Shown here: piece after piece, positions 1-64,000 of the stretch | Numbering within the stretch: position 1 is the first letter of the stretch | How the letters are laid out: each line of letters starts with the position of its first letter | Origin: Candidatus Woesearchaeota archaeon | GTDB lineage: Archaea > Nanobdellota > Nanobdellia > SCGC-AAA011-G17 > JACPIM01 | Direction of reading: 5' to 3' | Assembly (NCBI GenBank): GCA_043817645.1 | Contig: JBDRGP010000014.1 | Location: forward strand, 11,879-75,878 | DNA length: 64,000 bases | The notes under the pieces: model-generated | What the model was told of the DNA's origin: nothing | Database searches by the model: none | The model's input: the letters and a program-made list of their open reading frames with translations, nothing else | Position numbers and translations under genes: made by a program

Positions 1-203
1 TTATTTCCAGCTAAAGACGCACCAACACACATATTAATTGCTGCAATCTCATCCTCAGCCTGTATAAACTCAACAGGTTTTTTAACCATAATTTCCATAA
101 TTTCTGATGTCGGTGTGATCGGATAAGAAGAAAAAAAGTTTGCTCCTGCAACTAAAGCACCCTCAACAATAGCCCCATTTCCTGATAAAATTCGCGTCCC
201 CAT
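1..203 (-). CDS. 2-oxoacid:ferredoxin oxidoreductase alpha subunit (KorA/PorA-like), N-terminal fragment running off the window
   Basis: Own translation from ATG at 203: MGTRILSGNGAIVEGALVAGANFFSSYPITPTSEIMEIM..AEDEIAAINMCVGASLAGN. This matches the conserved GN.A..GA..AG..YPITP.SEI...EDE N-terminus of OFOR alpha subunits. Absent from the ORF track because it is truncated. Confidence 0.6.
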   Translation of the reverse strand, partial: MGTRILSGNGAIVEGALVAGANFFSSYPITPTSEIMEIMVKKPVEFIQAEDEIAAINMCVGASLAGN

Positions 204-414
204 CACTAATTCCAATGAGAATTACCATTTTTAAAGTTTAGTTTTCATAAAAAGTAGAAAAGACCGATTTTACTTGTTTCCTCGTTCATCTTTTATAGGC
301 ATCACGCCAATAAGCCAGCATTCGGCAGCTTTTTTTGCTATCCTAAGGGATTATACGTCTTTCTCAAATACCCTCACATGATTATCATTTTTTGAATTTT
401 TTATAGGATTTTTC

Positions 415-1134
415 CTACTCTGGCAGTTCCCACTCCTCAAAATACACTCGGTCCTTCTTAAACCCCAGTTCCTTAGTCAAAATTTTAGCAACCTCATCAA
501 TCATAACACTGGGACCACAAATATAAACATCCTTATTCTCCAAAAAACCAACTAATTCAGATAAATGTTCAGTCACTCTCCCTTTCAAGTAAGATTCTCC
601 CTTTGCTTTAGTCGCACAACCATAACACTTAAAATTTTTATTCTTCTCCGCAAGCTTCTTAAATTCATTTTTAAAAAAGAAATCGGTTTCATACCTAAAC
701 CCAAATATCAAAGTAACTTTTTTATTTGGAAAGTTCTCTAAGATATCATAAATCATACTCCTAAGAGGAGCAACCCCTGCACCCGCGGCAATAAAAACAG
801 TTTCTTTTTTCACAGGTTTCTTAACCTTAAATATCCCAATAGGTCCTCTCACTCTCAGCTTATCTCCTTTATTGAGTTTATACAAATAGGGAGAGACTTT
901 GCCCTCATCATACTTCCGGATTAGTAGTTCAATAGTATCCTGCGAGGGTTTAGATGCAATAGAATAAGGCCTTTCTTCTTCCTTTCCGTCAACAACAATA
1001 TGAATATAAATAAACTGCCCTGCCTTAAATTTAAAATCAACACCGGCCTCAAACTTTAATTCTAAAAAAATAGTGTTCTCATTAAATCTTTCAGCCTTAA
1101 TCACTTCTGTTTCATAAACTTGCGGTAAAGTCAT
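415..1134 (-). CDS. FAD/NAD(P)-binding oxidoreductase, ferredoxin-NADP reductase fold
   Basis: RPYSIAS flavin motif, FIAAGAGVAPLRSM dinucleotide motif, YICGP near the C-terminus. No C-terminal Fe-S cysteine cluster. Confidence 0.65.
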   Translation of the reverse strand: MTLPQVYETEVIKAERFNENTIFLELKFEAGVDFKFKAGQFIYIHIVVDGKEEERPYSIASKPSQDTIELLIRKYDEGKVSPYLYKLNKGDKLRVRGPIGIFKVKKPVKKETVFIAAGAGVAPLRSMIYDILENFPNKKVTLIFGFRYETDFFFKNEFKKLAEKNKNFKCYGCATKAKGESYLKGRVTEHLSELVGFLENKDVYICGPSVMIDEVAKILTKELGFKKDRVYFEEWELPE

Positions 1135-1160
1135 ATTAGAAAAATTCTCAAAAAGTCTAT

Positions 1161-1517
1161 TTAAATCTTCCTCTCAAAATTCAAAGGTTCATCCTGAGCA
1201 TACTCAATATCCCACTTCAAAGCAATCTCAGCTTTTTGTAATTCGGCACCCAAATCAGCTACATGTTGCAAACTTGAAACCAAATTCTCCCGAACTATAG
1301 TATTAAAAACATCCATGGCCTTCTTTCCAACGATTATTTTCTCAACCATATTATTTTTTTTACAAAACCCTGCTTCTATCTGTTGTTTTTCCTTGTTTAC
1401 CCTAATCAAAAAATATCCCTCCCTATCCATTTCAAAATCTTTAATTCGATCATATCTAGCTTCAATCTTTTCAGCTTCATCAACACCTTTAGCTTCATTT
1501 TCCATAAACCTATCCAA
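1161..1517 (-). CDS. DUF4346-like small protein
   Basis: Pattern DREGYFLIRV...LQHVADLGAELQKAEIAL..IEYAQDEPL resembles my recollection of the DUF4346 consensus (GYF.I...HAAYLGrEL.kAE..L....Y.QD). Confidence 0.45.
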   Translation of the reverse strand: MDRFMENEAKGVDEAEKIEARYDRIKDFEMDREGYFLIRVNKEKQQIEAGFCKKNNMVEKIIVGKKAMDVFNTIVRENLVSSLQHVADLGAELQKAEIALKWDIEYAQDEPLNFERKI

Positions 1518-1607
1518 AGACCCCTCTTTTTTTAAAGTTTCTTATATCAATAAAGTATTTAATCAAATACGCTTAACCTTATAAATCCAATAAATTCAAA
1601 AAAAATT

Positions 1608-2540
1608 ATGAGGTACATCGTAACAGGAGGAGCTGGATTTATCGGAAGCCACCTAGTAGATAAACTAGCAAATGAAGGTCACGAAGTGATAGTTATTGAT
1701 GATTTCTCATTAGGTAAAGAAGAAAACATAAAACATCACCAAAATAATAACAATGTAACTATCCATAAAAGAGACATCAATGAGGATCTAAATGGTATTT
1801 TTCAAAAAGGAATAGATGCAGTCTTTCACTTAGCAGCAATACCAAGAGTTCAATTCTCCATAAAAAATCCATTACAAACACACAAAGCAAATGTAAACGG
1901 AACATTTAACCTGCTCCTTATGTGCAAAAAATACGGAGTTAAAAGATTCATTTTTTCTTCAAGTTCATCAATTTATGGTGATCAAGATATACTCCCTCTC
2001 AAAGAAACAATGGAACCAAACCCTATGTCTCCATATGCTCTCCACAAATTAATTGGAGAACACTACTGCAAATTATTTCATCAGATCTTCAATTTAGAAA
2101 CAATCAGCTTAAGATATTTTAATGTTTTTGGACCAAGAATAGACCCCGAAGGAGAATACGCTTGCCTAATTCCAAAATTCATAAAACTAATCCATCAAGA
2201 CACCAGACCAACAATTTTCGGAGACGGAGAACAAACTCGAGATTTCACATTTGTTTCAGATGTAATAGAAGCAAACATTTTAGCTGCAAAAACAGAAAAT
2301 AAAAACTGTTTTGGTCAAGCATTCAACATAGGCAATAGTAGAAATCTTTCAGTTAATGAAATTACAAAAACCATACTAGACCTAAGCAACAAAAATATAG
2401 AACCAATCCACGGCCCACCAGTTATAGAACCAAAGCATACCTTAGCAGACTCAACAAAAGCAAAAGAGTTTTTCAGCTGGCAACCAAAAGTTGTTTTTGA
2501 AGATGGCTTAGAAAAAACACATCAGTTTATAACAAATTAA
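1608..2540 (+). CDS. NAD-dependent sugar-nucleotide epimerase/dehydratase (SDR family)
   Basis: N-terminal GGAGFIGSH Rossmann motif, catalytic YALHK (YxxxK), length 310 aa. Confidence 0.8.
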   Translation: MRYIVTGGAGFIGSHLVDKLANEGHEVIVIDDFSLGKEENIKHHQNNNNVTIHKRDINEDLNGIFQKGIDAVFHLAAIPRVQFSIKNPLQTHKANVNGTFNLLLMCKKYGVKRFIFSSSSSIYGDQDILPLKETMEPNPMSPYALHKLIGEHYCKLFHQIFNLETISLRYFNVFGPRIDPEGEYACLIPKFIKLIHQDTRPTIFGDGEQTRDFTFVSDVIEANILAAKTENKNCFGQAFNIGNSRNLSVNEITKTILDLSNKNIEPIHGPPVIEPKHTLADSTKAKEFFSWQPKVVFEDGLEKTHQFITN

Positions 2541-3385
2541 ATCTTTTTATATGTCTTCTGCATTAACAAAGCATCCTCCTCAATATTAGGGGATTCACAA
2601 GTCACAACACCCTTACATTTAAAGTCTTTCAAAGTTTTCAACAAATCCTTATAATTAAATTTAGACTCTTTCAAAACCAAATGGTTCTTTTCTCCTTTTT
2701 CACCATACGCAATTCCAGAAATATGAATATGCATATTATTCAAAGCAGTCTTCCCTAAACCTTTCTCTAAATCAATCAAAACCTGTTTAAATTCTTCTTT
2801 AGTATTATACTTGCCAAGTGATCTCGAATACAAATGAGAAAAATCAATACACGGCATAACTTGATCTATTTCCTTTGATAATTTAATCAATTCTTTTAAA
2901 TCTCCAAATTGTGATGGTTTCCCAGAAATCTCAGGTCTTATCCAAATATTTTTATCAAATTGTTTTACTTCCTTAACAATTAATTTTACACCTTCTTTAA
3001 TTTTCTTAAAAACTTTCTCAGGTTCTTGTTTCATATAATAACCCGCATGAAAACAAACACTCCAACCACCACAAAGCGAGGTTATCATAGCAGAATTCTT
3101 AACATAACCAACACTTGCATAATATTTTTTCTTCTCCTCAGAATTTAAATTAATAAAATAAGGAGCATGGCAAGTTAAAACAATATTATTTTCTTTAGCA
3201 ACTTTTTTTATTTCAAGAGCTTTATCTTTTTTAATATTAATACTCCTAACAAATTCCAACTCAAAACTATCTAATCCAAGTTTTCTTACATCCTTAATCC
3301 CTTGAATAGTATTCCCTTTAGTAGAAACAGGGATTCCAGCAGTTCCAAATCTTAATTTATCCATTCCCCTCTCAATAAGATTCAA
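2537..3385 (-). CDS. nfo: Endonuclease IV-type AP endonuclease (xylose-isomerase-like TIM barrel)
   Basis: CHAPYFINLNS, CFHAGY, CIDFSHLY and HIHISG..GEKGEKNH metal-ligand-like motifs are collinear with Nfo. Confidence 0.6.
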   Translation of the reverse strand: MNLIERGMDKLRFGTAGIPVSTKGNTIQGIKDVRKLGLDSFELEFVRSINIKKDKALEIKKVAKENNIVLTCHAPYFINLNSEEKKKYYASVGYVKNSAMITSLCGGWSVCFHAGYYMKQEPEKVFKKIKEGVKLIVKEVKQFDKNIWIRPEISGKPSQFGDLKELIKLSKEIDQVMPCIDFSHLYSRSLGKYNTKEEFKQVLIDLEKGLGKTALNNMHIHISGIAYGEKGEKNHLVLKESKFNYKDLLKTLKDFKCKGVVTCESPNIEEDALLMQKTYKKI

Positions 3386-3767
3386 TTTTCAAATCTTTTA
3401 TTCTCTCAAAATGCTTCACATTCCTTGTTAATAATGTTTCATTATTTTTTATTGCAATTGCCGCGATCATTATATCCTCAGTGTCTATAATCTCTCCTCT
3501 TTTTCTTAAATCTGCTTCGATTTCACCAGCAAGTATAGCGCTCTCTTTGTTTAAATCCAATATAATAAGAGAATATAAAAATTGTAAAACTTTTTCTTTT
3601 TCTGTTTGTGGTTTATTGCTAAGCTTTGCACCCCTGCTTAATTCCATTACGCTTGGGGTAGTAATAGTGATTTCTTCATCACCCTCATCTAATCTTTTTT
3701 CCAAGGAAATAATTTTTTTTTCTCCTCTAATAAGATCTATTGCAAAAGAAGTATCTAAACAAACCAT
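3372..3767 (-). CDS. vapC: PIN-domain toxin VapC
   Basis: MVCLDTSFAIDL N-terminal acidic motif, D..IAAIA, 131 aa. Start overlaps the upstream antitoxin stop by 1 nt. Confidence 0.8.
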   Translation of the reverse strand: MVCLDTSFAIDLIRGEKKIISLEKRLDEGDEEITITTPSVMELSRGAKLSNKPQTEKEKVLQFLYSLIILDLNKESAILAGEIEADLRKRGEIIDTEDIMIAAIAIKNNETLLTRNVKHFERIKDLKIESY

Positions 3768-4024
3768 TACTGAAACGCCTCCATGAGTTTTTTGTGCCTT
3801 TTTTCATGCATTTTTCTATGTAATTTTCTTCCTTCTAAAATACTCTTTTCTAATTCGTCACCAAATTCTTTTGAAATTATACCGTGAAAATCCCTTAGTT
3901 TGGGTTTGTTTTTTTTTGTAAGTCTTTCTATAACTAGTGAAAAACTTTCCCTTTCCTTCTTAAGCTTAGCCAGCCTGTCATAAGCTTTCTCAGTAATAGT
4001 TATTGTTTTTGTTGCCATAAACAC
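3767..4024 (-). CDS. vapB: VapB-type antitoxin (UPF0330/COG1753-like)
   Basis: TKTITITEKAYDRLAKLKKERESFSLVIERL is typical of archaeal VapB partners. Operonic with vapC. Confidence 0.6.
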   Translation of the reverse strand: MFMATKTITITEKAYDRLAKLKKERESFSLVIERLTKKNKPKLRDFHGIISKEFGDELEKSILEGRKLHRKMHEKRHKKLMEAFQ

Positions 4025-4036
4025 ACATACGTGTAC

Positions 4037-4055
4037 TTATATTTAAACCTTTCGG
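4037..4055 (-). promoter_or_regulatory. BRE/TATA promoter of the vapBC operon
   Basis: Minus strand reads ccGAAAGGTTTAAATATAA, ending about 13 nt upstream of the first ATG at 4024 (19 nt from the in-frame ATG at 4018). This spacing implies a leaderless or near-leaderless mRNA. Confidence 0.5.
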
Positions 4056-4097
4056 ATTGTCTAAAACTTTTTAAACAATAACCGCTTAATTCTAGCA

Positions 4098-4568
4098 ATG
4101 CCTAAACAAACTATCAGCAAAGACGTACCATTAGGTGAAATTACCCTAAGGAAATACGAAAAACCAACAAACTTAGGCCAAAGAGACTTAACAAGAAAAT
4201 TATGTCTAAGCATAGGGTTATTACAACCAGGAGACTCTAGGGACATAGTCGTAGACGTTCTCCAAACAATGCTCCATCACTCAAAAAGCAAAAAATTATT
4301 ATCCAGCGAAGCAGTAAGAGAAGAAGTAATAAAACTAAGAAAAAAGCAAAATCTCCCATTAAAAGGCATAGCAAAAAGCAATATCAGAAGGCAATTAAAA
4401 CGCCTTAGATCTTTATTTTTAGTAGAAAAAATAGCAAATGACTATAGAATAACAGAATGGGAAACCCTGAGCAATATTTTTGAAGAAAGAATAGAAAAAT
4501 TCCATTTAGAAAACATTAAGAAGAGAGTGAAAGAATATTTTATTGCAATAACCAAGGAGGTAGGTTAA
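4098..4568 (+). CDS. Putative winged-helix DNA-binding protein
   Basis: GEITLRKYEKP N-terminus and a basic helical core resemble conserved archaeal HTH regulators. No exact family was recognised. Confidence 0.4.
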   Translation: MPKQTISKDVPLGEITLRKYEKPTNLGQRDLTRKLCLSIGLLQPGDSRDIVVDVLQTMLHHSKSKKLLSSEAVREEVIKLRKKQNLPLKGIAKSNIRRQLKRLRSLFLVEKIANDYRITEWETLSNIFEERIEKFHLENIKKRVKEYFIAITKEVG

Positions 4569-5606
4569 ATGAAAAAAATTTCAATTTTACTTATTACGCT
4601 ACTCTTAGTTGGACTTATACCATTAGGATTAGCAGAAAGTAACAATCAGGGACAAAACTCACCAAACGCACAAAACGCAGAACAAACAGACATAGATAAA
4701 GCCATTGGTACCACAAAAGCCAGAGTAAGACAACTAATACAAGAAAGAAAAGAAATTAGATTAAAAGCTGCTTTATCTATCAAATCAGCAAATACAAAAT
4801 ATGAAGAGGCAAGAGTAAGATTCAGAATAGCAAAAGACAAATTTCAAGGAGAAAAAACAAAACTCCAAAATGAATGTGTAAGCACTGCAGCCTCAGCAGA
4901 CGAAGCAAATTGTGAAAACATAAAAAACAACATAAGAGAAAACACAAAAAATAGATTATTACACTTTCTTGAAGGAATAGAACACAGACTAGAAAAACTA
5001 ACCCTGAGGATCCAAGACAGCAAGATCTCAGATGATAAAGCAGAGATTATTTTAGAAAACATTGAAGAAGCAAAAGCAGAATTATCAGATTTAAAGCAAA
5101 AAGCAGAAAACTTAACACCAGAAACCACTTGGAACGATTACAAAGAGTTATCAAAAGACATTAAAGAATTCTCAAAAAGAGTAAATCAGTTATTTAGTAT
5201 GAATTTCATGCATGCAGCATATAACAGACTCAACAATCTGGTCACAAAATTAGAAGTTTTCGAAGAAAACGTTGAAACTCTAATAACAGACAATGAACTT
5301 CAAGCACTAGAGGAGCAACTGGCACAGTACAAAGTAAAAGTAATTGAAGCAAGAAATTACTTAAACAAAGCAAAAGAATCCTGGGAACATCAAAATTACC
5401 AAGAATCAAAAGGATATTTCAAAGGAGCCTTAGTAGCCACAAAAGAAACTAACAGACACAGAAAAGAAATTAGAGCAGCAATAAGAGGACTAGGTAACCA
5501 ACAAACAGATGATGAATTAGATTCTATTGAATCAGAGCTAAAAAACGTAGAACCAAGTGAAGATGCACAACTCACAATAGAAAGCACAGGAGGTATACAA
5601 CAATGA
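4569..5606 (+). CDS. Secreted or membrane-anchored coiled-coil protein
   Basis: N-terminal hydrophobic signal (ISILLITLLLVGLIPLGLA) followed by long heptad-like K/E/L-rich sequence. Confidence 0.5.
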   Translation: MKKISILLITLLLVGLIPLGLAESNNQGQNSPNAQNAEQTDIDKAIGTTKARVRQLIQERKEIRLKAALSIKSANTKYEEARVRFRIAKDKFQGEKTKLQNECVSTAASADEANCENIKNNIRENTKNRLLHFLEGIEHRLEKLTLRIQDSKISDDKAEIILENIEEAKAELSDLKQKAENLTPETTWNDYKELSKDIKEFSKRVNQLFSMNFMHAAYNRLNNLVTKLEVFEENVETLITDNELQALEEQLAQYKVKVIEARNYLNKAKESWEHQNYQESKGYFKGALVATKETNRHRKEIRAAIRGLGNQQTDDELDSIESELKNVEPSEDAQLTIESTGGIQQ

Positions 5607-5848
5607 AAAAGATACTAATAACCATTCTCCTACTAAGCCTGGTCCTATTATTCGGATGTACAGAAACCCAAGAAGAAAGCGATGATACAGGAGAAACAGA
5701 TGACTCCGAGATAGAAGAAGGCCTAAGTGGAGCAGAAGAAACAGACTTAGACGAAGAAGTGACAGAAATAGAAGAATTCGAAGAAGACCTTGAAGATCTA
5801 GAGGACCTAGACGGCTTCATAGAAGAGCTAGAAGATCTAGATATATAA
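5603..5848 (+). CDS. Small, highly acidic lipoprotein-like protein
   Basis: Signal peptide ending LLFGC (lipobox-like), then a D/E-rich tail. 4-nt overlap with the upstream gene. Confidence 0.45.
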   Translation: MKKILITILLLSLVLLFGCTETQEESDDTGETDDSEIEEGLSGAEETDLDEEVTEIEEFEEDLEDLEDLDGFIEELEDLDI

Positions 5849-5865
5849 CTTCTTTTTTTATTATT

Positions 5866-6408
5866 ATGATATACGAACCAAATGAAGATTCCTACCTTCT
5901 CACAGAATATGTAAAAAAATTTGCTAAAGGAAAAGTTCTAGACCTAGGCACAGGCACAGGAATTCAGGCAGAAACAGCATTAAAAAACACTAAAAACGTC
6001 TTAGCAGCAGACATAAACAAGGAAGCAGTAGAATTTTGCAGAAAAAAAGGCATAAACACAATTCAAAGTGATCTTTTCGAAAATATCAAAGAAAAATTTG
6101 ATTTAATAATATTCAATCCACCATATCTACCACAAGAAAGAGAATACGCAGGAATTAAAATGACCTCAAAAGACTTTAACTACGCAAATGACATCTCTAT
6201 TGTAGGTGGAAAAAAAGGCCATGAAACAATTGAAAGATTCCTTAACCAAGCAAAGAATCATTTAAATAAAAATGGTCAAATATTACTTTCCTTCAGTAGC
6301 TTAAGCGGAAACATAGAAAAATGCATGAAAAAATACAACTACAAATTCAAAAAAATAGCAGAAAAAAAAGTCTTCTTTGAAACTCTATATGTTTACTTAT
6401 TAGAATAA
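5866..6408 (+). CDS. HemK/PrmC(Mtq2)-type N5-glutamine methyltransferase
   Basis: DLGTGTGI SAM motif and the NPPY catalytic motif (FNPPYLP). Confidence 0.75.
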   Translation: MIYEPNEDSYLLTEYVKKFAKGKVLDLGTGTGIQAETALKNTKNVLAADINKEAVEFCRKKGINTIQSDLFENIKEKFDLIIFNPPYLPQEREYAGIKMTSKDFNYANDISIVGGKKGHETIERFLNQAKNHLNKNGQILLSFSSLSGNIEKCMKKYNYKFKKIAEKKVFFETLYVYLLE

Positions 6409-6440
6409 ATCTTTATTAAGTACAAATCCATAATAAACCT

Positions 6441-7004
6441 ATGAAATCAGGTAAAAAAGAATTCATAGATCCTCTTACATTTTACAGAGATTCCTTCAGA
6501 TTAGCTCAAAAAATCTACAAAGACGGATTCTATCCAAACTTCTTAATAGGCATTTGGAGAGGGGGAACTCCTCCAGGAATAATCATACAAGAATTTTTCA
6601 AATACAAAAACCTAGGAAACATGAAGCATATAGCAGTAAGAACAGAACGATACAGAAGAATAGGAGAAACAAATAAGAAAGTAGACATTTTCGGTTTAGG
6701 TTATGTTATTGACACAGTAACTCATGAAGACAAAATGCTCATAGTAGATGATGTATTTGATGAGGGTATTACAATTAAAAAACTAATAGAAGAAATAAAA
6801 CATAGAGCAAGAAAAAACACACCAAGGGACATTAGAGTAGCAACAGTTTATTACAAGCCCTCTCAAAATAAAACAGAAATAAAACCACATTACTCAATAC
6901 ATGAAACAGATAAATGGGTTGTTTTCCCACATGAACTTGAAGGTCTAACAACAGAAGAGTTAGAAAAAAAAGATCCAGAAATAGCAAAAATAACAAGAGA
7001 TTAA
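6441..7004 (+). CDS. Purine phosphoribosyltransferase family protein
   Basis: PRPP-binding motif LIVDDVFDEGITI. Confidence 0.7.
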   Translation: MKSGKKEFIDPLTFYRDSFRLAQKIYKDGFYPNFLIGIWRGGTPPGIIIQEFFKYKNLGNMKHIAVRTERYRRIGETNKKVDIFGLGYVIDTVTHEDKMLIVDDVFDEGITIKKLIEEIKHRARKNTPRDIRVATVYYKPSQNKTEIKPHYSIHETDKWVVFPHELEGLTTEELEKKDPEIAKITRD

Positions 7005-7025
7005 GTTTTATTGATTAATTACCCA

Positions 7026-8528
7026 TCAGACAGCCCATCTATAATGTCTTTCAATAGGCAATTTCGGCATTCTGTAAGAAACAGCATTGATGTTTAATCC
7101 GGCCCCAACCGATGCAAACATTATAAGATCCATAGGATTAAGAATATGATTACTCATTCCACCGTTTAGTAATTTGTCTGGGTCTCCTCTAAGCACCAAG
7201 TCAAATAAAGTGGGCAATGTTGCCACTGAACTATTTCCAAGCCTTGCAACAGTCATAGGCATGTACCTGTTGATAATCTCAGGAGGCACAAATCTTCTCT
7301 TGACTGTTTTCCCACCAACAACCTCTCTTACAACTATTGGTTTTACTCCCATCAATTTAGATAGCAGGTCATGGTCCATTCTTTCAAGTGCTTGATGTAA
7401 AAATGCTTTTGCAACATCCTGGGGTGTTAAGCCGATTCCTTCTAGACATTGTCTCATTACTTCAGGCACCTTTCCAACAGCATACTTGTAAATATCATTT
7501 CCTAGCATTTTTAGATATAATCCATCTCCCTTGAATCCTGGTTGATTTGATGGGCCCATCCATAATTTGTATAAAAGATCATTTCCTTCAGCATCTCTTG
7601 TATCAGACCGCATTCCATATCCAAGAATTCCAATAAGCTCTGTTGTATCAACTGCTCTAACAATTGATGCACCACCACCATCTGCATATATCTGACCATC
7701 TCTATCAAATGGATCTGCAACTTTTGAAAGTACCTCGGCTCCAATCACAAGCACAGTATTTGCAAGACCTGCTTGAATGTATTGGCCTGCTTGTATGACT
7801 CCCTGTAACCAACCTGGACACCCAAACACAATGTCGTATGCAACTGTACATGGGTTTGAGATTCCTAGCATACTCTTTACTTTCTCAGCAAGGCTTGGTG
7901 TAGTTTGTTCGGGATGATGAATCACAACTAATTCTCTTAATGCTTCTGGATCACCTCTCCAAAGAAATTCCTCTGCTGCTCTCAAGGCAACATCCTTATC
8001 AAGACTACCTGCTTTAAGATCATTTAACACCAATGAGTCTTCTGATGTAATCGCACCCATAATCCTTGATAGCCTGCTAGGATGACCAATCATATCAAAA
8101 GCAACTGCAGAAGGATTCACTATCCCTAATCCATGCTTAATTCTTGATGCGATGCTTGGCACTAAATCCAGATGTGTGCCGCTTGTTTCATTATCACCAA
8201 AATCATGAGCAAAGATAATGATATCAATGCTGTCCGGATAAACTCCAGACGCTTCTATTGCCTTTTTGCTAGCCTCATATCCAAGATCTGATGTTATCAC
8301 ACCCTCAGTAACATATCTTCTTTCTATAATTCCAGCAGTATTCTGGAACTCTGCTACAATCTCTGCTGTTGTCTTCTCTCTTGGAGGATTATCCTTATTC
8401 ATATGCCTATTACCCTCACTATCATAGAATTCTGACTGTAAAAAGAACTCCGGAGTAATTACTCTGCTTGGTATTTCGCATCCTGTACCAGTTATTACTG
8501 AGCGTCTCATTTTTTGAATAAATTTCAA
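7026..8528 (-). CDS. 3-oxoacyl synthase III (FabH/KAS III)-like thiolase-fold enzyme with an internal insertion
   Basis: Active-site FGCPGW, HQA and LGNSSVATLP (Cys-His-Asn triad context). About 500 aa, against about 330 aa for a typical FabH. Confidence 0.65.
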   Translation of the reverse strand: MKFIQKMRRSVITGTGCEIPSRVITPEFFLQSEFYDSEGNRHMNKDNPPREKTTAEIVAEFQNTAGIIERRYVTEGVITSDLGYEASKKAIEASGVYPDSIDIIIFAHDFGDNETSGTHLDLVPSIASRIKHGLGIVNPSAVAFDMIGHPSRLSRIMGAITSEDSLVLNDLKAGSLDKDVALRAAEEFLWRGDPEALRELVVIHHPEQTTPSLAEKVKSMLGISNPCTVAYDIVFGCPGWLQGVIQAGQYIQAGLANTVLVIGAEVLSKVADPFDRDGQIYADGGGASIVRAVDTTELIGILGYGMRSDTRDAEGNDLLYKLWMGPSNQPGFKGDGLYLKMLGNDIYKYAVGKVPEVMRQCLEGIGLTPQDVAKAFLHQALERMDHDLLSKLMGVKPIVVREVVGGKTVKRRFVPPEIINRYMPMTVARLGNSSVATLPTLFDLVLRGDPDKLLNGGMSNHILNPMDLIMFASVGAGLNINAVSYRMPKLPIERHYRWAV

Positions 8529-8619
8529 AACAACTTCTTAAAGATGACTATATAGCAGAATATATTTAAAAATGCCCACCTCAAAAACCTTTTTATATCC
8601 CAAAAAGCAGTTTTTTATC

Positions 8620-9534
8620 ATGAAATATGAGGCGATTGTTATTGGTTGTGGTCCTGCAGGACTATCAGCCGCAATATATCTAGGAAGAGCAAAAGTAAAA
8701 ACGCTTCTAATCGGAAAATCAAAAGAGAGCCAACTCATAAAAGCACACAAAATTGAAAATTATTTTGGCTTCCCAGAGGGCATAACAGGAAAAGATCTCC
8801 TAAATAAAGGAATTAAACAAGTAAAAAAATTCAAAGTGAATGTAGTAGAAAACGAAGTAACAGATATAGACAAAATCAAAGAAGAATTCAAAGTGAAATT
8901 AGGAAACAGCCAAGAACATACAGCAAAAGTAATAATCATAGCTACCGGAACACCAATAAAGCTCTCAGGAATAAAAAATGAAGAACAACTTACAGGAAAA
9001 GGTCTTCACTATTGCGTTGAATGTGATGGAGCTTTCTACCAAAAAAAGAAAGTAGCGGTTATAGGAAACGGAAATCATGCAGCAGAAAGTGCCATAGACT
9101 TAGTTACATTCACAAAAGACATAACAATAATTTCAAACGCAGACAATTTCAATTTTTCTGAAGAGATGAAAAAACAAATTAAAAAACACAACATAAAATT
9201 AACGAACGAAAAAGTATCAGAATTCTCCGGAAAAAAATTCCTTGATACTATAACCCTAAATAACAATAAAAAACTAAAAGTCAATGGAGTTTTCATGGCT
9301 TGCGGCACTGCTTCAGCATTAGACTTCTCATCAAAATTGGCTTTGAACATTAATCAAAATATTTTAGTAGTAGACAAAAACAATATGACGAGTATTAAAG
9401 GTATCTTCGCAGCAGGCAATTGCTCAGGTAGATGTAGACAGGTCGCAAACAATGTCGGACAAGGATGTAATGCAGGAGTAAACGCAATAAAGTATTTAAG
9501 GAATAAACAAGTCTATTTTGACTATTCAAGATAA
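8620..9534 (+). CDS. Thioredoxin-reductase-like flavoprotein (CxxC = CVEC) lacking NADPH-binding signatures
   Basis: IVIGCGPAGLSAAIY FAD motif, redox CVECDG, FAAGN. Start moved to the ATG at 8620 (MKYEAIVIG). Confidence 0.75.
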   Translation: MKYEAIVIGCGPAGLSAAIYLGRAKVKTLLIGKSKESQLIKAHKIENYFGFPEGITGKDLLNKGIKQVKKFKVNVVENEVTDIDKIKEEFKVKLGNSQEHTAKVIIIATGTPIKLSGIKNEEQLTGKGLHYCVECDGAFYQKKKVAVIGNGNHAAESAIDLVTFTKDITIISNADNFNFSEEMKKQIKKHNIKLTNEKVSEFSGKKFLDTITLNNNKKLKVNGVFMACGTASALDFSSKLALNINQNILVVDKNNMTSIKGIFAAGNCSGRCRQVANNVGQGCNAGVNAIKYLRNKQVYFDYSR

Positions 9535-9537
9535 GAG

Positions 9538-9768
9538 GTGAAAAGAGTGGCAAAATACAAGATAAAATATGACAGATCAAAATGCATTGGAGCAGCTAAC
9601 TGCGTTCAAATAGCTCCAGATACCTGGGAATTAGACCCAGATGGTCTAGCAAAAGCAAAAAAAACAGGAATAGAAGAAAAAGAACTACAAAAAAACATAA
9701 AAGCAGCGAAATCCTGCCCTACACATGCAATCGAAATCTATGACGAAAAAGGCAAAAAACTTGTCTAA
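9538..9768 (+). CDS. Small single-cluster ferredoxin
   Basis: YDRSKCIGAANCVQIAPD ... CPTHAI, a C..xxC...CP pattern. GTG start 4 nt after the TrxR-like stop. Confidence 0.65.
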   Translation: MKRVAKYKIKYDRSKCIGAANCVQIAPDTWELDPDGLAKAKKTGIEEKELQKNIKAAKSCPTHAIEIYDEKGKKLV

Positions 9769-10150
9769 TATTTATATTTTAGGAAATCCTTTACTAAAAG
9801 AGGATTCCCTGCCTTTAAAATTACTTCCAGAATTAAAAAAATCATTTAAAAATATAAACTTCATAGAGTTAGATCCTACAGAAAATCTTCCAGAAGAAAA
9901 AGAATTAATTCTAATCGATACAATAATAAATACAGACAAAGTAAAAATCTTAACAGACATAGAAAAAATACAATCTTCTCCACAATGTTCTTTACATGAT
10001 TTTGACCTGGGTTTTCAACTAAAATTAATGAAAAAACTAAAAAAAATAGACAAACCTGTCATAATCGGCGTACCATCAAAAGAGAATCAAGATAAAATTT
10101 TAAAAGAACTTAAAAACATCATACCCAATTTACTTTCAAAAAATGACTAG
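9740..10150 (+). CDS. [NiFe]-hydrogenase maturation endopeptidase (HycI/HoxW-like)
   Basis: ILGNPLLKEDSL, LILIDT and SLHDF are collinear with the Asp/Asp/His metal site of the family. The start is uncertain (ATG 9725 or 9740, or TTG 9761). Confidence 0.6.
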   Translation: MTKKAKNLSNIYILGNPLLKEDSLPLKLLPELKKSFKNINFIELDPTENLPEEKELILIDTIINTDKVKILTDIEKIQSSPQCSLHDFDLGFQLKLMKKLKKIDKPVIIGVPSKENQDKILKELKNIIPNLLSKND

Positions 10151-11399
10151 CACAGCTTATGCAAGGATCATAAGCCCTTACTAACTTCTCCATCTCATAA
10201 ACTAATTCTTCCTTAGACAATTTTTTAAGATTCTTCTGAACCAAATTTCTAATATCCAATCTCATATTAACCTGATTTTGCTGTGTAGGTACAACTATAC
10301 TCCCATTTTTAACAATACCTTTCTTACTTAAAGCCAATCTATAAAACAAAGTACCTCTCGGAGCCTCAATCAAGCCAACACCCTCACAATCCTTAAATTC
10401 AATTTTTTTTGGCTCTTCAGGCTTAAAATTAGCACTCTCAATAATCTCAATAGCCTGATCAATAGAATGCAGTATTTCAATACCTTGCGCCAAATTATTA
10501 TGAAAGATATTATTAGAAGGGAATAATTTCAAATATTTTTTAGCATCCCTCTTTGTATCCTTATGCAACCCTTGTTTATTCAAATTCAATCTAGCCAAAG
10601 CACCAACCATATATGTCTTACCTTTAAAAGCATAGCCGACGGCCTGAGAATAAGGCATCACAACCTTATGCAAGTACCTAAAATAATCTTTCTCTTTAAC
10701 AACCATCCCGCTAGTACTCCTTATCTCGCCTTCTAAAAAATCAAACTGTTTAGCAACCAAACCAACAAAATTAGTATTTCTAGTGTAATCTACCTTGCAG
10801 TCATAATAAACATCCAAAACATCAAATAACTTCCCCCTAGCTTTTTTTAAATCCTTAATCACAGCTTTTAAATCATCATTCTTAGGGATATTAGCATATC
10901 CACCAACTAAAGGGAATGGAGCATGCACAGCCCTTCCAGCAACCAAAGTACTTAATTTATTCCCAGCACGTTTAATCTCCAAAGAATCGAACAGGTACTT
11001 GCTCTCTTTTTTATCAAAATTTAAAACAGAGTCTTTACCAAAAACATCAGGCAGACTAAACAAATAAACATGCAGAGCATGATCTCTAATCATCATCCCA
11101 TACATAGTCAATTTTTTCAATAAAAGAGTCTGCTCGCTTGGTCTAACCCCCAAAGCTTTCTCAATAGCCTCAATACAGCACATAGTATGGGCTATTGAAC
11201 AAGTACCACAAATCCTAGCAACACTTTGAGGTAGGGTATCAATCTCCCTTTTCCGAATAGCCTGTGTAAAAAATCTTTTATTATCAGTAAACTTAATCTT
11301 CACGTCCTCAACTTTATTTTTTCTAATTCTAACAGCTATATCTGCATGGCCCTCAATCTTACTAATATTCTGTATACTGATATCCACATCTTTTTTCAT
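10119..11399 (-). CDS. [NiFe]-hydrogenase large subunit (group 3-like)
   Basis: N-terminal RICGTCSIAH (RxCGxCxxxH) and C-terminal DPCISCASH (DPCxxCxxH), followed by a 7-aa tail. Confidence 0.85.
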   Translation of the reverse strand: MKKDVDISIQNISKIEGHADIAVRIRKNKVEDVKIKFTDNKRFFTQAIRKREIDTLPQSVARICGTCSIAHTMCCIEAIEKALGVRPSEQTLLLKKLTMYGMMIRDHALHVYLFSLPDVFGKDSVLNFDKKESKYLFDSLEIKRAGNKLSTLVAGRAVHAPFPLVGGYANIPKNDDLKAVIKDLKKARGKLFDVLDVYYDCKVDYTRNTNFVGLVAKQFDFLEGEIRSTSGMVVKEKDYFRYLHKVVMPYSQAVGYAFKGKTYMVGALARLNLNKQGLHKDTKRDAKKYLKLFPSNNIFHNNLAQGIEILHSIDQAIEIIESANFKPEEPKKIEFKDCEGVGLIEAPRGTLFYRLALSKKGIVKNGSIVVPTQQNQVNMRLDIRNLVQKNLKKLSKEELVYEMEKLVRAYDPCISCASHFLKVNWV

Positions 11400-11875
11400 T
11401 TTACCTTAAACACCTTCAAATATTTATTTAAAACTTTTAAAAAACCTTCCTCGCTCATAGGACATCCAGGAACTTGATCATCCACTTTAACAATTTCTTT
11501 TAAAGTCTCCACTTTTTTTAACATATGAAATCTCTCAACCAAAAACTCAACTTCTTCTTTCCGCTTAGGATCAAACAAGTTTCTTTGAGCAGCAGGCATT
11601 CCATTTATTGCGCAAGACCCAATAGCAACTAACTTCTTACAATTCTCTCTGATTTTTTTTAATTTTTTAACATCCCTATACGAAGCAATAGCCCCCTCAA
11701 CAAAAGCAACATCCAATCCCTCTAGCTTATTATCCTTTTTCAAAACTCTCATATATTGAAAATCAACAACTTTTAACCATTCTTTTAAATGATCATTCAT
11801 CATCTCAGTAAGTACAATTGTATTATCTTCACAGCAAGAAAAAGAAAACCACCCCACTTTTAATTTTTTTGACAT
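11396..11875 (-). CDS. [NiFe]-hydrogenase small subunit, truncated form (proximal cluster only)
   Basis: KVGWFSFSCCED, FVEGAI...KKIREN.KKLVAIGSCAINGMP and VPGCP are collinear with the N-terminal half of group-3 small (delta) subunits. 159 aa. 4-nt overlap with the large subunit. Confidence 0.75.
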   Translation of the reverse strand: MSKKLKVGWFSFSCCEDNTIVLTEMMNDHLKEWLKVVDFQYMRVLKKDNKLEGLDVAFVEGAIASYRDVKKLKKIRENCKKLVAIGSCAINGMPAAQRNLFDPKRKEEVEFLVERFHMLKKVETLKEIVKVDDQVPGCPMSEEGFLKVLNKYLKVFKVK

Positions 11876-11893
11876 ATTACTCTCCTAAATCAC

Positions 11894-12103
11894 CTACTCT
11901 AATTTTATCCTTTGCTTTCTCGGTAACAGCAACCTTTCTTTCTTCTCCTTTGCTTCCTCTAAACTTTTTATCTCATCCACATAATAATCAGCCAACTCCA
12001 ATTTACCTTCTTCCCTTGCCTTCTCTAATTTTTGTTTATGAATCTCAATTTGTTTTGTTAATGAATCAACTCCTTTTCTTGCTCTCACCTTCCTTTTAAC
12101 CAT
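11894..12103 (-). CDS. Small basic coiled-coil protein
   Basis: 69-aa K/E-rich ORF overlapping the upstream AbrB-NTase gene by 19 nt. No recognised family. Confidence 0.35.
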   Translation of the reverse strand: MVKRKVRARKGVDSLTKQIEIHKQKLEKAREEGKLELADYYVDEIKSLEEAKEKKERLLLPRKQRIKLE

Positions 12104-12876
12104 TTCCTAACCTCTTTATATCTCTTCAATGCCAAATTATATATCTTTCTCATTTCACCGATAGTAATATCGCTCCTTAAATCTTTTTTGGCATCTCTCT
12201 TTACCTGATAAATTTTATATATCTCTTCAATCCTTTCTTTCTCAATTCCCTCTTTTCCTATATCTTTCTTAATATCCAAGGTTTTATATATTTTATTTTT
12301 TAAAAGAGCTCTAACCAAGTATAACCCACGCAATCTTAAAATAATCGGATAGATTAAAGAACTTGTAGCTATATCTGAATCACCATAACCATCCATCAAA
12401 TCATCAATTATTCTCAAAGCCCTTTTAGTAGATTCTGCATGCTCTTTAAAGTAAGAAGGTTTCAACTCTATTTTCCTCAAATCTTTAAGAAGCGCCCCAT
12501 TAATTATAGGCCTTGCCTCTTTTATCATAGACATTATTAATAACGGATAATAAGTAATTAATTTATCCATCCTCTCCCTGCTAATCGCATAAATATCATA
12601 AGGCTCCTTCTTAGGAATTTTAATTGGCTTATCCATTATTACCAAAATATCCACGTCCGAAGTATTTGTTTGTTCCATTCGAGCATATGAACCAGTAAGA
12701 TATATCCCTTGTATATCAGCAAGATAGGGGTTCATTTTACTAAGTACATCTTTCTGAACTTCTTCTATAGCCAATGGAGCGAGCGGTCTGGCTTCTACCT
12801 CTAAACCCAACCATTTTCTAGGCACTCTCACTCCTGCACTATTTCCCCATTCCGTAGCTCGTCTTATCAGTTTCAT
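12085..12876 (-). CDS. AbrB/MazE (SpoVT) domain fused to a minimal nucleotidyltransferase (MNT) and a helical C-terminal domain
   Basis: N-terminal TEWGNSAGVRVPRKW (swapped-hairpin motif), then GSYARMEQTNTSDVDILVI (GS..x..DxD NTase motif). Confidence 0.65.
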   Translation of the reverse strand: MKLIRRATEWGNSAGVRVPRKWLGLEVEARPLAPLAIEEVQKDVLSKMNPYLADIQGIYLTGSYARMEQTNTSDVDILVIMDKPIKIPKKEPYDIYAISRERMDKLITYYPLLIMSMIKEARPIINGALLKDLRKIELKPSYFKEHAESTKRALRIIDDLMDGYGDSDIATSSLIYPIILRLRGLYLVRALLKNKIYKTLDIKKDIGKEGIEKERIEEIYKIYQVKRDAKKDLRSDITIGEMRKIYNLALKRYKEVRKWLKGR

Positions 12877-12900
12877 GTGTATACTTTTCTAGAATTTGTA

Positions 12901-12922
12901 TATACTTATAAACCTTTCTAAA
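12901..12922 (-). promoter_or_regulatory. BRE/TATA promoter of the AbrB-NTase gene
   Basis: Minus strand reads tttaGAAAGGTTTATAAGTATA, about 25-30 nt upstream of the ATG at 12876. Confidence 0.5.
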
Positions 12923-12936
12923 ATCCCAATTAGCCT

Positions 12937-13236
12937 CTATTGGCTCTTATTAAGTTTTTTCTTTCGAAGCTTCTTAAGTTCATAGGCAATCCAAGCCTTA
13001 ACAACAGAAGGATGAACTTGCAATCTCAGTAAAACAAGATCCCTGATTTCAGCAGTAGTCACTTCGCTAATAGAACCAAGATAATCAATAATCTCCTTCA
13101 CAGTCTCATCAATAACAGTCTCATGCAAATGCTCAGGAAGTCTGGCGTCCTTTACAGCCTTCTTTACAGACCTCTTAATCTTCTTAGCACTAAACTTCTG
13201 CTTTTTACCACTTTTTTTAATAACCTTTTTAGCCAT
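12937..13236 (-). CDS. ATP-cone domain protein
   Basis: VIKKSGKKQKFSAKKIKRSVKKA...EIRDLV matches the ATP-cone pattern (V.KrdG..e.F...Ki..si). Confidence 0.6.
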   Translation of the reverse strand: MAKKVIKKSGKKQKFSAKKIKRSVKKAVKDARLPEHLHETVIDETVKEIIDYLGSISEVTTAEIRDLVLLRLQVHPSVVKAWIAYELKKLRKKKLNKSQ

Positions 13237-13293
13237 AAAAGCTCAATTCAAAAAATAATAAAGCATATAAATAAACCTTTCTATTTTAATCCC

Positions 13294-14187
13294 ATGAACA
13301 GAGGTGTAAAACTAGTTTTAGCAACTGCAATCATATCAGGCTTTGCAATATTTCTAAATTCATTTGGTGTTAAAGGCATAGATTCTAGTATTTTCACCTT
13401 CTCAAAAAACATACTAGTAGCAATTTTCCTTCTAAGCACAATATTCTTCCTAAAACAATTCAAAGAACTAAAATCATTAACTAAAAAATCCTGGCTAAAA
13501 TTAGCATTAATAGGCCTAATAGGTGGCTCAATTCCTTTCTTATTATTCTTCAAAGGACTCCAATTAGCAACAGGCCCTACTTCAGCATTCATCCACAAAA
13601 CATTATTCATTTACGCAACCATTCTAGCATTTATTTTCTTAAAAGAAAAACTAAATTGGAAAATCACAATCCCAACAATTCTCTTACTTATAGGAAATTA
13701 CTTCTTACTCAAAATAAACGCTTTTAATTTTGGTAAAGGAGAACTGCTAATATTAATAGCTACCCTATTCTGGGCAACTGAAAACATTCTAAGCAAACAC
13801 ACCTTAAAAGAGCTGTCAGGAAACCTAGTAGCTTTCGGAAGAATGGCTTTCGGATCATTATTCATCTTAATTTTTTTAATTACAACAAACAAAACACCTT
13901 TATTACTTAGTCTACAGTTTAATCAAATATTATGGACCTTAGCAACCTCAATACTACTTCTATTATTCGTAACAACATACTATAATGGACTAAAAACAAT
14001 TAAAGTAACAACAGCAACAAGTATCTTATTACTAGGGAGTCCAATCACATTATTATTAAACCTCTTACTTTTAGGAAAAGCAATAACTATTTTGCAAGTA
14101 ACGGGTATGCTTTTAACAACCACAGGAGTTTTATTCATAATTTACTTCTTTGAAAAATCAACTCAAGAAACAATCTCAACAGCATAA
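13294..14187 (+). CDS. EamA/DMT-family transporter
   Basis: About 10 TM segments in two EamA-like halves. Start moved to the ATG at 13294 because the longer track ORF overlaps the ATP-cone gene antisense. Confidence 0.75.
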   Translation: MNRGVKLVLATAIISGFAIFLNSFGVKGIDSSIFTFSKNILVAIFLLSTIFFLKQFKELKSLTKKSWLKLALIGLIGGSIPFLLFFKGLQLATGPTSAFIHKTLFIYATILAFIFLKEKLNWKITIPTILLLIGNYFLLKINAFNFGKGELLILIATLFWATENILSKHTLKELSGNLVAFGRMAFGSLFILIFLITTNKTPLLLSLQFNQILWTLATSILLLLFVTTYYNGLKTIKVTTATSILLLGSPITLLLNLLLLGKAITILQVTGMLLTTTGVLFIIYFFEKSTQETISTA

Positions 14188-14636
14188 CCATAATGGATAG
14201 TAACTAAATCCCCAACCTTAGCCTCTGGAACTAATTTATTATGAACAGGCCTGGTTTTATTACCAAACTTAACAATCAACACATCTCCCTTTTTCTCAAC
14301 AATTTCTGCCACATGAACCTTACAAAGCTCTTTCAAAGTTCTAGGAACCTTTCCAGAAATCTCAAATCCTTTCTCCACTATCTCATTATGTCTCTTCAAA
14401 AAGAATTCCTCAAGAACGTCCAAATCCCACCTATCTCTACCAAGCTCCTCAGCAATAGAATCAATTCTCTTAAAGGCTCTAAAGAAAATTCTCTCTAATT
14501 TCTCTCTTGGTAAAGGAACACTAGTTGTAGCAGCATCTTCAAGCTCTTTCACTTCTGCCTCATCAATCTCTCCCATCTGTTGGCATATTAAAGCACATGG
14601 AAATGAATATTTTAAGAAAAAAACTTCAGGTTTCAT
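14163..14636 (-). CDS. Protein with a HypC/HupF-like C-terminal barrel and a 100-aa N-terminal extension
   Basis: C-terminal CKVHVAEIVEKKGDVLIVKFGNKTRPVHNKLVPEAKVGDLVTIHYGYAVE parallels the HypC pattern (MC.a.P..v......a.V.f.G....v...lv......GD.VlvH.G.A). Overlaps hypC by 4 nt. Confidence 0.45.
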   Translation of the reverse strand: MKPEVFFLKYSFPCALICQQMGEIDEAEVKELEDAATTSVPLPREKLERIFFRAFKRIDSIAEELGRDRWDLDVLEEFFLKRHNEIVEKGFEISGKVPRTLKELCKVHVAEIVEKKGDVLIVKFGNKTRPVHNKLVPEAKVGDLVTIHYGYAVEIVS

Positions 14637-14830
14637 TTAAGCAACTCCAACCATTGTTTAACTTCTTCCTCAGGAACCTTTTCAATAACGATCTTCCCTT
14701 GAACTATAACAAAATCCCCAAGACCGTAACCTTCTTCAACTATCTTAGCCTCTCTTTTCTCAGAACCATAATCCACAATAGCCATATCTCCATTAATTTC
14801 CACTATTTTACCCGGAATTGCTAAACACAT
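14633..14830 (-). CDS. hypC: Hydrogenase assembly chaperone HypC
   Basis: MCLAIPGKIVEINGDMAIVDYGSEKREAKIV...GDFVIVQ. Start set at the conserved Met-Cys, and the longer track ORF was rejected. Confidence 0.8.
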   Translation of the reverse strand: MCLAIPGKIVEINGDMAIVDYGSEKREAKIVEEGYGLGDFVIVQGKIVIEKVPEEEVKQWLELLK

Positions 14831-14911
14831 ACAAATTAACCAAACTCCCAAACTTATATTTTTTTCCCTACTAAGAAGATTTATAAAAGCTCCATCAAAG
14901 ATAAGCCAAAA

Positions 14912-15391
14912 ATGGAACTTAAAAGATACACCGTACGTTGTCCAACTGAAGGATCTCTCTTCGCAGATAATTTCACAACAGTAGAAGGAGAAAGATACAC
15001 ATGGTACCTCGCAAACAATAGAGTTGGAATAACTCCAGGTACTGGTGAAGTGATTAAAAGAAGGTTCTTCTCAAATGCTCTAGTAGAATACGAAATAGCA
15101 AAAGCAAGAGCATTCTACTTAGACTTTCTAGTAACTAAAGAAACTCTTCGAGTTAGAAAAAGCCCTCCAAACATAACAAGAGAAAAAAAACAAGCGGGTT
15201 CTCATGACCAAAATGAAGCTGCATCCAGGCTTGTTGAATTATTATCCTCTCAAGAACAAATTTTCGCATTCAGAACAAAAGCAAAACCAGAAGATCCATA
15301 CCCAAGAATCTTAACGTTCTCAACTACACCTCCAACTGAAGACCTATACCTTCAAAGACCAAATATGCCTATAACAATCTCATACCCATAA
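14912..15391 (+). CDS. Hypothetical protein
   Basis: 159-aa ORF with normal amino-acid composition and no recognised motif. 12-nt convergent overlap with the transporter gene. Confidence 0.35.
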   Translation: MELKRYTVRCPTEGSLFADNFTTVEGERYTWYLANNRVGITPGTGEVIKRRFFSNALVEYEIAKARAFYLDFLVTKETLRVRKSPPNITREKKQAGSHDQNEAASRLVELLSSQEQIFAFRTKAKPEDPYPRILTFSTTPPTEDLYLQRPNMPITISYP

Positions 15392-16720
15392 GAACCTAGC
15401 AACCAAAGCTAAAACAATCACAGAAATTATAGTTAACAAAATACCAGCCTTTAACATATCCTTAATACTAACTTTACCAGTAGCATAAGCAATCGCATTT
15501 GGAGGAGTCCCAACAGGCAATAAGAAGTCAAGAGAAACAGCAATTCCACTTAACATAGCCATATTCTTAGGAGAAAAACTCAAAATAGCAGCCAAAGACA
15601 AAATTACAGGAACTAAAATAGCAGCAGTAGCAGTATTCGAAGCCAAAGCACCTAAAGCAATAGAAAACACAATAATCCCTAAAATAACAACAAATAAAGG
15701 AAAGCCTTTTAACAAACTAGCCATTCCTCCAGCAAAAAAATCACTCAACCCAGAAGAAAACATAGCACTCCCTAAAACCAAACCACCACCAAACAAAATC
15801 AAAACCTGATAATTAATCCTATTCAAATCCCCAAGTCTCAATAATCTAATTAAAAATAAAAAAGTAGCACTCATTAAAGCTATCAAACTACTACTCAAAC
15901 CATGAAAACTAGTTGTCAACCATAACAAGATAGTAACCACAAAAACCCACATAAAGATTTTTTGTTCCTTAGTTAATTTTCTCAGCTTAGGAACCTTACT
16001 AACCTTAATATCCTCAAAGGGGAATATCTTCATCAATAACAACCAAGCAACAGGAACTAAAATAATCACTAAAGGCAAAGCAGCCTTCATCCATTCAAAA
16101 AAAGTAACATGTATATTAGAAATCTCTAACAATTTAGAAACAGTAATAGCATTGGGAGGACTTCCCAAAATAGTGCCAACACCGCCTATATTCGCACTAT
16201 AGGCAATACCTAAAACAGTAGCTTTAGTAAAATTAGTCATCTTCTTCCGAAATTTAGCAACAATACCCAAAGCAATGGGAATCATAACAACAGTAGTCGC
16301 AGTATTCGAGATCCACATAGACAAAAAAGCAGTTACAAACATCAAAGCCAGCAAAGCATACCTATCATCTTTAATCCTAAATGCAATTCTCCTAGCAATC
16401 CTTTTATCCCACCCAACATCCTGCATCGCTCTGGCAATCAAAAATCCGCCAAAAAACAAAACCAAAACAGGGTCAGCAAATTTAACAACCGCATCATTAA
16501 AACTAAAAACCTTAAACAAAACTATCAAAATAGTAGCGACTAAAGATGTTAAAAATAAAGGAATAGTCTCAGTAACCCACAATAGAGCAGCCAAAACCAA
16601 AATAGAAAATACTACTTTAGCCTCATTAGAAACTGGCAAAGGCAAAAAATATGAAAGTATGGTGATTAAAACAATTACAAGCAACTTCTTTAAATGAAAC
16701 TCTTTTTTGATAAATATCAC
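15380..16720 (-). CDS. DASS/SLC13-type anion (di/tricarboxylate or sulfate):cation symporter
   Basis: 446 aa, more than 10 TM segments, LWVTETIPLF motif near the N-terminus, internally repeated halves. Confidence 0.7.
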   Translation of the reverse strand: MIFIKKEFHLKKLLVIVLITILSYFLPLPVSNEAKVVFSILVLAALLWVTETIPLFLTSLVATILIVLFKVFSFNDAVVKFADPVLVLFFGGFLIARAMQDVGWDKRIARRIAFRIKDDRYALLALMFVTAFLSMWISNTATTVVMIPIALGIVAKFRKKMTNFTKATVLGIAYSANIGGVGTILGSPPNAITVSKLLEISNIHVTFFEWMKAALPLVIILVPVAWLLLMKIFPFEDIKVSKVPKLRKLTKEQKIFMWVFVVTILLWLTTSFHGLSSSLIALMSATFLFLIRLLRLGDLNRINYQVLILFGGGLVLGSAMFSSGLSDFFAGGMASLLKGFPLFVVILGIIVFSIALGALASNTATAAILVPVILSLAAILSFSPKNMAMLSGIAVSLDFLLPVGTPPNAIAYATGKVSIKDMLKAGILLTIISVIVLALVARFLWV

Positions 16721-16780
16721 CTCTAAAATAAATTAAATTCATTTTTTATAAATATAAATTATTCTATTTTCAGTTTAGTG

Positions 16781-16854
16781 TACTAAGTAACATATTCATT
16801 ATATACTAAGTAGCATATGATACTAAGTAACGAAAGGTTTATATACTAAGTAAC
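16781..16854. repeat. Four direct copies of TACTAAGTA(A/G)C spaced 23/17/23 nt
   Basis: Copies at 16781-16791, 16804-16814, 16821-16831 and 16844-16854. The last two bracket the BRE/TATA at 16832-16845. Confidence 0.8.
16832..16845 (+). promoter_or_regulatory. BRE/TATA promoter of the 16869 gene pair
   Basis: GAAAGGTTTATATA, 24 nt upstream of the ATG at 16869. Confidence 0.55.
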
Positions 16855-16868
16855 ATAATATTTTAAGC

Positions 16869-17258
16869 ATGAAACTAGAAACTCATTTAATCTCTTTCAA
16901 AGAACATAAGGAAACAATTTTTGAGTGGGCTTTAAAAATAAAGGGACTAAAAAACTCACAAAGAATAATTGGAACACATACTTCCAGGGCCATTATAGAC
17001 CTATTAGCAGCCTACCTACTCAAAAGAAATTTAATAAGCCCCGGAATTCAAATAAATCACCGATGGTTCAAATCATCAAGAGTTTCAGAAAAACTACCAG
17101 AATTTGATAACAAAAAAGAAGTCCTACAAAAGATGATTAAATTAGAATTATTATGCGAAGACCTTACTTATGGAGCAATAAAACCAGAAGAGAACATAAA
17201 GAAAGCAATTTTATTATTTAAAGAACTAGAAAATGAACTACAAAATGGAGAGAAATAA
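16869..17258 (+). CDS. Helical protein, probable partner of the downstream nucleotidyltransferase (HEPN-like?)
   Basis: 129 aa, all-helical character, 26-nt overlap with the NTase gene. No clear Rx4-6H motif. Confidence 0.4.
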   Translation: MKLETHLISFKEHKETIFEWALKIKGLKNSQRIIGTHTSRAIIDLLAAYLLKRNLISPGIQINHRWFKSSRVSEKLPEFDNKKEVLQKMIKLELLCEDLTYGAIKPEENIKKAILLFKELENELQNGEK

Positions 17259-17838
17259 GATTATATCCTTAGCACTAAATTTCACATCTTTTTTAATTCC
17301 CAAAGCCAATATAAAAAAAGTAATTTTATTTGGTTCAATTGTTTCAGGAAATTTTGATAGAGAATCAGATATCGACTTATTTATAGAAAGTTCAGAAAAA
17401 GAAACCAAAATAAAAAATCTCCTAGAGCTATATCAAAAAACAGAAGAATATGAAAAATTTAAGTTAGAAGGAATAAATAATGAGATTTCGCTTAAAGTAG
17501 GAAATTTAAATGATTGGAAAGATTTAAAGAGAAGTATAATTTCAAACGGACTAATTTTATACGGCCACTACAGGGATCAGCCAGAAAAACTAAAACATAA
17601 AATAGCATTTATATTAGACATAAGAAAAGCACCGAGAACAAAGAAAATAAAAATATGGAGAAAAATCTACGGATATAAACAAAAAGTGGGGAAAAAAATA
17701 TATATTTCGCAGGGCCTAATAGAAAAAAAATTAGGAAGAGGAGCATTTTTAGCATCCTTAGAAAACTCCGACGAAATACAAAAATATTTAAGAAAAAATA
17801 AAGTAAAGTATTCTCTTCTCGACATTTGGTTAGATTAA
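17233..17838 (+). CDS. Nucleotidyltransferase-domain protein (MNT-like)
   Basis: LFGSIVSGNFDRESDIDLFIE motif. Confidence 0.7.
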   Translation: MNYKMERNKIISLALNFTSFLIPKANIKKVILFGSIVSGNFDRESDIDLFIESSEKETKIKNLLELYQKTEEYEKFKLEGINNEISLKVGNLNDWKDLKRSIISNGLILYGHYRDQPEKLKHKIAFILDIRKAPRTKKIKIWRKIYGYKQKVGKKIYISQGLIEKKLGRGAFLASLENSDEIQKYLRKNKVKYSLLDIWLD

Positions 17839-17848
17839 ACAAGCCTCC

Positions 17849-18169
17849 TTACTCTACATCAACTGAAATTAACTTGATCTCACCACCTTTTAAAACCTTA
17901 GGAATAGCCTCGCACCCAGGACAAACAAATAAAGTAGAATCATGCCCTCTCTCTAAAATATTAGGCGCTCCCTTAAACCCACATTCACACTCAACAACAG
18001 CAGGTTTTTCAACTACATTTACATCCCAACCAACCAAAGACTTAATCAAAGGCTCAAATTCTTCAATAGGCAAATGAGCTAATTCTCCAACCTCAACAGT
18101 GATCCCTTTAACCTTCCCTTGTCTCCTAGCCTCTTCTATTATTTTCCTAGCAATAACCATCTCATGCAT
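17849..18169 (-). CDS. hypA: Hydrogenase nickel-insertion protein HypA
   Basis: MHEMVIARKII N-terminus (MHE nickel site) and CECG...CPGC zinc site. 106 aa. Confidence 0.8.
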   Translation of the reverse strand: MHEMVIARKIIEEARRQGKVKGITVEVGELAHLPIEEFEPLIKSLVGWDVNVVEKPAVVECECGFKGAPNILERGHDSTLFVCPGCEAIPKVLKGGEIKLISVDVE

Positions 18170-18254
18170 ATCTAAATAGCCTCTCTAAACATTTATATTG
18201 GTTTCCCCCACAAGATTTATATAGATTCAAAAAAGCATATATAAAAAAGAGAAA

Positions 18255-19454
18255 ATGAATCAAAGAACAGAAAAAGATAGTCTAGGAAAAAAGAAATTAC
18301 CTAAAGAGTCCTACTATGGAATCCACACACAAAGAGCTCTAGAAAATATTCAAATCAGCAACAGAACCCTAGATCCAGAATTATTCTATGCAATCGCTGA
18401 AATCAAAGAAGCATCCACAAAAACAAACCTACAATTAAACCTATTAAGAAAATCTGAAGCCCATGCAATCATAAAAGCTTGCCAGGAAATTCAAAAAGGA
18501 AAATTCGATTATGATTTTTTAGTAGATATCTTCCAAACAAGCACAGGAGCAGAAGCGCACATGAACGTAAATGAAGTAATAGCAAACAGAGCAATAGAAT
18601 TCCTACAGGGAAAAAAAGGAGATTACTCCTTAATAGACCCAATTGACCACATAAATCCAGAACAAGACGACACAGATGTTTTCTCAAATGCAATAAAAAT
18701 AGCCACAGTAAAAAAATTATATAGCCTAAACTATGAACTAACCAGCCTTCAAAGGTCTTTTCTCTTAAAAAGCAAACAATTCAAAAAATCAAAAAGAACT
18801 AATTTAAACCTGCCAGTAACAAACTTGGCAAAAGAATTTCACAATCATTCTACTACAATTAAAAAAGATCTGGAAAGACTAGATGGAACAATGTCCTCCT
18901 TGCTTCACTTAAACATAGGAAAAAACACTGGCTTAAACACATACCTAGATTTCAGAAAAAAAACAATATCAAACCTAAAAAAAATAAACAATGTTCCATG
19001 GAAACAAGCCCACAACCAAATAGAAACAACACAAACCACAACAGATTTCCTAGAAACAGCAGAAATCCTAAAAACAATATCAGCAAACCTAATCAGAATA
19101 ACAAACAATATCAACTTATTACAACCAAATCCAGAAATAGTAGGAATACTCAATATAGTATGTTCTCAGGTAATCGGCTACGAAGAAGCAATAGCAACAA
19201 GTGCTCAAATAAATCAATTAAACATAGCTCTTCCATTAATAGCCCACAACCTATTAGAAAGCACTGAAATCTTAACTAACAGCATCAATCTTTTTAATGA
19301 AAAATGCATAAAGACCCTAAAACCAACAAAAAACATCTACGAATACCATTTAAAAAATCAAAAAGACCAAGGAACGCTCTCAAATAGATACAGAAGATTT
19401 GAAAAAACAGATCTAGATAGAGTTCTTAAGTATAGGCAACTTACAAAAACCTAA
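18255..19454 (+). CDS. Class II fumarase/aspartase-family relic with an eroded active site
   Basis: N-terminal EKDSLGKKKLPKESYYGIHTQRALEN and MNVNEVIANRAIEFL are collinear with FumC/AspA. The signature SS-loop is missing and catalytic motifs are substituted. Confidence 0.6.
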   Translation: MNQRTEKDSLGKKKLPKESYYGIHTQRALENIQISNRTLDPELFYAIAEIKEASTKTNLQLNLLRKSEAHAIIKACQEIQKGKFDYDFLVDIFQTSTGAEAHMNVNEVIANRAIEFLQGKKGDYSLIDPIDHINPEQDDTDVFSNAIKIATVKKLYSLNYELTSLQRSFLLKSKQFKKSKRTNLNLPVTNLAKEFHNHSTTIKKDLERLDGTMSSLLHLNIGKNTGLNTYLDFRKKTISNLKKINNVPWKQAHNQIETTQTTTDFLETAEILKTISANLIRITNNINLLQPNPEIVGILNIVCSQVIGYEEAIATSAQINQLNIALPLIAHNLLESTEILTNSINLFNEKCIKTLKPTKNIYEYHLKNQKDQGTLSNRYRRFEKTDLDRVLKYRQLTKT

Positions 19455-20638
19455 GAAGATAACATAAACCTGTCTAAAGCACTTCCATCATCATCTCTAG
19501 CCAATTGTTTATACCCCTCTAATTTCTCACCATGAGAAGTACCAGTCTCATTACAATAAATAAGATCTGCTATTAATGGAGCAACACTTATTGAAGTAAG
19601 CCAAGCCTTATGTTCTTTCAAATATTCTTCACTACGTGCAATAGTATCTGTTACAATAACTTCCAAACCAGATTCTTCATGAGCGCTTCTAAAGAGATCC
19701 TCTGTAAAAATAACTTTACCATTAGTATTGATCTTAGGACTAAAAAGGCCATGCGTAGCACATACATATACTCTTCCTACTTTCCTTTGTCTTAGAACAT
19801 CCAAACCCCGAAAAATAGTGCCACCAGTATCAACCATATCATCTACCATAGCACAAGTCCTACCTTCAACATCCATACCAGCGATATATGCTTCCCCATC
19901 TGTTTCGCCATGCCCGGCCCTAGATTTCTCAATTATTGCCAAACCAACCCCCAACCTGTCTGAAAGTTTTTTCGTAGACTTGTAATCATTCGGATCAGCA
20001 CAAACCAAAATTAAATCCTCAAAAGAAACTCCCTTGCGTTTCAATGCTAGAAGAAGATGGTTTTTGGCTGTAATCTGATCCACTGGAAGATTAGTAAACC
20101 CTTGCTCTTGCTGCGCGTGTATATCTATCACCCCAATCCTACTTAATTTAGGACTACCAGCAGACTCAAGTTGATCAAACCTTAATTTCGCACTGATTGG
20201 AACTCTCGGCTCATCTTTTTTATCTTGCCTACAATCCGGAAAATAAGTCATATAAACTGAGATTTCCTGTGCTCCAGATCTCCTTGCAGCATCCAAAATC
20301 TTCAAAAATGCACTATAATCGGTTTCTACAGAGTGGAGATAGTCTCTCACAAGTTTAACACCAACAGAACCATCATCCAAACCTAAAACCTTTCTTCGTA
20401 AATGATAAAGGTCTGGTCTATAAACTCCCGCAATAACATGAATCCTTCTCCTTCTAACATTCTCAGGAAGCTGAACATATTCCTCACCACTAGGAAAATT
20501 TTTGGCTTTAACTGCCGCCATTTCAAACTGATTTCTTTCCACCTCGCTTAACTTCAAATTAAACTCTGGTATCACCCTTTCTCTTAACAACTCACCAGAT
20601 CTCGTAGAAATAATCACAATTTTTTCAACATCATCCAT
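19451..20638 (-). CDS. prs: Ribose-phosphate pyrophosphokinase (PRPP synthetase)-like, with insertions
   Basis: FPSGEEYVQLPENVR, YFPDCRQDKK..PISAKL, DIHAQQEQGF and MVDDMVDTGGTI are collinear with Prs motifs. Confidence 0.7.
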   Translation of the reverse strand: MDDVEKIVIISTRSGELLRERVIPEFNLKLSEVERNQFEMAAVKAKNFPSGEEYVQLPENVRRRRIHVIAGVYRPDLYHLRRKVLGLDDGSVGVKLVRDYLHSVETDYSAFLKILDAARRSGAQEISVYMTYFPDCRQDKKDEPRVPISAKLRFDQLESAGSPKLSRIGVIDIHAQQEQGFTNLPVDQITAKNHLLLALKRKGVSFEDLILVCADPNDYKSTKKLSDRLGVGLAIIEKSRAGHGETDGEAYIAGMDVEGRTCAMVDDMVDTGGTIFRGLDVLRQRKVGRVYVCATHGLFSPKINTNGKVIFTEDLFRSAHEESGLEVIVTDTIARSEEYLKEHKAWLTSISVAPLIADLIYCNETGTSHGEKLEGYKQLARDDDGSALDRFMLSS

Positions 20639-20750
20639 TTTCCAATATTAAAAATCAAAAGCAATTTTAAAAAGATTATTAACCTTAAAAATAAGAGATG
20701 CCTTGGCATACAACCAAAACTATATAAACAAAACAATAAGCCACATTAAT

Positions 20751-20903
20751 ATGAATAAATATTTAATAGTAGGCATGGGCCTTTTACTCTTCATACTAGG
20801 TCTTAATTTATATAGACAAAGAAAACTCAATAGAGAATATGCCAATATGTACTCTGAATTCTTAAAATCAGATAAATACAAGGTTAAGGGACAATTTGAT
20901 TAA
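20751..20903 (+). CDS. Small single-TM protein
   Basis: MNKYLIVGMGLLLFILGLNLY. TATA-like ctatataaac lies about 25 nt upstream of the ATG at 20751. Confidence 0.35.
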   Translation: MNKYLIVGMGLLLFILGLNLYRQRKLNREYANMYSEFLKSDKYKVKGQFD

Positions 20904-20977
20904 CCCACAAAGCTTAAAAACCCCAATTCTACCCTAAAATCTACCGTTTGTACTACTTTTCAAAGTAGGAGGAAATT

Positions 20978-21787
20978 ATGGATCAACAACAAATAACAGA
21001 AACATTACAACTGGCAAAGATTAATTCTAAAAAAAGGAATTTTAATCAAAGCATCGATCTAATCATAAATCTAAAAGGTATCAACCTAAAAAAACCAGAG
21101 GAAAACATAAACACCTTCATAGCCTTACCACATCCAAGAGGAAAAGAATCTAAAATAGCGGCATTAGTCGGAAATCAACTATCAACTAAAGCAAAATCGG
21201 TAACAGACACAATAATCCTACAAGATAATTTCAAAAACTACTTACAAAAACAAAAAGAATTCAAAAAATTAGCTAAACATATTGACTTCTTCATAGCCCA
21301 AGCAAACCTAATGCCAGATATTGCAAAATATTTCGGTAAAGTTCTAGGACCAATGGGAAAAATGCCAAACCCAAAAGCAGGAGCAATAGTGCCCCCAATA
21401 ACTCCTGATTTAAAACCAATCGTAGACAAACTAAAAAGAACAGTAAAATTACAAACAAAAAATGAACTAACAATCAAATGCTCAGTAGGCACTGAATCAA
21501 TGTCTGACAAGGAATTATCAGAAAATATCCTAACAGTCTACAACAACGTAGTCCATTCAGTAAGAGACGAAAAACAAAACATAAAAAATTCAATCATAAA
21601 ATTATCAATGGGCAAACCGTTCATAATAGGAAAAAAATACACAGAAGAAGAATTAAAACCTAAAGAAAAACCAGAGAAAAAACAGGTTAAAGAAAAACAA
21701 GTAGCAAAAGTTCCTAAAGAAAAACCAAAAAAGACAGAACCTAAAGAAACAAAAGAAACACAAATCCCTAAGGAAAAAACCAAATGA
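20978..21787 (+). CDS. rpl1: 50S ribosomal protein L1 (uL1) with a K/E/P-rich C-terminal extension
   Basis: FIALPHPRGK..., GKVLGPMGKMPNP. GGAGG Shine-Dalgarno at 20968-20972. Confidence 0.9.
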   Translation: MDQQQITETLQLAKINSKKRNFNQSIDLIINLKGINLKKPEENINTFIALPHPRGKESKIAALVGNQLSTKAKSVTDTIILQDNFKNYLQKQKEFKKLAKHIDFFIAQANLMPDIAKYFGKVLGPMGKMPNPKAGAIVPPITPDLKPIVDKLKRTVKLQTKNELTIKCSVGTESMSDKELSENILTVYNNVVHSVRDEKQNIKNSIIKLSMGKPFIIGKKYTEEELKPKEKPEKKQVKEKQVAKVPKEKPKKTEPKETKETQIPKEKTK

Positions 21788-22887
21788 CCGGCTACAAACC
21801 AAAAATAAGTGAAAGTAAAAGAAAGGATATAGAAGAGATTAAAAAACTCTCACAAGAGTACAAAGTCCTAGCAATAGCTAACCTAAAGAATCTGCCAGCC
21901 TTTAACCTGATGAAAATAAAATCCAAATTAAAAGGAAAACTTATCCTAAAATACACTAAAAAGAGATTAATGAAAATAGCGTTTGACGAACTAGAAGATA
22001 AAAAACTATCTACCCTAAAAGAAAGATTAGAAGGTATCCCAGCTTTAATATTCACAAACGAAGAACCTTTCAAACTGTTTCAATTACTAAAAAAATCTAA
22101 AACACCAGCACTAGCAAAACCAGGAGACATAGCTCCTAAAGATGTAATAATCGCAGAAGGTCCAACAGATTTCACTCCAGGACCAATGATAGGAGAACTG
22201 GGTTCTATGGGTATCAAAACAGCTGTAGAAGCAGGCAAGATCACAATAAAATCAGAAAAATTATTTGTACAAGAAGGTCAAGAGATAAACAATAAACAAG
22301 CAGAACTAATGGCAAAATTAGGCTTAGAACCTATGGAAATAGGAATGAACCTAGTTTTAACCTATGAAAATGGAGAAATCCTAGAAAGAAAAGTCCTAGA
22401 TATAGACACAGAAAAAATGTTCCAAGACCTTAAAACAGCAGCTGGAGAGGGTATAGCCTTAGCAATCTATCTTAGCTATCCGACAAAAGAAACAATAGGT
22501 ATCTTAATAAAGAAAGCTCAGCTAGAAGCGCTAGCCTTAGAAAAAGAATACGAAAGCAAAGTTCCGCAAAAACCAAAAGTAGAAGAAAAACTTACCGAAC
22601 CACAAGAAGCAAAACCTGTCGAACCATCACCAAAACCAGAAGAAACACCAACTCAAACAGAACAAACCGAAACAAAACAAGAAAAAGAAGAACCATTAGA
22701 AAAAGAAGTAGAACAAGCAATCGAAAAAGAGATCAAAGAAGAAAAACCAAAAGAAACAGTCAAACAAGAAAAAACAGAAGAAAAAAAAGAAACATACGAT
22801 CAAAGACAAGCAAATGAAGAAATGATGAAAAAAGCACAAGAAAAAATAAAAGAATTAACAACTAAGAAAATCAAAGGAGAGCTATAA
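21784..22887 (+). CDS. rplP0: Ribosomal stalk protein P0 (uL10) with a long low-complexity tail
   Basis: ATGA overlap with rpl1. GPTDFTPGPMIGELGSMGIKT and AELMAKLGLEPMEIG motifs. Confidence 0.85.
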   Translation: MTGYKPKISESKRKDIEEIKKLSQEYKVLAIANLKNLPAFNLMKIKSKLKGKLILKYTKKRLMKIAFDELEDKKLSTLKERLEGIPALIFTNEEPFKLFQLLKKSKTPALAKPGDIAPKDVIIAEGPTDFTPGPMIGELGSMGIKTAVEAGKITIKSEKLFVQEGQEINNKQAELMAKLGLEPMEIGMNLVLTYENGEILERKVLDIDTEKMFQDLKTAAGEGIALAIYLSYPTKETIGILIKKAQLEALALEKEYESKVPQKPKVEEKLTEPQEAKPVEPSPKPEETPTQTEQTETKQEKEEPLEKEVEQAIEKEIKEEKPKETVKQEKTEEKKETYDQRQANEEMMKKAQEKIKELTTKKIKGEL

Positions 22888-22914
22888 TACTCATAGTTAT
22901 GGAGGTTTAATAAT

Positions 22915-23205
22915 ATGGAACTCATATACACCGCTTTATTGCTACACAAAGCAGGAAAAACCATAGATGAAGCCAGCGTTAAAAAAGTACTCGACACTAT
23001 CGGAGTACAAAAAGACGAAGGCGAAATCAAAGGTCTTGTAGCAGCAATGGAAGGAGTGGATATTGACAAGGCTATCAAGGAAGCAGCTATTCCTACAGTA
23101 GCACCAGCAACGTCTGAAGCAACAACAAAGAAAGAAGAAAAAAAGGAAGAGCCTAAAGAAGATCCAGAAAAAGCAGCTGCCGGTCTTGGTGCGTTATTCG
23201 GTTAA
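22915..23205 (+). CDS. rpl12: Ribosomal stalk protein P1/L12 (aP1)
   Basis: MELIYTALLLHKAG N-terminus, acidic hinge, and conserved C-terminal GLGALFG. Confidence 0.9.
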   Translation: MELIYTALLLHKAGKTIDEASVKKVLDTIGVQKDEGEIKGLVAAMEGVDIDKAIKEAAIPTVAPATSEATTKKEEKKEEPKEDPEKAAAGLGALFG

Positions 23206-23230
23206 ACACTATATCCCATAAGCTCAAAAG

Positions 23231-24133
23231 ATGGATCATGAAAAGAAAGATCTAAAGACCTTGCAAAAGGAAGTTAATAGTCTACGCTCTGATCTAAAGA
23301 GAATTAACGAAGACAAGGAAACCTGGTTCGAGAAGAAAGAAGACCTCAAAAAAGAAATAGCCGAATTAATCACCAAAGTAAAAACTCAAAAGAAAACAAG
23401 CGACGCCTCATCAGAAGAAGCTAGGGAATTACTAAAAGAAAGAGACGAATACAACAAAAAAGTCAAAAAATTAATAGATAAAATAAACGAAGTACAAAAC
23501 GAAAAAAAGAAACTACTTGAAAAATACCAAATAAAACAGGATCCAGAAATTCTAAAGAAAAATATTGACCAGCTAGAAGAAAAAATAGAAACAGAAGCCT
23601 TATCCATAGACGCAGAAAAAAGGTTAATGGAAAAAATAAAGAGACTCAAAAAGTACTACGAGGAGCTTGGAGGCGTAAAACAAATTTCAGATAGGATCTC
23701 CCAAATTTCTAAAGAAATAGAAGAATCCAAAAAGAAAGCAGATGAGGCCCACAAAAAGTTCAAAAAAGTAATAAAAGAAAAAAAATCAGGCTATGGTGAA
23801 TTTTTCAGCTTGAGCAGACAAATCAACATAATCAAAAAACAACAAGAAAAAGCATTTGAAATGTTTATCTCTTTAAAAAATAATTTCATAAGCGTCAGCA
23901 GACAGTTACATGACAAAATCAACATCCTTAAAAAAACCGATCAAGAAAAAAGAACAAAACAAAGAAAAAAAGAAGAAAAAAAGAAAAGAACAGAAGAAAG
24001 AATTTTAGAAGAAAAAACAAAACAAGTCGAAGAAAAATTAAAAGCAGGAAAAAAATTAACCACTGAAGACCTATTGGCAATGCAAGGAAGAAAAGATGAA
24101 GATTTAGACTCAGAAGAGTTCAAAAAAAACTAA
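23231..24133 (+). CDS. Archaeal coiled-coil protein (COG1340-like)
   Basis: 300-aa continuous K/E-rich heptad sequence, positioned just downstream of the stalk operon as in many archaea. Confidence 0.5.
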   Translation: MDHEKKDLKTLQKEVNSLRSDLKRINEDKETWFEKKEDLKKEIAELITKVKTQKKTSDASSEEARELLKERDEYNKKVKKLIDKINEVQNEKKKLLEKYQIKQDPEILKKNIDQLEEKIETEALSIDAEKRLMEKIKRLKKYYEELGGVKQISDRISQISKEIEESKKKADEAHKKFKKVIKEKKSGYGEFFSLSRQINIIKKQQEKAFEMFISLKNNFISVSRQLHDKINILKKTDQEKRTKQRKKEEKKKRTEERILEEKTKQVEEKLKAGKKLTTEDLLAMQGRKDEDLDSEEFKKN

Positions 24134-24186
24134 TCCCTATGGTTATAAAGGACAAAACTCTCAATAAACCATATCGGAGGTAAAAA

Positions 24187-24342
24187 ATGGCATACAAATG
24201 CAGCAAATGCGGAAGTACTTCAGAAGAGGCAAAAGAATGCTGCGGAGTACCAATGGGAGAAGTGACAAAAGAAGCTGAAGAAACTAAAGAAGAGTCTACA
24301 GAAGAAGAAAGTGCAGAAGAACCTAAAGAAGAAACTAAATAG
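24187..24342 (+). CDS. 51-aa zinc-ribbon-like protein with an acidic tail (not in the ORF track)
   Basis: Own translation: MAYKCSKCGSTSEEAKECCGVPMGEVTKEAEETKEESTEEESAEEPKEETK. GGAGG lies 7 nt upstream of the ATG. Confidence 0.45.
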   Translation: MAYKCSKCGSTSEEAKECCGVPMGEVTKEAEETKEESTEEESAEEPKEETK

Positions 24343-24358
24343 ATGGAGTCTTTTCTGT

Positions 24359-25618
24359 CTATTTAAAATCTCCTAACTTTTTTTGATCAACCACTTTTTC
24401 TTCTTTATCTAACATTATCTTACCATATACCCCGTCAAATCCCGCTTCGATCTTAAGCTTATCTTCCCTATTATTTACAATAACTCTAGCTAATTTATCC
24501 TGAATAACTTTACACAAATCTTCATAACTAACATTCAACAAAACATTAAATTCACTCTTAAACTCCGTAACTAATTTTGTATAAGTTTCCCAGACTCTTT
24601 TTGATTGCAATTGTTTGATATCATACACAGCAGAGATTAACTCATGCAAGGGGATTAAAGAAACAAATGGAACTGCGTTATCTCTCTTAAACCCTTCAGG
24701 TCTATCAGCCAATAATTCAATTCTATCCGCCACCCCTATAGTTAACTTAGCACTACACTTAGGACAAATTTTATTTAAATCCTTGGATTCCTTAGGAGAA
24801 AAAGAAACACCACAATTTCTATGCCCTGTAAAATGATATTTTCCGTAACTAGTATACGTTTCCACAGTACTTTTCAAACCAACCCCTTCCCTAATAGCCC
24901 TAAGAAAACTATCAAAAGCTAATTTATCAAACTCAAAAATAGTTGCTTCTCTTCCAAGTCTCCAAGGCCAGGCGCTGTGGCTATCTGAAAAACTAACCAA
25001 ATTAAATTTATCTAAAACACTCAGTCTCCGATTATCTGCCGGATCTGAAGACATTCCAGTTTCCAAAGCATGAATATATTTTGTATTATTTTTAAAACAA
25101 TCTTCAACCTTAGAATGCTGATTATATTCTCCCATGACACTGAAATGACTTGTCCATACATGAGCAGGAATTATCTCAATCTTATCACTAATGTCTCTCA
25201 TAAAATCAACTAACTCAACACTATTAAACCCAAATATCGGCCTACCATCATAATCTAATCTACCCTTACTCCCTAAAAATTCTGTAATCTGCTTAGCAAC
25301 CTCTCCATTAGGAGCAAATATCAAATGATGAGCTCTCCTACCTTTCCCATCTTGAGTATAAATTAGACTAATCTCAGTCTGCCATAAAAAAGGAAATTTA
25401 CTTTTTGTCCATAAAATACCATTTTCATCCTCAGTCAACTCTTCCAGAATATGCTTCTGCCACAAAGGATGCTGAAAATCACCAGTACCTAAAAGATCCA
25501 AACCCTTCATTCTAGCATACTTCTCTAACAAGGGGATAGTTGTATGCTTACTACAAGCAGCAGCATGTTTTCCATGAACATGTAAGTCAGAGATAAATTC
25601 CATAAAACTATCCTTCAC
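24359..25618 (-). CDS. Endonuclease Q (PHP domain plus zinc finger)
   Basis: DLHVHGK...LLGTGDFQHPLW N-terminus, HHLIF, FSDSHS..RLGRE, the CPKCSAKL zinc finger and C-terminal GFDGVYGKI are collinear with EndoQ. Confidence 0.75.
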   Translation of the reverse strand: MKDSFMEFISDLHVHGKHAAACSKHTTIPLLEKYARMKGLDLLGTGDFQHPLWQKHILEELTEDENGILWTKSKFPFLWQTEISLIYTQDGKGRRAHHLIFAPNGEVAKQITEFLGSKGRLDYDGRPIFGFNSVELVDFMRDISDKIEIIPAHVWTSHFSVMGEYNQHSKVEDCFKNNTKYIHALETGMSSDPADNRRLSVLDKFNLVSFSDSHSAWPWRLGREATIFEFDKLAFDSFLRAIREGVGLKSTVETYTSYGKYHFTGHRNCGVSFSPKESKDLNKICPKCSAKLTIGVADRIELLADRPEGFKRDNAVPFVSLIPLHELISAVYDIKQLQSKRVWETYTKLVTEFKSEFNVLLNVSYEDLCKVIQDKLARVIVNNREDKLKIEAGFDGVYGKIMLDKEEKVVDQKKLGDFK

Positions 25619-25643
25619 ACAAGGAGTATATATTTATTTCTAA

Positions 25644-26588
25644 TCAAAATTCAGAGCTTTTTATAGTAATAGGAGTAGATATTGCTCCTCTGTAGAAATA
25701 ATCAACAAGAATATTAATTGCTTCTTCAACAGGAGTATCAGGCGCATTACCAGTACTTATACTGCATCTTATCTGTTTTTTACCATCATTACTTAATCTC
25801 ACTTCTCCTTCATTGCCACCCAGAGCACTGCACGTAATTGTATGCCTTCCACTTGCACTCCTTACCTCAACATCTAATCTGTCTTCATCACTATCTTTCC
25901 TAACACATTCATTAGTAAAAGTATTTGGCGGATAAACCTTGCCAGAACCAACATTCTCAACAATAAAAGTCAAAGTTACTTGACTAGTTCCAGAGCTTCT
26001 TGTTCTAACATCTCTTATTTGCACAGGCGCACCAGAATTTTCAACTTTAACATTATCATTATTTACCAAACAAAAATCACTTGCATCTCTTTGACTGGCT
26101 TTCTTTTTCAAACAAGCCTTGGTAGTAGATTTAGTCTGATAAAGATAACAAATATCAGCTCTTACTTTTGTACTAAAATCAGCAACCAGATCATATTTAG
26201 TCTCATACAAAGCACCTTCATAAATTATCTCATCCTCATCACCACTAAAAACCTCAGAATCACTCTTAGTTTTTCCATTTAACCCAACTTCTAAAACCTT
26301 ATTAGGTCCAGATAAACCCAAATCTCTTGTATCTAAACCACCAAGAGTAGCTATAACTTTTCTTTCAGGAATATCAAACTCACCAACATTTTCAACAAAA
26401 ATAGCTATATCAAATTCTTCATCATTAGCAAATACTTCATTAGGAGGCTCATCAGCAACAAATCCAAAATCTAATCCATTAGTACCGCCAACAAAAGGCC
26501 CTTTAGCAAGATCATCATCTCCAGTTGTACATCCATAAGCAAAAATCGTTAAAATCACTAAAAAACCCAATAAAAGCCTCTTATCCAC
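25644..26588 (-). CDS. Lipoprotein with two Ig-like (CARDB-like) domains, paralog of 26652..27647
   Basis: Signal peptide with FAYGC lipobox-like cysteine. FVENVGE and VENVGSG motifs, paired cysteines. Confidence 0.55.
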   Translation of the reverse strand: MDKRLLLGFLVILTIFAYGCTTGDDDLAKGPFVGGTNGLDFGFVADEPPNEVFANDEEFDIAIFVENVGEFDIPERKVIATLGGLDTRDLGLSGPNKVLEVGLNGKTKSDSEVFSGDEDEIIYEGALYETKYDLVADFSTKVRADICYLYQTKSTTKACLKKKASQRDASDFCLVNNDNVKVENSGAPVQIRDVRTRSSGTSQVTLTFIVENVGSGKVYPPNTFTNECVRKDSDEDRLDVEVRSASGRHTITCSALGGNEGEVRLSNDGKKQIRCSISTGNAPDTPVEEAINILVDYFYRGAISTPITIKSSEF

Positions 26589-26651
26589 AATAACAACCTC
26601 CTTTTATAAAATTTATACACTCTTGTCCTATATAAATTTAATGGATTAATT

Positions 26652-27647
26652 TTACCCTCCTAAATCCTCTATTTTCACTAAAGAAACAGGCCCTACTTTA
26701 GCCCTTAACTTATATCCGAAACTATACCTTATTTTTAGAGGATAAGTAACAAGGGATTCTCTTGCACCAACATTCTCAACAAAACAGTTCAACACAGCCA
26801 TATTGTTATCAAAAACAAGTGGCTCTGGAGAACAATCCACAGATCCTCCTTCACTTTGCAACTCAACTTTTACACCACCAATAGCCTCACCAAGTCTTTC
26901 ATCAACTTCCCCACTACCTCTGGTATCAACAGGCACAATCATTCCTTCACCCAAATTCCTGAAAGTTACTTTCAAATTCACAAAATATTTATTATCCCCA
27001 AAGTGAGTAGCTGTTTTTTCAATTTTTTCTATTGTAACCGGAAGATAACTCGCTTGTTTTCCTAATTGATTCTGTGAAACAACTTGTCTATTAGAGCAAG
27101 CAGGATCAGGATCTTCCTCTCTTTTTAAACAAATATTTGTAGCAATCTCAGCATCATATTGGTGGATATACAACTCAGCAAAAACATTCAACTTTGTTCC
27201 AGAAATAATACTCTCAGAATCATAATCCGCAGACACAGGCCTAGTAAAAGTTTTTGAAGGAAATATCTCAATTATTTCATTACCAAGTTCATTCCTCCTA
27301 AAGTTAGCCGCCTCAATCATCTCAATGCCATAATTATCATCTTTTCCTGCATGCTTATCAAGAGGACTATTTGGAATATTATCCCACAAGTTCAAATCAA
27401 AATTTCCCCCTCTAATCTCATCACCATAATTTTCAATTCCGACCCTAATCAAAAATTTAGAACCTCCGCCAATCAAAATTTTATCTCTAGGAGGAGCATT
27501 CTCATCAAAGAATAATCTCACACCCCTACCTACAGAAGGTTTTTCCTCTTTCTTGAGAAAACTAGGAAGATAAGGACTAACACTATCACACGCACTAATT
27601 AAAAACATCAAAATTAAACAAACAGCAATTAAAGTAATTTTTTTCAT
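26652..27647 (-). CDS. Lipoprotein with two Ig-like (CARDB-like) domains
   Basis: Signal peptide ending ISAC. IENYGDE, FRNLGEG and VENVGAR motifs, with the same domain order as the 314-aa neighbour. Confidence 0.55.
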   Translation of the reverse strand: MKKITLIAVCLILMFLISACDSVSPYLPSFLKKEEKPSVGRGVRLFFDENAPPRDKILIGGGSKFLIRVGIENYGDEIRGGNFDLNLWDNIPNSPLDKHAGKDDNYGIEMIEAANFRRNELGNEIIEIFPSKTFTRPVSADYDSESIISGTKLNVFAELYIHQYDAEIATNICLKREEDPDPACSNRQVVSQNQLGKQASYLPVTIEKIEKTATHFGDNKYFVNLKVTFRNLGEGMIVPVDTRGSGEVDERLGEAIGGVKVELQSEGGSVDCSPEPLVFDNNMAVLNCFVENVGARESLVTYPLKIRYSFGYKLRAKVGPVSLVKIEDLGG

Positions 27648-27698
27648 CTTTATTTTTAATCTCTTTTATTCTTTTAATATGTTTTGGTCAATTTCTAA

Positions 27699-29963
27699 TC
27701 AAGGGTAATAAGTATCCCCTTGCGGTTCTCCTTTTTCTTCCTCTTCTTTTTCATCCCTCCTGCCTAAATCAACAATATCAAAAGTAGTGCTCTTATTTAA
27801 AAAATAATCGCTACTCTGCAAGGCCTTGATGTTCCACTCCTCAATATTCTCCTGAATATCTCCCTTAACCTTAAAATCACAAATAAAAGTACATCCCCTA
27901 GCAGGTTTACCTTCTATAGAACTATAACAAGTATCCAAAAGATACATCTCATCTTCATCCAAAATCATTCTTTTCAAACCAGTTTTTCCTACGCCGCCAC
28001 CTCTCCCAAACTGACAATCCTCTCCCTCAGTATCAAACCACCCTGGAACTTCTACAAACAAAGCATTAGCTTTAACCCTTCCTTCCCACTCAGCAGAATC
28101 AGGCTCCGTATTTACAATCAAAGTATAAGGATTTTCTTCACCAAGATAAATAGGTTGGGAATTTAACATATTAACCGCTAATTGAACAGGCCCACCCGTA
28201 TACTCAGAAGTAACTCTCCTGTCGCTTTTTATCAATCCCGGAAAACTAGCAGAACCTCTAACCTCATTTATGAGCTCAACTTCCCAATTATCTCTATTTG
28301 CAATCTCATCATACTTTTCTTTTCCAATAGTATAAGTCTTTAAAATAGATTCAGTTGCAAAATTTTTGTAATTCACAGTAAGAGTCGCCTTAAATGTTTC
28401 ACTCTGTTTACTAGAATCACTAATCTTAAATTTATTTTTCTCAAAATCACACCTAACAAAAAAAGTACACTCCCTATCTCTCTGAACATTTTCCACTATG
28501 TGATCTTCTTCTCCAACATTACCACAAGACGGAGAGATCTGCACATTTCCTTTCTCACCAGTTTCATTCATATATCCAAGACAATTAAACTCAATAGTAA
28601 CCTCCTCTATTCTGTTTTCAGCAGCATCATCTTTATTATCTTTAATAGAAGGGATAGCAAGATGCTTAACCTCTGCTACAAGTCTAATATCTTGTTCAGG
28701 TCTAAAAGAAGATACAACTGGCCCAAAAGAAACAAATTTCAAACCTTTAGGAGGCCCTTTCTGTTGCACATCAGGATTAGTAAACTCACCATAACTTTTA
28801 AAATATTCATCAGGATGTTGAACATAATAAAAAAATCTTTTCATTCTTGGAATAAACGCACTTTCTTCTAACTCAATCCCTCCCTTAACTCCGTATTTTT
28901 GAGCTAGTTCTGAAGTAGCAAAAGGAATTAAAAACCAAGAAGCAATTGCCAATACCACCAAAACCAAACCCAAGCTAAAATTAACATGTTTTCCCTGAGC
29001 ATTAGTTTTTAGCATTAACAAAATACCCAAAACAGCCAAGCCAATTGTAACAATCCATCTTAAATTATAAAAAGCACCCAAGGCACCAGTAGTAATTGCA
29101 ATACTTGAAAATTGGGGCGCATACCATCCAAAAAATATTCCAAAAATAATCAAAAACAAACCTAATTTCCACGTTGTATGTTTTTTCTCTTTTCCTTCTC
29201 CCGTAGTTCTAATAATCAACCACAAACCTAAAAGCGAAATAATACCCCCAATAATCCAACTAAAAGCAGGTAAATTTGCTAGAGTTGTAAAGAGTCCTGT
29301 AGTAAGAATAGATACGATATAGCCACCAATATACCATGAGATAACTGAGAGAATAACAATCAGAAATATAATTAATAAAACATAGGGATGGTTGTCCCCA
29401 AGATATCTAAAAAATTTAACAATACTGTCCCAAATGCTCTTAAAAATATCACGAAAACTTTTGCTAAAAATAAGCATAATAACTAATATCAGAAGAATCA
29501 AAGCGGGGATAGAAATCCAACCAGATGACAAAAAAGCTGGAACCTTACCTAAGAAAAAAGACCCGGAAAGAATCAAGATAAATAAACCAACGATAACTAA
29601 AGAAAGGGTAAACCAATTTCTACTAATTTTACGACCCCCAACAGTCACTTTTGGAGTTTCAGGCGAAGGAAGCCTAACTTTTTTTGATCTCGATAGTAAT
29701 TCTCTCTCCCTCAATTTCTTATCTTCTTTTCCTAATTCTCGAAGTCTTCTCCCGACATCTCGAATGTCCGCCCTCAATTTCTTCAGACTTGCATCATATT
29801 CAACAGTTTTAGCAAGATCAGTTCGCGATCTAGCTTTCTCCCTTCCAGCCCTTAATTGTTTACCTGTTTTCCTTGTTTCTCTTAGATAATTATACAATTC
29901 AGCAGCCTCTCTTTGAATTTCCTGTCTACGATCAGCCATCCTAAAAAACCCACCTCTTTTCAA
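27699..29963 (-). CDS. Large polytopic membrane protein: basic coiled-coil N-terminus, about 8 TM segments, cysteine-rich extracellular C-terminal domain
   Basis: R/K-rich helical residues 1-120, repeated TM hairpins (..LIIRTTGEGKEKKHTTWKLGLFLII.. / ..LMLKTNAQGKHVNFSLGLVLVV..), and a 400-aa C-terminal beta-rich region. Confidence 0.55.
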   Translation of the reverse strand: MKRGGFFRMADRRQEIQREAAELYNYLRETRKTGKQLRAGREKARSRTDLAKTVEYDASLKKLRADIRDVGRRLRELGKEDKKLRERELLSRSKKVRLPSPETPKVTVGGRKISRNWFTLSLVIVGLFILILSGSFFLGKVPAFLSSGWISIPALILLILVIMLIFSKSFRDIFKSIWDSIVKFFRYLGDNHPYVLLIIFLIVILSVISWYIGGYIVSILTTGLFTTLANLPAFSWIIGGIISLLGLWLIIRTTGEGKEKKHTTWKLGLFLIIFGIFFGWYAPQFSSIAITTGALGAFYNLRWIVTIGLAVLGILLMLKTNAQGKHVNFSLGLVLVVLAIASWFLIPFATSELAQKYGVKGGIELEESAFIPRMKRFFYYVQHPDEYFKSYGEFTNPDVQQKGPPKGLKFVSFGPVVSSFRPEQDIRLVAEVKHLAIPSIKDNKDDAAENRIEEVTIEFNCLGYMNETGEKGNVQISPSCGNVGEEDHIVENVQRDRECTFFVRCDFEKNKFKISDSSKQSETFKATLTVNYKNFATESILKTYTIGKEKYDEIANRDNWEVELINEVRGSASFPGLIKSDRRVTSEYTGGPVQLAVNMLNSQPIYLGEENPYTLIVNTEPDSAEWEGRVKANALFVEVPGWFDTEGEDCQFGRGGGVGKTGLKRMILDEDEMYLLDTCYSSIEGKPARGCTFICDFKVKGDIQENIEEWNIKALQSSDYFLNKSTTFDIVDLGRRDEKEEEEKGEPQGDTYYP

Positions 29964-29982
29964 AAACCATACTAATACCTCT

Positions 29983-30276
29983 TTATTTCACCTTAATATC
30001 TTTTTTCATCCATTTAGCAAAAACCATACAGTCCATATTATTCCAAAAAAACCAAACATCGCAATCTTTAGTCCTACATTTCTCATCAACAATAAGTTCT
30101 TTATAGACTTTTCCACATTTTGGGCAAGTTATCTTATGTTCCACTTCATCACAAGTTTCATCTCTCTCAATATTTTTATTCTTCTCAAATTTATCATAGC
30201 AAGCTTTACATAAACCGAGATTATAATTGGATAACATAAATTTTTCATATTTCTTATTACAATTTACACATTTCAT
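29983..30276 (-). CDS. Cysteine-rich double zinc-ribbon protein
   Basis: CxxC..CxxC and CxxC..C..C patterns (MKCVNCNKK...CKAC, CPKCGK...CRTKDC). Start lies 1 nt after the ATPase stop. Confidence 0.5.
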   Translation of the reverse strand: MKCVNCNKKYEKFMLSNYNLGLCKACYDKFEKNKNIERDETCDEVEHKITCPKCGKVYKELIVDEKCRTKDCDVWFFWNNMDCMVFAKWMKKDIKVK

Positions 30277-30277
30277 T

Positions 30278-31573
30278 TTAAGCTACATCCAATAACCATT
30301 TCCACAATGGAATGAATTTTATTTTTTTCCCCTCGATCAATTCCTCATATTCGCTAGATTCTGTTATTATCAACCCCTTACTCAACTTAAATTTTTTCAT
30401 AGCTGCAACCAAAGATTTTACCTCTCTTTCTTTAGCTTCTTCTAAATCCCAGCAGACTTGAATTAATTCTTTAATTTTTAAACCCACCTTAACTACAAAA
30501 TCGACTTCATATTTCTTCTCCTGCCAATAAAATAACTCACAAAGGGGATTCGAACTATATCTACGTTTTATTTCAACAAAAACGATATTCTCTACAAGTC
30601 TTCCATAATCCTGCGAGAATCTAAAGCCCTTTATATTTCTTATCCCCGTGTCCACACAATAAATTTTTTTTGGATTTATCTCTTGTCTTTTTACAGAAAA
30701 ACTAAATAAAGGTACACTAAATATAAAAAAAGCATCCTGTAGATATCTGACATACTCTCCAACACTATCTGTAGATAATCCCACTTGCCTCCCTATTTTT
30801 GAAAAATTAGCAGGGTTTGATACGTTTTGAAGAAAAAAATTAATCATCCGCTCCATTTTTGCCGCATTTCTTATTCCCCGTCTTTTTATGATGTCTCTGT
30901 AGATTATAGTATCATAATAAAACCTCAATAGTTGTGCCTTCTTTTTCTTATCCTTCTCTAAAACAACTTCTGGAAAACCACCAAATTCTAAATATTCAAG
31001 AAACTTATGTTTTACTTCTTGCTTTTTTGAAAGTAAAGATACGCTATTTTTTACATTAGTATCTATCCCAATAAGCTCCTTAAAACTAAAGGGATACAAA
31101 TCAAAGTATGCAAATCTGCCAGATAGTTTATATGTAAAATCTTCCTTTAACATAGAAAAATTTGAACCCGAAATAAAAAATTTCACATTTTTCTCAAGAT
31201 CATAAATCCGTTTTAATGTACTTTCCCAGCCAGGTTCTTCTTGAACCTCGTCTACAAAAACAAAAACCCTCCCCCTAGGATTAACTAATTCTTTATACAA
31301 GTCTATTGATTTAGAAATAATTTCTTTTTTTTCCACCCTATCATCATCGCACTTTATAAAAAAAATATTTTTAGGGTTAACAGTTTTCAGAAGATGCTCA
31401 ATTAAAAGATACAACAAAGAAGTTTTTCCACTCCTTCTTACCCCGAGAACACCCACAATTTCCTTTCTTTTAATCCATTCAACAACATCACTTTCCAACT
31501 CCCTATCTAAAAGATTAAAACCTTTCTTTTCGTCCCACCAAGGATTCCATTCCACCAAAACTTCTTTTTTCAT
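30278..31573 (-). CDS. AAA-type ATPase with a DUF4143/PD-(D/E)xK-like C-terminal domain (COG1373 family)
   Basis: Walker A GVRRSGKTS, Walker B VFVDEVQ, C-terminal KKYEVDFVV. Confidence 0.75.
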   Translation of the reverse strand: MKKEVLVEWNPWWDEKKGFNLLDRELESDVVEWIKRKEIVGVLGVRRSGKTSLLYLLIEHLLKTVNPKNIFFIKCDDDRVEKKEIISKSIDLYKELVNPRGRVFVFVDEVQEEPGWESTLKRIYDLEKNVKFFISGSNFSMLKEDFTYKLSGRFAYFDLYPFSFKELIGIDTNVKNSVSLLSKKQEVKHKFLEYLEFGGFPEVVLEKDKKKKAQLLRFYYDTIIYRDIIKRRGIRNAAKMERMINFFLQNVSNPANFSKIGRQVGLSTDSVGEYVRYLQDAFFIFSVPLFSFSVKRQEINPKKIYCVDTGIRNIKGFRFSQDYGRLVENIVFVEIKRRYSSNPLCELFYWQEKKYEVDFVVKVGLKIKELIQVCWDLEEAKEREVKSLVAAMKKFKLSKGLIITESSEYEELIEGKKIKFIPLWKWLLDVA

Positions 31574-31592
31574 ACTAGATTACAATCGAATG

Positions 31593-31612
31593 TTATTTAT
31601 AAAGCTTTCGAT
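31593..31612 (-). promoter_or_regulatory. BRE/TATA promoter of the ATPase/zinc-ribbon cassette, flanked by a 7-bp inverted repeat
   Basis: Minus strand reads ATCGAAAGCTTTATAAATAA, 20 nt upstream of the ATG at 31573. AATCGAA (31584-31590) and TTCGATT (31607-31613) form an inverted repeat. Confidence 0.55.
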
Positions 31613-31625
31613 TATAATCGAGTAA

Positions 31626-32861
31626 TCACTCATCTCTCATCAAAATTTCTAACTGCTCTATAGAAAACTCATTCTTAGCAAAAATTTTAATCAAATTTTC
31701 ACCTTCTAAGATAATATCAGTAATATCCTTCTCATAAACATCATCATGAACATCCAGATAAATAACATTATCATTCACTCGAATATCCGCCCTCTTTCTG
31801 TCACCATCATTATCAAATCTCAACTTCAAAATAACTTCCTTATCCTCAATATCTTCAAACTGATCCTCATCAATAGTAAAGAAATATCTAGGGTTAAATC
31901 CTTCATCAAATTTATATTTCAAAGTTATTTGCTCAATAATATAATTTCCCTTATCAACCTCAAAAGTCAAAAAGTTAGTCCCATCAATAAAATCATCTTC
32001 ATCAGCATCAAATCTAGTTTGAGAAGCATCACAAACAACTTTGCCAAAAAAGATACTCTTCCTATTCAAAAACACTTTCAATATTCCTTGGTCCCTACCC
32101 ACTTCTAAACAATTCACAAAAAATTCAATCTCAGCATCTCCAATAGCCTCAGCTCTTGAAACCTCAAACTTTCTCAACTCTCGTCTATTCTCTAAATTAA
32201 ATTCCTTAACAATCTCTAAATCTTTCAAAACATACTTGCTGCTACTCAAAAAGGCAAATCCGACACTGCTAGCCTCAAATCTTAAATTATTTGTCTCACG
32301 TAATAAAGAAACAGGAAGTTCAACAGGCAAATCATTTACACTTAAACCACCTTCAAATATAACATTACCATTCAAAGAGATTTTTAAATCTCCCCTAGCC
32401 TCCACAATATTAAAAAATAACTTAACTTTCTTTAGATTAGCAACGTTATCAAGATTAAATCTAGCATCCTTATATTTATTCCCAAAAATTGATTTAGAAA
32501 CAGTAATTAAATTAGCTATCTTCTCAGTTTCTTGATCAGTAGTCATAAATAAATTAGCAGAAGCAAAATCTTTTTCAACATCGTCCTTTCCAGGAGGCAA
32601 AACAGTTCCAGGGTGTTCTAAAAGCAAGGTTTCTTTTTCCCCATTAGCATCCCCGTCACCATTATCACCAGCATCGCCATTAAGAAGATCATCATAATCA
32701 ATCTCTTCCCCTTCAAGCACATCTTCACGAGCTTTTTCAGGCAGCAAAATCAAATAACCAACAAAAAACAAAGCAATAAGTATAATCACTCCCGCAGCAG
32801 CAGCTGTTCCACTCGCCTCATCAGCCATACCTCTTTTATTCATATGAATTTGAAATACCAT
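31626..32861 (-). CDS. Membrane-anchored acidic protein with three tandem beta-sandwich-like repeats
   Basis: One N-terminal TM (AAAAGVIILIALFFVGYLILL), a D/G-rich linker, then three units of about 100 aa sharing ..L.F......L.I.LN...If.G...... Confidence 0.5.
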   Translation of the reverse strand: MVFQIHMNKRGMADEASGTAAAAGVIILIALFFVGYLILLPEKAREDVLEGEEIDYDDLLNGDAGDNGDGDANGEKETLLLEHPGTVLPPGKDDVEKDFASANLFMTTDQETEKIANLITVSKSIFGNKYKDARFNLDNVANLKKVKLFFNIVEARGDLKISLNGNVIFEGGLSVNDLPVELPVSLLRETNNLRFEASSVGFAFLSSSKYVLKDLEIVKEFNLENRRELRKFEVSRAEAIGDAEIEFFVNCLEVGRDQGILKVFLNRKSIFFGKVVCDASQTRFDADEDDFIDGTNFLTFEVDKGNYIIEQITLKYKFDEGFNPRYFFTIDEDQFEDIEDKEVILKLRFDNDGDRKRADIRVNDNVIYLDVHDDVYEKDITDIILEGENLIKIFAKNEFSIEQLEILMRDE

Positions 32862-32884
32862 TTCGTATTTAAATATTCCCTTCT

Positions 32885-33418
32885 TTACTTTTTCTTCTTT
32901 CTACGTCTCCTCTTAGTAACTTTCTTACTTCTTCCAGTAATCCACCTAGCAAACTTACCTATCACATAACCTGCACCAAAAATAGCCAATACAGGAACTA
33001 CTGCCTGCATCAGAGCATATCCACCTAAAGTCAGATTTCCAGCAGCAACTTGCATAAGATAATAAGGCACAGATATACCATAATCAAAATGAAGAGTTTG
33101 TTGAAGTGAATAGAGTACAGTTACACCAAGTGCTCCTCCCGTAAGTAGTTTCTCCTTACTCCCAGGCTCCCCTAAACCATGCCCAATACCAGCAGCAAAA
33201 CTAAAAAACGGAATAATCGGGTTATACAGAGCCGCTCCACCAAAAACACCAAAATTACTAGCTGCAAAATCAGCCACATCTTTCATGCCTACGCCAGAAA
33301 CAATACCCGCGCCCATAGCCAAAGAAGTATAAATGCCACCTTCTACTAGATTACTCAAACCCCAATCTTTACCAATATTCGTCTGTCCTAATTTATCTTC
33401 CAAAACAAGATCTGCCAT
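32885..33418 (-). CDS. Glycine-rich membrane protein with a polybasic tail
   Basis: G/A-rich hydrophobic segments. C-terminus RSKKVTKRRRRKKKK. Confidence 0.45.
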   Translation of the reverse strand: MADLVLEDKLGQTNIGKDWGLSNLVEGGIYTSLAMGAGIVSGVGMKDVADFAASNFGVFGGAALYNPIIPFFSFAAGIGHGLGEPGSKEKLLTGGALGVTVLYSLQQTLHFDYGISVPYYLMQVAAGNLTLGGYALMQAVVPVLAIFGAGYVIGKFARWITGRSKKVTKRRRRKKKK

Positions 33419-33447
33419 TTTTCCTATCCAAAGGCATATAAAACGCC

Positions 33448-33461
33448 TTTATAAACCTTTC
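33448..33461 (-). promoter_or_regulatory. BRE/TATA promoter heading the 33418..25644 minus-strand gene string
   Basis: Minus strand reads GAAAGGTTTATAAA, about 30 nt upstream of the ATG at 33418. Confidence 0.5.
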
Positions 33462-33616
33462 TAAAGTTAATTACCAAGAAGTAGGTAATAAAAATATACC
33501 CTAAATCAATAAAAAATATAATTAAAAGGTACTCCTATAAAATAGTATTAAAGGAAAGGCTTATAAACATCTAACCTGCACAAAAAGAAACTTATAATTA
33601 TACTGGGGGAATTATC

Positions 33617-34390
33617 ATGACATATAGACCAGGAATTTTTGCAAGAGGTATTGCGAGCGTAGTTTTCGGACTAACAACTTATAATATAGCTCAGGGTCAA
33701 GCTACATCTACACCAACTACACAACCTGCACCAGACACACATTACGTAATAATCGGAAACAGAGTTAACAACAATCCAAAAAGTTCAACAAACCCAAGCT
33801 CAGATACAATGTACTTTGAACAAATAATGAATGCCTTAAACAATGGTATTCCAAAAAAAGACATAGTGGCATCAAAATTAAGAAAATCAGTTGTGAATTT
33901 TCATGGAAACCCTAATGTTCTAATAGACAACATTAATAACGGAATAGAAGTAGCAATTCTACAAACAGATTCTGCTGGCTTAGTAGGAATGGTAAGACCT
34001 ACAGGTTGGACAGTAAAAGCAGGACAACCAAAAGACAATAGACAATGGGAACCATCAAAGCTGGTACCTACATCGGAATTAGCAAAAGGATACACTCCTG
34101 TTTCTAGCGGTACTCCAGTAGATTACAGTGGACTAGCACACACTATCGGGTTTAATGGAATAGAACTTCTTTACACAGATTTAAACAAAGACGATAACTT
34201 TACAATAGAAGGATACTTCACCGACCTAGATGACGACCCAGCAAACGGTAATGAGACATTTGTAACACTAGAAGCTCTAAGAGTCAGCAATAGAAGCGGC
34301 GAATTCGGAGCAGAGGGCAATATTAGGCTAAATGGTATCAAAAAAGCAGACCCAACAGAAGAAACAGAACCACAAGGAGACAGTAATTAA
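33617..34390 (+). CDS. Secreted protein of unknown function
   Basis: N-terminal signal-like segment (GIASVVFGLTTYNIAQGQA), then a T/P/N-rich linker. GGGGGA Shine-Dalgarno upstream. Confidence 0.45.
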   Translation: MTYRPGIFARGIASVVFGLTTYNIAQGQATSTPTTQPAPDTHYVIIGNRVNNNPKSSTNPSSDTMYFEQIMNALNNGIPKKDIVASKLRKSVVNFHGNPNVLIDNINNGIEVAILQTDSAGLVGMVRPTGWTVKAGQPKDNRQWEPSKLVPTSELAKGYTPVSSGTPVDYSGLAHTIGFNGIELLYTDLNKDDNFTIEGYFTDLDDDPANGNETFVTLEALRVSNRSGEFGAEGNIRLNGIKKADPTEETEPQGDSN

Positions 34391-35445
34391 AAAACAAATT
34401 TCAAAAACCTTGGCTCCCTTAACAATAAGCCAAGAGCTATTTTAGAAGCATGATCTCGGTCATATTCTTCTAAAATTTTTTTTACTTTTTCTTTTCTAAC
34501 TAATTTCACTAAATAATTCAGATCATCCTCTCCCATTTTATCTATTTTCTCTCTAATTTTTAAATGCGTTTTCAAATCTTTCCCAAGTTTCTTCTTCCAA
34601 AGTTTTTCATAATCCTTACCACCAATCAAAGCCTCACAAAGAGCACCTCCACCAATCATACCTTGAACAATACCACCATGAGTACTTGCCTTACAATGCG
34701 TAGCAGCATCACCAACCAAAAAAACATTCTCTTTAGAACACTTAACCAAAGGCTGATACAGAGGTATTAAACCAGATTGATATTCAATAACCTTGCCTTT
34801 AACTTTTTCTAAAACATCCTCAAAACACTTCTTAACTTCACCTTTAGTAATAATAACTCCAACCCTACTAATCTCTTCACTTTCAGGAACACTCCATCCA
34901 AAATAACCTACACCCAAATAAACAACAAAAGTATCCCTAGCAAACCTACCTTTAACCCTGGCCTGCATAGCATTCATAAACTTTCTATTATTAAACATAT
35001 CAAACTTCTTAGCCACAGAACTCAAAACACCATCAGCACCAACTAAATAATCGCTCGCAAACGAAGAGCCATCACCAAATAAAACCTTCCCGTCCTTAAA
35101 ATCAGAAAACCTCTTACCCAAATGAAACTTAACACCTTCTTTCCTAGCTAAAGAAGCAACATAACCATCAAATTTTCCTCTATCAATAACATAATTGGGA
35201 TTATTCAAATTAAAATCTGCTTCAGAGCCATCAGGAGCAATAATCTTAACCTTACTAATTTCATTAACAACAAAATCTCTCTTAAGCTCAATAAAATCTT
35301 TAATCAAACCAGTAACTAATCCAGTACATTGCACGGGTTTGCCAATTTCATCGTGCTCCTCAAAAACACTAACATCCTTGCCAGCCCTAGCAAGTAAATA
35401 AGCCAAATAACTTCCACTAGGACCAGCACCTATAATCGAAATCAT
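34387..35445 (-). CDS. Geranylgeranyl reductase family flavoprotein
   Basis: IIGAGPSGSYLAYLLARAG FAD motif, LVGDAA motif, 352 aa. Confidence 0.8.
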   Translation of the reverse strand: MISIIGAGPSGSYLAYLLARAGKDVSVFEEHDEIGKPVQCTGLVTGLIKDFIELKRDFVVNEISKVKIIAPDGSEADFNLNNPNYVIDRGKFDGYVASLARKEGVKFHLGKRFSDFKDGKVLFGDGSSFASDYLVGADGVLSSVAKKFDMFNNRKFMNAMQARVKGRFARDTFVVYLGVGYFGWSVPESEEISRVGVIITKGEVKKCFEDVLEKVKGKVIEYQSGLIPLYQPLVKCSKENVFLVGDAATHCKASTHGGIVQGMIGGGALCEALIGGKDYEKLWKKKLGKDLKTHLKIREKIDKMGEDDLNYLVKLVRKEKVKKILEEYDRDHASKIALGLLLREPRFLKFVF

Positions 35446-35497
35446 CCCCCTTTCTTAACTAACAAAATTTATAAATGTAACCAAATCAGCATTAAAA

Positions 35498-36355
35498 ATG
35501 ATCAACACAGATATCATCTTAATAATAACCGCATTAACAGCATTAATCTTCGCCACAATCGTAGACATAAGAATTAAGGAGGTTCCTGACTGGATTTCTT
35601 TCAGCTTAATCGCAACTGGCTTAATAATAAGATTAATGCACTCAATAATTTTCACAGATTGGCCATTCTTTTTTTATGGATTACTAGGGTTAGGAGCAAC
35701 ATTCTTAATAGGAAACCTGCTTTATCATGCAAACCAGTGGGGTGGTGGAGATGCAAAACTCCTTATGGGCTTAGGAGCAACATTATCAACAAAACCATTC
35801 TATCTAGCAGAAAGCAATATTCCTTTTTTAGCAACATTATTCATTCTTATACTAATCGCAGGAGCTTTTTATGGAGTGATCTGGTCAATATCCTTGATAG
35901 TAAAAAACTTTAAAAAATTTAAATTAGAATTCAAGCATTTATTAACAACGAGAAAAAGTTACGTCCTTCAAACAACCTCCATGATAGCCTCAGTAATTCT
36001 TCTAGTATTGATCTTCTTTGTAGACTCAACATCATTAAAACTTGCAATTTTCATACTTGCAGTCCTTTTAGCAATATATTTCTATCTATTTGCAGCAGTA
36101 AAATCAATAGAGAACATACACTTCTTCAAAAAAATTCCAGTAGAAAATCTAGTGGAAGGTGATTGGATAGCTCAAGACGTAAAATTAAGAAACAAAATTG
36201 TCTTAACTAAAAGAACAACTTTAGAAAAAAAACAAATATCTGAATTAAAAAAACTAAACATAAAACAAGTTCTCATAAAAGAAGGTATTCCATTCGTCCC
36301 GCCCTTTTTAATTGGAACTATTATCGCTTTGTTAATAGGTAATCCTTTTATTTAA
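35498..36355 (+). CDS. Archaeal type IV prepilin/preflagellin peptidase (A24 family, PibD/FlaK-like)
   Basis: First catalytic Asp context IVDIRIKEVPD and second Asp in WGGGDAKLLMG. Polytopic. Confidence 0.75.
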   Translation: MINTDIILIITALTALIFATIVDIRIKEVPDWISFSLIATGLIIRLMHSIIFTDWPFFFYGLLGLGATFLIGNLLYHANQWGGGDAKLLMGLGATLSTKPFYLAESNIPFLATLFILILIAGAFYGVIWSISLIVKNFKKFKLEFKHLLTTRKSYVLQTTSMIASVILLVLIFFVDSTSLKLAIFILAVLLAIYFYLFAAVKSIENIHFFKKIPVENLVEGDWIAQDVKLRNKIVLTKRTTLEKKQISELKKLNIKQVLIKEGIPFVPPFLIGTIIALLIGNPFI

Positions 36356-36996
36356 GGAACTCTTTCTTTTTCACTATATTTTTTCTTAGGAACATCTTTA
36401 ACTTTTTCCTCTTTTTCTTCTTCAACATCACTAATAGCTTCTAACCGACTAACAATCTCTTGCTTCACCTCATCCATGTCTTCATCACTCACCTCAACCT
36501 TATCCCATCTCAAACTAAATTTATCATCCTTAAATCTAGGAACAATATGTACAGTAACATGCGGCATTAATTGTCCAGCAGCAGCACCATTGGAAATAAA
36601 AATATTGGTTCCTTCAGCTTTCACACCATCAAAAACAGCTCCAGAAATACTTTTAGCAACATTAAACAAATGCCCAACATCCTCAATTTTATTTAAAATC
36701 TCATAGTGTTTCTTAGGAAATAAAACAACATGCCCCTTATTTGCAGGATTTATCTCTAAAACACCAAGCAAATTAGCATCCTCATAAACTTTTTTAGCCT
36801 CAATCTTTCCTTCAGCAATAGCACAATAAACACAGCCTCCACCTTGCTGTTTCTTTAAGAATTCAACCTGCTCAGGACTTAGCTTTTTTAAAAATCTGGG
36901 CAAGGCCTTTTTCTGCTCTTCCACTGGCATCTGAGAAATCTTACCTAATTCCTCCATCTGCTCTTTTGTTAATGGATTTTCAGTCATTTTAATCAA
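36352..36996 (-). CDS. HIT-family protein with an N-terminal extension and a variant triad (H-x-T-x-H)
   Basis: CVYCAI...NPANKGHVVLFPKKH ... MPHVTVHIVPR. Confidence 0.7.
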   Translation of the reverse strand: MIKMTENPLTKEQMEELGKISQMPVEEQKKALPRFLKKLSPEQVEFLKKQQGGGCVYCAIAEGKIEAKKVYEDANLLGVLEINPANKGHVVLFPKKHYEILNKIEDVGHLFNVAKSISGAVFDGVKAEGTNIFISNGAAAGQLMPHVTVHIVPRFKDDKFSLRWDKVEVSDEDMDEVKQEIVSRLEAISDVEEEKEEKVKDVPKKKYSEKERVP

Positions 36997-37013
36997 AACT
37001 ATACCATTCTTCT

Positions 37014-37385
37014 TTATCTGCTATCTAATGGTTCAAGTATGTCATAGCATTTTTCTCTTTTTAATCTTTTTAAGCTTAAATCAATTTTAGTTTCTCCTGC
37101 TTGAATTCTAAATCTATCATCAATTTGTTCATTTACATAACACTCTGGTCCACCAACATATTCAACTTCATATCCATCTCCTAAAGGAGTTCCTGTAACA
37201 AGATCATTTCTAGCATCTTTAACTAATACTGCAAGACCTGTAGCTAACAAATCAACATCTTCATATTGCCTATCTCCTCTCAAAGCACTTCCCTTAAGTT
37301 CCACTTCTAGACCACGAAGATTTAAGTATTCAACAACTTCTCTAACAGGGGTTTGGTCTTTTTCTCTTAATTTTGATAAATCCAT
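37014..37385 (-). CDS. Small protein with a nucleotidyltransferase-like GS..DxD motif
   Basis: KGSALRGDRQYEDVDLLAT. Confidence 0.35.
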   Translation of the reverse strand: MDLSKLREKDQTPVREVVEYLNLRGLEVELKGSALRGDRQYEDVDLLATGLAVLVKDARNDLVTGTPLGDGYEVEYVGGPECYVNEQIDDRFRIQAGETKIDLSLKRLKREKCYDILEPLDSR

Positions 37386-37578
37386 TTTTTCCTCAAATTT
37401 ATAAAATAATCATGATTTTGAATACAATTACTACTATCTTTAGGATATATAAACCTTTCTCTTTTTAACTACTTTTGAGTAACTACCCAACAAAACCAAA
37501 ACCTTTATATATAACCTATTCAAGTTATTTATAAATCTTATTATACTCTAAAATAAGTTTTAGTTTAGGGGGGTTTAT

Positions 37579-39084
37579 ATGCCATCGTATATCAAGAAGT
37601 GCCCAGAATGTGGGGGCATTAATTTAATCCTTAATAAAGAAAAAGGAGAAGTTCTTTGCAAAGACTGTGGTCTTGTTATAGAAGAAAAACTAGTAGATTT
37701 TGGCCAAGAATGGCGTGAATTTGACTCAGACCAATCTGCAAAAAGAAGAAGAACTGGTGCTCCTATGACCTATTCTGTTCTAGGATTTGAGCCTATTATT
37801 GTTAGAAATAACGATCAAGTAAAAATAATCAAAATAAGCGACTTTATTGACGAAATAATGGAAAATAACTTCATCAACGTCGCATCCGACGGCCATTTAG
37901 AAATATTAGATATAGGCCACAAAGACTTCGAGGCAATATCTTTTGATGAAGATTACAACGTTGATTTTCAAAAAATTAGTGAAGTTTCAAGACACCCCGT
38001 TCAGGAAGCCTATGAAATCCTTCTAGACAGTGGAAAAAAAGTTGAAGTCACTGGAAGTCACAGTGTGTTTACAGAAAAAAATAAGAAAGTTATTCCGATT
38101 AGAGTAGATGAATTAAAAGAAAATCAATGTATAGTAGGTCCAAAACCCGAAGTAATCTCTCAATTAATAAGCTATGTTAACGTAGAATCAAATGGTTCAC
38201 AACTATTAATGAAAAAAAGGCTAACTACCTCTCCATTTATCCTATATAATATCAAATCAATCAAAAAAGTAAAGCCTTCCACTCCTTATGCATATGACCT
38301 AACAGTCCCGGGATATGAAAACTTCGTAGGTGGAAGAGGAGGAATATTCTTACATAACACTAAATATGACAGAGGTCTAGGAACAGACGTAGGCCAAAAA
38401 GGAGATATCTTCAAATTATCAGGAAAAGGTAGAAATAAATTCTTTAGATTAAGAAAATGGCAATACAGAATATCCACAGCTATTGAAAGAAACCTAAAAT
38501 TAGCCTTAGCAGAGCTAAAAAGAGTCGCCTCATACCTAAAATTACCTAAATCAGTAGAAGAAGAAGCATCAAGGATATACACTCTAGCAGTCCAAAGAGG
38601 ATTAGTAAGAGGAAGATCAATGGAGTCTGTAGTTGCAGGAGCATTATATGCTGCATGCAGACGTCACGAAGTTCCAAGAACATTAGATGAACTATCAGAA
38701 GCATCAGGAATAGATAAAAAAGAAATTGGAAGAACATACAGATTCGTAACAAGAGAGCTAGGAATAAGAATCCTACCAAGTAATCCTTTAGACTATATTC
38801 CAAGATTTGCATCTGCACTAAAATTAACACCAGAAACACAAAGTAAGGCAGTAGAAATCCTAGAAATGGCTGAAAACTCAGAATTAACTTCAGGAAGAGG
38901 CCCAACAGGAATAGCAGCAGCATCATTATACGTAGCAGCCCTAATCAACAATGAAAAAAAGACACAAAGAGAAGTAGCAGATATTGCGGGTGTAACAGAA
39001 GTAACAATTAGAAACAGATATAAAGAATTACTCAAAAAACTAAAATTAGAAGACAAAATAAAAAAAATAAAAAAAGCAGCTTAG
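37579..39084 (+). CDS. tfb: Transcription initiation factor TFB (TFIIB) interrupted in frame by a mini-intein
   Basis: Zinc ribbon CPECGG...CKDCG, B-finger region RRRTGAPMTY|...|TKYDRGLGT, and two cyclin repeats. Shine-Dalgarno GGGGGG at 37568-37573. Confidence 0.9.
   Translation: MPSYIKKCPECGGINLILNKEKGEVLCKDCGLVIEEKLVDFGQEWREFDSDQSAKRRRTGAPMTYSVLGFEPIIVRNNDQVKIIKISDFIDEIMENNFINVASDGHLEILDIGHKDFEAISFDEDYNVDFQKISEVSRHPVQEAYEILLDSGKKVEVTGSHSVFTEKNKKVIPIRVDELKENQCIVGPKPEVISQLISYVNVESNGSQLLMKKRLTTSPFILYNIKSIKKVKPSTPYAYDLTVPGYENFVGGRGGIFLHNTKYDRGLGTDVGQKGDIFKLSGKGRNKFFRLRKWQYRISTAIERNLKLALAELKRVASYLKLPKSVEEEASRIYTLAVQRGLVRGRSMESVVAGALYAACRRHEVPRTLDELSEASGIDKKEIGRTYRFVTRELGIRILPSNPLDYIPRFASALKLTPETQSKAVEILEMAENSELTSGRGPTGIAAASLYVAALINNEKKTQREVADIAGVTEVTIRNRYKELLKKLKLEDKIKKIKKAA
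37774..38358 (+). other. 195-aa mini-intein within tfb (Ser1 ... His-Asn, +1 Thr)
   Basis: Block B VEVTGSHSVFT (TxxH), block F/G YAYDLTVPGYENFVGGRGGIFLHN followed by T. No LAGLIDADG motif. Removal yields GAPMTYTKYDRGLGT, which matches the TFB consensus. Confidence 0.8.
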
Positions 39085-39413
39085 AATGGTCTGTATGTTG
39101 AGGGTACATTTTGATTCTACAGCACCAATAGATTTCTTTTATGAAGTAAATATAAGAATGCTCTCTAGAAAAGGCCAAAGAGGAATTAATAGTTTCAGTG
39201 GACCAATACAAGAAACTGACACTTCAAAGCGTTATTTTTTCAAAAATGAAGATGCACCCAAGAAGCCAGAAAAAGTATTTGAAACAGTCAGAAAATCCAG
39301 AAAACTCAAAAAAAGAAGCATTACGCTTGAAGCCAGGTTTTGTTAAATCTCAATAAAAATAGCAGCCACCAACTCGCAACCTCTTTTTTAGGATTTAACA
39401 AACTAAATAGTAT

Positions 39414-40301
39414 TTAAACATTCACTTTCATAAAATCTTTACTAATAAAAGTATTCTTAAAAACTTCTTTAGCTTCCTTCTCTAACTTCCCAACAGATTT
39501 ATATCTTTGAGAAAAATGAGTTAAAACCAATTTTTTCACTCCAGCCTTCTTAGCTATCTCAGCAGCTTGTTCAGCAGTTAAATGTTGATATTCTCTAGCC
39601 TTTTCCTCAAGTTCTTTAGAATAAGTAGCTTCACAAACCAACAAATCAGCATCCTTAGCAACCTTAATACAACCAGCAATAAACTCTGTATCAGTAATAT
39701 AAGTTACTTTTCTACCCTTTTTAATTATCGTAGCATCCTTCGCTTTTATTTTCTTACCGTTATAAAAAATATCCTTACCTTTCTGTAATTCTCCAAGCAA
39801 GGGATGTCTCTCCAATCCAAATTTTTTAACATACCCAACATTCACTCTCCGTTTATCTTTTTCAATAAAAGAAAAGGCTAAGCAAGGAACCGTATGTTTC
39901 ATTAAATAAGCTTCAAGTACAAAATCTTCATTCTCAAAGAATTTTCCCTTAACTTCATTAACAACAAAATCGATCTTTCCCTTAAGCAAAAAAGCAGACA
40001 CAATCTTTTTCATAAAATTCTTAGATCTTTCAGGCCCATAAATTTCCAAAGTTCTCTGATAATCGCTAGCACTCAAGCTCTGTATCAATCCAGGAATACC
40101 CAAAACATGATCCCCATGCCAATGACTTACCAATAATTTAGTAATTTTAGCAGGAGATACACCTCCAATCCTTAATTGTCGTTGAATATTTTCACCACAG
40201 TCTATCAAAATGTTCTCGCCTCCATATGTTAAAAGAACACCAGGGTGATTTCTATTCCTAGTAGGAACCATCGCAGATGTCCCAAGAAACGTGACTTCCA
40301 T
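39414..40301 (-). CDS. rnz: Ribonuclease Z (tRNA 3-prime processing, metallo-beta-lactamase fold)
   Basis: FLGTSAMVPT, LIDCGE, VSHWHGDH, THFSQRY. Confidence 0.85.
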   Translation of the reverse strand: MEVTFLGTSAMVPTRNRNHPGVLLTYGGENILIDCGENIQRQLRIGGVSPAKITKLLVSHWHGDHVLGIPGLIQSLSASDYQRTLEIYGPERSKNFMKKIVSAFLLKGKIDFVVNEVKGKFFENEDFVLEAYLMKHTVPCLAFSFIEKDKRRVNVGYVKKFGLERHPLLGELQKGKDIFYNGKKIKAKDATIIKKGRKVTYITDTEFIAGCIKVAKDADLLVCEATYSKELEEKAREYQHLTAEQAAEIAKKAGVKKLVLTHFSQRYKSVGKLEKEAKEVFKNTFISKDFMKVNV

Positions 40302-40354
40302 AAAATATATCTCAGTAAAAAGGTTTTTAAATAGTTTGTCATTAAATTAAAGAT

Positions 40355-40882
40355 ATGTCCACAAAAAAATTCAAAGCAGCCTTCTCAAGAGAAGTTGTAA
40401 TTTCTGAAGGTAAGGAAGCCAGATCTGTCTATGACAAAAGCAGATTTGGTGAAATTAAAGACAAAAAAATACTTTACACCCTAGTAGAAGCTCTATACTT
40501 AATAGAAACAAAAAAAATGAATGTTTATGACTCAAACAATAAAATAATCAAAGAAGAAGCATTCATTAAAAAAGCAAGAGATCTAGAGCCAAATTTCACT
40601 GTAAGATACGCAGTATTCAAAGAATTAAGATCCCGTGGTTATGTAGTAAAAACCGCTCTAAAGTTTGGAGCAGATTTCAGAGTATATGACAGAGGAGTAA
40701 AACCAGGAGAAGACCATGCAAAATGGATAGTTTTTCCGGTATTTGAAACAGACGTCCTAACCTGGTTTGATTTTGCAGCAAAAAACAGAGTAGCCCATAG
40801 CACAAGAAAGAAACTTTTACTGGCAGTAGTAGACTCTGAAAAAGATGTTAGTTTCTGGGAATCCGGCTGGATAAAGCCATAA
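40355..40882 (+). CDS. endA: tRNA-splicing endonuclease EndA, short single-unit (alpha4-like) form
   Basis: RSRGYVVKTALKFGADFRVY (catalytic Tyr), EDHAKW (His), STRKKLLLAVV (Lys). 175 aa. Confidence 0.85.
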   Translation: MSTKKFKAAFSREVVISEGKEARSVYDKSRFGEIKDKKILYTLVEALYLIETKKMNVYDSNNKIIKEEAFIKKARDLEPNFTVRYAVFKELRSRGYVVKTALKFGADFRVYDRGVKPGEDHAKWIVFPVFETDVLTWFDFAAKNRVAHSTRKKLLLAVVDSEKDVSFWESGWIKP

Positions 40883-40935
40883 ACATATACTCTCAAGCAA
40901 AAAAGGTTATAAGCTCAGAGTTCTCAACTTATTAA

Positions 40936-41751
40936 GTGGTAGACTTAAAGGAAGTAAAAGAAAAAATAATTAGTTTAGTTCATTCAGAAGGACCTCTCCT
41001 ACCAGTACAAATATCCAGAAAACTAGAAAAAGACACTATTTTCGCAGGAGCAGTCTTAAGTGAACTAGTAAAGGATAAAGCAATCTTAATCTCAAAAGCA
41101 AAAGTTGGTGGCAGCCCTGTCTACTACAGCAAAGGCCAAGAAGGCAAACTTTCTTTACTCTATCCCCACCTCCCATCTAAAGAAAAAGAGGCATACGAAT
41201 CATTAAGAAAAAATCAGATTCTAAAAGACAAAGAATGTGACCCACCAATTAGAATAGCCTTAAGAAGCATAAAAGATTTCTCAATACCTTTAGAAATAAA
41301 TGGAGAACTCTACTGGCGTTGGTACTTAACTCCAGAAATAGAAGCCAAATCACTATTAGAATCTACAATAGAAGATAAAGAACCAACACCCACTGTAAAA
41401 CCATTACCAAAAGAAGAAATAGTCCTAAAAGATGTAGGAGATGAATTTCTTAATAAAGTCACAAACGCCCTTAAATCCAAACAAATAGAAATTTCAGACA
41501 TACAGATAATAAAAAAGAAAAGAGAAATAGAAGGTAAAATAAAAATAAACTCTGACCTAGGCATCTTAGATTTCTTAGTTGTGGGAAAAAACAAAAAAAG
41601 GATCAATGAAGCAGATATCAGTCTAGCTAACGACAGAGGAAGGAAAAATAAGTTGCCCATACTCTTTCTAACAACAGGAGAAATGACTAAAAAATGCGAC
41701 AAATACGTAGAAGAAAACCTCAAAGGAAGATTAATAATAAGAAAAATCTAA
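40936..41751 (+). CDS. Winged-helix-like protein of unknown function (GTG start)
   Basis: N-terminal LLPVQISRKLEKDTIFAGAVLSELVKDKAIL looks like a wHTH. The C-terminal half is unassigned. Confidence 0.35.
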   Translation: MVDLKEVKEKIISLVHSEGPLLPVQISRKLEKDTIFAGAVLSELVKDKAILISKAKVGGSPVYYSKGQEGKLSLLYPHLPSKEKEAYESLRKNQILKDKECDPPIRIALRSIKDFSIPLEINGELYWRWYLTPEIEAKSLLESTIEDKEPTPTVKPLPKEEIVLKDVGDEFLNKVTNALKSKQIEISDIQIIKKKREIEGKIKINSDLGILDFLVVGKNKKRINEADISLANDRGRKNKLPILFLTTGEMTKKCDKYVEENLKGRLIIRKI

Positions 41752-41876
41752 AATGAACCTTCATCTATTCACTCTTAATCATACTACTTATTATAAATCC
41801 CTTTAAATTCCCTAGCAAATCTTTCTCCTAACCAACAAAACTTGAATTTTCCTTCTTTTTGGCATTTATTTATAAA

Positions 41877-42254
41877 TTAATAACTACTTTTCTTAAGATC
41901 CAAAGTTTTTCTTACTTTATCATAATATTTGTGATCGCCTAAGTGGAATTCTATGTAAATTGAGTTTTTAACTTTCACTAGGAGAATTCTATATTTTGTA
42001 TTGCCTAAAGTAAAGGGATAACGAAATACAAGTAGTTGATTAATAGCCCATTTTTTGTATTTCTTAGTTGAACCGACAAATATTGGCTGAATCTCTCTTT
42101 CTATAACATCAGATATCCACTTATAGATTTTTTCTTCTTGAGTGCTAGTTAGCATACCAGCAATTTGAGCGAAATTCTCTCCTAGAAATTCTATTCTATA
42201 AGCTTGAGATATTAATTTTTCAAGTTTTCTTTTAAAATAATCGGGATTAACCAT
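41877..42254 (-). CDS. Protein with a RelE/ParE-like C-terminal region
   Basis: C-terminal YRILLVKVKNSIYIEFHLGDHKYYD resembles the RelE/ParE pattern (yRi.y.v....i.i..ig.H..yY). 8-nt overlap with the upstream NTase. Confidence 0.4.
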   Translation of the reverse strand: MVNPDYFKRKLEKLISQAYRIEFLGENFAQIAGMLTSTQEEKIYKWISDVIEREIQPIFVGSTKKYKKWAINQLLVFRYPFTLGNTKYRILLVKVKNSIYIEFHLGDHKYYDKVRKTLDLKKSSY

Positions 42255-42906
42255 ACGAAATGCCCCTAGTTATTGCATGGGTCAATTTATATAAAAATCT
42301 TTGTGCCCTGTATTCAAGTAAATCTTTATAGAACCCTGCTTGAGTATAGAAAAATTTCTTTAGATATGTTTTTCTCATGTTTTTATTGATGATTTTAGGA
42401 GTCTCTTTTTTAACATACTCTAGGATTTCTAAATAATTTTTGAATTTTTCAATCTTCCTAGTAAGATGAAACGTATCTAAAATGTTGCCTGTTTTGAAAT
42501 ATTCAGTGTATAAAACCAAGAAACGAACATCCTTATGATATTTATTTTTTTGATTCAACAGAGTAGGTATTGCTTCGTTAATAACATGCCAATAATCTGA
42601 AATTGTCACTTTTAATGGTTTTTTAGGGAGAATATTTTTAGAAATGCAACTTTTTGAAATAGAATGGTAAAACAAAGAATAAAGATCGTTAAAATCTATT
42701 ATTGTGATTTTAGCCTTTTTATTATTTATAGAAATACTTCTTTTAGTTCTTGTAATTACAAAGATGTCAATGTCTTTATATTTTTCTTTGTACAAAAAAG
42801 ATCCTGTAATAAAGCAATGTTTAGCGGGTATTTGACTTAGCAAGTCCCATGCCTCTCTAAGTCTATTTTCTATAATTTCTTCGCTATGGGGATTATAAAT
42901 TATCAT
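42247..42906 (-). CDS. Nucleotidyltransferase-domain protein
   Basis: ITGSFLYKEKYKDIDIFVI motif. Confidence 0.6.
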   Translation of the reverse strand: MIIYNPHSEEIIENRLREAWDLLSQIPAKHCFITGSFLYKEKYKDIDIFVITRTKRSISINNKKAKITIIDFNDLYSLFYHSISKSCISKNILPKKPLKVTISDYWHVINEAIPTLLNQKNKYHKDVRFLVLYTEYFKTGNILDTFHLTRKIEKFKNYLEILEYVKKETPKIINKNMRKTYLKKFFYTQAGFYKDLLEYRAQRFLYKLTHAITRGISYG

Positions 42907-43165
42907 GTCTATTACTTATTTTATATATATTTAAGTTTTTCGGTTAAATTTTATTATTTATATAAAAAAGATAATATATCCTTCACAAAGCGGTAAGTTT
43001 TTATCATTCATTTTGTATGGATATTTTTTCCACTTTTTATGAATAAGGTGCTTAGTTTAAGCCAATAAGAGTAAAACTCTGCGTATTCTAGAAATCTTTG
43101 ATTTCGTTAATCAACAATTTGACACTAGAAAACCTTAAAAACAGACATTCTAAACCTAAAATAGC

Positions 43166-43378
43166 ATGGGAAGAGTAAAAACAACGCAAGTAAAGAGAGC
43201 AACAAAAAGACTCGCAAAAGAGCACGGAGACCAATTCAAAAAAGATTTTTCTAGCAATAAGAAGATAGTAGACAAACTCTTAGACGTAAAAAGCAAAAAG
43301 CTCAGGAACGTAATCGCTGGATACATAACAAGGCTTACTAGAAAAAGTGCAGAAGAGGCTCAAAAAGCCAAAATATAA
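43166..43378 (+). CDS. rps17e: 30S ribosomal protein S17e
   Basis: MGRVKTTQVKRATKRLAKEHGDQF N-terminus. Confidence 0.9.
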   Translation: MGRVKTTQVKRATKRLAKEHGDQFKKDFSSNKKIVDKLLDVKSKKLRNVIAGYITRLTRKSAEEAQKAKI

Positions 43379-43501
43379 GACATAAATAGTTTACGACATA
43401 AGTAATACATTGTGCCTTTGCTCATTATTACGCTTTCTTTGTAAAATCCTCAGAGGAGGTCTGGTGGGATTATGCGTTTCTTTTGGCAGCAACTAAAGAC
43501 T

Positions 43502-43516
43502 CGAAAAATATATAAA
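43502..43516 (+). promoter_or_regulatory. Candidate BRE/TATA promoter of albA
   Basis: CGAAAAATATATAAA about 90 nt upstream of the ATG at 43605, followed by hairpin CTCCTT-ctaaa-AAGGAG (43523-43539) and Shine-Dalgarno GGGGGG. Confidence 0.35.
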
Positions 43517-43604
43517 GAAAACTCCTTCTAAAAAGGAGCAAATAAGTGGTAAAAAAAGTTACTATAAACAACTAAAAAATACAGAAATTTCGGGGGGATT
43601 AAAT

Positions 43605-43965
43605 ATGACAGAAGAAACTAAACCAGAAGAAAAACCAACAAAGACAATGAACAAAGACGACCACGTGGTATTCATCGGTAGCAAACCGTTCATGAAAGGA
43701 TCTCAGTGAAAGCTGTTATCCCAGGATTTACGTTACCGGTGTCGTTATGCAATTTACAACACAAGGAGCAGACGAAGTAGTAATCAAAGGCAGAGGAAAA
43801 TTCATAACAAGATGTGTTGACGTTGCAGAAGTAGCATCTAAGAGATTCCTACAAGGACAGATAGAAGTAACAGACGTTAAACTAAACAGTGAAGAATTCA
43901 AAAACAAAGAAGGGAGAGACGTCAGAGTTTCCACTATAGAAATTAGTCTTGACAGAACAAAATAA
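43605..43965 (+). CDS. albA: Alba (Sac10b) DNA/RNA-binding protein, split. join(43605..43696,43728..43965) gives a 109-aa product
   Basis: Frame 0 gives ..DDHVVFIGSKPFMKGSQ*. Frame +1 from 43729 gives YVTGVVMQFTTQGADEVVIKGRGKFITRCVDVAEVASKRFL...VSTIEISL. The joined protein aligns without gaps to Alba (VVLIGKKPVMNYV.AV.TQ...EV.IKARG.AI.KAVDVAE). Confidence 0.75.
43697..43727 (+). other. Candidate 31-nt bulge-helix-bulge intron in albA mRNA
   Basis: Central helix C43691-G43725, U43693-A43723, G43694-C43722, with an A43692/G43724 mismatch. The 3-nt bulges are AAA 43695-43697 and AUU 43726-43728. Inner helix is GGAU 43698-43701 with AUCC 43718-43721 plus CAG/CUG. Outer helix is CGU 43687-43689 with ACG 43730-43732. 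Confidence 0.55.
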
Positions 43966-43971
43966 GTCTCT

Positions 43972-43991
43972 TATTCTTTTTTTATTTTTTT
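43972..43991 (+). terminator. Oligo-T tract downstream of albA
   Basis: ttattctttttttatttttt begins 7 nt after the stop. Archaeal RNAP terminates at T-runs. Confidence 0.35.
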
Positions 43992-43993
43992 AA

Positions 43994-46972
43994 TCACTCT
44001 AAGGCCTTAGCAATTTTATTAGCTGCTTTTTTTATTTCCAGAAGTATAAAACCTAAATTAGCCTTGGGCTTAACTAAACAGACGAGTATAGCCTTCTTAC
44101 CCGCGGTTACAGCAACAAATCTTTTTGTCTTAGTATTAATGATTATATGATTCAACCCACCTCTCCCGAGCTTAGCCAAACTTTCCCTAGCAGAATTAAC
44201 CATCAAAGCAGATGTGGCAGAAAATTTTTCCGCCTTTTTAATCGCAGATATATTTGAAGCAATAATCAGTCCTTCTTTTGAAATAACACTCACTCCGCTT
44301 ACATCTCCAACACCAATCAAACCCTTCAACACCTTCACTAAAACAGCTTTTTTAGTTTCCTTACCCATCACCCTAAACCCATACTTCTCCAAGGCCTTCT
44401 TAGCCTCCACTTTAGAAAGCGCCTTTGTTTTCTTTTTTTGCTTCTTTATTACATAAGCTAGAAGTAACAAAAGCAAGAGCACTACAAGAGACCCCGTAGA
44501 TAAAGCCACCGGATTGGTTAATGCTTCTCCAATAGTTGACTGGTCTTCTACTCTTTCTTCAGAAGCACCTTCCTCACCCTGCTCCCCTACAGTACCATCA
44601 AGAATTCCTGTTGGAAAATCAGGAAAATTAGTAAATCTCTGAGATTCATCTACTCCTACACCCTCAGCAATTTCATCCCTTCTGGGAGATCCGCCACCAC
44701 CAGTGCCAATTCCGCCCCCTCCACCAGTACCAGTATCAGCTCTAACTACTAAATTTATATTCGGCGCATTACCATCTTCTGCACCTAAAGAAGTGCTGTA
44801 TCCAAGCACAGTAGCCTCACACACCACCTCTAATCTACCATAGTATGAGTTTATAGATGGTTGACTAAGAGTAAGAGTCAAAGTAATAGACTCATCTACA
44901 CCAACACTAAAATCATTATCAGAAAACTCTCCAAAATTAGAAATATCAAATCCAGTTATAGTCGGAATACATCCAGTGAGATCATAATTCCCAGTATTGT
45001 TCAACATCCAAGAGACTACTAGACTCTCATCATTCTCCATCTCTAAATCAACATCACAAGTACCCAATCCGCACACTATCCGAGAAATGGGAGTCAGAGC
45101 CTCAGGATTCCCACTTGGAGGATTAACCCCAATAGTTAGAGGAACTATAAAATCCGTTCCATCATTTATTCTCCGTATAGTAATATTCCCTTCATATGAA
45201 GTTTCATCCAAAACATCATCATCAATATCAATAACAACCTGATTCTTGAAAAGGTTAGATGTATTAAACACAGCATTACTAATATTCGCAGAATTATTAG
45301 TAAACGTTAATGTAAAATAAGTTTCATTTAGATCATAAGAAAAGTTAAGTTCATATATATCGCTAGACTGATGATACAAGCTCAAATTCCAAATTAGGGT
45401 CTGATTCTTAGGATCCGGTGCTACAATATACTCCGCAGGAAAAATAGAAATATCACTATACACAAAAAAGCTAACATTTCCCAGCACAGTATTAGTACCA
45501 TCTGAGACAGAATAAGAAAAATTCCAAATTCCATAATCATCTACAGTACAAGATGTAGAGTTCCATATTGAATAATCACCTACAGTGAAATTATTTCCCA
45601 ACTGGTTATCAACAACGTCCGTTCCATCCGGAGAAGTTATCGTAAAACTAACAAACTCAATAGTATCGCCCTCAGTATCTGAAACATTTACCTGAACAAA
45701 AAAACTATCTCCAAAAACAGGAGTAGCTATAGTATTATTTACAATAGTTCTATTAGACTCTATCACTGGCGGAAGGTTCGGAGAAACATCATTCACAGTA
45801 AATGTACCTGATGAGCTTGATGAACAAGCATTATCATCATCGCACACATAAGCATAGTAATCCTGTACTCCAATATCAGATGCGCTAGTTGTATAAGCGC
45901 AGCTTTCTGGATTTGAAGTTGTAAATGTTGAGGAATCACACCATGAACCGCCATCACATACTTGACCGGTTATAGCATCAGTCTTACATAGATGTACCTT
46001 AATCTTATCACCTGCATCAGCATCATCCCAGTCTACACTGAATGTAACATCCGAGCCTTCATCAACTGGGTCTGGTGAATCACTAGCAGAAGTTATTGTA
46101 GGAGCACTATTTAGGATGGTATAAGATATAGTAACATTATATAGCTCCGGCGAAAAAGAAATATCACTAGTCTCAAATTCCACCCTATATTGAAAGAACT
46201 GATTATCTATCTCAGATAAAGTAACTAATGTTGAATTTATATAGGGCCCATTCCAAGATTCCCCAACACAATCAGAGTCATCACATGAATGAGTATAAAC
46301 AGAAATATTTGTTAACGAAGCAAGCATAGCCAAGATACCATATTGGTTATCAGTATTCTCATCAGAATAAGCATCATTAATCAAAGTCCAGGTGGCACCG
46401 GAATCTGTGGATTTGTAAATTCTTTTATTTTTTACAGTAGCATAAAGATTATTATCCGAATCAGTTGTAATACCCCTTGGATCCTCTGGAAAAGCAGTAT
46501 CATTGAGCAAAGTCCAAATAGCACCAGAATCTGTGGATTTGTAAACTGCCCGATCACCTTGCCGTGTTATAATAAACAAACCATCGGAGTTAGAGGTTAT
46601 ACCTCCTATATCATCGCCATCAAATCTAAATACACCATTAATCTCTATCCAAGTTACTCCTAAATCAGAAGATCTCCATAAATCTCTATGATTGTCCGCA
46701 GCAAATAAATATTCAGTGTCATAATTGATTTCATACCAACCAAGATTGTCCCACTGAGCTACTGAACCGGCATCAAAGACCTTACTAGTATAATTTCCAG
46801 AATCAAACCCCTCAGAAAGATTTAGCTGTATAAAATTAGCGGTTGTATTATAAAAAGTTTGGTAATATGTGCCCTCATCAAAATCTGATGGGGAATCATC
46901 TACAAAAGAATCAGCAAGTATGAATAAGCTAAACAACAAGATCCCAACAACTAAAGGATAGTATCTCCTCAT
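43994..46972 (-). CDS. 992-aa surface receptor: signal peptide, BNR/Asp-box repeats, Ig-like domains, Gly-rich stalk, one TM helix, cytoplasmic Roadblock/LC7 domain
   Basis: SSDLGVTW, STDSGAIW and STDSGATW Asp-boxes. Many N-x-S/T sequons. GTGGGGGIGTGGGGS linker. TM LVVLLLLLLLAYVI. The C-terminal 120 aa is a close paralog of the 47773..48144 protein. Confidence 0.75.
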   Translation of the reverse strand: MRRYYPLVVGILLFSLFILADSFVDDSPSDFDEGTYYQTFYNTTANFIQLNLSEGFDSGNYTSKVFDAGSVAQWDNLGWYEINYDTEYLFAADNHRDLWRSSDLGVTWIEINGVFRFDGDDIGGITSNSDGLFIITRQGDRAVYKSTDSGAIWTLLNDTAFPEDPRGITTDSDNNLYATVKNKRIYKSTDSGATWTLINDAYSDENTDNQYGILAMLASLTNISVYTHSCDDSDCVGESWNGPYINSTLVTLSEIDNQFFQYRVEFETSDISFSPELYNVTISYTILNSAPTITSASDSPDPVDEGSDVTFSVDWDDADAGDKIKVHLCKTDAITGQVCDGGSWCDSSTFTTSNPESCAYTTSASDIGVQDYYAYVCDDDNACSSSSSGTFTVNDVSPNLPPVIESNRTIVNNTIATPVFGDSFFVQVNVSDTEGDTIEFVSFTITSPDGTDVVDNQLGNNFTVGDYSIWNSTSCTVDDYGIWNFSYSVSDGTNTVLGNVSFFVYSDISIFPAEYIVAPDPKNQTLIWNLSLYHQSSDIYELNFSYDLNETYFTLTFTNNSANISNAVFNTSNLFKNQVVIDIDDDVLDETSYEGNITIRRINDGTDFIVPLTIGVNPPSGNPEALTPISRIVCGLGTCDVDLEMENDESLVVSWMLNNTGNYDLTGCIPTITGFDISNFGEFSDNDFSVGVDESITLTLTLSQPSINSYYGRLEVVCEATVLGYSTSLGAEDGNAPNINLVVRADTGTGGGGGIGTGGGGSPRRDEIAEGVGVDESQRFTNFPDFPTGILDGTVGEQGEEGASEERVEDQSTIGEALTNPVALSTGSLVVLLLLLLLAYVIKKQKKKTKALSKVEAKKALEKYGFRVMGKETKKAVLVKVLKGLIGVGDVSGVSVISKEGLIIASNISAIKKAEKFSATSALMVNSARESLAKLGRGGLNHIIINTKTKRFVAVTAGKKAILVCLVKPKANLGFILLEIKKAANKIAKALE
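43997..44359 (-). other. Cytoplasmic Roadblock/LC7 (MglB-like) domain of the 992-aa receptor
   Basis: GVSVISKEGLIIASN....AGKKAILVCLVKPKANLGFILLEI, compared with GSSIVSRDGLLIASD....AGKTAILVCLIKPKANLGLILLSI in the standalone protein. Confidence 0.7.
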
Positions 46973-47109
46973 TTTTTCCTCTCCTCATTTAGTAGGTTTT
47001 TCATAAACAACTCAATCTTCTTAGAGAGCATAATAGCGTTATCTCTACAAAATTTCTGAAACTCATCATAGACCTTGGAGTCTACGCTCAACGTCACCTT
47101 CTTTTGCAT
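46969..47109 (-). CDS. 46-aa ribbon-helix-helix (CopG/Arc-like) protein (not in the ORF track)
   Basis: Own translation: MQKKVTLSVDSKVYDEFQKFCRDNAIMLSKKIELFMKNLLNEERKK. Its TGA overlaps the receptor ATG (ATGA). Confidence 0.6.
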   Translation of the reverse strand: MQKKVTLSVDSKVYDEFQKFCRDNAIMLSKKIELFMKNLLNEERKK

Positions 47110-47130
47110 TAAAAATAATAAACCCATCCG

Positions 47131-47144
47131 TATATATAAATCTT
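47131..47144 (-). promoter_or_regulatory. Internal TATA-like promoter upstream of the RHH-receptor pair
   Basis: Minus strand reads AAGATTTATATATA, about 22-35 nt upstream of the ATG at 47109, in the only sizeable gap (73 nt) of the cluster. Confidence 0.4.
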
Positions 47145-47182
47145 ATGACTCCCTCAGAAATCTATAGACGTACATAGAAATA

Positions 47183-47776
47183 TCAAATTTTAACCTTAAC
47201 TTTCCGTCCGTCTACCTCAACAACACCATCCATCAGGTGTTCCATACTAGCTACCACCTTCTCATCATGCATGCCTTTCTCTATAATAAAAACTATAGAA
47301 CCATCCACATTCTTTGTTCTCGCAGTTATAATCTGAACAAATCTCCCCACAGCTTCGGGTGTAGAATACATAAGTAATGTAGAAAGACTCTGAAAAAAAA
47401 CATATTGTTTTTTATTTTTTTTATAAAAATAATTCTCTAACTCCGCCAAAGCAACAGAGATCTCATTTAAAGCCAAAGGACCAGGAACTCTTTTAATAAC
47501 AGCAGTATCGGAGACAGTATTCTGAGTTTGTGCACTATAACAATCAATAAATTTCAAATTGCCTTCCTTTTCATATTTCTCAGGAAGTATTTTATTTTTT
47601 TGCAAAGAAGATTCAACATCCTTAGGAAAATGATCTGTAGTTATAAACAAAACTGTTTTTTTATTATTCAAAGCTTTTGAAACAATCTCATAAAATATCT
47701 TATCCTTCTGAGATAATGGCGGTCCAATTACTAAAATCGCCGATCGTTCTGGTATTTTTGAAAAATAATCGATCAT
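47183..47776 (-). CDS. KaiC/RecA-like domain protein with a degenerate P-loop
   Basis: SAILVIGPPLSQKDKIFYEIV replaces GxxGxGK(S/T). VFFQSLSTLL is Walker-B-like without Asp. KaiC-like length and topology. Confidence 0.5.
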   Translation of the reverse strand: MIDYFSKIPERSAILVIGPPLSQKDKIFYEIVSKALNNKKTVLFITTDHFPKDVESSLQKNKILPEKYEKEGNLKFIDCYSAQTQNTVSDTAVIKRVPGPLALNEISVALAELENYFYKKNKKQYVFFQSLSTLLMYSTPEAVGRFVQIITARTKNVDGSIVFIIEKGMHDEKVVASMEHLMDGVVEVDGRKVKVKI

Positions 47777-48144
47777 CTTAATATTCTTGCTATTTTTTTA
47801 CTTTGAGTATTAATACTCAGTAATATTAAACCCAAATTAGCCTTAGGTTTTATTAAACAAACCAAAATCGCTGTTTTCCCTGCACCTGTAGCAATAATAC
47901 TTCCCATCTTTGAATTCACTATTATCTGATCCGGATTTCCTTTTTTTAATTCAGCAACTGCTGTTTCAGCAGCTCCAGTCATAGCTGCGGACATTGCTGC
48001 AAAAGTCTTTGTATCAACATCAGCTAAAAGATCAGACGCAATAAGTAAGCCATCCCTAGAAACTATAGAAGAACCCTCTACACCACCAACCTTTATTAAA
48101 TCCTTCAAAATTTCCATCATTTTTTCATTCTTCGTTTTTTTCAT
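47773..48144 (-). CDS. Roadblock/LC7 (MglB-like) protein
   Basis: 123 aa. VEGSSIVSRDGLLIASDL...AILVCLIKPKANLG pattern. Confidence 0.75.
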   Translation of the reverse strand: MKKTKNEKMMEILKDLIKVGGVEGSSIVSRDGLLIASDLLADVDTKTFAAMSAAMTGAAETAVAELKKGNPDQIIVNSKMGSIIATGAGKTAILVCLIKPKANLGLILLSINTQSKKIARILR

Positions 48145-48154
48145 CTTTTACACC

Positions 48155-48526
48155 TCATTTAATAAATGGAATTATATGGCCCCCAGCCCTATTCATGTGA
48201 AACAAAACCATGCCAAGATTAGCTTTTAATTTTAACAAGCAAACCAAAACAGCTCTCTTCCCAACATTACTTACTATAATTTCTCCTTTTGTGGAATTCA
48301 AAATCACCTGTAATGGATCTCCCATCTTCAACTCAGACATAACTATCCCTCTAGATTTAGCAATTTCTGCACCCATAGCCGCCAATACCCCGGAATCAGT
48401 ATTGGCCCTCAAATCAGATGCAATAAGTAGTCCATCTTTAGAAATCACCGCACATCCCTCTATATCGTCCACTTTTTGACGTAAATTTTTAATTATATCC
48501 AAAATATGGGATTTATCTGTTTTCAT
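48155..48526 (-). CDS. Roadblock/LC7 (MglB-like) protein
   Basis: 123 aa. IEGCAVISKDGLLIASDL...AVLVCLLKLKANLG. Confidence 0.75.
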   Translation of the reverse strand: MKTDKSHILDIIKNLRQKVDDIEGCAVISKDGLLIASDLRANTDSGVLAAMGAEIAKSRGIVMSELKMGDPLQVILNSTKGEIIVSNVGKRAVLVCLLKLKANLGMVLFHMNRAGGHIIPFIK

Positions 48527-49662
48527 TGTCTCTCAACCTCTCTAAATAAAACCTCAAGAGCTTTCTCCACCCCTTTTTTCTTTATTGCTACGCAAGGTAC
48601 AATAAGCTCGCTTGAAATAGACAGTTTCTTTCTAATTTGATTTAGAGATAAGGCTCCCTTAAGATCCCTTTTGTTTGCAATTATAACATGCGGTACATGG
48701 CTTAACCTACATTTCATGATCATTTCCCCCGCCCTCGCAAATGTCTCAGGTCTTGTTGAATCTACAACCAAAAACAATCCAATAGCCCTATGCCCAAGAT
48801 TTTTCAATAAAGGATCAAATCGTGCCTGTCCTGGTGTCCCAAATACATCCGCAGCATACCTTTTATAATTTACATGCCCATAATCTAAGGCCACAGTAGT
48901 TCCTAACCTGTCTACAGATGTCGCTCTTGTCGATATTGCATGTGTGAATGTTGATTTACCTGAATTATACGGACCAGTAACCAAAATCTTTGGAATATAC
49001 TCTTTTACTCCGCCAGGATTAATTATGTCAAACAAAACATCTTGCTTCTTCAGTTTTTTAATCCATCCTGCTTTTGAAACTCTAAAATAACTTCTTAATA
49101 TCACATTTTTCTCAATAGTCTCTAAATCAATAACGCAATCAAAAAAAGACCTCATATCAGCCATCATTTTTTTCTGATAAGACCACTCTGTTAATAAACC
49201 TACAACTGTAAGCTTCTTACAGGCACTTAACAATTCCTTAAGAAAAGAAACAGTTTTTTTATTCGCACCATATACATCCAAAAAAGAAGAAACAGAATCT
49301 ATAACCAAAACCGTTCCGGGTCTTAATCTCTTCACAGAATCCAACAAACTTTTTTGGACCTTAGACTGATCTGCTTTTTTTACAATCCCATCATATAAAT
49401 CTACAATCTTAAATTTACCATTTTTCTCAAATTTCGTAATATCCCAGTCATATTCCTTAAACAATTTTTTTATTAAAACAGATTTTTTATTATTCACAAC
49501 ATAAACTATCTTATCATTTTTTCGCAGTCTATTATAAATTAAATTATACAAAAATTGAAGACTCTTAACACCCGGAGTAGATACTATTAAAGTTGAAGAA
49601 CCAGTTCTAAGCCCCCCATTCAATAACTCATCTAATTTCGGAATTTCTGTCTTCAATATCAA
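48523..49662 (-). CDS. Fusion of an inactivated KaiC/RecA-like domain and a COG2229/MglA-like small GTPase
   Basis: The N-terminal half has the KaiC-like GLDELLNGGL.. entry but STPGVKS in place of the P-loop. The C-terminal half has G1 GPYNSGKS, G3 VFGTPGQARF and G4 NKRD. Confidence 0.7.
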   Translation of the reverse strand: MILKTEIPKLDELLNGGLRTGSSTLIVSTPGVKSLQFLYNLIYNRLRKNDKIVYVVNNKKSVLIKKLFKEYDWDITKFEKNGKFKIVDLYDGIVKKADQSKVQKSLLDSVKRLRPGTVLVIDSVSSFLDVYGANKKTVSFLKELLSACKKLTVVGLLTEWSYQKKMMADMRSFFDCVIDLETIEKNVILRSYFRVSKAGWIKKLKKQDVLFDIINPGGVKEYIPKILVTGPYNSGKSTFTHAISTRATSVDRLGTTVALDYGHVNYKRYAADVFGTPGQARFDPLLKNLGHRAIGLFLVVDSTRPETFARAGEMIMKCRLSHVPHVIIANKRDLKGALSLNQIRKKLSISSELIVPCVAIKKKGVEKALEVLFREVERQ

Positions 49663-49673
49663 AGGAGCACCTC

Positions 49674-50399
49674 CTAGAGATTGGCAAACAAGGTTTCCTT
49701 AGGATACACAACTATGCCTTTGTTAGTTATGTTAAACAATCTAATATTTTTATCGTGATCAGAACCCCTCATTTTCCTAACTACAATTCCCGGAACAAAC
49801 CTCTCTCCCTGTCTTAAGTGATATAACGCAATCACTCCATCAACAATAAACTCCTCAATACCATACCTAGACAAGTCAAATGTTCCCTCTTTAGTCTCTG
49901 ATATTAACAAAGAAGTACAGCCTAATTCAGACAAAGAGCTGGATAACCTTGCAAACGCTTTCCTTCGCTCCCCACTAGTTTTAGCAAGCAATCCAAACAA
50001 ACTAACAGAATCTACAACAACTCTCTTAATTTTATTTTCCCTCACGAGTTCCTTTATTTCCTCTATAACATGATCGGTTTCAGCTCCAACTTTCTTCATA
50101 AAACTATCAAGAGTCCCCAAACCTCCACCAACAAGAACAAATTTCTTAGTTTTCTCAAGTTTTTTTAGATCAAAACCAAAAGAATACATATTTTCCATCA
50201 AACTATTTTTTCCTTCCTCAAAACTAACATACAACCCAGGCTCCTTAAAGTCCTTAATGCCATTATGAATAAACTGCATACCAAGTACAGACTTGCCGGA
50301 TCCACAAGGTCCGGACAAAAGAACAGTTCTCCCTTCAATAATTCCCCCTCTCAACAACTGGTCCAATCCTTTAATTCCGGTCCTCACCCTCTTTTTCAT
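49674..50399 (-). CDS. Single-domain KaiC-like (RecA-superfamily) ATPase, apparently active
   Basis: GIKGLDQLLRGGI, Walker A SGPCGSGKS, SFEE, Walker B VVVDSV. Confidence 0.75.
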   Translation of the reverse strand: MKKRVRTGIKGLDQLLRGGIIEGRTVLLSGPCGSGKSVLGMQFIHNGIKDFKEPGLYVSFEEGKNSLMENMYSFGFDLKKLEKTKKFVLVGGGLGTLDSFMKKVGAETDHVIEEIKELVRENKIKRVVVDSVSLFGLLAKTSGERRKAFARLSSSLSELGCTSLLISETKEGTFDLSRYGIEEFIVDGVIALYHLRQGERFVPGIVVRKMRGSDHDKNIRLFNITNKGIVVYPKETLFANL

Positions 50400-50401
50400 C
50401 T

Positions 50402-50977
50402 TTATTTTAACACGTATTTCCTCTTTTTAAATTTTCTTGGTATGTAAAACAAGAATAACCCTGTAACAAATCCTGAAAAATGAAATAAAGTCTGTGGTAA
50501 ATCAGAATAACTTCCAGAGCCAGTAAATAACGTAAGCAAATATTTAAGAAACACAGAGGCTCCTAATAGGGGAATTAAATAGACCTTAGGAACAAAATTC
50601 GACCCTTTAATAGACAAAACGCCCAAAACACCATATATCCCCAAGGAAGCACCAGCGATAACTAATAAAGGAAACATAAACGCATCTGCGAGTGCAATCA
50701 CAAAGCTAACAGCTATAAAAAAAACAACAAAGCTCCTTCCAGCCAATCCAAATTCATAAGCTAAAAAACTCACCAAAGCAATCGCTACTATATTCTCAAT
50801 TAAATGCAAAGTGGTTATATGAACAAATGAAAACGTTATCAACCTCCAAAATTCCCCAGATAAAAACGTTTTTCCAGAAAAAGAAAATATCTCCAAGGCA
50901 CCCGGTATCAGGAAAAAAATAAACAAACTAACAAGAACTATTCCAAAAGAGATAAGAAAAACAGATTTTATTCTCAT
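50402..50977 (-). CDS. Rhomboid-family intramembrane serine protease
   Basis: WRLITFSFVHITTLHLIEN, GASLGIYGVLG (catalytic Ser), FHFSGFVTG (catalytic His). 6 TM segments. Confidence 0.8.
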   Translation of the reverse strand: MRIKSVFLISFGIVLVSLFIFFLIPGALEIFSFSGKTFLSGEFWRLITFSFVHITTLHLIENIVAIALVSFLAYEFGLAGRSFVVFFIAVSFVIALADAFMFPLLVIAGASLGIYGVLGVLSIKGSNFVPKVYLIPLLGASVFLKYLLTLFTGSGSYSDLPQTLFHFSGFVTGLFLFYIPRKFKKRKYVLK

Positions 50978-51120
50978 CTTTCTCCAAGGTACTTTTGAAC
51001 TTCCTCGTTTCTCAAGGTATGCTTTCTTAGTTTTTTCTTAACCTTCTTTGTGTAGGCTATAAGAAAAGCAACTACAGCAACAGTACCAGCAGTAGCCTCA
51101 AGTGCAATTATTTTTTCCAT
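50974..51120 (-). CDS. 48-aa single-TM protein
   Basis: MEKIIALEATAGTVAVVAFLIAYTKKVKKK.., start preceded by AGAGGA. ATGA overlap with the rhomboid gene. Confidence 0.4.
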   Translation of the reverse strand: MEKIIALEATAGTVAVVAFLIAYTKKVKKKLRKHTLRNEEVQKYLGER

Positions 51121-51368
51121 TTTTTCCTCTTTAAATGAACAAACACAAACAAAACCAACAGAATACCAACCACTCCCCACTCTACAGCCAAAGGCGTCAC
51201 ATCTTGATCTCGCGCTAAAGAGCCAGAAATGGCCATTGGTTGGATAATATAAATAAATAAAATAAATATAAGTGCCGCATAAATTAAAGTAGAAAACATC
51301 ATCTTATTAACATTTCCAGATCCATATCCCGGAATTTTCTTAATTAATTTTCTTATGTTTTTTGCCAT
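51108..51368 (-). CDS. 86-aa two-TM membrane protein
   Basis: Two hydrophobic helices flanked by basic residues. Overlaps the upstream gene by 16 nt. Confidence 0.4.
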   Translation of the reverse strand: MAKNIRKLIKKIPGYGSGNVNKMMFSTLIYAALIFILFIYIIQPMAISGSLARDQDVTPLAVEWGVVGILLVLFVFVHLKRKKWKK

Positions 51369-51901
51369 TTTCTCTTAAAAATAACTAAAAGGATAATAAT
51401 CAAAATAACAGGTAATATAACACCCACGCCCAAGGGGATCGCCTCTTCACCCTCAGCCAACTTCTCAGTTAATTCTATATCCATCTTAGTCAACGACTCC
51501 CTATCACCCTTAGTCAAAATCACAGGAATCCGAATGGTATCATCCCCATAATAATTTACTTTTTCAGGAAGTTTCTCATATAGCATATTGATCGTCAAAT
51601 ATCCCTTAAGTTCCTTTCCGGGATTTATAACATCCAATTTTAAAACAAGAGGTTCTTTCTCACTAACTCTCAAATCACTTATAGGCTCAAATTTCAGATA
51701 GTCCTTAATATTTAAAGACCGCTCAACCGAAATCAAAATAGGCTCTGTATCTGTCTCGAACGTAATCACTCCTTTCTTGCTACCCTTGCCATCAAAACTA
51801 AATACTAGCTCGTCCTCACTCAAAATGCTCCTAACTCCAGCTACAAACCCAGCTAAAAGAATCAATATAATCACAAAGTAAAACAACCTTAAATTACCCA
51901 T
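51353..51901 (-). CDS. Bitopic surface protein (signal/anchor, beta-rich ectodomain, C-terminal TM)
   Basis: N-terminal FYFVIILILLAGFVAG, C-terminal GVGVILPVILIIILLVIFKRK. Confidence 0.45.
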   Translation of the reverse strand: MGNLRLFYFVIILILLAGFVAGVRSILSEDELVFSFDGKGSKKGVITFETDTEPILISVERSLNIKDYLKFEPISDLRVSEKEPLVLKLDVINPGKELKGYLTINMLYEKLPEKVNYYGDDTIRIPVILTKGDRESLTKMDIELTEKLAEGEEAIPLGVGVILPVILIIILLVIFKRKWQKT

Positions 51902-51927
51902 CTTTCAGTTTAATTAAGTTTTACAGA

Positions 51928-51937
51928 ATTTATAAAG
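51928..51937 (-). promoter_or_regulatory. TATA box heading the 51901..47183 operon
   Basis: Minus strand reads aaCTTTATAAATtc, about 27-36 nt upstream of the ATG at 51901. Confidence 0.4.
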
Positions 51938-52037
51938 TTAACGTAGCCCACAGCCATTATTGGAAGTATCTTAGTAGCTCAAGACAAAAGATTTAAATAA
52001 AATACTTCTACTTCTAAAATAAAAGAGGTACATAAGA

Positions 52038-53753
52038 ATGACCCTGGATATTTTTATTGAAATAAGCCTTATAATTGCTTTAGCAACACTAATAGCCGGC
52101 ATAATGAGGCTGCTTAAACAACCCCTCATCATAGGCTACATCCTTACAGGCATTCTAGTAAGCCCATATTTTCTGAATTTAATCACCTCCCAGGATACAA
52201 TAATGACGTTCTCTCAAATTGGAGTAGCACTCCTATTATTTATTGTTGGCTTAAGTTTGAGCCCCAAAGTGATCAAAGAAGTAGGTAGAGTCTCTATAGT
52301 GACTGGAATTGGTCAGATTATTTTTACATCTTTAATTGGTTTTTTTATAGCAAGATTATTAGGATTTTCAGTCATAGTTTCTTTGTATATTGCTATTGCC
52401 TTAACCTTCAGTAGTACAATAATAATCATGAAGCTACTATCAGACAAAAGAGATCTACAGGCGCTTTATGGAAAAATCTCGATTGGTTTCCTAATAGTTC
52501 AAGACTTTATTGCCATCTTTATCTTAATAATTGTATCCTCCTTCTCCAATAAACAAGGTCTACTAAATATAGTAACTACCTCGATTGCAAACGGACTTTT
52601 TTTAGTAGGTATTTTTCTCCTATTAGTTTACTACCTATTGCCAAAGCTAGGCAATTTCTTCGCCAAATCGCAAGAATTTTTATTCTTATTCTCAATAGGT
52701 CTTGGTTTAGGGCTAGCCTCCTTATCTCATTTTCTGGGATTCTCAATAGAAATCGGTGCATTAATAGCAGGCGTAGCATTGTCAATGACGCCCTATAATC
52801 ATGAAATCAGCTCGAAAATGCGACCATTGCGCGATTTCTTCATCATACTCTTCTTTATACTTCTAGGCTCCCAAATGGTTTTTAGCGATATAAGTAACTA
52901 CATTATACCCATAATTCTTTTTTCCTTTTTCATCCTAATAGGCAATCCTCTTATTGTAATGATCTTAATGGGCATTCTTGGCTATCCAAAAAGAGTTGGT
53001 TTTAATGCCGGGTTGACAGTCGCTCAAATAAGCGAATTCTCTTTAATCCTCATAGCATTGGGGGTAAGGCTAAATCATTTAACAGGCGACATACTATCAT
53101 TAGTAACGATTATAGGTTTAATAACGATTGCTGGCTCTTCCTACTTCATCACCTACTCTTCCAGGATATATTCCTCGCTATCAAGATATCTCTCAATATT
53201 CGAAAGAAAGCACATTAAGCTAAAAAGAAAAAGAAGAACAAAAAAATGTGACATTCTTCTGTTTGGTTACAATAGAGTAGGCTATGACTTTGTACAGGCA
53301 TTTAAAAAAATAAAAAAGAAATTTCTAATAATTGATTATAATCCCGAAGCAATAAATGAATTATCAAAAACAGGACTAAACTGCAAATATGGCGATGCAT
53401 CGGACACAGAATTCTTAGAGGAATTAGACTTAGAAAAAGTAAAGTTAATAGTTTCAACCATACCAGACCTTGAAACAAATCTATTTGTTATAGAAAAAAC
53501 AAGAAAAATTAACAAAAAAGCAATAATCATCACAATATCGCACAGCATTGAAGAAGCTAATGCACTTTATAACGCCGGTGCAACATACGTAGTAATGCCA
53601 CATTTCCTAGGTGGAAGTTACGGAGCCATGTTAGTTACAAAATACAGATTAAACGAAAAAAAATTCCTAAAAGAAAAAAACAAACACCTCAAGCACCTAC
53701 AAAAGAGAAAAGACCTTGGTCATGAGCACCCAAAAGCTGAAGGCCACAGATAA
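52038..53753 (+). CDS. Kef-type monovalent cation:proton antiporter (CPA2) with a C-terminal RCK/TrkA-N domain
   Basis: About 12 TM segments followed by ILLFGYNRVG (Rossmann-like GxGxxG variant). Confidence 0.75.
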   Translation: MTLDIFIEISLIIALATLIAGIMRLLKQPLIIGYILTGILVSPYFLNLITSQDTIMTFSQIGVALLLFIVGLSLSPKVIKEVGRVSIVTGIGQIIFTSLIGFFIARLLGFSVIVSLYIAIALTFSSTIIIMKLLSDKRDLQALYGKISIGFLIVQDFIAIFILIIVSSFSNKQGLLNIVTTSIANGLFLVGIFLLLVYYLLPKLGNFFAKSQEFLFLFSIGLGLGLASLSHFLGFSIEIGALIAGVALSMTPYNHEISSKMRPLRDFFIILFFILLGSQMVFSDISNYIIPIILFSFFILIGNPLIVMILMGILGYPKRVGFNAGLTVAQISEFSLILIALGVRLNHLTGDILSLVTIIGLITIAGSSYFITYSSRIYSSLSRYLSIFERKHIKLKRKRRTKKCDILLFGYNRVGYDFVQAFKKIKKKFLIIDYNPEAINELSKTGLNCKYGDASDTEFLEELDLEKVKLIVSTIPDLETNLFVIEKTRKINKKAIIITISHSIEEANALYNAGATYVVMPHFLGGSYGAMLVTKYRLNEKKFLKEKNKHLKHLQKRKDLGHEHPKAEGHR

Positions 53754-54812
53754 TCACAAAAACTCTCCATTCTCATAAACTAATTTACCATCTAAAAATA
53801 TCTTCCCACCATTTCTCATATCTTTAACAATATCCCAATGAATAGCACTCTTATTAGTTCCGCCGCATTCAGGATAAGCATTTCCAATTGCGAGATGAAT
53901 AGTTTTATCTTGTTTTTCATCAAATAAAATATTCTTTATTGGTTTTTTAATTCCTGGATTCAAACCTATACCAAATTCACCTAAAAACTTACTGCCCTCA
54001 TCAGTACCAATCATTTCTTTCAAAAATTCTTCATTTTTCTCAGCACTCGCTTTAACAATTTCTCCATCTTTAAATTCAAAATAAACACCACCAACCTCTC
54101 TACCACCATAAATAGCAGGATAACTAAATTTAATATGTCCATTAACAGTTTTTTCAACAGGAGCAGTAAAAATCTCGCCATCTGGCATATTAAAAATACC
54201 ATCACCTTTCACAAACTTCCTTCCTTCAATACTAAAACTCAAATCAGTATCCTCGCCAACAACTCTTACTTCCTTCCCATCTTTCATAATCTCCACAAAC
54301 CTATCCAGCTCCTTAGACTTCTCTTCCCAATCAAATAAACAAGAACCATAAACAAAATCCTCAAATTCCTCAGTACTCATCTCAGCTTCTTGAGCAAAAC
54401 TATCACTTGGAAAATAAAAAATAACCCATTTCTTCTTTTGTCTTTCCTTACTCACCGGGTCTACTACTTTTTGTCTCAAAGATAGAAGTTTAGGATCAAT
54501 ATTAGTCAATTGTCTTGTATTGCCCCCGCCAGAAACATAAATAACAGCATCAGTTTTCTTCATTTCCTCCATAGCAACCTCAGGAAAATGCTCTAATTGC
54601 TTTTCGCTCGCATTTTTATAATAAACATAGCTTTGCCAAGGAAAACCGAGTTTCATCACAGGATAGGCCCCTTTTTTCAAAACAAGCCGATATAACTCTT
54701 TAAGTAAAGGCTCACAAACAGGATCCCCACCAAGTTGTACATATTCTCCTTCTTTTACCTTAGTAGAATAATTCACTAAAATTTCAGCTATTTTTGTAAT
54801 TCTTGGGTCCAT
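53754..54812 (-). CDS. M29-family aminopeptidase (AmpS/PepS-like)
   Basis: MDPRITKIAEILVNYS N-terminus, IHLAIG and HWDIV motifs near the C-terminus. Confidence 0.7.
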   Translation of the reverse strand: MDPRITKIAEILVNYSTKVKEGEYVQLGGDPVCEPLLKELYRLVLKKGAYPVMKLGFPWQSYVYYKNASEKQLEHFPEVAMEEMKKTDAVIYVSGGGNTRQLTNIDPKLLSLRQKVVDPVSKERQKKKWVIFYFPSDSFAQEAEMSTEEFEDFVYGSCLFDWEEKSKELDRFVEIMKDGKEVRVVGEDTDLSFSIEGRKFVKGDGIFNMPDGEIFTAPVEKTVNGHIKFSYPAIYGGREVGGVYFEFKDGEIVKASAEKNEEFLKEMIGTDEGSKFLGEFGIGLNPGIKKPIKNILFDEKQDKTIHLAIGNAYPECGGTNKSAIHWDIVKDMRNGGKIFLDGKLVYENGEFL

Positions 54813-54897
54813 GCCCCCTCATAGAATAACAAACCTTTAAAATATTTCCCTTCTAAAAAACAAAAACTATTTATAACCAATTCCTTATTTTTTTACC

Positions 54898-56310
54898 ATG
54901 CAAGAGGACTTAGTTAGATTTTCAATAGACTACCTTAGAAAAAAAGGAGCATCCTACGCAGAATCAAGACTTCAAGAAATAAAAAACAACAGTTTCATAG
55001 TTAAAAACGGCGTTCTCCAAGTCTCTTCATTCAATAATGAAAAAGGAGCAAGCATACGCTACATCTTAAAAAACACCTTAGGTTTCATATCCGCAAATGA
55101 ATTAAACAAACAAAAAATAAAAAAAGCAATAGATAACTCACTAAAGCTAACAAAAGCAGCTTCTAAAATAAATGAAAAAACAACATTCACTCAAGAAAAA
55201 ACACATAAAAAAACTTACAAAGTTCCTCAAAGAATAAAATTCTCAAACATCTCACCAGAGGAGAAAATTAAACTCCTCTTAGACATTCATAAAGAAGTAA
55301 AAAAAACAAAAGTAAACCTCCAAGCCTCATTTCTCTCTTTCAGCGACAACATAACAAAACAAATTTTTATGAATTCAGAAGGATCAAAAATTATTTCAGA
55401 AATACCGAGAGCGAGCATGTTCTACGTTTTTACAATTAATGAAAATAACAAATCTTCCCAAAGAATGTGGGAAAACGGAGCTTCAGGAGGATATGAAATC
55501 ATAAGGTCATGGAATTTATTAAAAAAACTCCCCCAAGAAGCAAAAAATCTAAGCAACATATTAAAAAAAGGCAATAAAATAAAAAAAGGCAAACAAGACC
55601 TGATAGTTTCTCCAGAAATAACAGGAATAATGACACACGAATCAGCTGGCCACCCAACAGAAGCAGATAGAATTTTCGGAAGAGAAGCAGCGCAAGCAGG
55701 AGAATCCTTTATAGAAAAAAATTCAATAGGCAATAAAATAGGCTCAGAAGCAGTAACAGTAGTTGATGATCCAACATTAAAAAACAGCTTCGGTTTTTAC
55801 TTATTTGATGATGAAGGTGTAAAAGCAAGAAGAAAATACTTATACAAAAAAGGAATCATAACAGAATTCCTACATAACAGAGAAACAGCACCCCACATGA
55901 ATCTAAAAAGCAATGGCTCATCACGTGCATCTTCATACAACAGAGAACCCATAATAAGAATGTCTAACACATTTGTACTTCCAAGCAAGACACCAGAGCA
56001 ACACCTAATCCAAGAAGTAAAAAGAGGAATCTATCTAAAAAGCTATACTGAATGGAATATAGACGATAAAAGAATGAACCAGAGGTATGTGGGTGCAGAA
56101 GCCTACGAAATCAAAAATGGTAAAATCACTAATCCAGTAATACACCCAACAATAGAAATCACAACACCAAAACTCTGGTCATCAGTAAAACTAGTAGCTA
56201 ACAATTCAGAGTATCATGCAGGAGAATGCGGTAAGGGCGAACCTATGCAAGGGATTCCAGTATGGTTTGGTGGACCTTCAATGTTAATAAAAAATGTGAA
56301 TATTTACTAA
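54898..56310 (+). CDS. tldD: TldD-family metalloprotease
   Basis: HESAGHPTEADR (HExxxH) and C-terminal GECGKG..GIP motif. Confidence 0.85.
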   Translation: MQEDLVRFSIDYLRKKGASYAESRLQEIKNNSFIVKNGVLQVSSFNNEKGASIRYILKNTLGFISANELNKQKIKKAIDNSLKLTKAASKINEKTTFTQEKTHKKTYKVPQRIKFSNISPEEKIKLLLDIHKEVKKTKVNLQASFLSFSDNITKQIFMNSEGSKIISEIPRASMFYVFTINENNKSSQRMWENGASGGYEIIRSWNLLKKLPQEAKNLSNILKKGNKIKKGKQDLIVSPEITGIMTHESAGHPTEADRIFGREAAQAGESFIEKNSIGNKIGSEAVTVVDDPTLKNSFGFYLFDDEGVKARRKYLYKKGIITEFLHNRETAPHMNLKSNGSSRASSYNREPIIRMSNTFVLPSKTPEQHLIQEVKRGIYLKSYTEWNIDDKRMNQRYVGAEAYEIKNGKITNPVIHPTIEITTPKLWSSVKLVANNSEYHAGECGKGEPMQGIPVWFGGPSMLIKNVNIY

Positions 56311-56311
56311 A

Positions 56312-57634
56312 ATGAAAAACCTATCTCAAAAAATAAAAAGAGATTTAATGAAAAAAGGAGCCACACATGTAGTCATAGGTACAAGTAAATCAAATTCAGA
56401 TCAAATCAAATTCTCAAATAATAAAATAAGCACAACAAAATCATGGTCCTCAATAGACTTATCCATATTCATAGCAATAAAAAACAAATTAGCAACAACA
56501 TCACTAAAAGAATTTGACAAAAAAACAATAAACTCAACAATAACCAACCTAATCAAAGTAGCAAAACTCTCTCAACCAAATAAAGATTTTTTAGACATAG
56601 CAAAGGGCCCTTTCAAATACAAAAACATTCCAGATACCTATGACAAAAAAATTCAAAAAATAAACAAAGTAAAGATAGTAGAAGATTCCATAACCAAAGC
56701 TTTAAGTGAAGGAGCAAAAAGAACTTCTGGTATTTTAGAAACATCAGAATCATCAACTTACCTAACTACCTCCTCAAATGTAGAAACAGAAGGAAAGGGA
56801 ACCTTCATACATCTATCTCTCAGAGCCTTATCAGAAAAAGATGCTTCGGGACATTTAACATGCAGCTCAAGAACATTATCAAAATTTAATTATCTAAAGG
56901 CAGCTCAAGAAGCAGGTTCAATAGCATCAGAATCAAAAAACCCAAAACCAGGTTCTCCAGGAAAATATAACATATTATTCAAACCCCTAGCCTTTGCAAA
57001 TCTTCTTTCTCTAGTCGGAGAAGCCTCATCAGTATTCTCAGTAGAATCAGGACTTTCCTTTTTAAAAAACAAAATCAACAAAAAAATCGCATCAAACAAA
57101 GTTACTTTCCTAGACAATCCAACAGTTCCAAACGGCATAGGAAGCACAAGATTTGATGCAGAAGGACATCCAACCCAAAAAACAGAATTAATAAAAAACG
57201 GAATCTTCAAAACATATCTCCACAACACATCATCTTCAAAAAGATACAAAACAAAAAACACAGCAAATGCGGGGATAATTTCACCAGAAGCATCTAACCT
57301 AATACTAAAAAAATCAGACTGGAATACACAAGAAATGATAAAACAAACAAAAAAAGGACTAATAATCACAAACTTATGGTATACAAGATTCAAAAATTAT
57401 GCAACAGGAGAGTTCTCAACAATACCAAGAGACGGAATTTTCTTAATTGAAAACGGAAAAATAAAACATCCTATAAAAGGCATAAGAATCTCTGAATCAT
57501 TACCAAATATCTTAAAAAATGTTCATGCAATAGGAAACAATCCTTATCAAATAGTCTCCTGGGAAACAAACGTGCCAACAACAACTCCAGACGTTCTGAT
57601 TAAGGGAGTAAATATAACAAAACCAGTTGAGTAA
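56312..57634 (+). CDS. pmbA: PmbA/TldE-family protein
   Basis: Paralogous to tldD without HExxxH. Starts 2 nt after the tldD stop. Confidence 0.8.
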   Translation: MKNLSQKIKRDLMKKGATHVVIGTSKSNSDQIKFSNNKISTTKSWSSIDLSIFIAIKNKLATTSLKEFDKKTINSTITNLIKVAKLSQPNKDFLDIAKGPFKYKNIPDTYDKKIQKINKVKIVEDSITKALSEGAKRTSGILETSESSTYLTTSSNVETEGKGTFIHLSLRALSEKDASGHLTCSSRTLSKFNYLKAAQEAGSIASESKNPKPGSPGKYNILFKPLAFANLLSLVGEASSVFSVESGLSFLKNKINKKIASNKVTFLDNPTVPNGIGSTRFDAEGHPTQKTELIKNGIFKTYLHNTSSSKRYKTKNTANAGIISPEASNLILKKSDWNTQEMIKQTKKGLIITNLWYTRFKNYATGEFSTIPRDGIFLIENGKIKHPIKGIRISESLPNILKNVHAIGNNPYQIVSWETNVPTTTPDVLIKGVNITKPVE

Positions 57635-57670
57635 TATTAATAAACTCTTTTTTCTATATTAAACTCTAAA

Positions 57671-57756
57671 GGGCCTGTAGTTTAGTCTGGATAGAATAGA
57701 AGGCTTCGGAGTGTAGGAGAAACCTTCAGACCTAGGTTCAAATCCTAGCAGGCCCG
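57671..57756 (+). tRNA. tRNA-Arg(UCG) with a 12-nt intron at the canonical 37/38 position. CCA is not encoded.
   Basis: Acceptor GGGCCTG/CAGGCCC, D-arm with GG, anticodon stem GAAGG/CCTTC, loop CUUCGG|intron|A, T-arm CTAGG-TTCAAAT-CCTAG, discriminator G, then TTTT. Confidence 0.85.
57710..57721 (+). other. tRNA-Arg intron (AGTGTAGGAGAA)
   Basis: CUUC (32-35) pairs with intron GGAG. There is a 3-nt AAA bulge at the 3-prime site, and the 5-prime site lies in the GGA-GUGUA loop (bulge-helix-loop). Confidence 0.75.
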
Positions 57757-57818
57757 TTTTACTCAATTTTTATCCTCAAAAAATACCTTTATATAATCCA
57801 GCTACCATCAAAAGCCAG

Positions 57819-58679
57819 ATGTCCAAAATAACAATCCATGAAAAAATACTGTATTCAATCATAATAGTCCTTATTCTATTCGCTGGATATCAAACATACA
57901 ATATCTATCAAATAAAAAACGAAATTTTAACAATGGATCTTGATCTCAAATCCCACGAAACCATCCTAAGTTCAGTCCAAGAAGAAATAGATTCTGTAAG
58001 ATCCCAAACATCAACCCAACTCTCAACTTTAACAGAACAATTAATAGAATCATCAAGTCAAATTTCTGACCTAAGACAAGACTTATCAGACGTACAAATT
58101 GAATCCCAGGACTTCTCATCGATTGTAGAAGAAGTAATAGAATCTGTAGTCTCAGTATTAACAGACAGAAGCCAAGGCTCAGGAGTATTCGTAAAAAGAG
58201 ATGGTTACATAGTAACAAATTTCCATGTCATAGAAAATGCACATAGGGTTAGAGTCTTAACATACGACAACAAGCTTTACGACGCAGAAATCATAGGAGT
58301 ATCTAAAAGCAGAGATATCGCCCTATTAAAAATAGAAACAAACAAATATCCTTTCCTAAAACTCGGAGATTCAGATGAAGTAAAAGTAGGCCAAAGAGTA
58401 ATTGCAGTAGGAAACCCATTAGGTTTATCTTTTTCAGTAACAGAGGGCATAGTTTCAGCAACAGACAGAGTAGGTCCAAACGAATTAAAAGCATATATTC
58501 AAGTTGATGTTCCAATTAACCCAGGAAACTCAGGCGGACCCCTAGTAAACATTAAAAAAGAAATCATAGGCATAAACAATTTCAAAATTGGTGGATTCGA
58601 ATCATTAGGCTTCGCAATAGACTCCAATCATGTACAAGAAGTAATAGACGAAATCTTCGAAGAACTAGAAAATCAATAA
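57819..58679 (+). CDS. Membrane-anchored trypsin-like serine protease (HtrA/DegP-like, no PDZ)
   Basis: N-terminal TM. TNFHVI (His), DIALLKI (Asp), GNSGGPLV (Ser). Confidence 0.8.
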   Translation: MSKITIHEKILYSIIIVLILFAGYQTYNIYQIKNEILTMDLDLKSHETILSSVQEEIDSVRSQTSTQLSTLTEQLIESSSQISDLRQDLSDVQIESQDFSSIVEEVIESVVSVLTDRSQGSGVFVKRDGYIVTNFHVIENAHRVRVLTYDNKLYDAEIIGVSKSRDIALLKIETNKYPFLKLGDSDEVKVGQRVIAVGNPLGLSFSVTEGIVSATDRVGPNELKAYIQVDVPINPGNSGGPLVNIKKEIIGINNFKIGGFESLGFAIDSNHVQEVIDEIFEELENQ

Positions 58680-59284
58680 ACTTTTTTTAATTTCCTCAAA
58701 AGTTCCTCCTTTTTTTGTTTTAGTTCTCTCGGAGTCATTTCAAAGTATCTATACTCTTTAAAATTTTTAATTATCCTAATCAATAAATCAGAATAATTCT
58801 CTTTCTTAATTTTTTTTAATATCTCACAATACTTCTCAAAATCAACATCGCAATAAAATAATAAACTCAAAACATCTAATCTATCCTTTTCGCCTTTTTC
58901 ACTTTCTTTTCTGTCTATTTCAGCACCCTGGTTAAGTACCAATAAATCTTCTATTTGAATCACATCAAAACCTTCAATTTTAGTTTTTCTCACCAGCTCT
59001 AAAGGAATGGTTAACTTAGAATAAAACGCCACATAAATATCGATATCCACTTCATCTATCCTTATTTCATATCTTTTAAGATTCTCATTCTTTTTTAAAT
59101 CATAATATTTTTTTAGTTTAGCCAAAGTTTCAAAATTCACAATAATATCTATATCTTTGCTTTTAAACTTCTTAGTCCACAAATAATTAGCCCACCCACC
59201 AATCAAAATAAACTCAAACTTCCCTTTCAATTTCCATAAAATTTTCCAACTTCTTTCTACAATAAGATCATTCCAGTATTCCAT
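58673..59284 (-). CDS. Nucleotidyltransferase-fold protein (AbiEii-like?)
   Basis: FILIGGWANYLW..KSKDIDIIV motif. 17-nt overlap with the upstream HTH gene. Confidence 0.5.
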   Translation of the reverse strand: MEYWNDLIVERSWKILWKLKGKFEFILIGGWANYLWTKKFKSKDIDIIVNFETLAKLKKYYDLKKNENLKRYEIRIDEVDIDIYVAFYSKLTIPLELVRKTKIEGFDVIQIEDLLVLNQGAEIDRKESEKGEKDRLDVLSLLFYCDVDFEKYCEILKKIKKENYSDLLIRIIKNFKEYRYFEMTPRELKQKKEELLRKLKKVY

Positions 59285-59840
59285 TTATCTTTTCCTCTAT
59301 CACCTTCAAAAAATCTTTAGCATACCACTCCTTTAAATTCCATAAATCTACAAATAAGTGCGCCAAACTCATTTTTTCAAATTCTTTTTTCAAAACAAAT
59401 AAATTAGGCTCATTTTTATTCTCTTTAAACCTCTTTTTAATTTCATTAAGATCATCAGAATAAACATAAACTTCACTATAATCCGCAGGCATATCATGAA
59501 ATAAAAACTTATAGGCTGAATACCCGCCATAGACTACAGCACTAGGCATATTTTTTTCAATATCAATAATACTTTTTTCAACTCTTGTTTTATAGATAAT
59601 ATCCTTATTCAAATCTCTTATACTCGCCCAATACAGCAATATTTTTCTGCCATTAACAATCTCAAAACTTCTTTTTTTTACCTTTACAGCATTCATTTTC
59701 CTTAGATGGCTTATCGCCAGACTTACAGTGCTCAAAGAAATCTTTAAAGCCCTAGCGATCTCAGCCTGAGTTAAGCTCTTATTTTTCTTTTCCATTAACT
59801 CTTCAAGTATATTTCTAAATACAAATTCTATTTTTTTCAT
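59268..59840 (-). CDS. Winged-helix regulator (AbiEi-like antitoxin?)
   Basis: LTQAEIARALKISLSTVSLAISHLRKMNAV HTH. Confidence 0.5.
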   Translation of the reverse strand: MKKIEFVFRNILEELMEKKNKSLTQAEIARALKISLSTVSLAISHLRKMNAVKVKKRSFEIVNGRKILLYWASIRDLNKDIIYKTRVEKSIIDIEKNMPSAVVYGGYSAYKFLFHDMPADYSEVYVYSDDLNEIKKRFKENKNEPNLFVLKKEFEKMSLAHLFVDLWNLKEWYAKDFLKVIEEKINGILE

Positions 59841-59860
59841 ACTACGAAATATATACTTAA

Positions 59861-59880
59861 TTATTTATAAATCTTTCGAT
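59861..59880 (-). promoter_or_regulatory. BRE/TATA promoter of the HTH-NTase pair
   Basis: Minus strand reads ATCGAAAGATTTATAAATAA, 21 nt upstream of the ATG at 59840. It matches 31593-31612 at 19 of 20 positions. Confidence 0.55.
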
Positions 59881-59903
59881 AAACATAGAAATATGTCTAA
59901 AAA

Positions 59904-60380
59904 TCAATAAATCTTCCTTAAAGCGTGTTTAATAGGAATATCCTCTAAAATAACTAATTTCTTAACTTCTTTAGAAACCTCTTCATCTTTAATTTCATTA
60001 TCTATCCTATTAAATAATCCATTAACTTGCCTAAAAGCAACTAAAGCAGCAGCCAATGCGTCTCTCTGGTGTTTGTCTTTTAATTTAATCTCCCTCTTTT
60101 TCAAATATTCTTTGGTTTTTTTCCTTTTTTCATAAAAAAATAAATCATATTTAGGACTAATAACTTTAGCACCCAATTGAGTAGCAACTTTCTTAACAGA
60201 TTTAGGAACCTTCATAACATCAGTGCCAACAATCAAAATTTTTCCATATCTACTAAGTTCCTTAATAACCATATCTAAATCACCCTTAAAAGAATTCACA
60301 TCAATTAAATTGCCATCAAGATCTAAAACAGCATACCCAATTTTACTTCCAGGGTCTAAGCCCATTATATAGCCATCCAT
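59904..60380 (-). CDS. RNase H-fold (RuvC/DUF460-like) nuclease-domain protein
   Basis: GLDPGSKIGYAVLDLDG N-terminus and LIVGTDV, with a C-terminal DALAAAL acidic motif. Confidence 0.5.
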   Translation of the reverse strand: MDGYIMGLDPGSKIGYAVLDLDGNLIDVNSFKGDLDMVIKELSRYGKILIVGTDVMKVPKSVKKVATQLGAKVISPKYDLFFYEKRKKTKEYLKKREIKLKDKHQRDALAAALVAFRQVNGLFNRIDNEIKDEEVSKEVKKLVILEDIPIKHALRKIY

Positions 60381-60446
60381 CTAGATCTAATAAGTCTTTT
60401 AAAATTTAAATAGTTTTAGTTAAAATTTACCTAAGATCCTTCTGGT

Positions 60447-63400
60447 TTAAGAGCATGAAGGGTTTAAAACACCATAAATCCTATAAGCAAAATCTGTTGG
60501 AGTTTCTGATTCCATCACTTCCTCAACAAAAGTCCATTCAGGATATCCAAAAAATCCACTTTGAGTAACACCTTGAGTTTGACCTTGTATCTCTCCGTTG
60601 CCAGTGGTTGCTGCATGGTTTCTTCCGCGATAATTTCCTACAAGACGGACTCCGAAATAATAATGTCCGGGCTCTAAAGTTATATCTGGAACAGAAAGAG
60701 TACCTTCATATGTTTCCATATCAAAATCAGTGCCTATTATTTCTGCTGTATAGTCAACATCTAAAAACTCAACGATAGTATTAAAATTGCTATCTAAAAT
60801 AACCACCTCAGCTGTATTATATTCCACATCTTGATGGGGTTGTCTCATACCAATCCATTTTATTTTTTGAACATCAACACATTCATCAAAAACAGCATCA
60901 TCAGCTGTCCATGACCAGGTAACAAAAGTCCGGCGTTCTGAACTTAGCATGCTTTCATGATCATATCCTTCTTCTCCTTGGTAGTTGTCCCATAATAACT
61001 GCGCTTTGAAACAATCATAGCAGCCTGTGTGTCGTTCTGTGTTTCTCAACATTGGCCACTCCAAGCTTTCATTACTAACTGCTCCGTTGGTTTTCCAAAC
61101 AAATACATCACCTAGTTCGTTAACAGCGACAATTTCTAGCACCCCATCTCCATCAACATCACCAACAGAAGCTCCTGATTGAGAAATGCAATACATTTGT
61201 TTTGGTTCAAATAATTGATTTCCATTAAAATCAAATGCAAATAATTTTCCTCCATATGTTGTGGTTATGATATCTGAATTGTCATCATTGTTAAGATCTG
61301 CTAAAACCGGTTGAACCCACACAGAAGATCCAACCTCCTGCGGCCAACCAGGCAAAACCTCTCCATATCTATCTAAAACATATATATCTCCACCGAAGAA
61401 ACCTCTAATATTGCCAAAGACTATTTCATTACTTCCATCATTATTTAAATCACCAGTAGCCAAAGAAAGAGGAGTTAACTGATAACCACCACCATTCCAA
61501 TCCCACTCCCGAATGCCTGTATGATGATAACAAGCCTCCCCCTGACCCCTACTAAAGCAAATCTCAAGATCAAAATCGCCGTCCATATCCAACATGACTG
61601 GATCACCGTAAGGAAAAAGAGGAACATCAAAATCAATTTCAAGATTACCAATGCTATCAAAGATTGCAACATGTGATTCTATGGTATACCAGTCATCAAG
61701 CCCATTTGGGAAATAATAATAAATTAATATTACTTCTTTTTCCCCGTCAGCATCAACATCTCCGACTGTAGGGGAGTAGAATAAACGGTAGAGGGGGTCG
61801 TTTCTCGCTGGTAATGGCCAGTTTCCAAAATTATTTCCTTGATAATCAAAAATATATGTTAAGGCACTTTCATCATAACCAGAAGCTATAATCTCTAAAT
61901 ATCCGTCATTATTTAAATCAACAAGCGACATTGAAGAGAAAAATAATCCCCAGAGGCTTGCATTTAGGGGAAGATCACATTGAATGGGCCATCCTTGTAC
62001 AGGAGTTCCATCAGATTCCCATGCATAAGCACATCGATCCATTGGATTTCCTTCTTGATCTGTTGTGTTCTCAGGCCACTGAGTCCAGCCTGCAACTATT
62101 TCCATATCCCCATCATTATCAATATCACCTACTGAGACTGAATGATATGCCCCATTACCCATTATCCCACCTCCAAGAGTTTGGGGCCAGCCGGGAAGTG
62201 GAGTTCCATCAGAAAAATATGCAAAAACCTCATGGGATCCTCTAATAAAAATTTCATCAGAGCCATCATTATTTATATCAGCTAAGGTCGGGGTGAACCC
62301 TGCCCATAACTCCCACTCCTGTCCAAGATTAATTGGCCATCCATCCATCAAGTCGTGATCAACATTTAGGTATCCGTAATCTTTAAAAATTCTTCCTTGG
62401 GTATCGAAAACTTTCAATCTAATTAAATACTCTCCCCCACTAATCTCTGTCAAATCTAAATTATCATACACCACATCATCTGAAGGAACTTCATAAGAAA
62501 CAGTTATCAAACTCCAGTCGGCTTCGTCTAATTCAACTAATGGAACATTAGAAGCATAAGCCAACTCATAATATTCAAAATTGTTTCCAGTTATCTCTCC
62601 AGTTATATCAATTATTAACTGGTTTTGCTCAATGGGATCTAAATTTATAATCATCGGATTCTCGAAAAATACAGATTCTAATGCATTCACCAAACCAAAA
62701 CCTTGTGTAGTTACTTTCTCGGGATTCGGCAATAGCGCTGCAGTATTCTTTATTAATGTCTTAATTTCTTCCGCATTATACCTGGGATTTCTTTGTTTTA
62801 TCAAAGCAGCTAATCCAGCAACATGTGGTGTTGCCATACTTGTTCCAGAGATAGAGGTATGTTCATCATCCAAGCATTCCCTATCACTCCATGCATCTTC
62901 CCACTGCGCAGCACATATGTTAACACCGGGAGCAACAATGTCTGGTTTAATTAAAGAAACTTTGTTCCCCAAAGCATCTTCCCAAATAACTGGCCCTTTT
63001 GAACTAAAATCAGCCATATTCAATTCTTTATCAACTGCACCAACAGTAATTGCTTTTCTTGCTGTTCCTGGTGAGCCAATAGTTCCTTCCCCATAATCGT
63101 TTCCTGCAGCAACAACGGCAACGACCCCTAAATCAACAGCATTATCAATAGCTAATGACATATCATCATCAGGATTCCCCCCACCACCCAAGCTTAAACT
63201 TATAACATCTAAATGATCTGAAAAATCTCCATCTTGATTAGGATCAACGCTTCTATCAATTGCTGCAATAATATCATTAAACCAACCACCGCCATACTCA
63301 TCTAATACTTTATAAGCAACAATATCTGCGTCAGGAGCAACGCCTTTCAAGACCCCATCACCAGCAGCTGTTGCTGCAACATGGGTTCCATGCCCCATAT

Positions 63401-64000
63401 CATCCATCGGATCATTATCTCCATTTACAAAATCCCATCCATCAATTACTTTGCATTCAGGACCAAAGCAACCTCCCAGATCAACATGAGTATAATCAAC
63501 TCCAGTATCAATAATACCAATAGTAACTCCTTTTCCTGTCAAGCATTCTCTCGGAGTTGCTTCAGGCGAGGGTTCAGGAGAGATTTCACTTATAGGATTG
63601 CCCGTTATATGAGAGGATCCTGTTGGCTCACAAGGTCTTCCATTTCTATCAAGTTCCCAAACATCATCAGCACCAATCAAAGGGACAGAATCCATCAATG
63701 TTGCATAAACTCTGTAGTTCGGGGTAACGGTGTATCCTTCGGCCCTTAATGTGCTAATCTCATTTGATGTTAAATCGTCTACAACAATAGCATTCAAAAC
63801 TTTGGTAACTTCTCCCCTAATATTAATATCTGGTCTTAGCTCGTTTAATCTTGTTTTCAAATTATTATGCTCTGATTCTATTTTAGCTCTTTGACTAGTT
63901 AATTTCTGTTGTAAATCTGAATTTAGTTTATTTTTACTGTAAGTAACTGCTAAAGGTTCTTCCTTTAATCTAACAATATAACCATTAAATTGCTGTTCTT
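60447..64000 (-). CDS. Giant secreted subtilisin-like (S8) protease with an I9 propeptide, FG-GAP repeat propeller and C-terminal beta domain. The 5-prime end lies outside the window.
   Basis: IIDTGVDYTH (Asp), HGTHVAATAAG (His), SGTSMATPHVAG (Ser). At least 8 D.(N/D).DG...E(I/V) FG-GAP units. The frame stays open from 63861 to 64000 (..GYIVRLKEEPLAV..). Confidence 0.85.
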   Translation of the reverse strand, partial: EQQFNGYIVRLKEEPLAVTYSKNKLNSDLQQKLTSQRAKIESEHNNLKTRLNELRPDINIRGEVTKVLNAIVVDDLTSNEISTLRAEGYTVTPNYRVYATLMDSVPLIGADDVWELDRNGRPCEPTGSSHITGNPISEISPEPSPEATPRECLTGKGVTIGIIDTGVDYTHVDLGGCFGPECKVIDGWDFVNGDNDPMDDMGHGTHVAATAAGDGVLKGVAPDADIVAYKVLDEYGGGWFNDIIAAIDRSVDPNQDGDFSDHLDVISLSLGGGGNPDDDMSLAIDNAVDLGVVAVVAAGNDYGEGTIGSPGTARKAITVGAVDKELNMADFSSKGPVIWEDALGNKVSLIKPDIVAPGVNICAAQWEDAWSDRECLDDEHTSISGTSMATPHVAGLAALIKQRNPRYNAEEIKTLIKNTAALLPNPEKVTTQGFGLVNALESVFFENPMIINLDPIEQNQLIIDITGEITGNNFEYYELAYASNVPLVELDEADWSLITVSYEVPSDDVVYDNLDLTEISGGEYLIRLKVFDTQGRIFKDYGYLNVDHDLMDGWPINLGQEWELWAGFTPTLADINNDGSDEIFIRGSHEVFAYFSDGTPLPGWPQTLGGGIMGNGAYHSVSVGDIDNDGDMEIVAGWTQWPENTTDQEGNPMDRCAYAWESDGTPVQGWPIQCDLPLNASLWGLFFSSMSLVDLNNDGYLEIIASGYDESALTYIFDYQGNNFGNWPLPARNDPLYRLFYSPTVGDVDADGEKEVILIYYYFPNGLDDWYTIESHVAIFDSIGNLEIDFDVPLFPYGDPVMLDMDGDFDLEICFSRGQGEACYHHTGIREWDWNGGGYQLTPLSLATGDLNNDGSNEIVFGNIRGFFGGDIYVLDRYGEVLPGWPQEVGSSVWVQPVLADLNNDDNSDIITTTYGGKLFAFDFNGNQLFEPKQMYCISQSGASVGDVDGDGVLEIVAVNELGDVFVWKTNGAVSNESLEWPMLRNTERHTGCYDCFKAQLLWDNYQGEEGYDHESMLSSERRTFVTWSWTADDAVFDECVDVQKIKWIGMRQPHQDVEYNTAEVVILDSNFNTIVEFLDVDYTAEIIGTDFDMETYEGTLSVPDITLEPGHYYFGVRLVGNYRGRNHAATTGNGEIQGQTQGVTQSGFFGYPEWTFVEEVMESETPTDFAYRIYGVLNPSCS

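What the first reader, a model, noticed from the sequence alone, without database searches (positions are those of the whole stretch)
43605..43965. Alba gene split by a 31-nt bulge-helix-bulge element: candidate spliceosome-independent mRNA intron
The Alba reading frame stops after ..VVFIGSKPFMKGSQ* and resumes in the +1 frame at YVTGVVMQFTTQG... The sequence between folds as an hBHBh-prime motif with these parts:
- outer helix 43687-43689 with 43730-43732
- 4-position central helix CAUG/CAGG (three Watson-Crick pairs plus one A/G mismatch)
- two 3-nt bulges, AAA 43695-43697 and AUU 43726-43728
- inner helix GGAU/AUCC, extended by CAG/CUG and closed by a hexaloop

The tRNA-Arg intron in this same window is cut after the second bulge nucleotide. 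Applying that rule here removes exactly 43697-43727. The junction then reads AUG-AA|U-UAC, giving KPFMNYVTGVV, a gap-free match to the conserved Alba KPVMNYV helix start. A tRNA-splicing endonuclease gene lies 3 kb away. To my knowledge, BHB introns in archaeal protein-coding genes are known essentially only for cbf5 in Crenarchaeota. An intron in the chromatin/RNA-binding protein Alba would be new.
Basis: partly seen in the sequence, partly recalled or inferred. Interest (0 to 1): 0.85.

Follow-up and report, generated by a model that had tools for sequence, protein, structure and literature searches.

The report
Alba gene interrupted by tRNA-type intron
The gene for the chromatin/RNA-binding protein Alba in this Woesearchaeota (DPANN archaeon) contig is split by a 31-base intron shaped like a tRNA intron, and dozens of related genomes carry such introns at the same spot, which would make Alba only the second archaeal protein-coding gene known to need this kind of splicing.

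Summary
The Alba frame stops at 43707-43709. Removing exactly 43697-43727 gives a 109-aa Alba that aligns without gaps to solved Alba structures.

[quoted passage not shown] It follows the same cleavage rule as the tRNA-Arg intron in this window. A catalytically complete EndA gene lies 2.7 kb upstream.

The element is not unique. Of 163 distinct Woese/Pacearchaeota Alba loci collected, 48 are interrupted within the same 5-nt stretch. Their intron sequences differ but the architecture is the same. All splice to KPFMNYV and all carry an in-frame stop.

- **Covariation:** it is strong in the inner helix.
- **Synonymous sites:** exon bases covary with their predicted partners only in intron-bearing genes.
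- **Selection:** both exons are under purifying selection (dN/dS about 0.1). The intron is far more conserved than third codon positions.

Pseudogene, assembly artefact and translational bypass are effectively excluded. No transcript or enzymatic evidence exists, so splicing is inferred rather than shown.

I found no published report. Known archaeal mRNA BHB introns are in cbf5 (coding sequence) and the Haloferax HVO_1309 5' UTR. Verdict: new member of a known kind, of high interest.

The parts
43605..43696 (+). Alba exon 1: codons 1-30 plus the first two bases (AA) of the Asn-31 codon
   Evidence: ORF. tblastn of the spliced protein covers residues 1-30 here. dN/dS against L083 is 0.08.
43697..43727 (+). 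31-nt BHB intron AGGAUCUCAGUGAAAGCUGUUAUCCCAGGAU
   Evidence: Its removal restores Alba. It differs at 1-3 of 31 positions in relatives whose third codon positions differ by 29-50%. A homologous intron occurs in L083, L245, L246, L192 and L224.
43728..43965 (+). Alba exon 2: the last base (U) of the Asn-31 codon, codons 32-109 and the stop codon
   Evidence: tblastn residues 32-109 at 43729-43962. dN/dS is 0.11.
43687..43689 (+). Outer (exon-exon) helix, 5' strand CGU. It pairs with 43730-43732.
   Evidence: The middle pair (Pro codon third base with Tyr codon third base) is paired in 28/31 site-A genes against 46/123 uninterrupted genes.
43730..43732 (+). Outer helix, 3' strand ACG
43691..43694 (+). 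Central 4-bp helix, 5' strand CAUG (exon). It pairs with 43722-43725.
   Evidence: Across the family the four pairs are formed in 25, 14, 27 and 28 of 31 sequences. The second pair (A.G here) is the weak one throughout the family.
43722..43725 (+). Central helix, 3' strand CAGG (intron)
   Evidence: The only substitution in L083 (G43724 to A) falls on the already mismatched position.
43695..43697 (+). 5' bulge AAA. Predicted cleavage lies between 43696 and 43697.
   Evidence: The same rule applies to the window's tRNA-Arg intron.
43726..43728 (+). 3' bulge AUU. Predicted cleavage lies between 43727 and 43728.
   Evidence: The exon base after the cut is a pyrimidine in all 31 site-A genes, as the Asn codon requires.
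43698..43721 (+). Inner helix GGAU/AUCC (43698-701 with 43718-21), a 2x2 internal loop, then the apical stem CAGU/GCUG (43704-07 with 43712-15) closed by the GNRA tetraloop GAAA (43708-11)
   Evidence: RNAalifold consensus of 6 subfamily members, with a C-G to A-U compensatory change in L192. In the 31-sequence set all six inner-helix pairs show changes on both sides.
43707..43709 (+). UGA stop codon in the exon-1 reading frame, inside the intron
   Evidence: All 41 analysed Alba introns have such an in-frame stop, against 15/41 and 22/41 in the other two frames.
40355..40882 (+). endA, tRNA-splicing endonuclease (175 aa): the predicted cleaving enzyme
   Evidence: Pfam tRNA_int_endo (E = 5.7e-27) and the N-terminal domain (E = 1e-10). 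Closest solved chains are the N. equitans alpha subunit (3IEY_A) and the M. jannaschii alpha4 enzyme (1A79). The Tyr, His and Lys motifs are present, and there is no loop insertion relative to 1A79.
57671..57756 (+). tRNA-Arg(UCG) gene with a 12-nt canonical 37/38 BHB intron (57710-57721): an internal reference for the cleavage rule
   Evidence: Rfam tRNA, 55.2 bits. After the 12 nt are removed, ARAGORN calls a 74-nt tRNA-Arg(tcg).

Best explanation
The Alba gene (43605-43965) is a functional gene interrupted by a 31-nt archaeal bulge-helix-bulge intron (43697-43727). It is one of a family of such introns in the Alba genes of Woesearchaeota and Pacearchaeota.

**Proposed mechanism.**
1. In the pre-mRNA, exon bases pair with each other to form the outer helix, CGU with ACG.
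2. Exon bases also pair with the 3' end of the intron to form the central 4-bp helix, CAUG with CAGG.
3. The intron folds on itself into an inner helix and a GNRA-capped stem.
4. This presents two 3-nt bulges on opposite strands.
5. The tRNA-splicing endonuclease (EndA, encoded at 40355-40882) cuts after the second nucleotide of each bulge.
6. An RNA ligase joins AUG-AA to U-UAC. RtcB is presumed; it is not in this window.
7. The join recreates the Asn codon and the reading frame, ...KPFM-N-YVTGV....

Unspliced mRNA yields only a 34-residue peptide, because the intron carries an in-frame UGA.

**Shown:** the anatomy, the exact frame restoration, conservation, covariation, selection on both exons, and the presence of EndA.

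**Inferred:** that EndA is the enzyme, that ligation occurs, and that splicing is efficient in vivo.
For: **1. Exact restoration.** Deleting 43697-43727 gives a 109-aa protein.
- It has a continuous Pfam Alba match.
- It aligns without gaps to solved Alba structures.
- 115 of 120 uninterrupted homologues have FMNYV at the junction.

**2. Same rule as a real tRNA intron.** The BHB topology and cleavage rule match the window's own tRNA-Arg intron.

**3. Not an artefact.**
- Two other assemblies carry the identical sequence: L081 (ENA) and L082 (Logan).
- Distinct relatives L083, L245 and L246 carry the same intron.

**4. Recurrence.** Of 163 distinct related Alba loci, 48 are interrupted.
- The interruptions comprise 33 at the window's site, 12 at a site 4 nt upstream, 2 at +1, and twin introns.
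- Of the 80 species representatives closest in exon 2, 23 are interrupted.
- The complete genome CP010426.1 (GW2011_AR20) is among the interrupted ones.
- All splice to KPFMNYV.

**5. Covariation on ungapped, splice-site-anchored alignments.**

| Set | Cells paired | Shuffled | Covariation score | Shuffled | Slid partners |
|---|---|---|---|---|---|
| Site A, n = 31 | 78.3% | 58.9% (0/500 as high) | 0.540 | 0.160 | at most 0.185 |
| Site B, n = 11 | 77.9% | 61.6% | 0.518 | 0.183 | not quoted |

- In both sets all six inner-helix pairs change on both sides.

**6. Synonymous exon positions covary with their partners.**
- In site-A genes, the Pro third base and Tyr third base pair in 28/31, against 46/123 uninterrupted genes (Fisher p = 1e-7).
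- The G-C combination occurs in 15/31 against 1/123.
- In site B, the Pro third base pairs with an intron base in 11/11, using three pair types.

**7. Selection.**
- dN/dS against L083 is 0.08 for exon 1 and 0.11 for exon 2.
- The intron differs at 1-3 of 31 positions while third codon positions differ by 29-50%. All differences fall at unpaired positions.

**8. Enzyme.** EndA has both domains and the catalytic Tyr, His and Lys motifs.

**9. Intron-less relative.** The closest one, L084, has exactly the predicted junction ATGAATTAC.
Against: - **No RNA-level evidence.** The exact spliced proteins of 10 intron-bearing loci are absent from the 15-billion-protein collection. No homologue identical to the window's spliced protein exists (best 87% identity).
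- **Imperfect BHB.** The central helix has an A.G mismatch and a U.U mismatch abuts the outer helix. The BHB structure scores -6.8 kcal/mol against an MFE of -10.8. The fold z-score is only -1.16. RNAalifold does not call the central helix.
- **Enzyme type.** The window's EndA shows no substrate-broadening loop insertion relative to the strict M. jannaschii enzyme. Whether it tolerates the mismatch is untested.
- **Ligase.** No RtcB gene was found among the large ORFs of the window.
- **Statistics.** The covariation figures treat related sequences as independent.
Confidence: 0.88

Rival explanations
1. Pseudogene: a 31-nt insertion inactivated Alba, and the BHB-like fold is coincidental.
For: - The frame is broken and an in-frame stop follows.
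- Gene callers and NCBI annotate only fragments of 34, 72 and 79 aa.
- The single-sequence folding z-score is unremarkable.
Against: - Both exons have dN/dS of about 0.1 at a synonymous divergence of about 0.4, including a Ser AGC to UCA switch in exon 1.
- 48 related loci keep an interruption at the same place and all restore KPFMNYV.
- The intron is much more conserved than synonymous sites.
- Structural covariation is strong.
- The chance of a BHB at the required site and length is about 2.4e-4.
Confidence: 0.02
2. Translational recoding: the ribosome bypasses (hops over) or frameshifts across the insert, and no RNA splicing occurs.
For: - The insert is short and structured and has a stop codon right after the take-off region. 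This superficially resembles phage T4 gene 60 (own knowledge).
- There is no transcript evidence to exclude it.
Against: - Intron lengths fall in all three classes modulo 3 (21-35 nt), so no single frameshift works.
- Bypass needs matched take-off and landing codons. The codon before the gap is AAA or AAU, while the triplet before UAY varies (AUU, AGU, UGU, AAU, CAU, UAU, AGC, CGU, GGU, UUU).
- Bypass from AAA would insert Lys, or omit the residue, where 115/120 homologues have Asn.
- It does not explain the two 3-nt bulges, the 4-bp spacing, or the covariation of exon synonymous sites with helix partners.
Confidence: 0.03
3. A split protein, or removal by some other RNA-processing activity. 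Either the two ORFs are translated separately and assemble, or a nuclease other than EndA excises the insert.
For: - Split protein genes are known in Nanoarchaeum (own knowledge).
- An AUG at 43747 could start a 72-aa fragment.
- The EndA here lacks known specificity-broadening loops.
Against: - The internal Met lies 7 codons inside exon 2, so YVTGVV (conserved, dN/dS 0.11) would go untranslated.
- A split protein does not need a conserved BHB or exact restoration of the Asn codon.
- The motif geometry is the one that defines EndA substrates (PMC6379350) and matches the window's tRNA intron.
Confidence: 0.05
4. Assembly or sequencing artefact: a spurious 31-nt insertion.
For: None beyond the a priori possibility in metagenome assemblies.
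Against: - The sequence is identical in contigs from three sources and assemblers (window, ENA ERZ27247128, Logan SRR6514274).
- The same intron is present in diverged relatives from other samples (SRR27205362, Ga0209541, Ga0190284).
- Analogous introns occur in 40+ genomes from many projects, including a closed genome.
Confidence: 0.005

Closest known systems
cbf5 pre-mRNA intron of Crenarchaeota (Watanabe et al. 2002; Yoshinari et al. 2006; Yokobori et al. 2009, PMC2738675)
   Same: - A short BHB-type intron lies inside the coding sequence of an RNA-binding or RNA-processing protein gene.
- It is removed by the tRNA-splicing endonuclease plus a ligase, not a spliceosome.
- Its phylogenetic distribution is patchy, implying gain and loss.
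   Different: - The host gene is Alba, not cbf5.
- The lineage is DPANN Woese/Pacearchaeota, not Desulfurococcales/Sulfolobales.
- The cbf5 introns are linked in the literature to relaxed motifs and hetero-oligomeric (alpha-beta)2 EndA. Here the motif is close to the canonical 3-4-3 form, and the EndA looks like a single full-length catalytic subunit with no loop insertion.
- Here there are three insertion positions within 5 nt. Some genomes have twin introns separated by a 4-nt micro-exon.
- cbf5 splicing is shown experimentally. This case is not.
Haloferax volcanii HVO_1309 5' UTR intron (Schwarz et al. 2020, PMC7714728; PMC10485636)
   Same: It is a BHB element in an mRNA cut by EndA, so EndA has mRNA substrates beyond tRNA and rRNA.
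   Different: It is 46 nt long and lies in the 5' UTR, so it does not interrupt a reading frame. It belongs to a euryarchaeon with an alpha'2 enzyme. It has in vitro and circRNA-seq evidence.
Canonical archaeal pre-tRNA introns (hBHBh' motif; Marck and Grosjean 2003), including the tRNA-Arg intron at 57710-57721 in this window
   Same: - Two 3-nt bulges are separated by 4 bp.
- Cleavage falls after the second bulge nucleotide.
- The 5' strand of the central helix is exon and the 3' strand is intron.
- The size range is the same.
   Different: The host RNA is an mRNA, so the exon strands of the helices are also constrained by codons. The splice restores a codon rather than an anticodon loop.
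IRE1-dependent unconventional splicing of HAC1/XBP1 mRNA in eukaryotes
   Same: - The logic is the same: a protein endonuclease cuts at two structured sites.
- An RtcB-type ligase joins the exons.
- A short intron is removed, and this changes the reading frame and what protein is made.
   Different: - The enzyme is unrelated (the IRE1 kinase/RNase).
- The recognition motif is twin stem-loops, not a BHB.
- Splicing is induced by stress. Nothing here shows regulation.

Membership tests
Archaeal BHB (EndA-dependent) intron | Two 3-nt bulges on opposite strands separated by a 4-bp helix, each bulge lying 3' of its central-helix strand | tested here: met
   Bulges AAA 43695-97 and AUU 43726-28 flank CAUG/CAGG, which has 3 pairs plus an A.G mismatch. 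Across the family, 25/31 have at least 3 of 4 central pairs in the strict register. Central-helix cells are 75.8% paired at site A and 97.7% at site B.
Archaeal BHB (EndA-dependent) intron | Flanking helices h (outer) and h' (inner) | tested here: met
   The outer helix CGU/ACG, the inner helix GGAU/AUCC and the apical stem were recovered independently by RNAalifold. Inner-helix cells are 83.9% paired, with changes on both sides at all 6 pairs.
Archaeal BHB (EndA-dependent) intron | Cleavage at symmetric positions in the bulges yields a functional joined product | tested here: met
   This was tested in silico only. Cutting after the second bulge nucleotide removes 31 nt and gives full-length Alba. 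The same rule gives tRNA-Arg from the window's pre-tRNA and KPFMNYV in all 41 relatives analysed.
Archaeal BHB (EndA-dependent) intron | A cognate splicing endonuclease with catalytic residues is encoded by the organism | tested here: met
   The ORF at 40355-40882 hits Pfam PF01974 and PF02778. In the alignment to 1A79 and 3IEY_A it shows the Y, H and K motifs.
Archaeal BHB (EndA-dependent) intron | An RNA ligase (RtcB) is available to join the exons | tested here: inconclusive
   There is no RtcB among the 30 ORFs of the window scanned with Pfam. The rest of the genome is not available.
Archaeal BHB (EndA-dependent) intron | A spliced RNA or excised (circular) intron is observed, or cleavage by EndA is shown in vitro | not testable with these tools
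   Only indirect look-ups were possible. The exact spliced proteins are not in the protein collection.
cbf5-type crenarchaeal pre-mRNA intron | The host gene is cbf5 and the lineage is Crenarchaeota with a hetero-oligomeric EndA | tested here: not met
   The host gene is Alba. The relatives are Woese/Pacearchaeota. EndA is a single 175-aa subunit with both domains, and no beta subunit was seen in the window. The element therefore works like the cbf5 intron but is not a member of that intron family.
Alba (PF01918) DNA/RNA-binding protein | Full-length match to the family profile above the curated threshold | tested here: met
   The spliced protein scores 59.5 bits against a cut-off of 25, covering profile positions 1-64 of 66 in one stretch across the junction. 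It matches 11 solved Alba chains.
Programmed translational bypass (T4 gene 60 type) | Matched take-off and landing codons flank the gap | tested here: not met
   The take-off codon would be AAA or AAU, while the landing triplet varies freely among relatives. Gap lengths fall in all classes modulo 3.

The most novel reading that the evidence does not exclude
The Alba intron may be more than a tolerated insertion. It could be a gate on Alba synthesis, and a visible sign of a wider, unannotated set of EndA-dependent introns in DPANN protein-coding genes.

**Why a gate is conceivable.**
- Every one of 41 introns carries a stop codon in the exon-1 frame, usually at intron nt 8-10.
- The window's intron is almost invariant across hosts whose synonymous sites are near saturation.
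- The interrupted gene encodes a protein that itself binds structured RNA.

Together these allow a model in which Alba output is coupled to EndA and ligase capacity, or is autoregulated by Alba binding its own pre-mRNA helix.

**An alternative the data also allow.** The near-identical introns in diverged hosts, the three insertion positions within 5 nt, the twin introns with a 4-nt micro-exon, and the LAGLIDADG genes abutting some intron-bearing Alba genes could mean that these introns are mobile.
Probability: 0.25. Interest if true: 0.92.

Novelty: new member of a known kind. Interest (0 to 1): 0.82.

Why it matters
- **A second case.** Endonuclease-dependent (BHB) splicing inside an archaeal coding sequence has rested on a single gene, cbf5, in one crenarchaeal clade for over 20 years. 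Reviews say more cases probably remain to be found (PMC10485636).
- **What is new here.**
  - It is a second, unrelated host gene.
  - It lies in a different superphylum (DPANN).
  - It is present in dozens of species-level genomes.
  - It occurs with what looks like a simple homo-oligomeric-type EndA.
- **A ready test system.** The family offers more than 40 natural sequence variants, three insertion positions, and twin introns with a 4-nt micro-exon. These can be used to study how EndA recognises substrates in mRNA, how splicing competes with coupled translation, and how such introns are gained and lost.
- **Annotation.** Alba is currently miscalled as fragments or 'partial' in many DPANN genomes, including a closed one. 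Gene callers may be missing similar introns in other genes of reduced archaeal genomes.
- **Evolution.** It bears on the history of protein-enzyme splicing of mRNAs, which eukaryotes use for HAC1/XBP1.

Tried and rejected
- **Long outer helix.** The MFE fold suggested a 10-bp outer helix (43673-82 with 43732-41). I rejected it because 7 of the 10 pairs are broken in L083.
- **Alternative central pairing.** The MFE fold pairs A43692-U43727 and U43693-A43726. I rejected this because the last two intron bases vary freely among relatives.
- **Near-identical intron in species genomes.** A pattern search of GTDB species genomes gave 0 hits.
- **Full-length spliced Alba as query.** The top 80 loci and top 120 proteins were all uninterrupted, because split genes score lower. 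An exon-2-only query solved this.
- **Transcript evidence.** The exact spliced proteins of 10 loci are not in the collection. P0122 is not on record.
- **Scan for other split genes in the window.**
  - There were 705 plus-strand and 3845 minus-strand motif hits, against about 530 in shuffles.
  - 354 of the hits were 'ORF-joining' candidates, mostly at ordinary gene boundaries.
  - Pfam on the ten most suggestive neighbouring ORFs showed unrelated families. This gave no evidence for a second mRNA intron in the window.
- **RtcB.** It was not found among the large ORFs of the window.
- **Phylogeny.** An NJ tree of exon 2 gave 28 parsimony changes of intron state, against about 41 when states are shuffled. 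The distribution is patchy, but the gene is too short to separate gains from losses.
Full report
**1.

- The ORF starting at 43605 reads MTEETKPEEKPTKTMNKDDHVVFIGSKPFMKGSQ and stops at UGA 43707-43709.
- The Alba sequence continues in the +1 frame as YVTGVVMQFTTQG... to the stop at 43963-43965.
  - outer helix CGU 43687-89 with ACG 43730-32
  - a U.U mismatch, 43690 with 43729
  - central helix CAUG 43691-94 with CAGG 43722-25 (C-G, A.G, U-A, G-C)
  - bulges AAA 43695-97 and AUU 43726-28
  - inner helix GGAU 43698-701 with AUCC 43718-21
- The bulges lie 3' of their central-helix strands. That is the topology of genuine BHB motifs, not its mirror image.
- Deleting 43697-43727 (31 nt) joins AUG-AA to U-UAC and gives a 109-aa protein.
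  - One continuous Pfam Alba match runs across the junction (residues 20-83, profile 1-64 of 66, E = 2.8e-16).
  - It aligns without gaps to solved Alba structures: HVVFIGSKPFMNYVTGVV against HVVYIGKKPVMNYVLAVI of 2Z7C, E = 1.6e-23.
  - Among 120 uninterrupted homologues, 115 have FMNYV at this place.

**2. The supporting claims also hold.**

- The only tRNA in the window (57671-57756; Rfam 55.2 bits) becomes a 74-nt tRNA-Arg(UCG) once 57710-57721 is removed.
- Its BHB has central helix CUUC/GGAG and bulges GG|A and AA|A. It is cut after the second bulge nucleotide.
- The ORF at 40355-40882 has both EndA Pfam domains. It aligns end to end with the M. jannaschii alpha4 enzyme (1A79) and best with the N. 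equitans catalytic subunit (3IEY_A).
- That ORF has the Tyr, His and Lys motifs and no loop insertion relative to 1A79.

**3. Chance and thermodynamics.**

- A scan with the same relaxed criteria finds 705 hits on the + strand, about 2.4e-4 per (site, length) combination.
  - The criteria were at least 3/4 outer pairs, at least 3/4 central pairs, 3-nt bulges, an inner helix of at least 4 bp, and intron length 15-60 nt.
  - The one combination that restores Alba is among the hits.
- Folding energy alone is not convincing.
  - The MFE is -10.8 kcal/mol with a z-score of -1.16.
  - The BHB structure evaluates to -6.8 kcal/mol.
- A 10-bp outer helix in the longer MFE fold is not conserved in the nearest relative. 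I discard it.

**4. It is not an artefact or a pseudogene.**

- The 72-aa fragment is encoded on two further contigs, ENA ERZ27247128 and Logan SRR6514274. Both are 100% identical to the window, including the insert.
- A distinct relative from another sample (L083, SRR27205362) carries the same 31 nt with one substitution. G43724 becomes A, exactly at the already mismatched position.
- Between the window and L083, dN/dS is 0.08 for exon 1 and 0.11 for exon 2 at pS of about 0.39. A Ser AGC to UCA switch occurs in exon 1.
- Two metagenome contigs (L245, L246) carry the same intron with 1-2 changes.
- Across these four hosts the intron differs at 1-3 of 31 positions while third codon positions differ by 29-50%.
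- All intron changes fall at unpaired positions: the mismatch, the internal loop, the third tetraloop base and a bulge base.
- More distant members (L192, L224) show a C-G to A-U compensatory change in the apical stem and keep a GNRA tetraloop, GAAA or GAGA.
- RNAalifold on these six sequences independently recovers the outer, inner and apical helices.

**5. The element belongs to a large, previously hidden family.**

- With the full-length spliced protein as query, the best 80 genome loci and best 120 proteins were all uninterrupted, because split genes score lower.
- With exon 2 alone as query, 23 of the 80 closest GTDB species representatives turned out to be interrupted.
- A DNA pattern, ATGAA-N15-45-TAYGTNACNGGNGTNNTNATGCA, found more. 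They include the closed genome CP010426.1 (archaeon GW2011_AR20).
- Of 163 distinct Alba loci held, 48 are interrupted:

| Site | Count | Position |
|---|---|---|
| A (the window's) | 33 | ATGAA \| ... \| Y-TAYGT, inside the Asn codon |
| B | 12 | 4 nt upstream: TTYA \| ... \| TGAAY, inside the Met codon |
| A' | 2 | 1 nt downstream of site A |
| A plus B | 1 in the count (L104) | twin introns; a second twin-intron locus (L174) was parsed by hand |

- In L104 and L174 the two introns are separated by a 4-nt micro-exon, UGAA.
- Intron lengths run from 21 to 35 nt and fall in all three classes modulo 3. Every one splices to ...KPFMNYVTGV....
- The closest intron-less relative (L084, 91% identical in exon 2) has exactly the predicted junction ATG AAT TAC.

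**6. The structure is supported by covariation.** I made ungapped alignments anchored only on the splice sites predicted from the protein: 12 exon nt, 7 intron nt, 12 intron nt, 7 exon nt. The BHB structure was then counted on them.

| Measure | Site A (n = 31) | Site B (n = 11) |
|---|---|---|
| Cells paired | 78.3% | 77.9% |
| Same, shuffled | 58.9% (0/500 as high) | 61.6% |
| Covariation score | 0.540 | 0.518 |
| Same, shuffled | 0.160 | 0.183 |
| Score with partners slid | at most 0.185 | not quoted |
| Inner-helix pairs changed on both sides | 6 of 6 | 6 of 6 |
| Central helix cells paired | 75.8% | 97.7% |

The most telling result concerns synonymous exon positions.
- In site-A genes the Pro codon third base and the Tyr codon third base, predicted partners in the outer helix, pair in 28/31 (G-C 15, A-U 11, G.U 2).
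- In uninterrupted genes they pair in 46/123, and G-C occurs once (Fisher p = 1e-7).
- In site-B genes the register differs. The Pro third base instead pairs with an intron base in 11/11, using three pair types.
- These sequences are related, so the p-values overstate independence. The contrast with intron-less genes is a built-in control.
- The weak spot of the window's motif, the second central pair (A.G), is weak across the family: it is paired in only 14/31.

**7. Mechanism.**

- The best explanation is pre-mRNA splicing by the tRNA-splicing endonuclease plus an RNA ligase.
- The geometry is the one that defines EndA substrates: two 3-nt bulges separated by 4 bp (PMC6379350).
- EndA enzymes cut BHB motifs placed in non-tRNA contexts, including mRNA (PMC10485636, PMC7714728).
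- Translational bypass is not supported.
  - Gap lengths fall in all frames.
  - The would-be landing triplets are not conserved.
  - Bypass would not give the conserved Asn.
- All 41 analysed introns carry a stop in the exon-1 frame inside the intron, against 15/41 and 22/41 in the other two frames. Unspliced mRNA therefore always ends in a short peptide. Whether this is selected is open.

**8. What is missing.**

- There is no transcript, proteomic or enzymatic evidence. The exact spliced proteins are not in the public protein collection.
- RtcB is not in the window.
- I could not examine whole genomes for a second Alba copy.
- The EndA here resembles strict enzymes, while several family members have relaxed motifs: 2/4 central pairs, or a 4-nt 3' bulge in L185 and L190. 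Substrate tolerance needs testing.

**9. Comparison with what is known, and novelty.**

- Open-literature searches found only two archaeal mRNA targets of EndA.
  - The cbf5 intron is in Crenarchaeota and lies in the coding sequence (PMC2738675).
  - The 46-nt intron of Haloferax HVO_1309 lies in the 5' UTR (PMC7714728).
- A 2023 review states that splicing of at least two genes is known and that more probably remain to be found (PMC10485636).
- I found no mention of an Alba intron or of mRNA introns in DPANN.
- The element works like the cbf5 intron but is not a member of that intron family. The gene, the lineage and probably the enzyme architecture all differ.
- I class it as a new member of a known kind.

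Noticed in passing
L026, L145, L185 (upstream of Alba exon 1): A double-domain LAGLIDADG_3 homing-endonuclease-like ORF (Pfam E = 3e-16 to 3e-20) lies directly upstream of Alba. It reads into Alba exon 1 in frame with no stop. In L185 only a remnant is left. It occurs in 3/49 intron-bearing loci and 0/123 uninterrupted loci. A possible link to intron or allele mobility is unexplained.
   Followed up: partly
L104 and L174 (about 100 nt upstream of locus position 1501 in L104): Twin BHB introns (site B plus site A) are separated by a 4-nt micro-exon, UGAA. In L104 the second intron's central helix is perfect only after the first intron is removed. In L174 it is perfect only before removal. This hints at ordered splicing.
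   Followed up: partly
41 Alba introns (window 43707-43709 and loci listed): Every intron has a stop codon in the exon-1 reading frame inside the intron: 41/41, against 15/41 and 22/41 in the other two frames. In 21/31 site-A introns it sits at intron nt 8-10, right after the inner-helix 5' strand.
   Followed up: partly
many site-A introns, e.g. L103, L108, L121, L145, L194, L195, L204, L207, L236: The apical loops share a motif close to UAAGUUAAGKCUUU even though the helices differ. This suggests common descent or a function for the loop. The window's subfamily has a GNRA-capped stem instead.
   Followed up: no
window 37579-39084 (+): The transcription factor B gene (TFIIB repeats plus zinc ribbon) contains an intein. 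The Pfam Intein_splicing domain covers residues 82-260, E = 4e-18.
   Followed up: no
window 1-64000: The base composition is strongly skewed between strands in every 8-kb bin, regardless of gene orientation: A 37%, T 29%, C 21%, G 13%, GC skew about -0.24. As a side effect the G+T-rich minus strand gives 5 times more chance BHB-like motifs.
   Followed up: partly
window 43994-46972 (-) and 47183-48526 (-): Downstream of Alba lies a 992-aa ORF with a Roadblock/LC7-like C-terminus (precomputed Pfam hit). It is followed by two Roadblock/LC7 genes and a KaiC-like/DUF7504 ATPase gene. This cluster was not examined.
   Followed up: no
window 43726-43965: NCBI's annotation of this or a near-identical contig calls a 79-aa 'MYVTGVV...' protein (P0122). 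That implies an ATT start at 43726, inside the intron/bulge. It shows how gene callers misannotate the split gene.
   Followed up: no

Follow-up and report, generated by a model that had tools for sequence, protein, structure and literature searches.

The window, i.e., the whole stretch of 64,000 nucleotides that was analysed, comes from a small uncultured archaeon and carries, between positions 43994 and 51901, eleven co-directional genes on the minus strand, all of which were confirmed as open reading frames with the positions and lengths given in the original prediction. In gene order, and together with two TATA-like elements, the features are:

51929..51936, minus strand: TTTATAAA, TATA-like box, some 31 nt before the ATG of the first gene (read from the sequence)
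51353..51901, minus strand: 182-aa bitopic surface protein, beginning with a signal or TM helix and anchored by a second TM helix at the C-terminus
51108..51368, minus strand: 86-aa protein with two TM helices, seen in the window only
50974..51123, minus strand: 49-aa single-TM protein, the helix being followed by the basic helix VKKKLRKHTLRNEEV; start moved to an internal ATG
50402..50977, minus strand: rhomboid intramembrane serine protease (Pfam PF01694, 9.6e-9)
49674..50399, minus strand: single-domain KaiC-like ATPase, 241 aa (Pfam KaiC, 7.9e-66)
48523..49662, minus strand: fusion of a pseudo-KaiC domain (aa 1-222) and a small GTPase domain (aa 223-379)
48155..48526, minus strand: Roadblock/LC7 protein A (Pfam Robl_LC7, 2.3e-12)
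47773..48144, minus strand: Roadblock/LC7 protein B (Pfam Robl_LC7, 5.4e-18)
47183..47776, minus strand: DUF7504-type pseudo-KaiC (Pfam DUF7504, 9e-18; KaiC, 1.2e-9)
47131..47140, minus strand: TTTATATATA box, with its centre some 26 nt ahead of the ATG at 47109 (read from the sequence)
46969..47109, minus strand: putative ribbon-helix-helix (RHH) DNA-binding protein, 46 aa, with a sub-threshold DUF6364 match
43994..46972, minus strand: 992-aa type I membrane protein, hereafter the receptor (Robl_LC7, 3.5e-9, at aa 881-966)

Elsewhere around the cluster, co-directional runs comprise one to four genes, and the cluster is flanked by housekeeping genes (tRNA endonuclease, S17e and Alba). The junctions, in gene order, measure -16, -73, -4, +2, +11, -4, +10, -4, +55 and -4 nt, the second of which shrinks to -16 nt when the single-TM gene is started at the internal ATG at 51123, as in its orthologues. 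A 73-nt gap with a TATA box had been described ahead of the RHH-like gene; the box is present, and the length applies when the gene begins at the second ATG (47109), the gap being 55 nt otherwise. The TTTATAAA box sits in a 136-nt divergent intergenic region, shared with a Na+/H+ exchanger gene, and by archaeal promoter geometry is the putative promoter of genes 1-9. Similarly, TTTATATATA is a putative internal promoter of the RHH-like and receptor genes, with a spacing to the ATG consistent with an archaeal leaderless transcript, and its presence suggests that the receptor may be transcribed separately.

The profile matches behind the Roadblock, GTPase, KaiC and rhomboid assignments were all significant. 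The 241-aa KaiC-like protein displays Walker A (GPCGSGKS), FEE and Walker B (VVVDS) motifs, is 69% identical to its orthologues in loci L003 and L086, and is apparently an active ATPase. The fusion matched KaiC at aa 4-220 (4.9e-26) and Arf/Ras/MMR_HSR1 at aa 225-377 (7e-13). Its N-terminal domain presents STPGVKSL where a P-loop is expected and NNKK where FEE is expected, with a degenerate P-loop found in all 16 aligned fusion members, and this KaiC domain is predicted to be catalytically dead. The AF2 model of the fusion (pLDDT 86.6, pTM 0.83) predicted one compact two-domain body, whose best structural matches were two-domain KaiC proteins. The DUF7504 protein, for which no solved relative was found, carries the P-loop GPPLSQKDK, has lost the catalytic Glu pair and has Gln in place of the Walker B Asp.

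The GTPase domain of the fusion contains the G1, G3 and G4 motifs GPYNSGKST, GTPGQ and NKRD, and the combination of GTPGQ with a Thr-Thr G2 is the pattern of MglA groups 2-5. The GTPGQ G3 motif was assigned to these groups by Wuichet & Sogaard-Andersen, group 2 being the conservon GTPase CvnD, which has the motif in common with the fusion. Among solved structures, the nearest to this domain were Arl/Arf, closer in sequence than MglA. A scan with the GTPase motifs retrieved GTPase loci of Streptomyces, Nocardia and Chloroflexi, with a Roadblock gene within 3 kb in 38 of 69. The PDB matches of Roadblock B were the Roadblock proteins 9jue and 7f8m, conservon CvnB5 (3leq, 1.2e-6) and MglB (6e-3), and the proposed comparison with conservons and MglA/MglB was thus upheld by both the GTPGQ motif and these structure matches.

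Roadblock B is the most conserved of the three paralogues (77-80% identity), keeps the Asp-Gly pair (SRDGL) and, judged by sequence, is the ancestral one. Roadblock A is the most divergent, forming an orthologous group in four genomes with 40-48% identity. In the Roadblock tree, A, B and the receptor tail are three separately kept orthologous groups, and an ancestral Roadblock gene has been triplicated to give all three. The receptor consists of a signal peptide, BNR/Asp-box repeats, Cys-rich and Ig-like modules and a Gly-rich linker, the ectodomain of about 800 aa bearing 23 N-glycosylation sequons, followed by a TM helix (824-842), a stretch with KKQKKK and the juxtamembrane LEKxGFxV motif, and a cytoplasmic Roadblock domain (871-992). 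Orthologous receptors are encoded in L003, L086, L090, L093 and L094. Between orthologues the tail is conserved (54-58% identity), whereas the ectodomain is swapped or unalignable; a monomer model of the tail was unusable (pLDDT 44).

The slot before the receptor gene is variable, being occupied by a wHTH gene in L086 and L094 and empty in L003 and L090. The 46-aa gene predicted there in the window is present; its RHH identity is weak, with a DUF6364 score of 22 bits against a cut-off of 27.3 and no support from the PDB. In L094, this module recurs as the C-terminal part of a 146-aa protein. DNA-binding neighbours are found repeatedly, namely TrmB (L006 and L087), wHTH (L086 and L094) and RHH-like (the window and L094).

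At the other end of the cluster, the 182-aa protein matched no Pfam or NCBIfam family and has orthologues in L003 (52% identity) and L086 (48%), with a conserved C-terminus in which GEExxPLGVG precedes the TM helix and FKRKWxKT follows it. The C-terminus of the 86-aa protein (TPLAVEWGVVG, TM helix, KRKKWKK) echoes this motif, its gene is missing from the orthologous loci L003 and L086, and it probably arose when the 182-aa gene was partly duplicated at its 3' end. The 49-aa gene is kept beside the rhomboid gene, with orthologues in L003, L086 (where the gene-calling pipeline had missed it) and L006. The rhomboid motifs are intact (WR/HxxxxHxxxN, GASLGIYG with the catalytic Ser and FHFSG with the catalytic His) and kept in four orthologues; against the NCBIfam rhombosortase model the protein scored 43 bits, under the 84-bit cut-off.

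Homologues of the fusion numbered 693 (E<=1e-5), in Nanoarchaeota, Woesearchaeota, Methanothermobacter, Methanoperedens, Methanocellales, Altiarchaeota, Bathyarchaeota, Parvarchaeota and Hadarchaeota. A Roadblock gene lay within 6 kb of the fusion in 18 of 20 loci and DUF7504 in 17 of 20, the trio being adjacent in about 17 of the 20. This core trio is a pan-archaeal cassette, found from methanogens to DPANN archaea. To our knowledge, this gene set of a GTPase/dead-KaiC fusion and a Roadblock protein is widespread in archaea yet unstudied. The original prediction knew of no described system in which KaiC, GTPase and Roadblock are wired to a receptor with a Roadblock domain of its own; the triple link proved to be pan-archaeal, and it is the Roadblock-tailed receptor that is unusual. 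The eleven genes are, moreover, probably not a single inseparable system, the rhomboid, 49-aa and active KaiC genes lying apart from the core in L006. The cassettes of distant DPANN relatives have membrane or soluble sensors in their operons, such as FIST and HAMP (L087), two HAMP sensors, a solute-binding protein, PAS and FIST (L088) and a solute-binding protein and HAMP (L006), whereas in the lineage of the window, as far as gene content indicates, these HAMP, FIST and solute-binding sensors are replaced by the receptor. Co-localisation in related genomes was borne out by the adjacency of the trio across distant archaea and by the receptor, which directly follows DUF7504 in six of six lineage loci from different samples. 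The flanks of all six loci are syntenic, with Alba and S17e downstream, and the loci therefore sample one lineage, so that the conservation is partly simple inheritance. A second, unrelated architecture of membrane proteins with a C-terminal Roadblock domain exists (at least one), with no GTPase or KaiC neighbours in three short contigs (4.5-10 kb); a Roadblock tail alone does not, therefore, imply the wiring of the cassette.

The cluster is best read, with rather more confidence than doubt, as a lineage-specific version of this signalling cassette, a conservon-like membrane-to-GTPase switch coupled by Roadblock pairing. Roadblock domains are dimers that dock small GTPases, e.g., MglB, CvnB and LAMTOR, and on this basis the receptor tail would form a pair at the membrane with one soluble Roadblock protein. 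The GTPase domain would dock on the resulting platform, which would change its hydrolysis of GTP or its nucleotide exchange in response to contact at the ectodomain, and the dead KaiC domains may act as adaptors between the GTPase and the active KaiC encoded upstream. Candidate outputs would be the small DNA-binding proteins encoded within or close to the operon, and the type IV pilus loci beside the cassette in relatives. The rhomboid, the 49-aa protein and the C-terminally anchored surface proteins would form an accessory membrane module that may process those anchors. Both the coupling by Roadblock pairing and the outside-to-inside direction are inferred.

The direction could be the reverse, with the 992-aa protein as an adhesin or structural surface protein whose clustering or exposure is set through its tail by the GTPase-Roadblock-KaiC machinery, resembling the positioning of motility and adhesion machinery by MglA/MglB. 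The BNR/Sortilin-like and Ig-like modules of the ectodomain are common to many surface proteins, the ectodomain is replaced rapidly, as in adhesins, and type IV pilus-like loci adjoin the cassette in L005 and L088. Archaeal type IV pilus loci often encode Roadblock proteins (PMC4858521), and GTPases of the MglA family serve as switches of polarity and localisation (PMC4316618). Nevertheless, sister lineages have bona fide sensors (HAMP, FIST, PAS and solute-binding protein) at this operon position, which favours input over output, and no type IV pilus genes occur in the window; an adhesin under internal control is possible, if somewhat improbable.

Slightly less probable, and on balance unlikely, is the packing by genome compaction of three unrelated operons: one for surface-protein processing (the C-terminally anchored proteins, the 49-aa protein, the rhomboid and possibly KaiC), the GTPase-Roadblock-pseudo-KaiC cassette, and a regulator with an adhesin. 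Co-direction and short gaps would here reflect the gene density of DPANN archaea, whose compact genomes make tight spacing alone weak evidence for a single pathway. In L006, the rhomboid, 49-aa protein and active KaiC have a divergent operon of their own, some 4 kb away from the fusion operon and on the other strand; a different surface protein lies upstream of the fusion in L090; distant archaea carry the cassette without the rhomboid or active KaiC; and the RHH-like and receptor genes have the internal TATA box ahead of them. However, the receptor tail is paralogous to the cassette Roadblocks and its gene follows DUF7504 in every lineage locus, joining at least the second and third units, and in the window, L003, L086 and L006 the rhomboid and active KaiC lie no more than 8 kb from the cassette.

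Typical rhomboid substrates are type I membrane proteins, and in regulated intramembrane proteolysis the rhomboid would cut the TM helix of the receptor, the freed Roadblock tail then engaging the GTPase in the cytoplasm. The receptor is of this type and has small and helix-destabilising residues (ALSTGS) where its TM helix meets the outside, the protease motifs are intact, and three loci carry both genes together. However, orthologous receptors do not conserve the TM sequence, and better candidate substrates adjoin the rhomboid, namely the 182-aa and 86-aa proteins with their common C-terminal motif and the conserved 49-aa protein. In L090, moreover, receptor and cassette occur with no rhomboid, 49-aa or active KaiC gene found between the fusion and the upstream end of the contig, a stretch of roughly 1 kb, and such cleavage is considered very unlikely. 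An anti-virus defence island built on P-loop NTPases was effectively refuted, since only marginal P-loop matches to the PADLOC candidate model mad8 (1e-4 to 1e-5) were obtained, with no genuine PADLOC family match, the neighbouring genes on either side have housekeeping roles and the cassette keeps its position and flanking genes in related genomes.

Under the preferred reading of a conservon-like switch, the Roadblock-tailed surface protein suggests a possible route from an outside signal to the GTPase.

Pairs of a small GTPase and a Roadblock protein are known from bacteria (MglA/MglB and the conservon) and from eukaryotes (Ragulator-Rag); the way in which the prokaryotic GTPase/Roadblock modules receive their signals is, to our knowledge, poorly understood. 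On the minus strand of the window, at 43994-51901, the ORF listing returned the eleven open reading frames of the original prediction with the lengths stated there, and the calls of a rhomboid, a KaiC, a fusion of a KaiC-like domain with a small GTPase, two standalone Roadblock proteins (A and B), a second KaiC-like protein (DUF7504) and a Roadblock domain in the 992-aa receptor were all confirmed by Pfam. The junctions, in gene order, measure -16, -73, -4, +2, +11, -4, +10, -4, +55 and -4 nt. The start of the 1-TM gene was moved to the internal ATG at 51123, giving a product of 49 aa in agreement with the orthologues in two loci of the same lineage (L003 and L086) and in a more distant DPANN locus (L006), and the overlap of -73 became -16. 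For the small RHH-like gene preceding the receptor, the second ATG, at 47109, is the most probable start; the TTTATATATA box (47131-47140) is only 4 nt away from the first ATG and has its centre about 26 nt away from the second, and with the later start the previously noted 73-nt gap with a TATA box was recovered. A second TATA-like box, TTTATAAA (51929-51936), was found about 31 nt before the first gene of the cluster. Eleven co-directional genes in a row are unusual here, as the surrounding genes switch strand every 1–4 genes; DPANN genomes are compact, so that short intergenic gaps are weak evidence of co-function. Archaeal genes with housekeeping functions (tRNA-splicing endonuclease, S17e and Alba) flank the cluster. 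Two overlapping minus-strand ORFs lacking a Pfam match (219 aa and 125 aa; 8-nt overlap) were found at 41877-42906, in the interval from S17e to the tRNA endonuclease region, a place occupied in L003 and L086 by a KaiC pair and DUF7504-like genes. At 60447-63860 the window encodes a 1137-aa protein, likewise a large surface or secreted one, with a subtilase domain (Peptidase_S8, 4e-62) and FG-GAP repeats.

The KaiC-like proteins of the cluster were found to differ in the state of their catalytic motifs. The single-domain 241-aa KaiC (Pfam 7.9e-66, 222 bits) carries Walker A GPCGSGKS, FEE and Walker B VVVDS and, with the profile, Walker A, the Glu pair and the Walker B Asp all present, is predicted to be an active ATPase of the KaiC family (PF06745). 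The fusion matched KaiC at aa 4-220 (4.9e-26, 92 bits) and small GTPases at aa 225-377 (Arf, 7e-13, as well as MMR_HSR1 and Ras); its N-terminal domain is a member of the KaiC profile without catalytic motifs, with STPGVKSL and NNKK in the places of the P-loop and the Glu pair, and GK[ST] was absent from this domain in 16 of 16 aligned fusion homologues. Similarly, the 197-aa DUF7504 protein (DUF7504, 9e-18; KaiC, 1.2e-9, 38 bits) presents GPPLSQKDK, TTD and QS, having lost the P-loop Lys-Ser/Thr and the Glu pair, and had no relative among the PDB structures searched. The KaiC-like partner of the fusion lacks Walker A in the DPANN, Methanoperedens and ARMAN loci (47183-47776 in the window) and keeps it (GPPKxGKS) in the methanogen and Hadarchaeota loci, in the following comparison loci:

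L001:9177-10573, KaiC-like partner keeping Walker A
L008:11170-11856, KaiC-like partner keeping Walker A
L011:11172-12693, KaiC-like partner keeping Walker A
L015:1324-2019, KaiC-like partner keeping Walker A

This partner seems to be one orthologous slot at differing stages of inactivation. The AF2 model of the fusion was a single compact two-lobed body (pLDDT 86.6, pTM 0.83) that superposed on two-domain KaiC in a fold search; the search returned two-domain KaiC only and was uninformative on the GTPase subfamily, and the model is compatible with the GTPase filling the place of the second KaiC lobe.

The GTPase domain of the fusion has the motifs G1 GPYNSGKST, G2 Thr-Thr, G3 GTPGQ and G4 NKRD. 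Among 16 aligned fusion proteins, T255 and T256 of G2 (LGTTVALD) were invariant, and G-T-P-G-Q of G3 (FGTPGQARF in the window) was invariant or nearly so. The signature of MglA groups 2–5 is GTPGQ for DxxGQ together with a Thr instead of the Arg finger beside the G2 threonine, group 2 being conservon CvnD (Wuichet & Sogaard-Andersen 2014). Both marks are carried by the fusion GTPase; the single-domain architecture of those groups is not, the GTPase of the window, like that of each of the 120 homologues listed, being joined to a KaiC-like domain (222 aa). The nearest solved structures were Arl/Arf, with MglA not among the best 60 PDB matches. The motifs also retrieved GTPase-only loci from Chloroflexi and Actinobacteria, including Streptomyces and Nocardia (tblastn matches of 29–31% identity in the latter two), and a Roadblock gene was located within 3 kb in 38 of the 69 GTPase-only loci.

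Homologues of the fusion were numerous (693 at E<=1e-5), and the 120 listed all share the KaiC+GTPase architecture; the sources were Nanoarchaeota, Woesearchaeota, Methanothermobacter, Methanoperedens, Methanocellales, Altiarchaeota, Bathyarchaeota, Parvarchaeota (ARMAN-4) and Hadarchaeota. Twenty archaeal loci were annotated with a Roadblock HMM and by phmmer, using the window proteins as queries. No more than 6 kb from the fusion, a Roadblock gene was present in 18 of these loci and a DUF7504-type KaiC-like gene in 17. In Methanothermobacter the order was Roadblock, fusion, KaiC-like, KaiC-like and TPR, and in Methanoperedens, Methanosarcinales and ARMAN, DUF7504, fusion and Roadblock were found together. 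These neighbourhoods therefore define the conserved unit as pseudo-KaiC::GTPase, Roadblock and a second KaiC-like protein. Archaeal group 4 MglA-type GTPases were reported to have no conserved neighbours, in a survey limited to single-domain GTPases (Wuichet & Sogaard-Andersen 2014). The literature search retrieved no paper joining KaiC, Roadblock and GTPase in one system, the likeliest catalogue (Makarova 2017) lying outside its reach, and the pan-archaeal core appears to have been uncharacterised so far.

In the more distant DPANN loci the core is accompanied by sensor modules, and these are interchangeable. L087 has the order TrmB, fusion, Roadblock, FIST, HAMP sensor and DUF7504, and L006 has TrmB, fusion, 3-TM protein, Roadblock, solute-binding protein, 4HB/HAMP sensor and DUF7504. 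L088 is the longest, with a type IV pilus-like locus, fusion, 3-TM protein, Roadblock, metallo-beta-lactamase, HAMP, degenerate Roadblock, solute-binding protein, HAMP, Roadblock, PAS, FIST and DUF7504. The HAMP sensors have two TM helices with a loop on the outside and end in a conserved tail; they lack a kinase domain and were located as follows:

L087:13167-14057, HAMP sensor
L088:12911-13816, HAMP sensor
L088:15123-16097, HAMP sensor
L006:13219-14454, 4HB/HAMP sensor

Each of them precedes or lies near a Roadblock gene. Their C-terminal tails, of about 60 aa, are strongly conserved (DRNDLLxSLLKTFKGKFGNLATILVRKNVQELVxKNPRIxxILPKS); a Roadblock-like nature is not claimed for these tails, as our own Roadblock HMM matched only the first helix, at insignificant values (E 0.5–1.4).

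The window's lineage was found to be arranged differently: HAMP, FIST, PAS and solute-binding sensors are absent, and the Roadblock gene is triplicated, with one copy forming the tail of a large type I surface protein. Robl_LC7 (PF03259, cut-off 23) was matched at 46.9 bits (2.3e-12) by Roadblock A, 65.0 bits (5.4e-18) by Roadblock B and 36.7 bits (3.5e-9) by aa 881-966 of the receptor. Against the PDB, the standalone proteins matched Roadblock structures at 1.7e-17 and 4e-15, archaeal entries being nearest, followed by CvnB5 (3leq, 1.2e-6) and MglB (6e-3); the literature search gave nothing on PDB entry 9JUE. The receptor opens with a signal peptide, continues through three BNR/Asp-box repeats and through Cys-rich and Ig-like parts to a Gly-rich linker, a TM helix (824-842) and a KKQKKK stop-transfer, and ends in the cytoplasmic Roadblock domain; 23 N-glycosylation sequons are present in the ectodomain. 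An AF2 model of aa 843-992, from a 3-sequence alignment, was unreliable (mean pLDDT 44), with a secondary-structure order compatible with an alpha-beta-alpha sandwich. The receptor gene directly follows DUF7504 in six loci from different samples (window, L003, L086, L090, L093, which is partial, and L094); these have common downstream synteny (Alba, S17e) and so sample one lineage. Roadblock A, Roadblock B and the receptor tail form three clean orthologous groups, each paralogue therefore being kept for its own role, with between-genome identities of 40–48%, 77–80% and 55–58%, respectively. The ectodomain is far more variable. In the comparison with L086 the alignable part is aa 402-992 (46%), the N-terminal 400 aa having been replaced, and against L003 the cytoplasmic 148 aa alone align (54%). 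A constant tail with a rapidly changing head is what would be expected of a receptor or adhesin reporting to a cytoplasmic partner that stays constant.

When the whole receptor was searched against the database, only surface-protein modules (BNR/Sortilin-like and others) in unrelated proteins were retrieved, and no further Roadblock-tailed proteins. A word-indexed protein search with the tail alone gave no match at E<=1e-5, after which Roadblock-tailed relatives were sought by exhaustive search of representative proteins. A second, unrelated Roadblock-tailed family was observed, comprising membrane proteins of 650–1760 aa (P0250, P0263, P0274, P0279, P0293, P0294, P0296, P0302, P0314 and P0364) with a signal peptide leading into an ectodomain of about 350 aa, then several TM helices and very long coiled coils bearing CPxC...CxxC Zn-ribbons, followed by a conserved IPxEWRxW segment and the Roadblock domain. 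No adjoining GTPase or KaiC gene was seen for this family in three short contigs (L089, L091 and L092); in L092 a standalone Roadblock gene lies about 750 nt upstream of the family member. In the receptors of the window's lineage, a conserved juxtamembrane motif, LEK[AYDE]GF[KSR]V(K)KSTK, follows the TM helix and precedes the Roadblock domain (aa 858-872 in the window, nt about 44357-44401); it is present in five of the six (window, L003, L090, L093 and L094) and missing from L086, and may be a docking or modification site. The gene preceding the receptor had been called a ribbon-helix-helix protein. This was the one weak domain call of the original prediction, DUF6364 scoring 22 bits against a cut-off of 27.3 and a PDB search giving no relative. 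In L094 the same slot holds a 146-aa protein (L094:1252-1692) whose C-terminus is the RHH-like module of the window; its N-terminal ~95 aa have a DF...ELE.K pattern that recalls PD-(D/E)xK nuclease-like folds, with no Pfam match.

The upstream genes were found to be less firmly attached to the core. Both L003 and L086 conserve the active KaiC and the rhomboid as well as the 182-aa and 49-aa proteins. In L006 the rhomboid, the 49-aa protein and the KaiC form a separate opposite-strand operon about 4 kb from the fusion, beside a PAS-HTH regulator, and in L090 a different surface protein gene stands before the fusion, where the contig ends. These four genes are therefore treated as an accessory module, often but not always attached. 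The rhomboid (PF01694, 9.6e-9, 36 bits against a cut-off of 22.6) keeps its motifs in four orthologues: WR/HxxxxHxxxN (VHITTLHLIEN), GASxGIYG (GASLGIYG in the window) and FHFSG, the last two carrying the Ser-His dyad of the family. Its best NCBIfam match was rhombosortase (TIGR03902) at 43.2 bits against a cut-off of 84, so that it is not a member of that family. As with rhombosortase and GlyGly-CTERM, a rhomboid-family protease gene adjoins proteins that end in a motif (PLGVG), a TM helix and a basic cluster (KRKW); unlike there, the rhomboid is below the cut-off, the motif is not Gly-Gly and the host is an archaeon. The 182-aa proteins (window 51353-51901; L003:2024-2560; L086:7986-8540) end in GEExxPLGVG, a TM helix and FKRKWxKT, and a similar ending (TPLAVEWGVVG, TM helix, KRKKWKK) was observed in the window-only 86-aa protein (51108-51368). 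The tripartite C-terminus and the rhomboid may represent a signal for C-terminal sorting in archaea and the enzyme that processes it; that the rhomboid would sort or process the C-terminal anchors of these surface proteins is a lead and nothing more. The 86-aa gene has no counterpart in L003 or L086 and overlaps both neighbours by 16 nt, like the overlap of the 182-aa and 49-aa genes in L003; it probably arose recently, by partial tandem duplication of the 182-aa gene at its 3' end.

Profiles and motifs place the cassette with the GTPase/Roadblock signalling modules, among which several described systems were compared. The conservon consists of CvnA (a membrane histidine-kinase-like sensor with HAMP and HATPase), the Roadblock protein CvnB, CvnC (DUF742) and the GTPase CvnD. 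In both systems a membrane sensor, a Roadblock protein and a GTPGQ-type GTPase of the MglA family are encoded together, the GTPase being the presumed output switch. The Roadblock genes of the window directly follow the GTPase and match the CvnB5 structure (1.2e-6), the GTPGQ motif is common to CvnD and the window GTPase, and HAMP-containing membrane sensors like CvnA occur in the sister DPANN loci. By contrast, Pfam gave neither a kinase/HATPase domain nor a DUF742 match in any of the eleven products, the window GTPase is fused to a dead KaiC and is accompanied by a second pseudo-KaiC and an active KaiC, and the window sensor itself bears a Roadblock domain, whereas the conservon sensor is a separate kinase-like protein. 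To judge from these features, the conservon is the closest described system, and the cassette would work like a conservon but is not a member. MglA/MglB of Myxococcus and Thermus similarly pairs a Ras-like GTPase with a dimer-acting Roadblock-fold regulator, and its type IV pilus link is echoed by pilus loci that adjoin the cassette of L005 and of L088. MglA sensu stricto (group 1) is defined by TVPGQ and an intrinsic Arg finger in G2 (Wuichet & Sogaard-Andersen 2014). The window GTPase, with GTPGQ, a G2 Thr-Thr and no Arg finger, is for this reason not MglA sensu stricto; additionally, MglB was matched weakly (6e-3), no RomR/RomX or Frz components were seen with the window cassette, and the membrane-anchored Roadblock of the window has no equivalent in MglA/MglB. 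In Ragulator-Rag, lysosome-tethered LAMTOR Roadblock heterodimers scaffold the Rag GTPases. Several distinct Roadblock paralogues, one of them membrane-attached, are associated with a small GTPase here also, but the tether is the TM helix of a surface protein instead of lipidated LAMTOR1, and the window GTPase has no C-terminal Roadblock domain of its own; the likeness would be one of analogy, with no sign of common descent of the assemblies. KaiC-like ATPases were proposed as archaeal signal transduction hubs, according to the papers citing that study (Makarova, Galperin & Koonin 2017, mBio), and, to the extent represented there, the window resembles the proposal in combining active and inactivated KaiC-family domains with signalling domains in an archaeal operon. 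The cyanobacterial KaiABC clock, with its double-domain KaiC, finds no counterpart, as profile searches gave no KaiA or KaiB match among the cluster products and all KaiC-like domains are single. An anti-phage defence reading was rejected, the matches to PADLOC models being limited to marginal ones of P-loops to mad8.

Roadblock domains form dimers onto which small GTPases dock (MglB-MglA, CvnB-CvnD and LAMTOR-Rag). Gene content, domain identities, catalytic-motif status, conservation pattern and the interchangeability of the sensors are established here; a mechanism may be drawn by analogy with those three systems. In it, Roadblock A or B would be the membrane-side partner of the receptor tail, and the hydrolysis or exchange of GTP by the fused GTPase would depend on which pair forms, with the dead KaiC domains as adaptors to the active KaiC. 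DNA-binding genes recur in or near the operon, namely RHH-like (window, L094), wHTH (L086, L094) and TrmB (L006, L087), and such small DNA-binding proteins are a candidate output of the switch. Type IV pili are another candidate: in two Woesearchaeota-type loci (L005:1-7897 and L088:1-9867) a type IV pilus-like cluster (KaiC-like ATPase, large secreted protein, four small pilin-like proteins, T2SSE and T2SSF) immediately precedes the cassette on its upstream side, and Roadblock genes are frequent in archaeal type IV pilus loci (PMC4858521). No T2SSE/T2SSF homologue was found in the 64-kb window, for which a pilus output is unsupported. A more far-reaching reading is offered tentatively, and we regard it as somewhat more doubtful than probable: an undescribed archaeal transmembrane pathway in which ligand or host-cell contact of the hypervariable receptor might lead to exchange of Roadblock partners (the tail with soluble A or B) and thereby determine which nucleotide is bound by an MglA-type GTPase seated on a KaiC-family scaffold, the core without its receptor possibly being a pan-archaeal switch ranking with two-component systems, and the membrane-tethered multi-paralogue Roadblock platform a prokaryotic counterpart of Ragulator-Rag.

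The archaeal GTPase fused to a dead KaiC now has near-constant partners, a Roadblock and a second KaiC-like protein, around which the sensors swap, and a lineage whose membrane sensor itself carries a Roadblock domain is noteworthy. Since sensor and Roadblock are fused in this one DPANN lineage, Roadblock hetero-pairing at the membrane is testable in vitro with four small soluble proteins, and the occurrence of the core in cultivable methanogens, such as Methanothermobacter, makes genetics conceivable. For DPANN cells, most of which live attached to a host, contact with that host might be sensed by a rapidly evolving surface protein of this kind, connected to a switch in the cytoplasm.

Follow-up and report, generated by a model that had tools for sequence, protein, structure and literature searches.

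A single-pass surface protein with a cytoplasmic Roadblock domain closes a GTPase/Roadblock/KaiC operon in a DPANN archaeon

Roadblock domains work as dimers, serving small GTPases as platforms, GAPs or GEFs. A locus of Candidatus Woesearchaeota archaeon (GCA_043817645.1 JBDRGP010000014.1:11879-75878) raises the question of what such a domain might do at the end of a large surface protein, and whether the gene that joins the two is real. The window analysed is the whole stretch of 64,000 nt, with positions counted from its first letter, and the host is a small symbiotic-type archaeon of the DPANN (Nanoarchaeota/Woesearchaeota-like). A preliminary description of this DNA had read positions 43994-46972 as a surface receptor whose propeller-like and Ig-like ectodomain is fused through one transmembrane (TM) helix to a Roadblock domain, and this reading frame, of 992 aa on the minus strand, holds up.

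Architecture of the receptor

The gene and its parts are as follows:

43994..46972, minus strand: receptor gene, an uninterrupted ORF of 992 aa encoding a type-I membrane protein (signal peptide, ectodomain, one TM helix, Roadblock domain)
46907..46972, minus strand: signal peptide, aa 1-22 (MRRYYPLVVGILLFSLFILADS); hydropathy peak at aa 4-22, AF2 helix 5-20
46118..46906, minus strand: distal ectodomain, aa 23-285, a beta-sandwich with an inserted BNR/Asp-box region of ~3 blades (motifs, NCBIfam, AF2, Foldseek)
45773..46117, minus strand: Cys-rich PKD/Ig-like module, aa 286-400, 6 Cys (AF2 pLDDT >90; Foldseek)
44738..45772, minus strand: membrane-proximal ectodomain, aa 401-745, all-beta and sequon-rich (alignment, AF2, Foldseek)
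44510..44737, minus strand: flexible stalk, aa 746-821, a poly-Gly tract and acidic linker (disordered in AF2)
44447..44509, minus strand: TM helix, aa 822-842 (VALSTGSLVVLLLLLLLAYVI); hydropathy 2.58, charge asymmetry of 1 vs 9 K/R, helix in the AF2 model
44366..44446, minus strand: Lys-rich juxtamembrane linker, aa 843-869, with a conserved LEKxGFxV motif (alignment of orthologues)
43997..44365, minus strand: cytoplasmic Roadblock/LC7 (MglB-type) domain, aa 870-992 (Pfam PF03259, PDB sequence matches, AF2, Foldseek)

A hydropathy scan of the receptor gives a strong segment at aa 4-22, at the N-terminus, and only one other, at aa 822-842. N-terminal hydrophobic segments are common to all receptor orthologues, and one TM helix precedes the Roadblock domain in all four single-TM homologues (P0241-P0244). 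The 20 residues N-terminal of the helix contain one K/R and five D/E and the 20 residues C-terminal of it nine K/R, with KKQKKKTK directly following the helix, which by the positive-inside rule places the C-terminus in the cytoplasm and argues against the reverse topology with the C-terminal domain outside the cell. Hydropathy, charge asymmetry and the AF2 model thus agree on the type-I orientation originally proposed, in which the ectodomain faces outwards and the Roadblock domain lies inside. The poly-Gly stalk, likewise part of the preliminary description, was found (TGTGGGGGIGTGGGGS), and the tract is also kept in L003, P0242 and P0243; the alignment indicates that the sequence ahead of the TM helix is poorly kept among orthologues.

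Three exact S-x-D-x-G-x-x-W Asp-boxes are present in the distal ectodomain at aa 101, 146 and 188 (nt 46388-46672), 42-45 aa apart, and more than one was never seen in 5000 shuffles of the ectodomain (mean 0.011). A partial match to an NCBIfam BNR glycosylhydrolase covers aa 95-202 and PF15902 (Sortilin-Vps10) is present in homologues of this region, while none of the Pfam propeller models scanned on the receptor was significant. The AF2 model (pLDDT 60-90 across aa 23-285) sets about three four-stranded blades (aa ~86-200, pLDDT 62-86) in a beta-sandwich, and Foldseek aligns Ycf48 (7-bladed) and sialidase propellers over only ~135-142 columns. The propeller-like reading therefore stands as regards its Asp-boxes, but the models point to about three blades and not to a closed propeller. 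The following module (aa ~290-395) resembles the archaeal PKD domain 4xed (Foldseek TM 0.68, 110 columns), and the Pfam scan of the receptor gave no match over it. Copies that are 40-65% identical, often in tandem, occur in DPANN/CPR and other surface proteins, and proteins carrying the module can have an Ig-type Pfam match elsewhere in the chain (e.g. P0022; PF25788, aa 751-791). For aa 401-745 the AF2 model is all-beta at low confidence (pLDDT 30-80) and Foldseek gives a weak likeness to Ig-domain arrays (e.g. NCAM2, RET), so far as the models go probably reflecting several Ig-like sandwiches. The AF2 models and Foldseek thus support a modular BNR plus Ig-like ectodomain. No ligand-binding domain whose specificity is known can be recognised in it, and its role could be adhesive or structural only. 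The ectodomain holds 13 of the 14 Cys residues of the receptor and 23 of its 24 N-x-S/T sequons; shuffles have 12.8 +/- 3.0 sequons, with at least 23 in 3 of 5000, so that the ectodomain is enriched (23 vs ~13 expected) even if "dozens", as first worded, is slightly overstated. In the favoured picture the ectodomain is variable and glycosylated, and its proximal stem is conserved.

BNR blades and PKD/Ig repeats are adhesin-type modules, and the distal ectodomain is swapped between receptor orthologues, as expected of adhesins under diversifying selection. Both observations suit an alternative in which no signal passes inwards and the protein is an adhesin or structural protein, its Roadblock tail only tethering a complex of the operon's two standalone Roadblock proteins (R1 and R2), GTPase and KaiC to the membrane, or the state of the GTPase placing or clustering the adhesin (polarity, attachment site). 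Without oligomerisation, one TM helix attached to a disordered stalk would also carry a conformational signal poorly; against this, ligand-induced dimerisation is common in single-pass receptors and suits a dimerising Roadblock. We consider such a passive or inside-out role rather unlikely, and favour a protein whose Roadblock domain relays surface events inwards.

As first proposed, the C-terminus adopts a genuine Roadblock fold. Pfam Robl_LC7 (PF03259) matches aa 881-966 and spans profile positions 5-90 of 91, with E=3.5e-9 and a score of 36.7 bits that exceeds the cutoff of 23, and a PDB sequence search gives matches with E=4e-11 to 1.5e-4, including 9jue (4.3e-11), a Thorarchaeota Robl and CvnB5 (3leq, 3.4e-5). 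AF2 models aa ~874-992 as alpha-beta-beta-alpha-beta-beta-beta-alpha with pLDDT >95, and Foldseek finds likeness to 9jue, which is Roadblock3 of Prometheoarchaeum (Asgard; TM 0.93, rmsd 1.3 A), to MglB (TM 0.77-0.89, including the MglA-bound structures 3t12, 6izw and 6h5b) and to p14/MP1 (1veu, TM 0.82). An Asp-Gly pair of the first beta-hairpin, conserved in MglB partners of group 2-5 MglA, is present in R1 (SKDGL) and R2 (SRDGL), whereas the receptor reads SKEGL. At the Asp position receptor orthologues have D, E or S, and standalone relatives D 61 times and E 12 times. The replacement of Asp by Glu in the receptor, and by Ser in L003, suggests that the fused domain may be non-catalytic, an MglC-like partner rather than a GAP. 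That the pair is not kept in the fused domain also speaks for the tethering role set out above, as does the nature of MglA/MglB as polarity and localisation devices (PMC4316618).

Reality and age of the fusion

An assembly or gene-calling artefact could have fused two unrelated genes, one for a surface protein and the other a third standalone Roadblock, and a full-length word-index search indeed matched only the receptor itself. However, the ORF is uninterrupted, and an exhaustive phmmer search for other proteins with a TM helix and C-terminal Robl_LC7 returned four further 50%-identity clusters with a signal peptide, one TM helix and a C-terminal Robl domain. These clusters and L003/L004 share the layout although their samples and assemblers differ (NCBI MAGs, ENA, Logan), and homology is unbroken over the junction, query aa ~400-991 being 46% identical to L003/L004 and P0243. 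The fusion recurs at one and the same place of the operon in assemblies that are independent of one another (L001, L003/L004, L008 and L014/L015), is also found in a fifth cluster (P0242), and is present in three GTDB species representatives. Orthologues of 726-1099 aa have the same architecture, and those with known context (872-1099 aa) lie directly after Robl-Robl-DUF7504. We therefore regard an artefact as extremely improbable and the fusion, seen at the same place of the operon in four or more further divergent lineages, as real.

The preliminary description had taken a 23-residue stretch shared with the neighbouring protein at 47773..48144 (R2) as a sign of recent duplication and fusion. 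The two are identical at 18 of 23 positions, but conservation of this stretch extends to the whole family, Woesearchaeota and Micrarchaeota proteins included. Over the whole domain identity to R2 is 47%, and the fused Roadblock is no closer to the R2 of its own genome than to that of other genomes (41-46%). A tree of the Roadblock domains places the fused ones in an orthologous clade of their own, apart from R1 and R2, so that the fusion is older than the split between these genomes and a recent origin is rejected. Paralogy to both standalone genes is supported. Conservation between genomes is 54-57% for the fused Robl domains and 57-59% for the operon GTPase; the ectodomain is shuffled.

The operon and its GTPase

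The receptor is the last gene of a contiguous minus-strand series, and its position as the closing gene of this GTPase/Roadblock/KaiC operon is conserved. The preceding genes are, in order:

50402..50977, minus strand: predicted rhomboid intramembrane protease (Pfam Rhomboid 9.6e-9; GASLG Ser motif, HFSGFVTG His motif)
49674..50399, minus strand: single-domain KaiC-like ATPase (Pfam KaiC 7.9e-66; intact Walker A GPCGSGKS)
48523..49662, minus strand: inactivated KaiC-like domain fused to an MglA-family small GTPase (Pfam KaiC 4.9e-26 and Arf/Ras; motifs)
48155..48526, minus strand: standalone Roadblock R1 (Pfam 2.3e-12; tree)
47773..48144, minus strand: standalone Roadblock R2 (Pfam 5.4e-18; tree)
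47183..47776, minus strand: inactivated KaiC-like protein, DUF7504 (Pfam DUF7504 9e-18, KaiC 1.2e-9)
46969..47127, minus strand: 52-aa ORF with a 4-nt overlap at the receptor start codon (weak DUF6364 match, E=2.4e-4, below the Pfam cutoff)

The receptor is separated from the DUF7504 gene by 210 nt containing the small ORF, so that its co-transcription with the operon is putative. The partner GTPase (G1 GPYNSGKS, G3 GTPGQ, G4 NKRD) is classed as MglA-type by its G3 motif, which lacks the canonical Asp, is described as characteristic of MglA groups 2-5 (PMC4316618) and occurs in 117 of 120 homologues; the family is widespread in archaea. The catalytic mechanism of the GTPGQ groups is uncharacterised, and MglA-type GTPases co-evolve with MglB/Roadblock partners (PMC4316618). 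R2 is the most conserved of the three Roadblocks (77-80% between genomes). The KaiC-like N-domain of the GTPase fusion is without GK[ST] (STPGVKSL), and a search of the DUF7504 protein, which is kept not only in L001, L003, L008 and L014 but in L006 and L013 too, found the Walker A motif GxxxxGK[ST] to be absent (GPPLSQKDK). The operon thus combines one KaiC with intact Walker A, 69% identical in L001 and L003, with KaiC-like domains that are without GK[ST].

Just upstream of the rhomboid gene lies a conserved gene for a second type-I membrane protein (51353-51901). Rhomboids cleave single-pass membrane proteins. The one encoded here, 2 nt upstream of KaiC and with plausible catalytic Ser and His motifs, might cut the receptor in or near its TM helix, shedding the ectodomain and/or freeing the Roadblock domain to join R1/R2, in which case proteolysis would be the signalling step. 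The rhomboid holds the same position in L001, L003, L004 and L005 and is absent from four examined operons without a fused receptor (L006, L007, L012 and L013); the N-terminal half of the receptor TM helix is rich in small residues (ALSTGS), and the second type-I membrane protein nearby also fits. This sample is tiny, however, at three lineages vs one. L008 has the fused receptor but neither an adjacent rhomboid nor a standalone KaiC; the sequence before the TM helix is, as noted, poorly kept, and the rhomboid may act on a different substrate or serve a housekeeping role. Cleavage of the receptor is in our judgement improbable, and is compatible with relay through the Roadblock domain rather than exclusive of it.

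Coupling to the GTPase and comparison with known systems

As its gene closes a conserved GTPase operon, the receptor looks like a direct receptor-to-G-protein link in archaea. We think it probable that this receptor or adhesin couples surface events through its Roadblock domain to the MglA-like GTPase/KaiC module, as a fused analogue of systems composed of sensor, Roadblock and GTPase. Since Roadblock domains dimerise, by way of a central helix and an edge strand, that of the receptor would find its partner at the membrane in a second copy of itself or in R1/R2. Binding of a ligand, contact with a host surface or clustering of ectodomains would then alter the engagement of this platform with the GTPase domain of the KaiC-GTPase protein and thereby set its GTP/GDP state or membrane localisation, which in turn would govern how the hub of KaiC-like ATPase assembles or how active it is.

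Sister operons (L006, L012, L013) encode membrane sensors of dCache-HAMP or HAMP type directly ahead of the Robl genes or close to them, as separate two-TM proteins with no fused receptor, and the sensor modules of the equivalent neighbourhood comprise dCache_1, HAMP, PAS, FIST and a solute-binding protein. Membrane sensing together with Roadblock therefore emerges as the general logic of the operon family, and these bona fide sensor modules argue, against a merely tethering receptor, that the family processes external or internal signals. Micrarchaeota membrane proteins with a C-terminal Roadblock have no adjacent GTPase gene, so a membrane-anchored Roadblock need not always act with an adjacent GTPase.

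Roadblock domains had been characterised in the preliminary description as normally soluble regulators and their use as a receptor output as undescribed. The former is overstated, since response-regulator-Roadblock fusions are known (REC-Robl_LC7, PMC4316618; NitrOD3 / REC-NitrOD3, PMC5847659), as are operons encoding a sensor plus a Roadblock, so that a Roadblock as signalling output is not new. REC-Roadblock fusions likewise have the Roadblock-type domain as the C-terminal output, but their input is a cytoplasmic receiver phosphorylated by a kinase, whereas the putative input here is an extracellular domain across the membrane. What is new is the covalent fusion of a Roadblock to a single-pass surface receptor, and a literature search for a transmembrane receptor with a Roadblock domain found no description. 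In the actinobacterial conservon, the sensor kinase CvnA, the Roadblock protein CvnB acting as a GAP, CvnC and the MglA-group-2 GTPase CvnD form a system in which the Roadblock is thought to link sensor to GTPase (PMC4316618, PMC13343842). Both systems encode a membrane sensor, an MglB-type Roadblock and a GTPGQ MglA-family GTPase together, and CvnB5 is among the PDB matches of the receptor. Here, however, sensor and Roadblock are one polypeptide in an archaeal host, the single-pass ectodomain is glycoprotein-like and carries neither HAMP nor a histidine-kinase module, the GTPase domain is joined to an inactivated KaiC domain, and the operon also includes KaiC-like ATPases. Domain-profile scans found no HAMP, HisKA or HATPase in the receptor or operon proteins and no CvnC family (DUF742) among the Pfam-scanned operon proteins. 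By analogy with the conservon, we lean towards viewing this operon type as a fused version of the membrane sensor, Roadblock and small GTPase system.

The MglA/MglB(/MglC) modules of Myxococcus and Thermus share the Roadblock fold, one MglA-family GTPase and two or more Roadblock paralogues, but their MglB and MglC are soluble and recruited to the pole by other proteins, whereas here one paralogue is membrane-anchored with a large ectodomain; their G3 is of group-1 type and that found here is GTPGQ (groups 2-5). An operon that brings together an active KaiC, inactivated KaiC-like domains and putative input/output proteins recalls the archaeal KaiC-centred signalling networks reportedly set out by Makarova, Galperin & Koonin in 2017 (cited in PMC5847659). 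Eukaryotic plexins combine an extracellular propeller-type module and Ig-like domains with a single TM helix and a cytoplasmic RasGAP-like domain that directly regulates a small GTPase; their layout is like that of the receptor by analogy only, as there is no homology and the plexin GAP is not a Roadblock. In Ragulator, lipidated LAMTOR1 tethers the Roadblock proteins to the membrane, which is what the Roadblock tail would do in the passive alternative considered above. Ragulator-Rag (with LAMTOR2/3 and 4/5 heterodimers) is, again by analogy only, a membrane-tethered multi-Roadblock platform for small GTPases, but its tether is a separate lipidated protein rather than a TM helix in the same chain, and the GTPase here has no homology to Rag beyond the superfamily.

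More tentatively, and with considerable doubt, DPANN archaea may have an undescribed class of single-pass receptors that directly regulate an MglA-type GTPase of the Ras superfamily via a cytoplasmic Roadblock paired with two soluble paralogues, a prokaryotic counterpart of receptor-coupled GAPs/GEFs and one aspect of a broader, unrecognised pathway linking membrane sensor, Roadblock, MglA and KaiC. If so, the receptor layout would be plexin-like and the membrane Roadblock platform Ragulator-like, and host-cell contact may be turned into polarity or KaiC-based signalling, the co-encoded rhomboid possibly adding a proteolytic step. The wider archaeal pathway would then include the HAMP sensors, which have a conserved novel C-terminal tail, and the Micrarchaeota multi-pass Roadblock proteins.

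The 52-aa ORF ahead of the receptor possibly encodes a ribbon-helix-helix DNA-binding protein; in L014 its slot holds a 146-aa ORF, to whose C-terminus it is 68% identical.

Topology and predicted structure of the receptor

Hydropathy analysis identified only two strong hydrophobic segments in the receptor, residues 4-22, which follow an N-terminal MRR, and a single transmembrane (TM) helix near the C-terminus.

Receptor gene and TM segment
43994-46972, minus strand: receptor ORF, 992 aa
44447-44509, minus strand: TM segment VALSTGSLVVLLLLLLLAYVI, aa 822-842, from hydropathy

The 20 residues before the TM segment include one Lys/Arg and five Asp/Glu, and the 20 after it nine Lys/Arg (KKQKKKTK...); by the positive-inside rule, this asymmetry therefore places the C-terminal 150 residues in the cytoplasm. 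Composition agrees with a cytoplasmic C-terminus, the ectodomain having 1.3% Lys, 10.5% Asp, 20.7% Ser+Thr and 8% Asn, and the tail 20% Lys. Robl_LC7 was found at residues 881-966 with a score exceeding the curated Pfam cutoff (E=3.5e-9). Three exact Asp-boxes (S-x-D-x-G-x-x-W) are present at aa 101, 146 and 188 (nt 46388-46672), more than one such motif being found in none of 5000 shuffles. The ectodomain also holds 13 of the 14 Cys residues and 23 of the 24 sequons (N-x-S/T), about 1.8 times expectation and equalled by 3 of 5000 shuffles. ORF, hydropathy, motif counts and Pfam agree throughout with the coordinates and features of the preliminary description, and its placement of the ectodomain outside and the Roadblock inside is borne out by the one versus nine Lys/Arg around the TM helix and by composition.

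The receptor was modelled with AF2 as two regions, aa 1-420 and aa 400-992; a full-length composite alignment was abandoned as non-homologous tails were forced onto the Roadblock region. Using an alignment of ectodomain homologues, aa 1-420 were predicted as a signal helix and beta-sandwich (mean pLDDT 81), within which short four-stranded units run around the Asp-boxes (pLDDT 62-86), with an Ig-like sandwich at aa ~290-395 modelled at pLDDT >90. Foldseek searches of the PDB aligned ~135-142 columns of the Asp-box part with the seven-bladed BNR propeller Ycf48 and with sialidases. The BNR ancestry implied by calling this region propeller-like therefore stands, but the AF2 model has only about three blades. 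The Cys-rich module resembles an archaeal PKD domain (4xed, TM 0.68), and copies with 40-65% identity, often in tandem, occur in other surface proteins annotated as Aenigmarchaeota, Nealsonbacteria and Actinomycetota, among others. In the model of aa 400-992, an all-beta proximal ectodomain of low confidence leads to a stalk predicted to be disordered (aa ~746-825, including TGTGGGGGIGTGGGGS), then a long membrane-spanning helix and a Roadblock fold with pLDDT >95. Foldseek matched the latter to Roadblock3 of Prometheoarchaeum (9jue, TM 0.93, rmsd 1.3 A), to a Thorarchaeota Roadblock, to LAMTOR p14/MP1, to a Roadblock domain from Streptomyces and to MglB, alone and MglA-bound (TM 0.77-0.89). 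A PDB sequence search concurs (9jue at 4.3e-11, 7f8m, and CvnB5, 3leq).

The fusion and its operon in other genomes

The receptor is encoded at the end of an operon whose genes are all on the minus strand and, except at the last junction, overlap or are separated by 2-11 nt.

Genes of the operon, in listed order
50402-50977, minus strand: rhomboid
49674-50399, minus strand: KaiC, Walker A intact
48523-49662, minus strand: KaiC-like domain without Walker A fused to a small GTPase (KaiC-GTPase), 379 aa
48155-48526, minus strand: R1, standalone Roadblock protein
47773-48144, minus strand: R2, standalone Roadblock protein
47183-47776, minus strand: DUF7504 KaiC-like protein without Walker A
46969-47127, minus strand: 52-aa ORF with a 4-nt overlap onto the receptor ATG, weak DUF6364/RHH-like match
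43994-46972, minus strand: receptor

An exhaustive phmmer search of 1.84 billion representatives, with the cytoplasmic 148 aa as query, returned 662 matches. The best four are proteins of 726-893 aa that match at their extreme C-terminus (E=1e-27 to 4e-33, 54-56% identity), and each has a hydrophobic segment at the N-terminus and a single TM helix immediately before the Roadblock; two are named 'roadblock/LC7 domain-containing protein [Nanoarchaeota archaeon]' by NCBI. Neighbourhoods reached via homologues of the operon GTPase and via the receptors themselves have a gene order identical to that of the window in independent assemblies.

Related loci with a fused receptor
L001 (GCA_038045665.1): receptor 872 aa
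L003/L004/L005 (ENA): receptor 1099 aa in L003 and 1084 aa in L004; gene cut by contig end in L005
L008 (GCA_964432435.1): receptor 893 aa
L014/L015: receptor 809 aa

The shared layout and gene order indicate that the fusion is genuine and conserved. In BLASTP comparisons with L003/L004 and with the database protein P0243, identity of 46% extends unbroken over aa ~400-991, spanning the ectodomain-TM-Roadblock junctions. With these independent assemblies, this continuous identity and the presence of the family in three GTDB species representatives, an assembly chimera is ruled out for practical purposes.

A full-length word-index search had found the receptor alone, suggesting a singleton, which phmmer and synteny overturned. 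The index scored just the 8000 candidates with the most words in common, mostly BNR proteins, and overlooked orthologues that have 46% identity across 600 aa, so that a singleton status taken from the index alone would have misled. The same search with the 188-aa TM and Robl tail gave zero matches, the receptor itself included, and is uninformative.

Over 121 aa, the fused domain and R2 share 47% identity; for the fused domain and R1 the figure is 34%, and for R1 and R2 it is again 47%. A recent duplication of R2 had been proposed from an 18 of 23 residue match between the fused domain and R2, which arises because AGKxAILVCLxKPxANLG is kept throughout this archaeal Roadblock family, Woesearchaeota and Micrarchaeota members included. 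In a neighbour-joining tree built from four genomes, R1, R2 and the receptor-fused domains each form a separate clade, and the fused domain of the window is 41-46% identical to the R2 of every genome, its own being no closer; together with the 47% identity, these results lead us to reject recent duplication. Between genomes, R2 keeps 77-80% identity, the GTPase protein 57-59%, the fused domain 54-57% and R1 40-48%, with little or none in the distal ectodomain. The ectodomain is a mosaic, the receptor of the window having aa 1-330 in common with L008 and the database protein P0242 (30-62%), and aa 400-991 with L003 and P0243. A receptor or adhesin family would be expected to show just this combination of a conserved cytoplasmic domain and a shuffled ectodomain. 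We consider it rather unlikely that the protein is a passive tether, or an adhesin under inside-out control.

The GTPase and sister operons

The GTPase carries the motifs G1 GPYNSGKS, G3 GTPGQ and G4 NKRD, with GTPGQ found in 117 of 120 homologues. GTPGQ is the conserved G3 of MglA-family groups 2-5, which co-evolve with MglB/Roadblock partners (Wuichet and Sogaard-Andersen, PMC4316618). No conserved neighbours were reported for archaeal MglA group 4 in that survey, which left out proteins >240 aa and would therefore have removed the 379-aa KaiC-GTPase (PMC4316618). We found this fusion to be widespread in archaea, including Nanoarchaeota, Woesearchaeota, Methanothermobacter, Methanocellales, Methanoperedens, Altiarchaeota and Bathyarchaeota. 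Judged by its operon partner, the Roadblock of the receptor belongs to the MglB type. An Asp-Gly pair has been noted in the MglB proteins that partner group 2-5 MglA; its Asp is retained in R1 and R2, is Glu in the receptor and varies between Asp, Glu and Ser among orthologues. The fused copy may therefore be non-catalytic, possibly an MglC-like recruiting subunit.

Several related loci combine the same components with other sensors.

Gene content of sister operons
L006 (Woesearchaeote): KaiC-GTPase, 3-TM small protein, Robl, dCache_1-HAMP two-TM sensor, Robl, PAS protein, DUF7504, receiver domain
L012: type IV pilus-like ATPase and platform genes, KaiC-GTPase, Robl, HAMP sensor, solute-binding protein, second HAMP sensor followed directly by Robl, PAS
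L013: Robl, FIST, HAMP sensor, DUF7504
Methanothermobacter: Robl, KaiC-GTPase, two KaiC genes, TPR protein; without sensor

From L006, L012 and L013, the operon family repeatedly joins Roadblock with KaiC-like ATPases, an MglA-type GTPase and sensors, which are membrane or cytoplasmic. In the clade of the window, a single polypeptide combines the membrane sensor with one of the Roadblock copies. The HAMP sensors (L006 11956-13215; L012 9911-10816 and 12123-13097; L013 10167-11057) have two TM helices each, lack a known output domain and have in common a ~70-aa post-HAMP tail belonging to no Pfam family (consensus DRNDLLxSLLxxFKGKFGNxATILxRKxxxELxxKNPRIxxILPxSL), a candidate Roadblock- or GTPase-docking module. 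In L012, a T2SSE ATPase and two T2SSF platform proteins (3121-6867) lie directly upstream of the KaiC-GTPase, echoing MglA control of bacterial type IV pili and the Roadblock genes that often sit in archaeal T4P loci (PMC4858521). No type IV pilus or archaellum genes were found among the ten large window ORFs scanned near the operon.

A 146-aa L014 ORF (1252-1692) matches the 52-aa ORF of the window at 68% identity in its C-terminal part, and a wHTH-like ORF of 74-78 aa with a weak HTH_11 match is common to L003/L004/L005 and L014 (53% identity; L003 12569-12793, L014 1019-1255). The 52-aa ORF and the 74-aa ORF of L003 are not homologous, each having its own homologue in L014. These small, putatively DNA-binding ORFs between DUF7504 and the receptor could be a transcriptional output or autoregulator. 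A sigma-70 promoter and terminator scan gave no enrichment over shuffles and is in any case not applicable to archaea.

A proposed receptor-coupled Roadblock-GTPase module

Small GTPases with Roadblock regulators are ancient. Roadblock domains form dimers that regulate small GTPases as GAPs or GEFs or offer them a platform, as in MglB, CvnB/MfpD and Ragulator (PMC4316618; PMC13343842; PMC3747258). We propose that the Roadblock tail of the receptor would join a membrane-bound Roadblock assembly with itself and/or R1 and R2, and that events at the ectodomain, such as ligand or host-surface binding or clustering, could change how this assembly engages the GTPase domain. The nucleotide state or membrane recruitment of the GTPase would thereby be set, and the attached and neighbouring KaiC-like ATPases would then change behaviour.

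Signalling might instead proceed by rhomboid-mediated intramembrane proteolysis of the receptor. The rhomboid gene lies directly upstream of KaiC in the window, L001 and L003-L005 (59-63% identity) and was found in three of the four fusion lineages with known upstream sequence as opposed to none of four operons without the fusion. L008, however, lacks it upstream despite having a fused receptor, and we regard proteolysis as quite improbable. Just upstream of the rhomboid is a 182-aa type-I membrane protein (51353-51901, minus strand), conserved in L001 and L003 at 46-53% identity; like the receptor, it is a candidate rhomboid substrate.

We class the system described here as an MglA/MglB-type G-protein module with a covalent single-pass receptor inside a KaiC network. 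In its way of working it is closest to the actinobacterial conservons (AGPS), but two of their defining features, the HAMP-histidine-kinase sensor and the DUF742 protein, are missing in Pfam scans of the operon proteins, and it should therefore not be filed among them. In the literature, we found no description of this operon or of a transmembrane or receptor-fused Roadblock protein, an earlier mention in Makarova et al. 2017 being possible. The suggestion that a Roadblock receptor is undescribed is supported for the transmembrane fusion; Roadblock as a signalling output is already known from receiver-domain fusions. Sequences of the receptor family are public and generically annotated. The architecture extends known logic, belongs as far as seen here to a narrow DPANN clade, and rests wholly on computational inference. 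The natural fusion marks the Roadblock protein as the probable entry point of membrane input into such systems, links KaiC-like ATPases, proposed archaeal signalling hubs, to a surface receptor, and bears on the possible origin of membrane-tethered Roadblock platforms such as Ragulator. The cytoplasmic tail with R1, R2 and the GTPase makes a simple testable construct and direct experimental handle. The genomes that encode it are those of DPANN archaea, which rely on cell-cell contact, and this makes the variable ectodomain a candidate molecule for host recognition.

A second, unrelated-looking family comprises multi-pass membrane proteins of 650-1760 aa with a C-terminal Roadblock (P0250, P0265, P0266, P0275, P0278, P0282, P0295, P0303, P0314 and P0367; L009-L011), the source-named members P0250, P0265 and P0303 being Micrarchaeota. 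No Pfam domains besides Robl were found in this family, except zinc ribbons in one member, and no GTPase genes adjoin it in three loci, L009-L011.

Elsewhere in the window, five ORFs (419, 314, 331, 754 and 411 aa; 24359-29963 and 31626-32861, minus strand) had no Pfam match at E<=1e-5. A TFIIB gene (37579-39084, plus strand) is interrupted by an intein, with a Zn-ribbon, Intein_splicing at aa 82-260 and then TFIIB repeats. An 86-nt tRNA (57671-57756, plus strand; Rfam 55 bits), for which ARAGORN named no anticodon, may contain an intron or be an archaeal tRNA that is atypical in some other way. A 1137-aa subtilase with FG-GAP repeats (60447-63860, minus strand) is another large secreted or surface protein.
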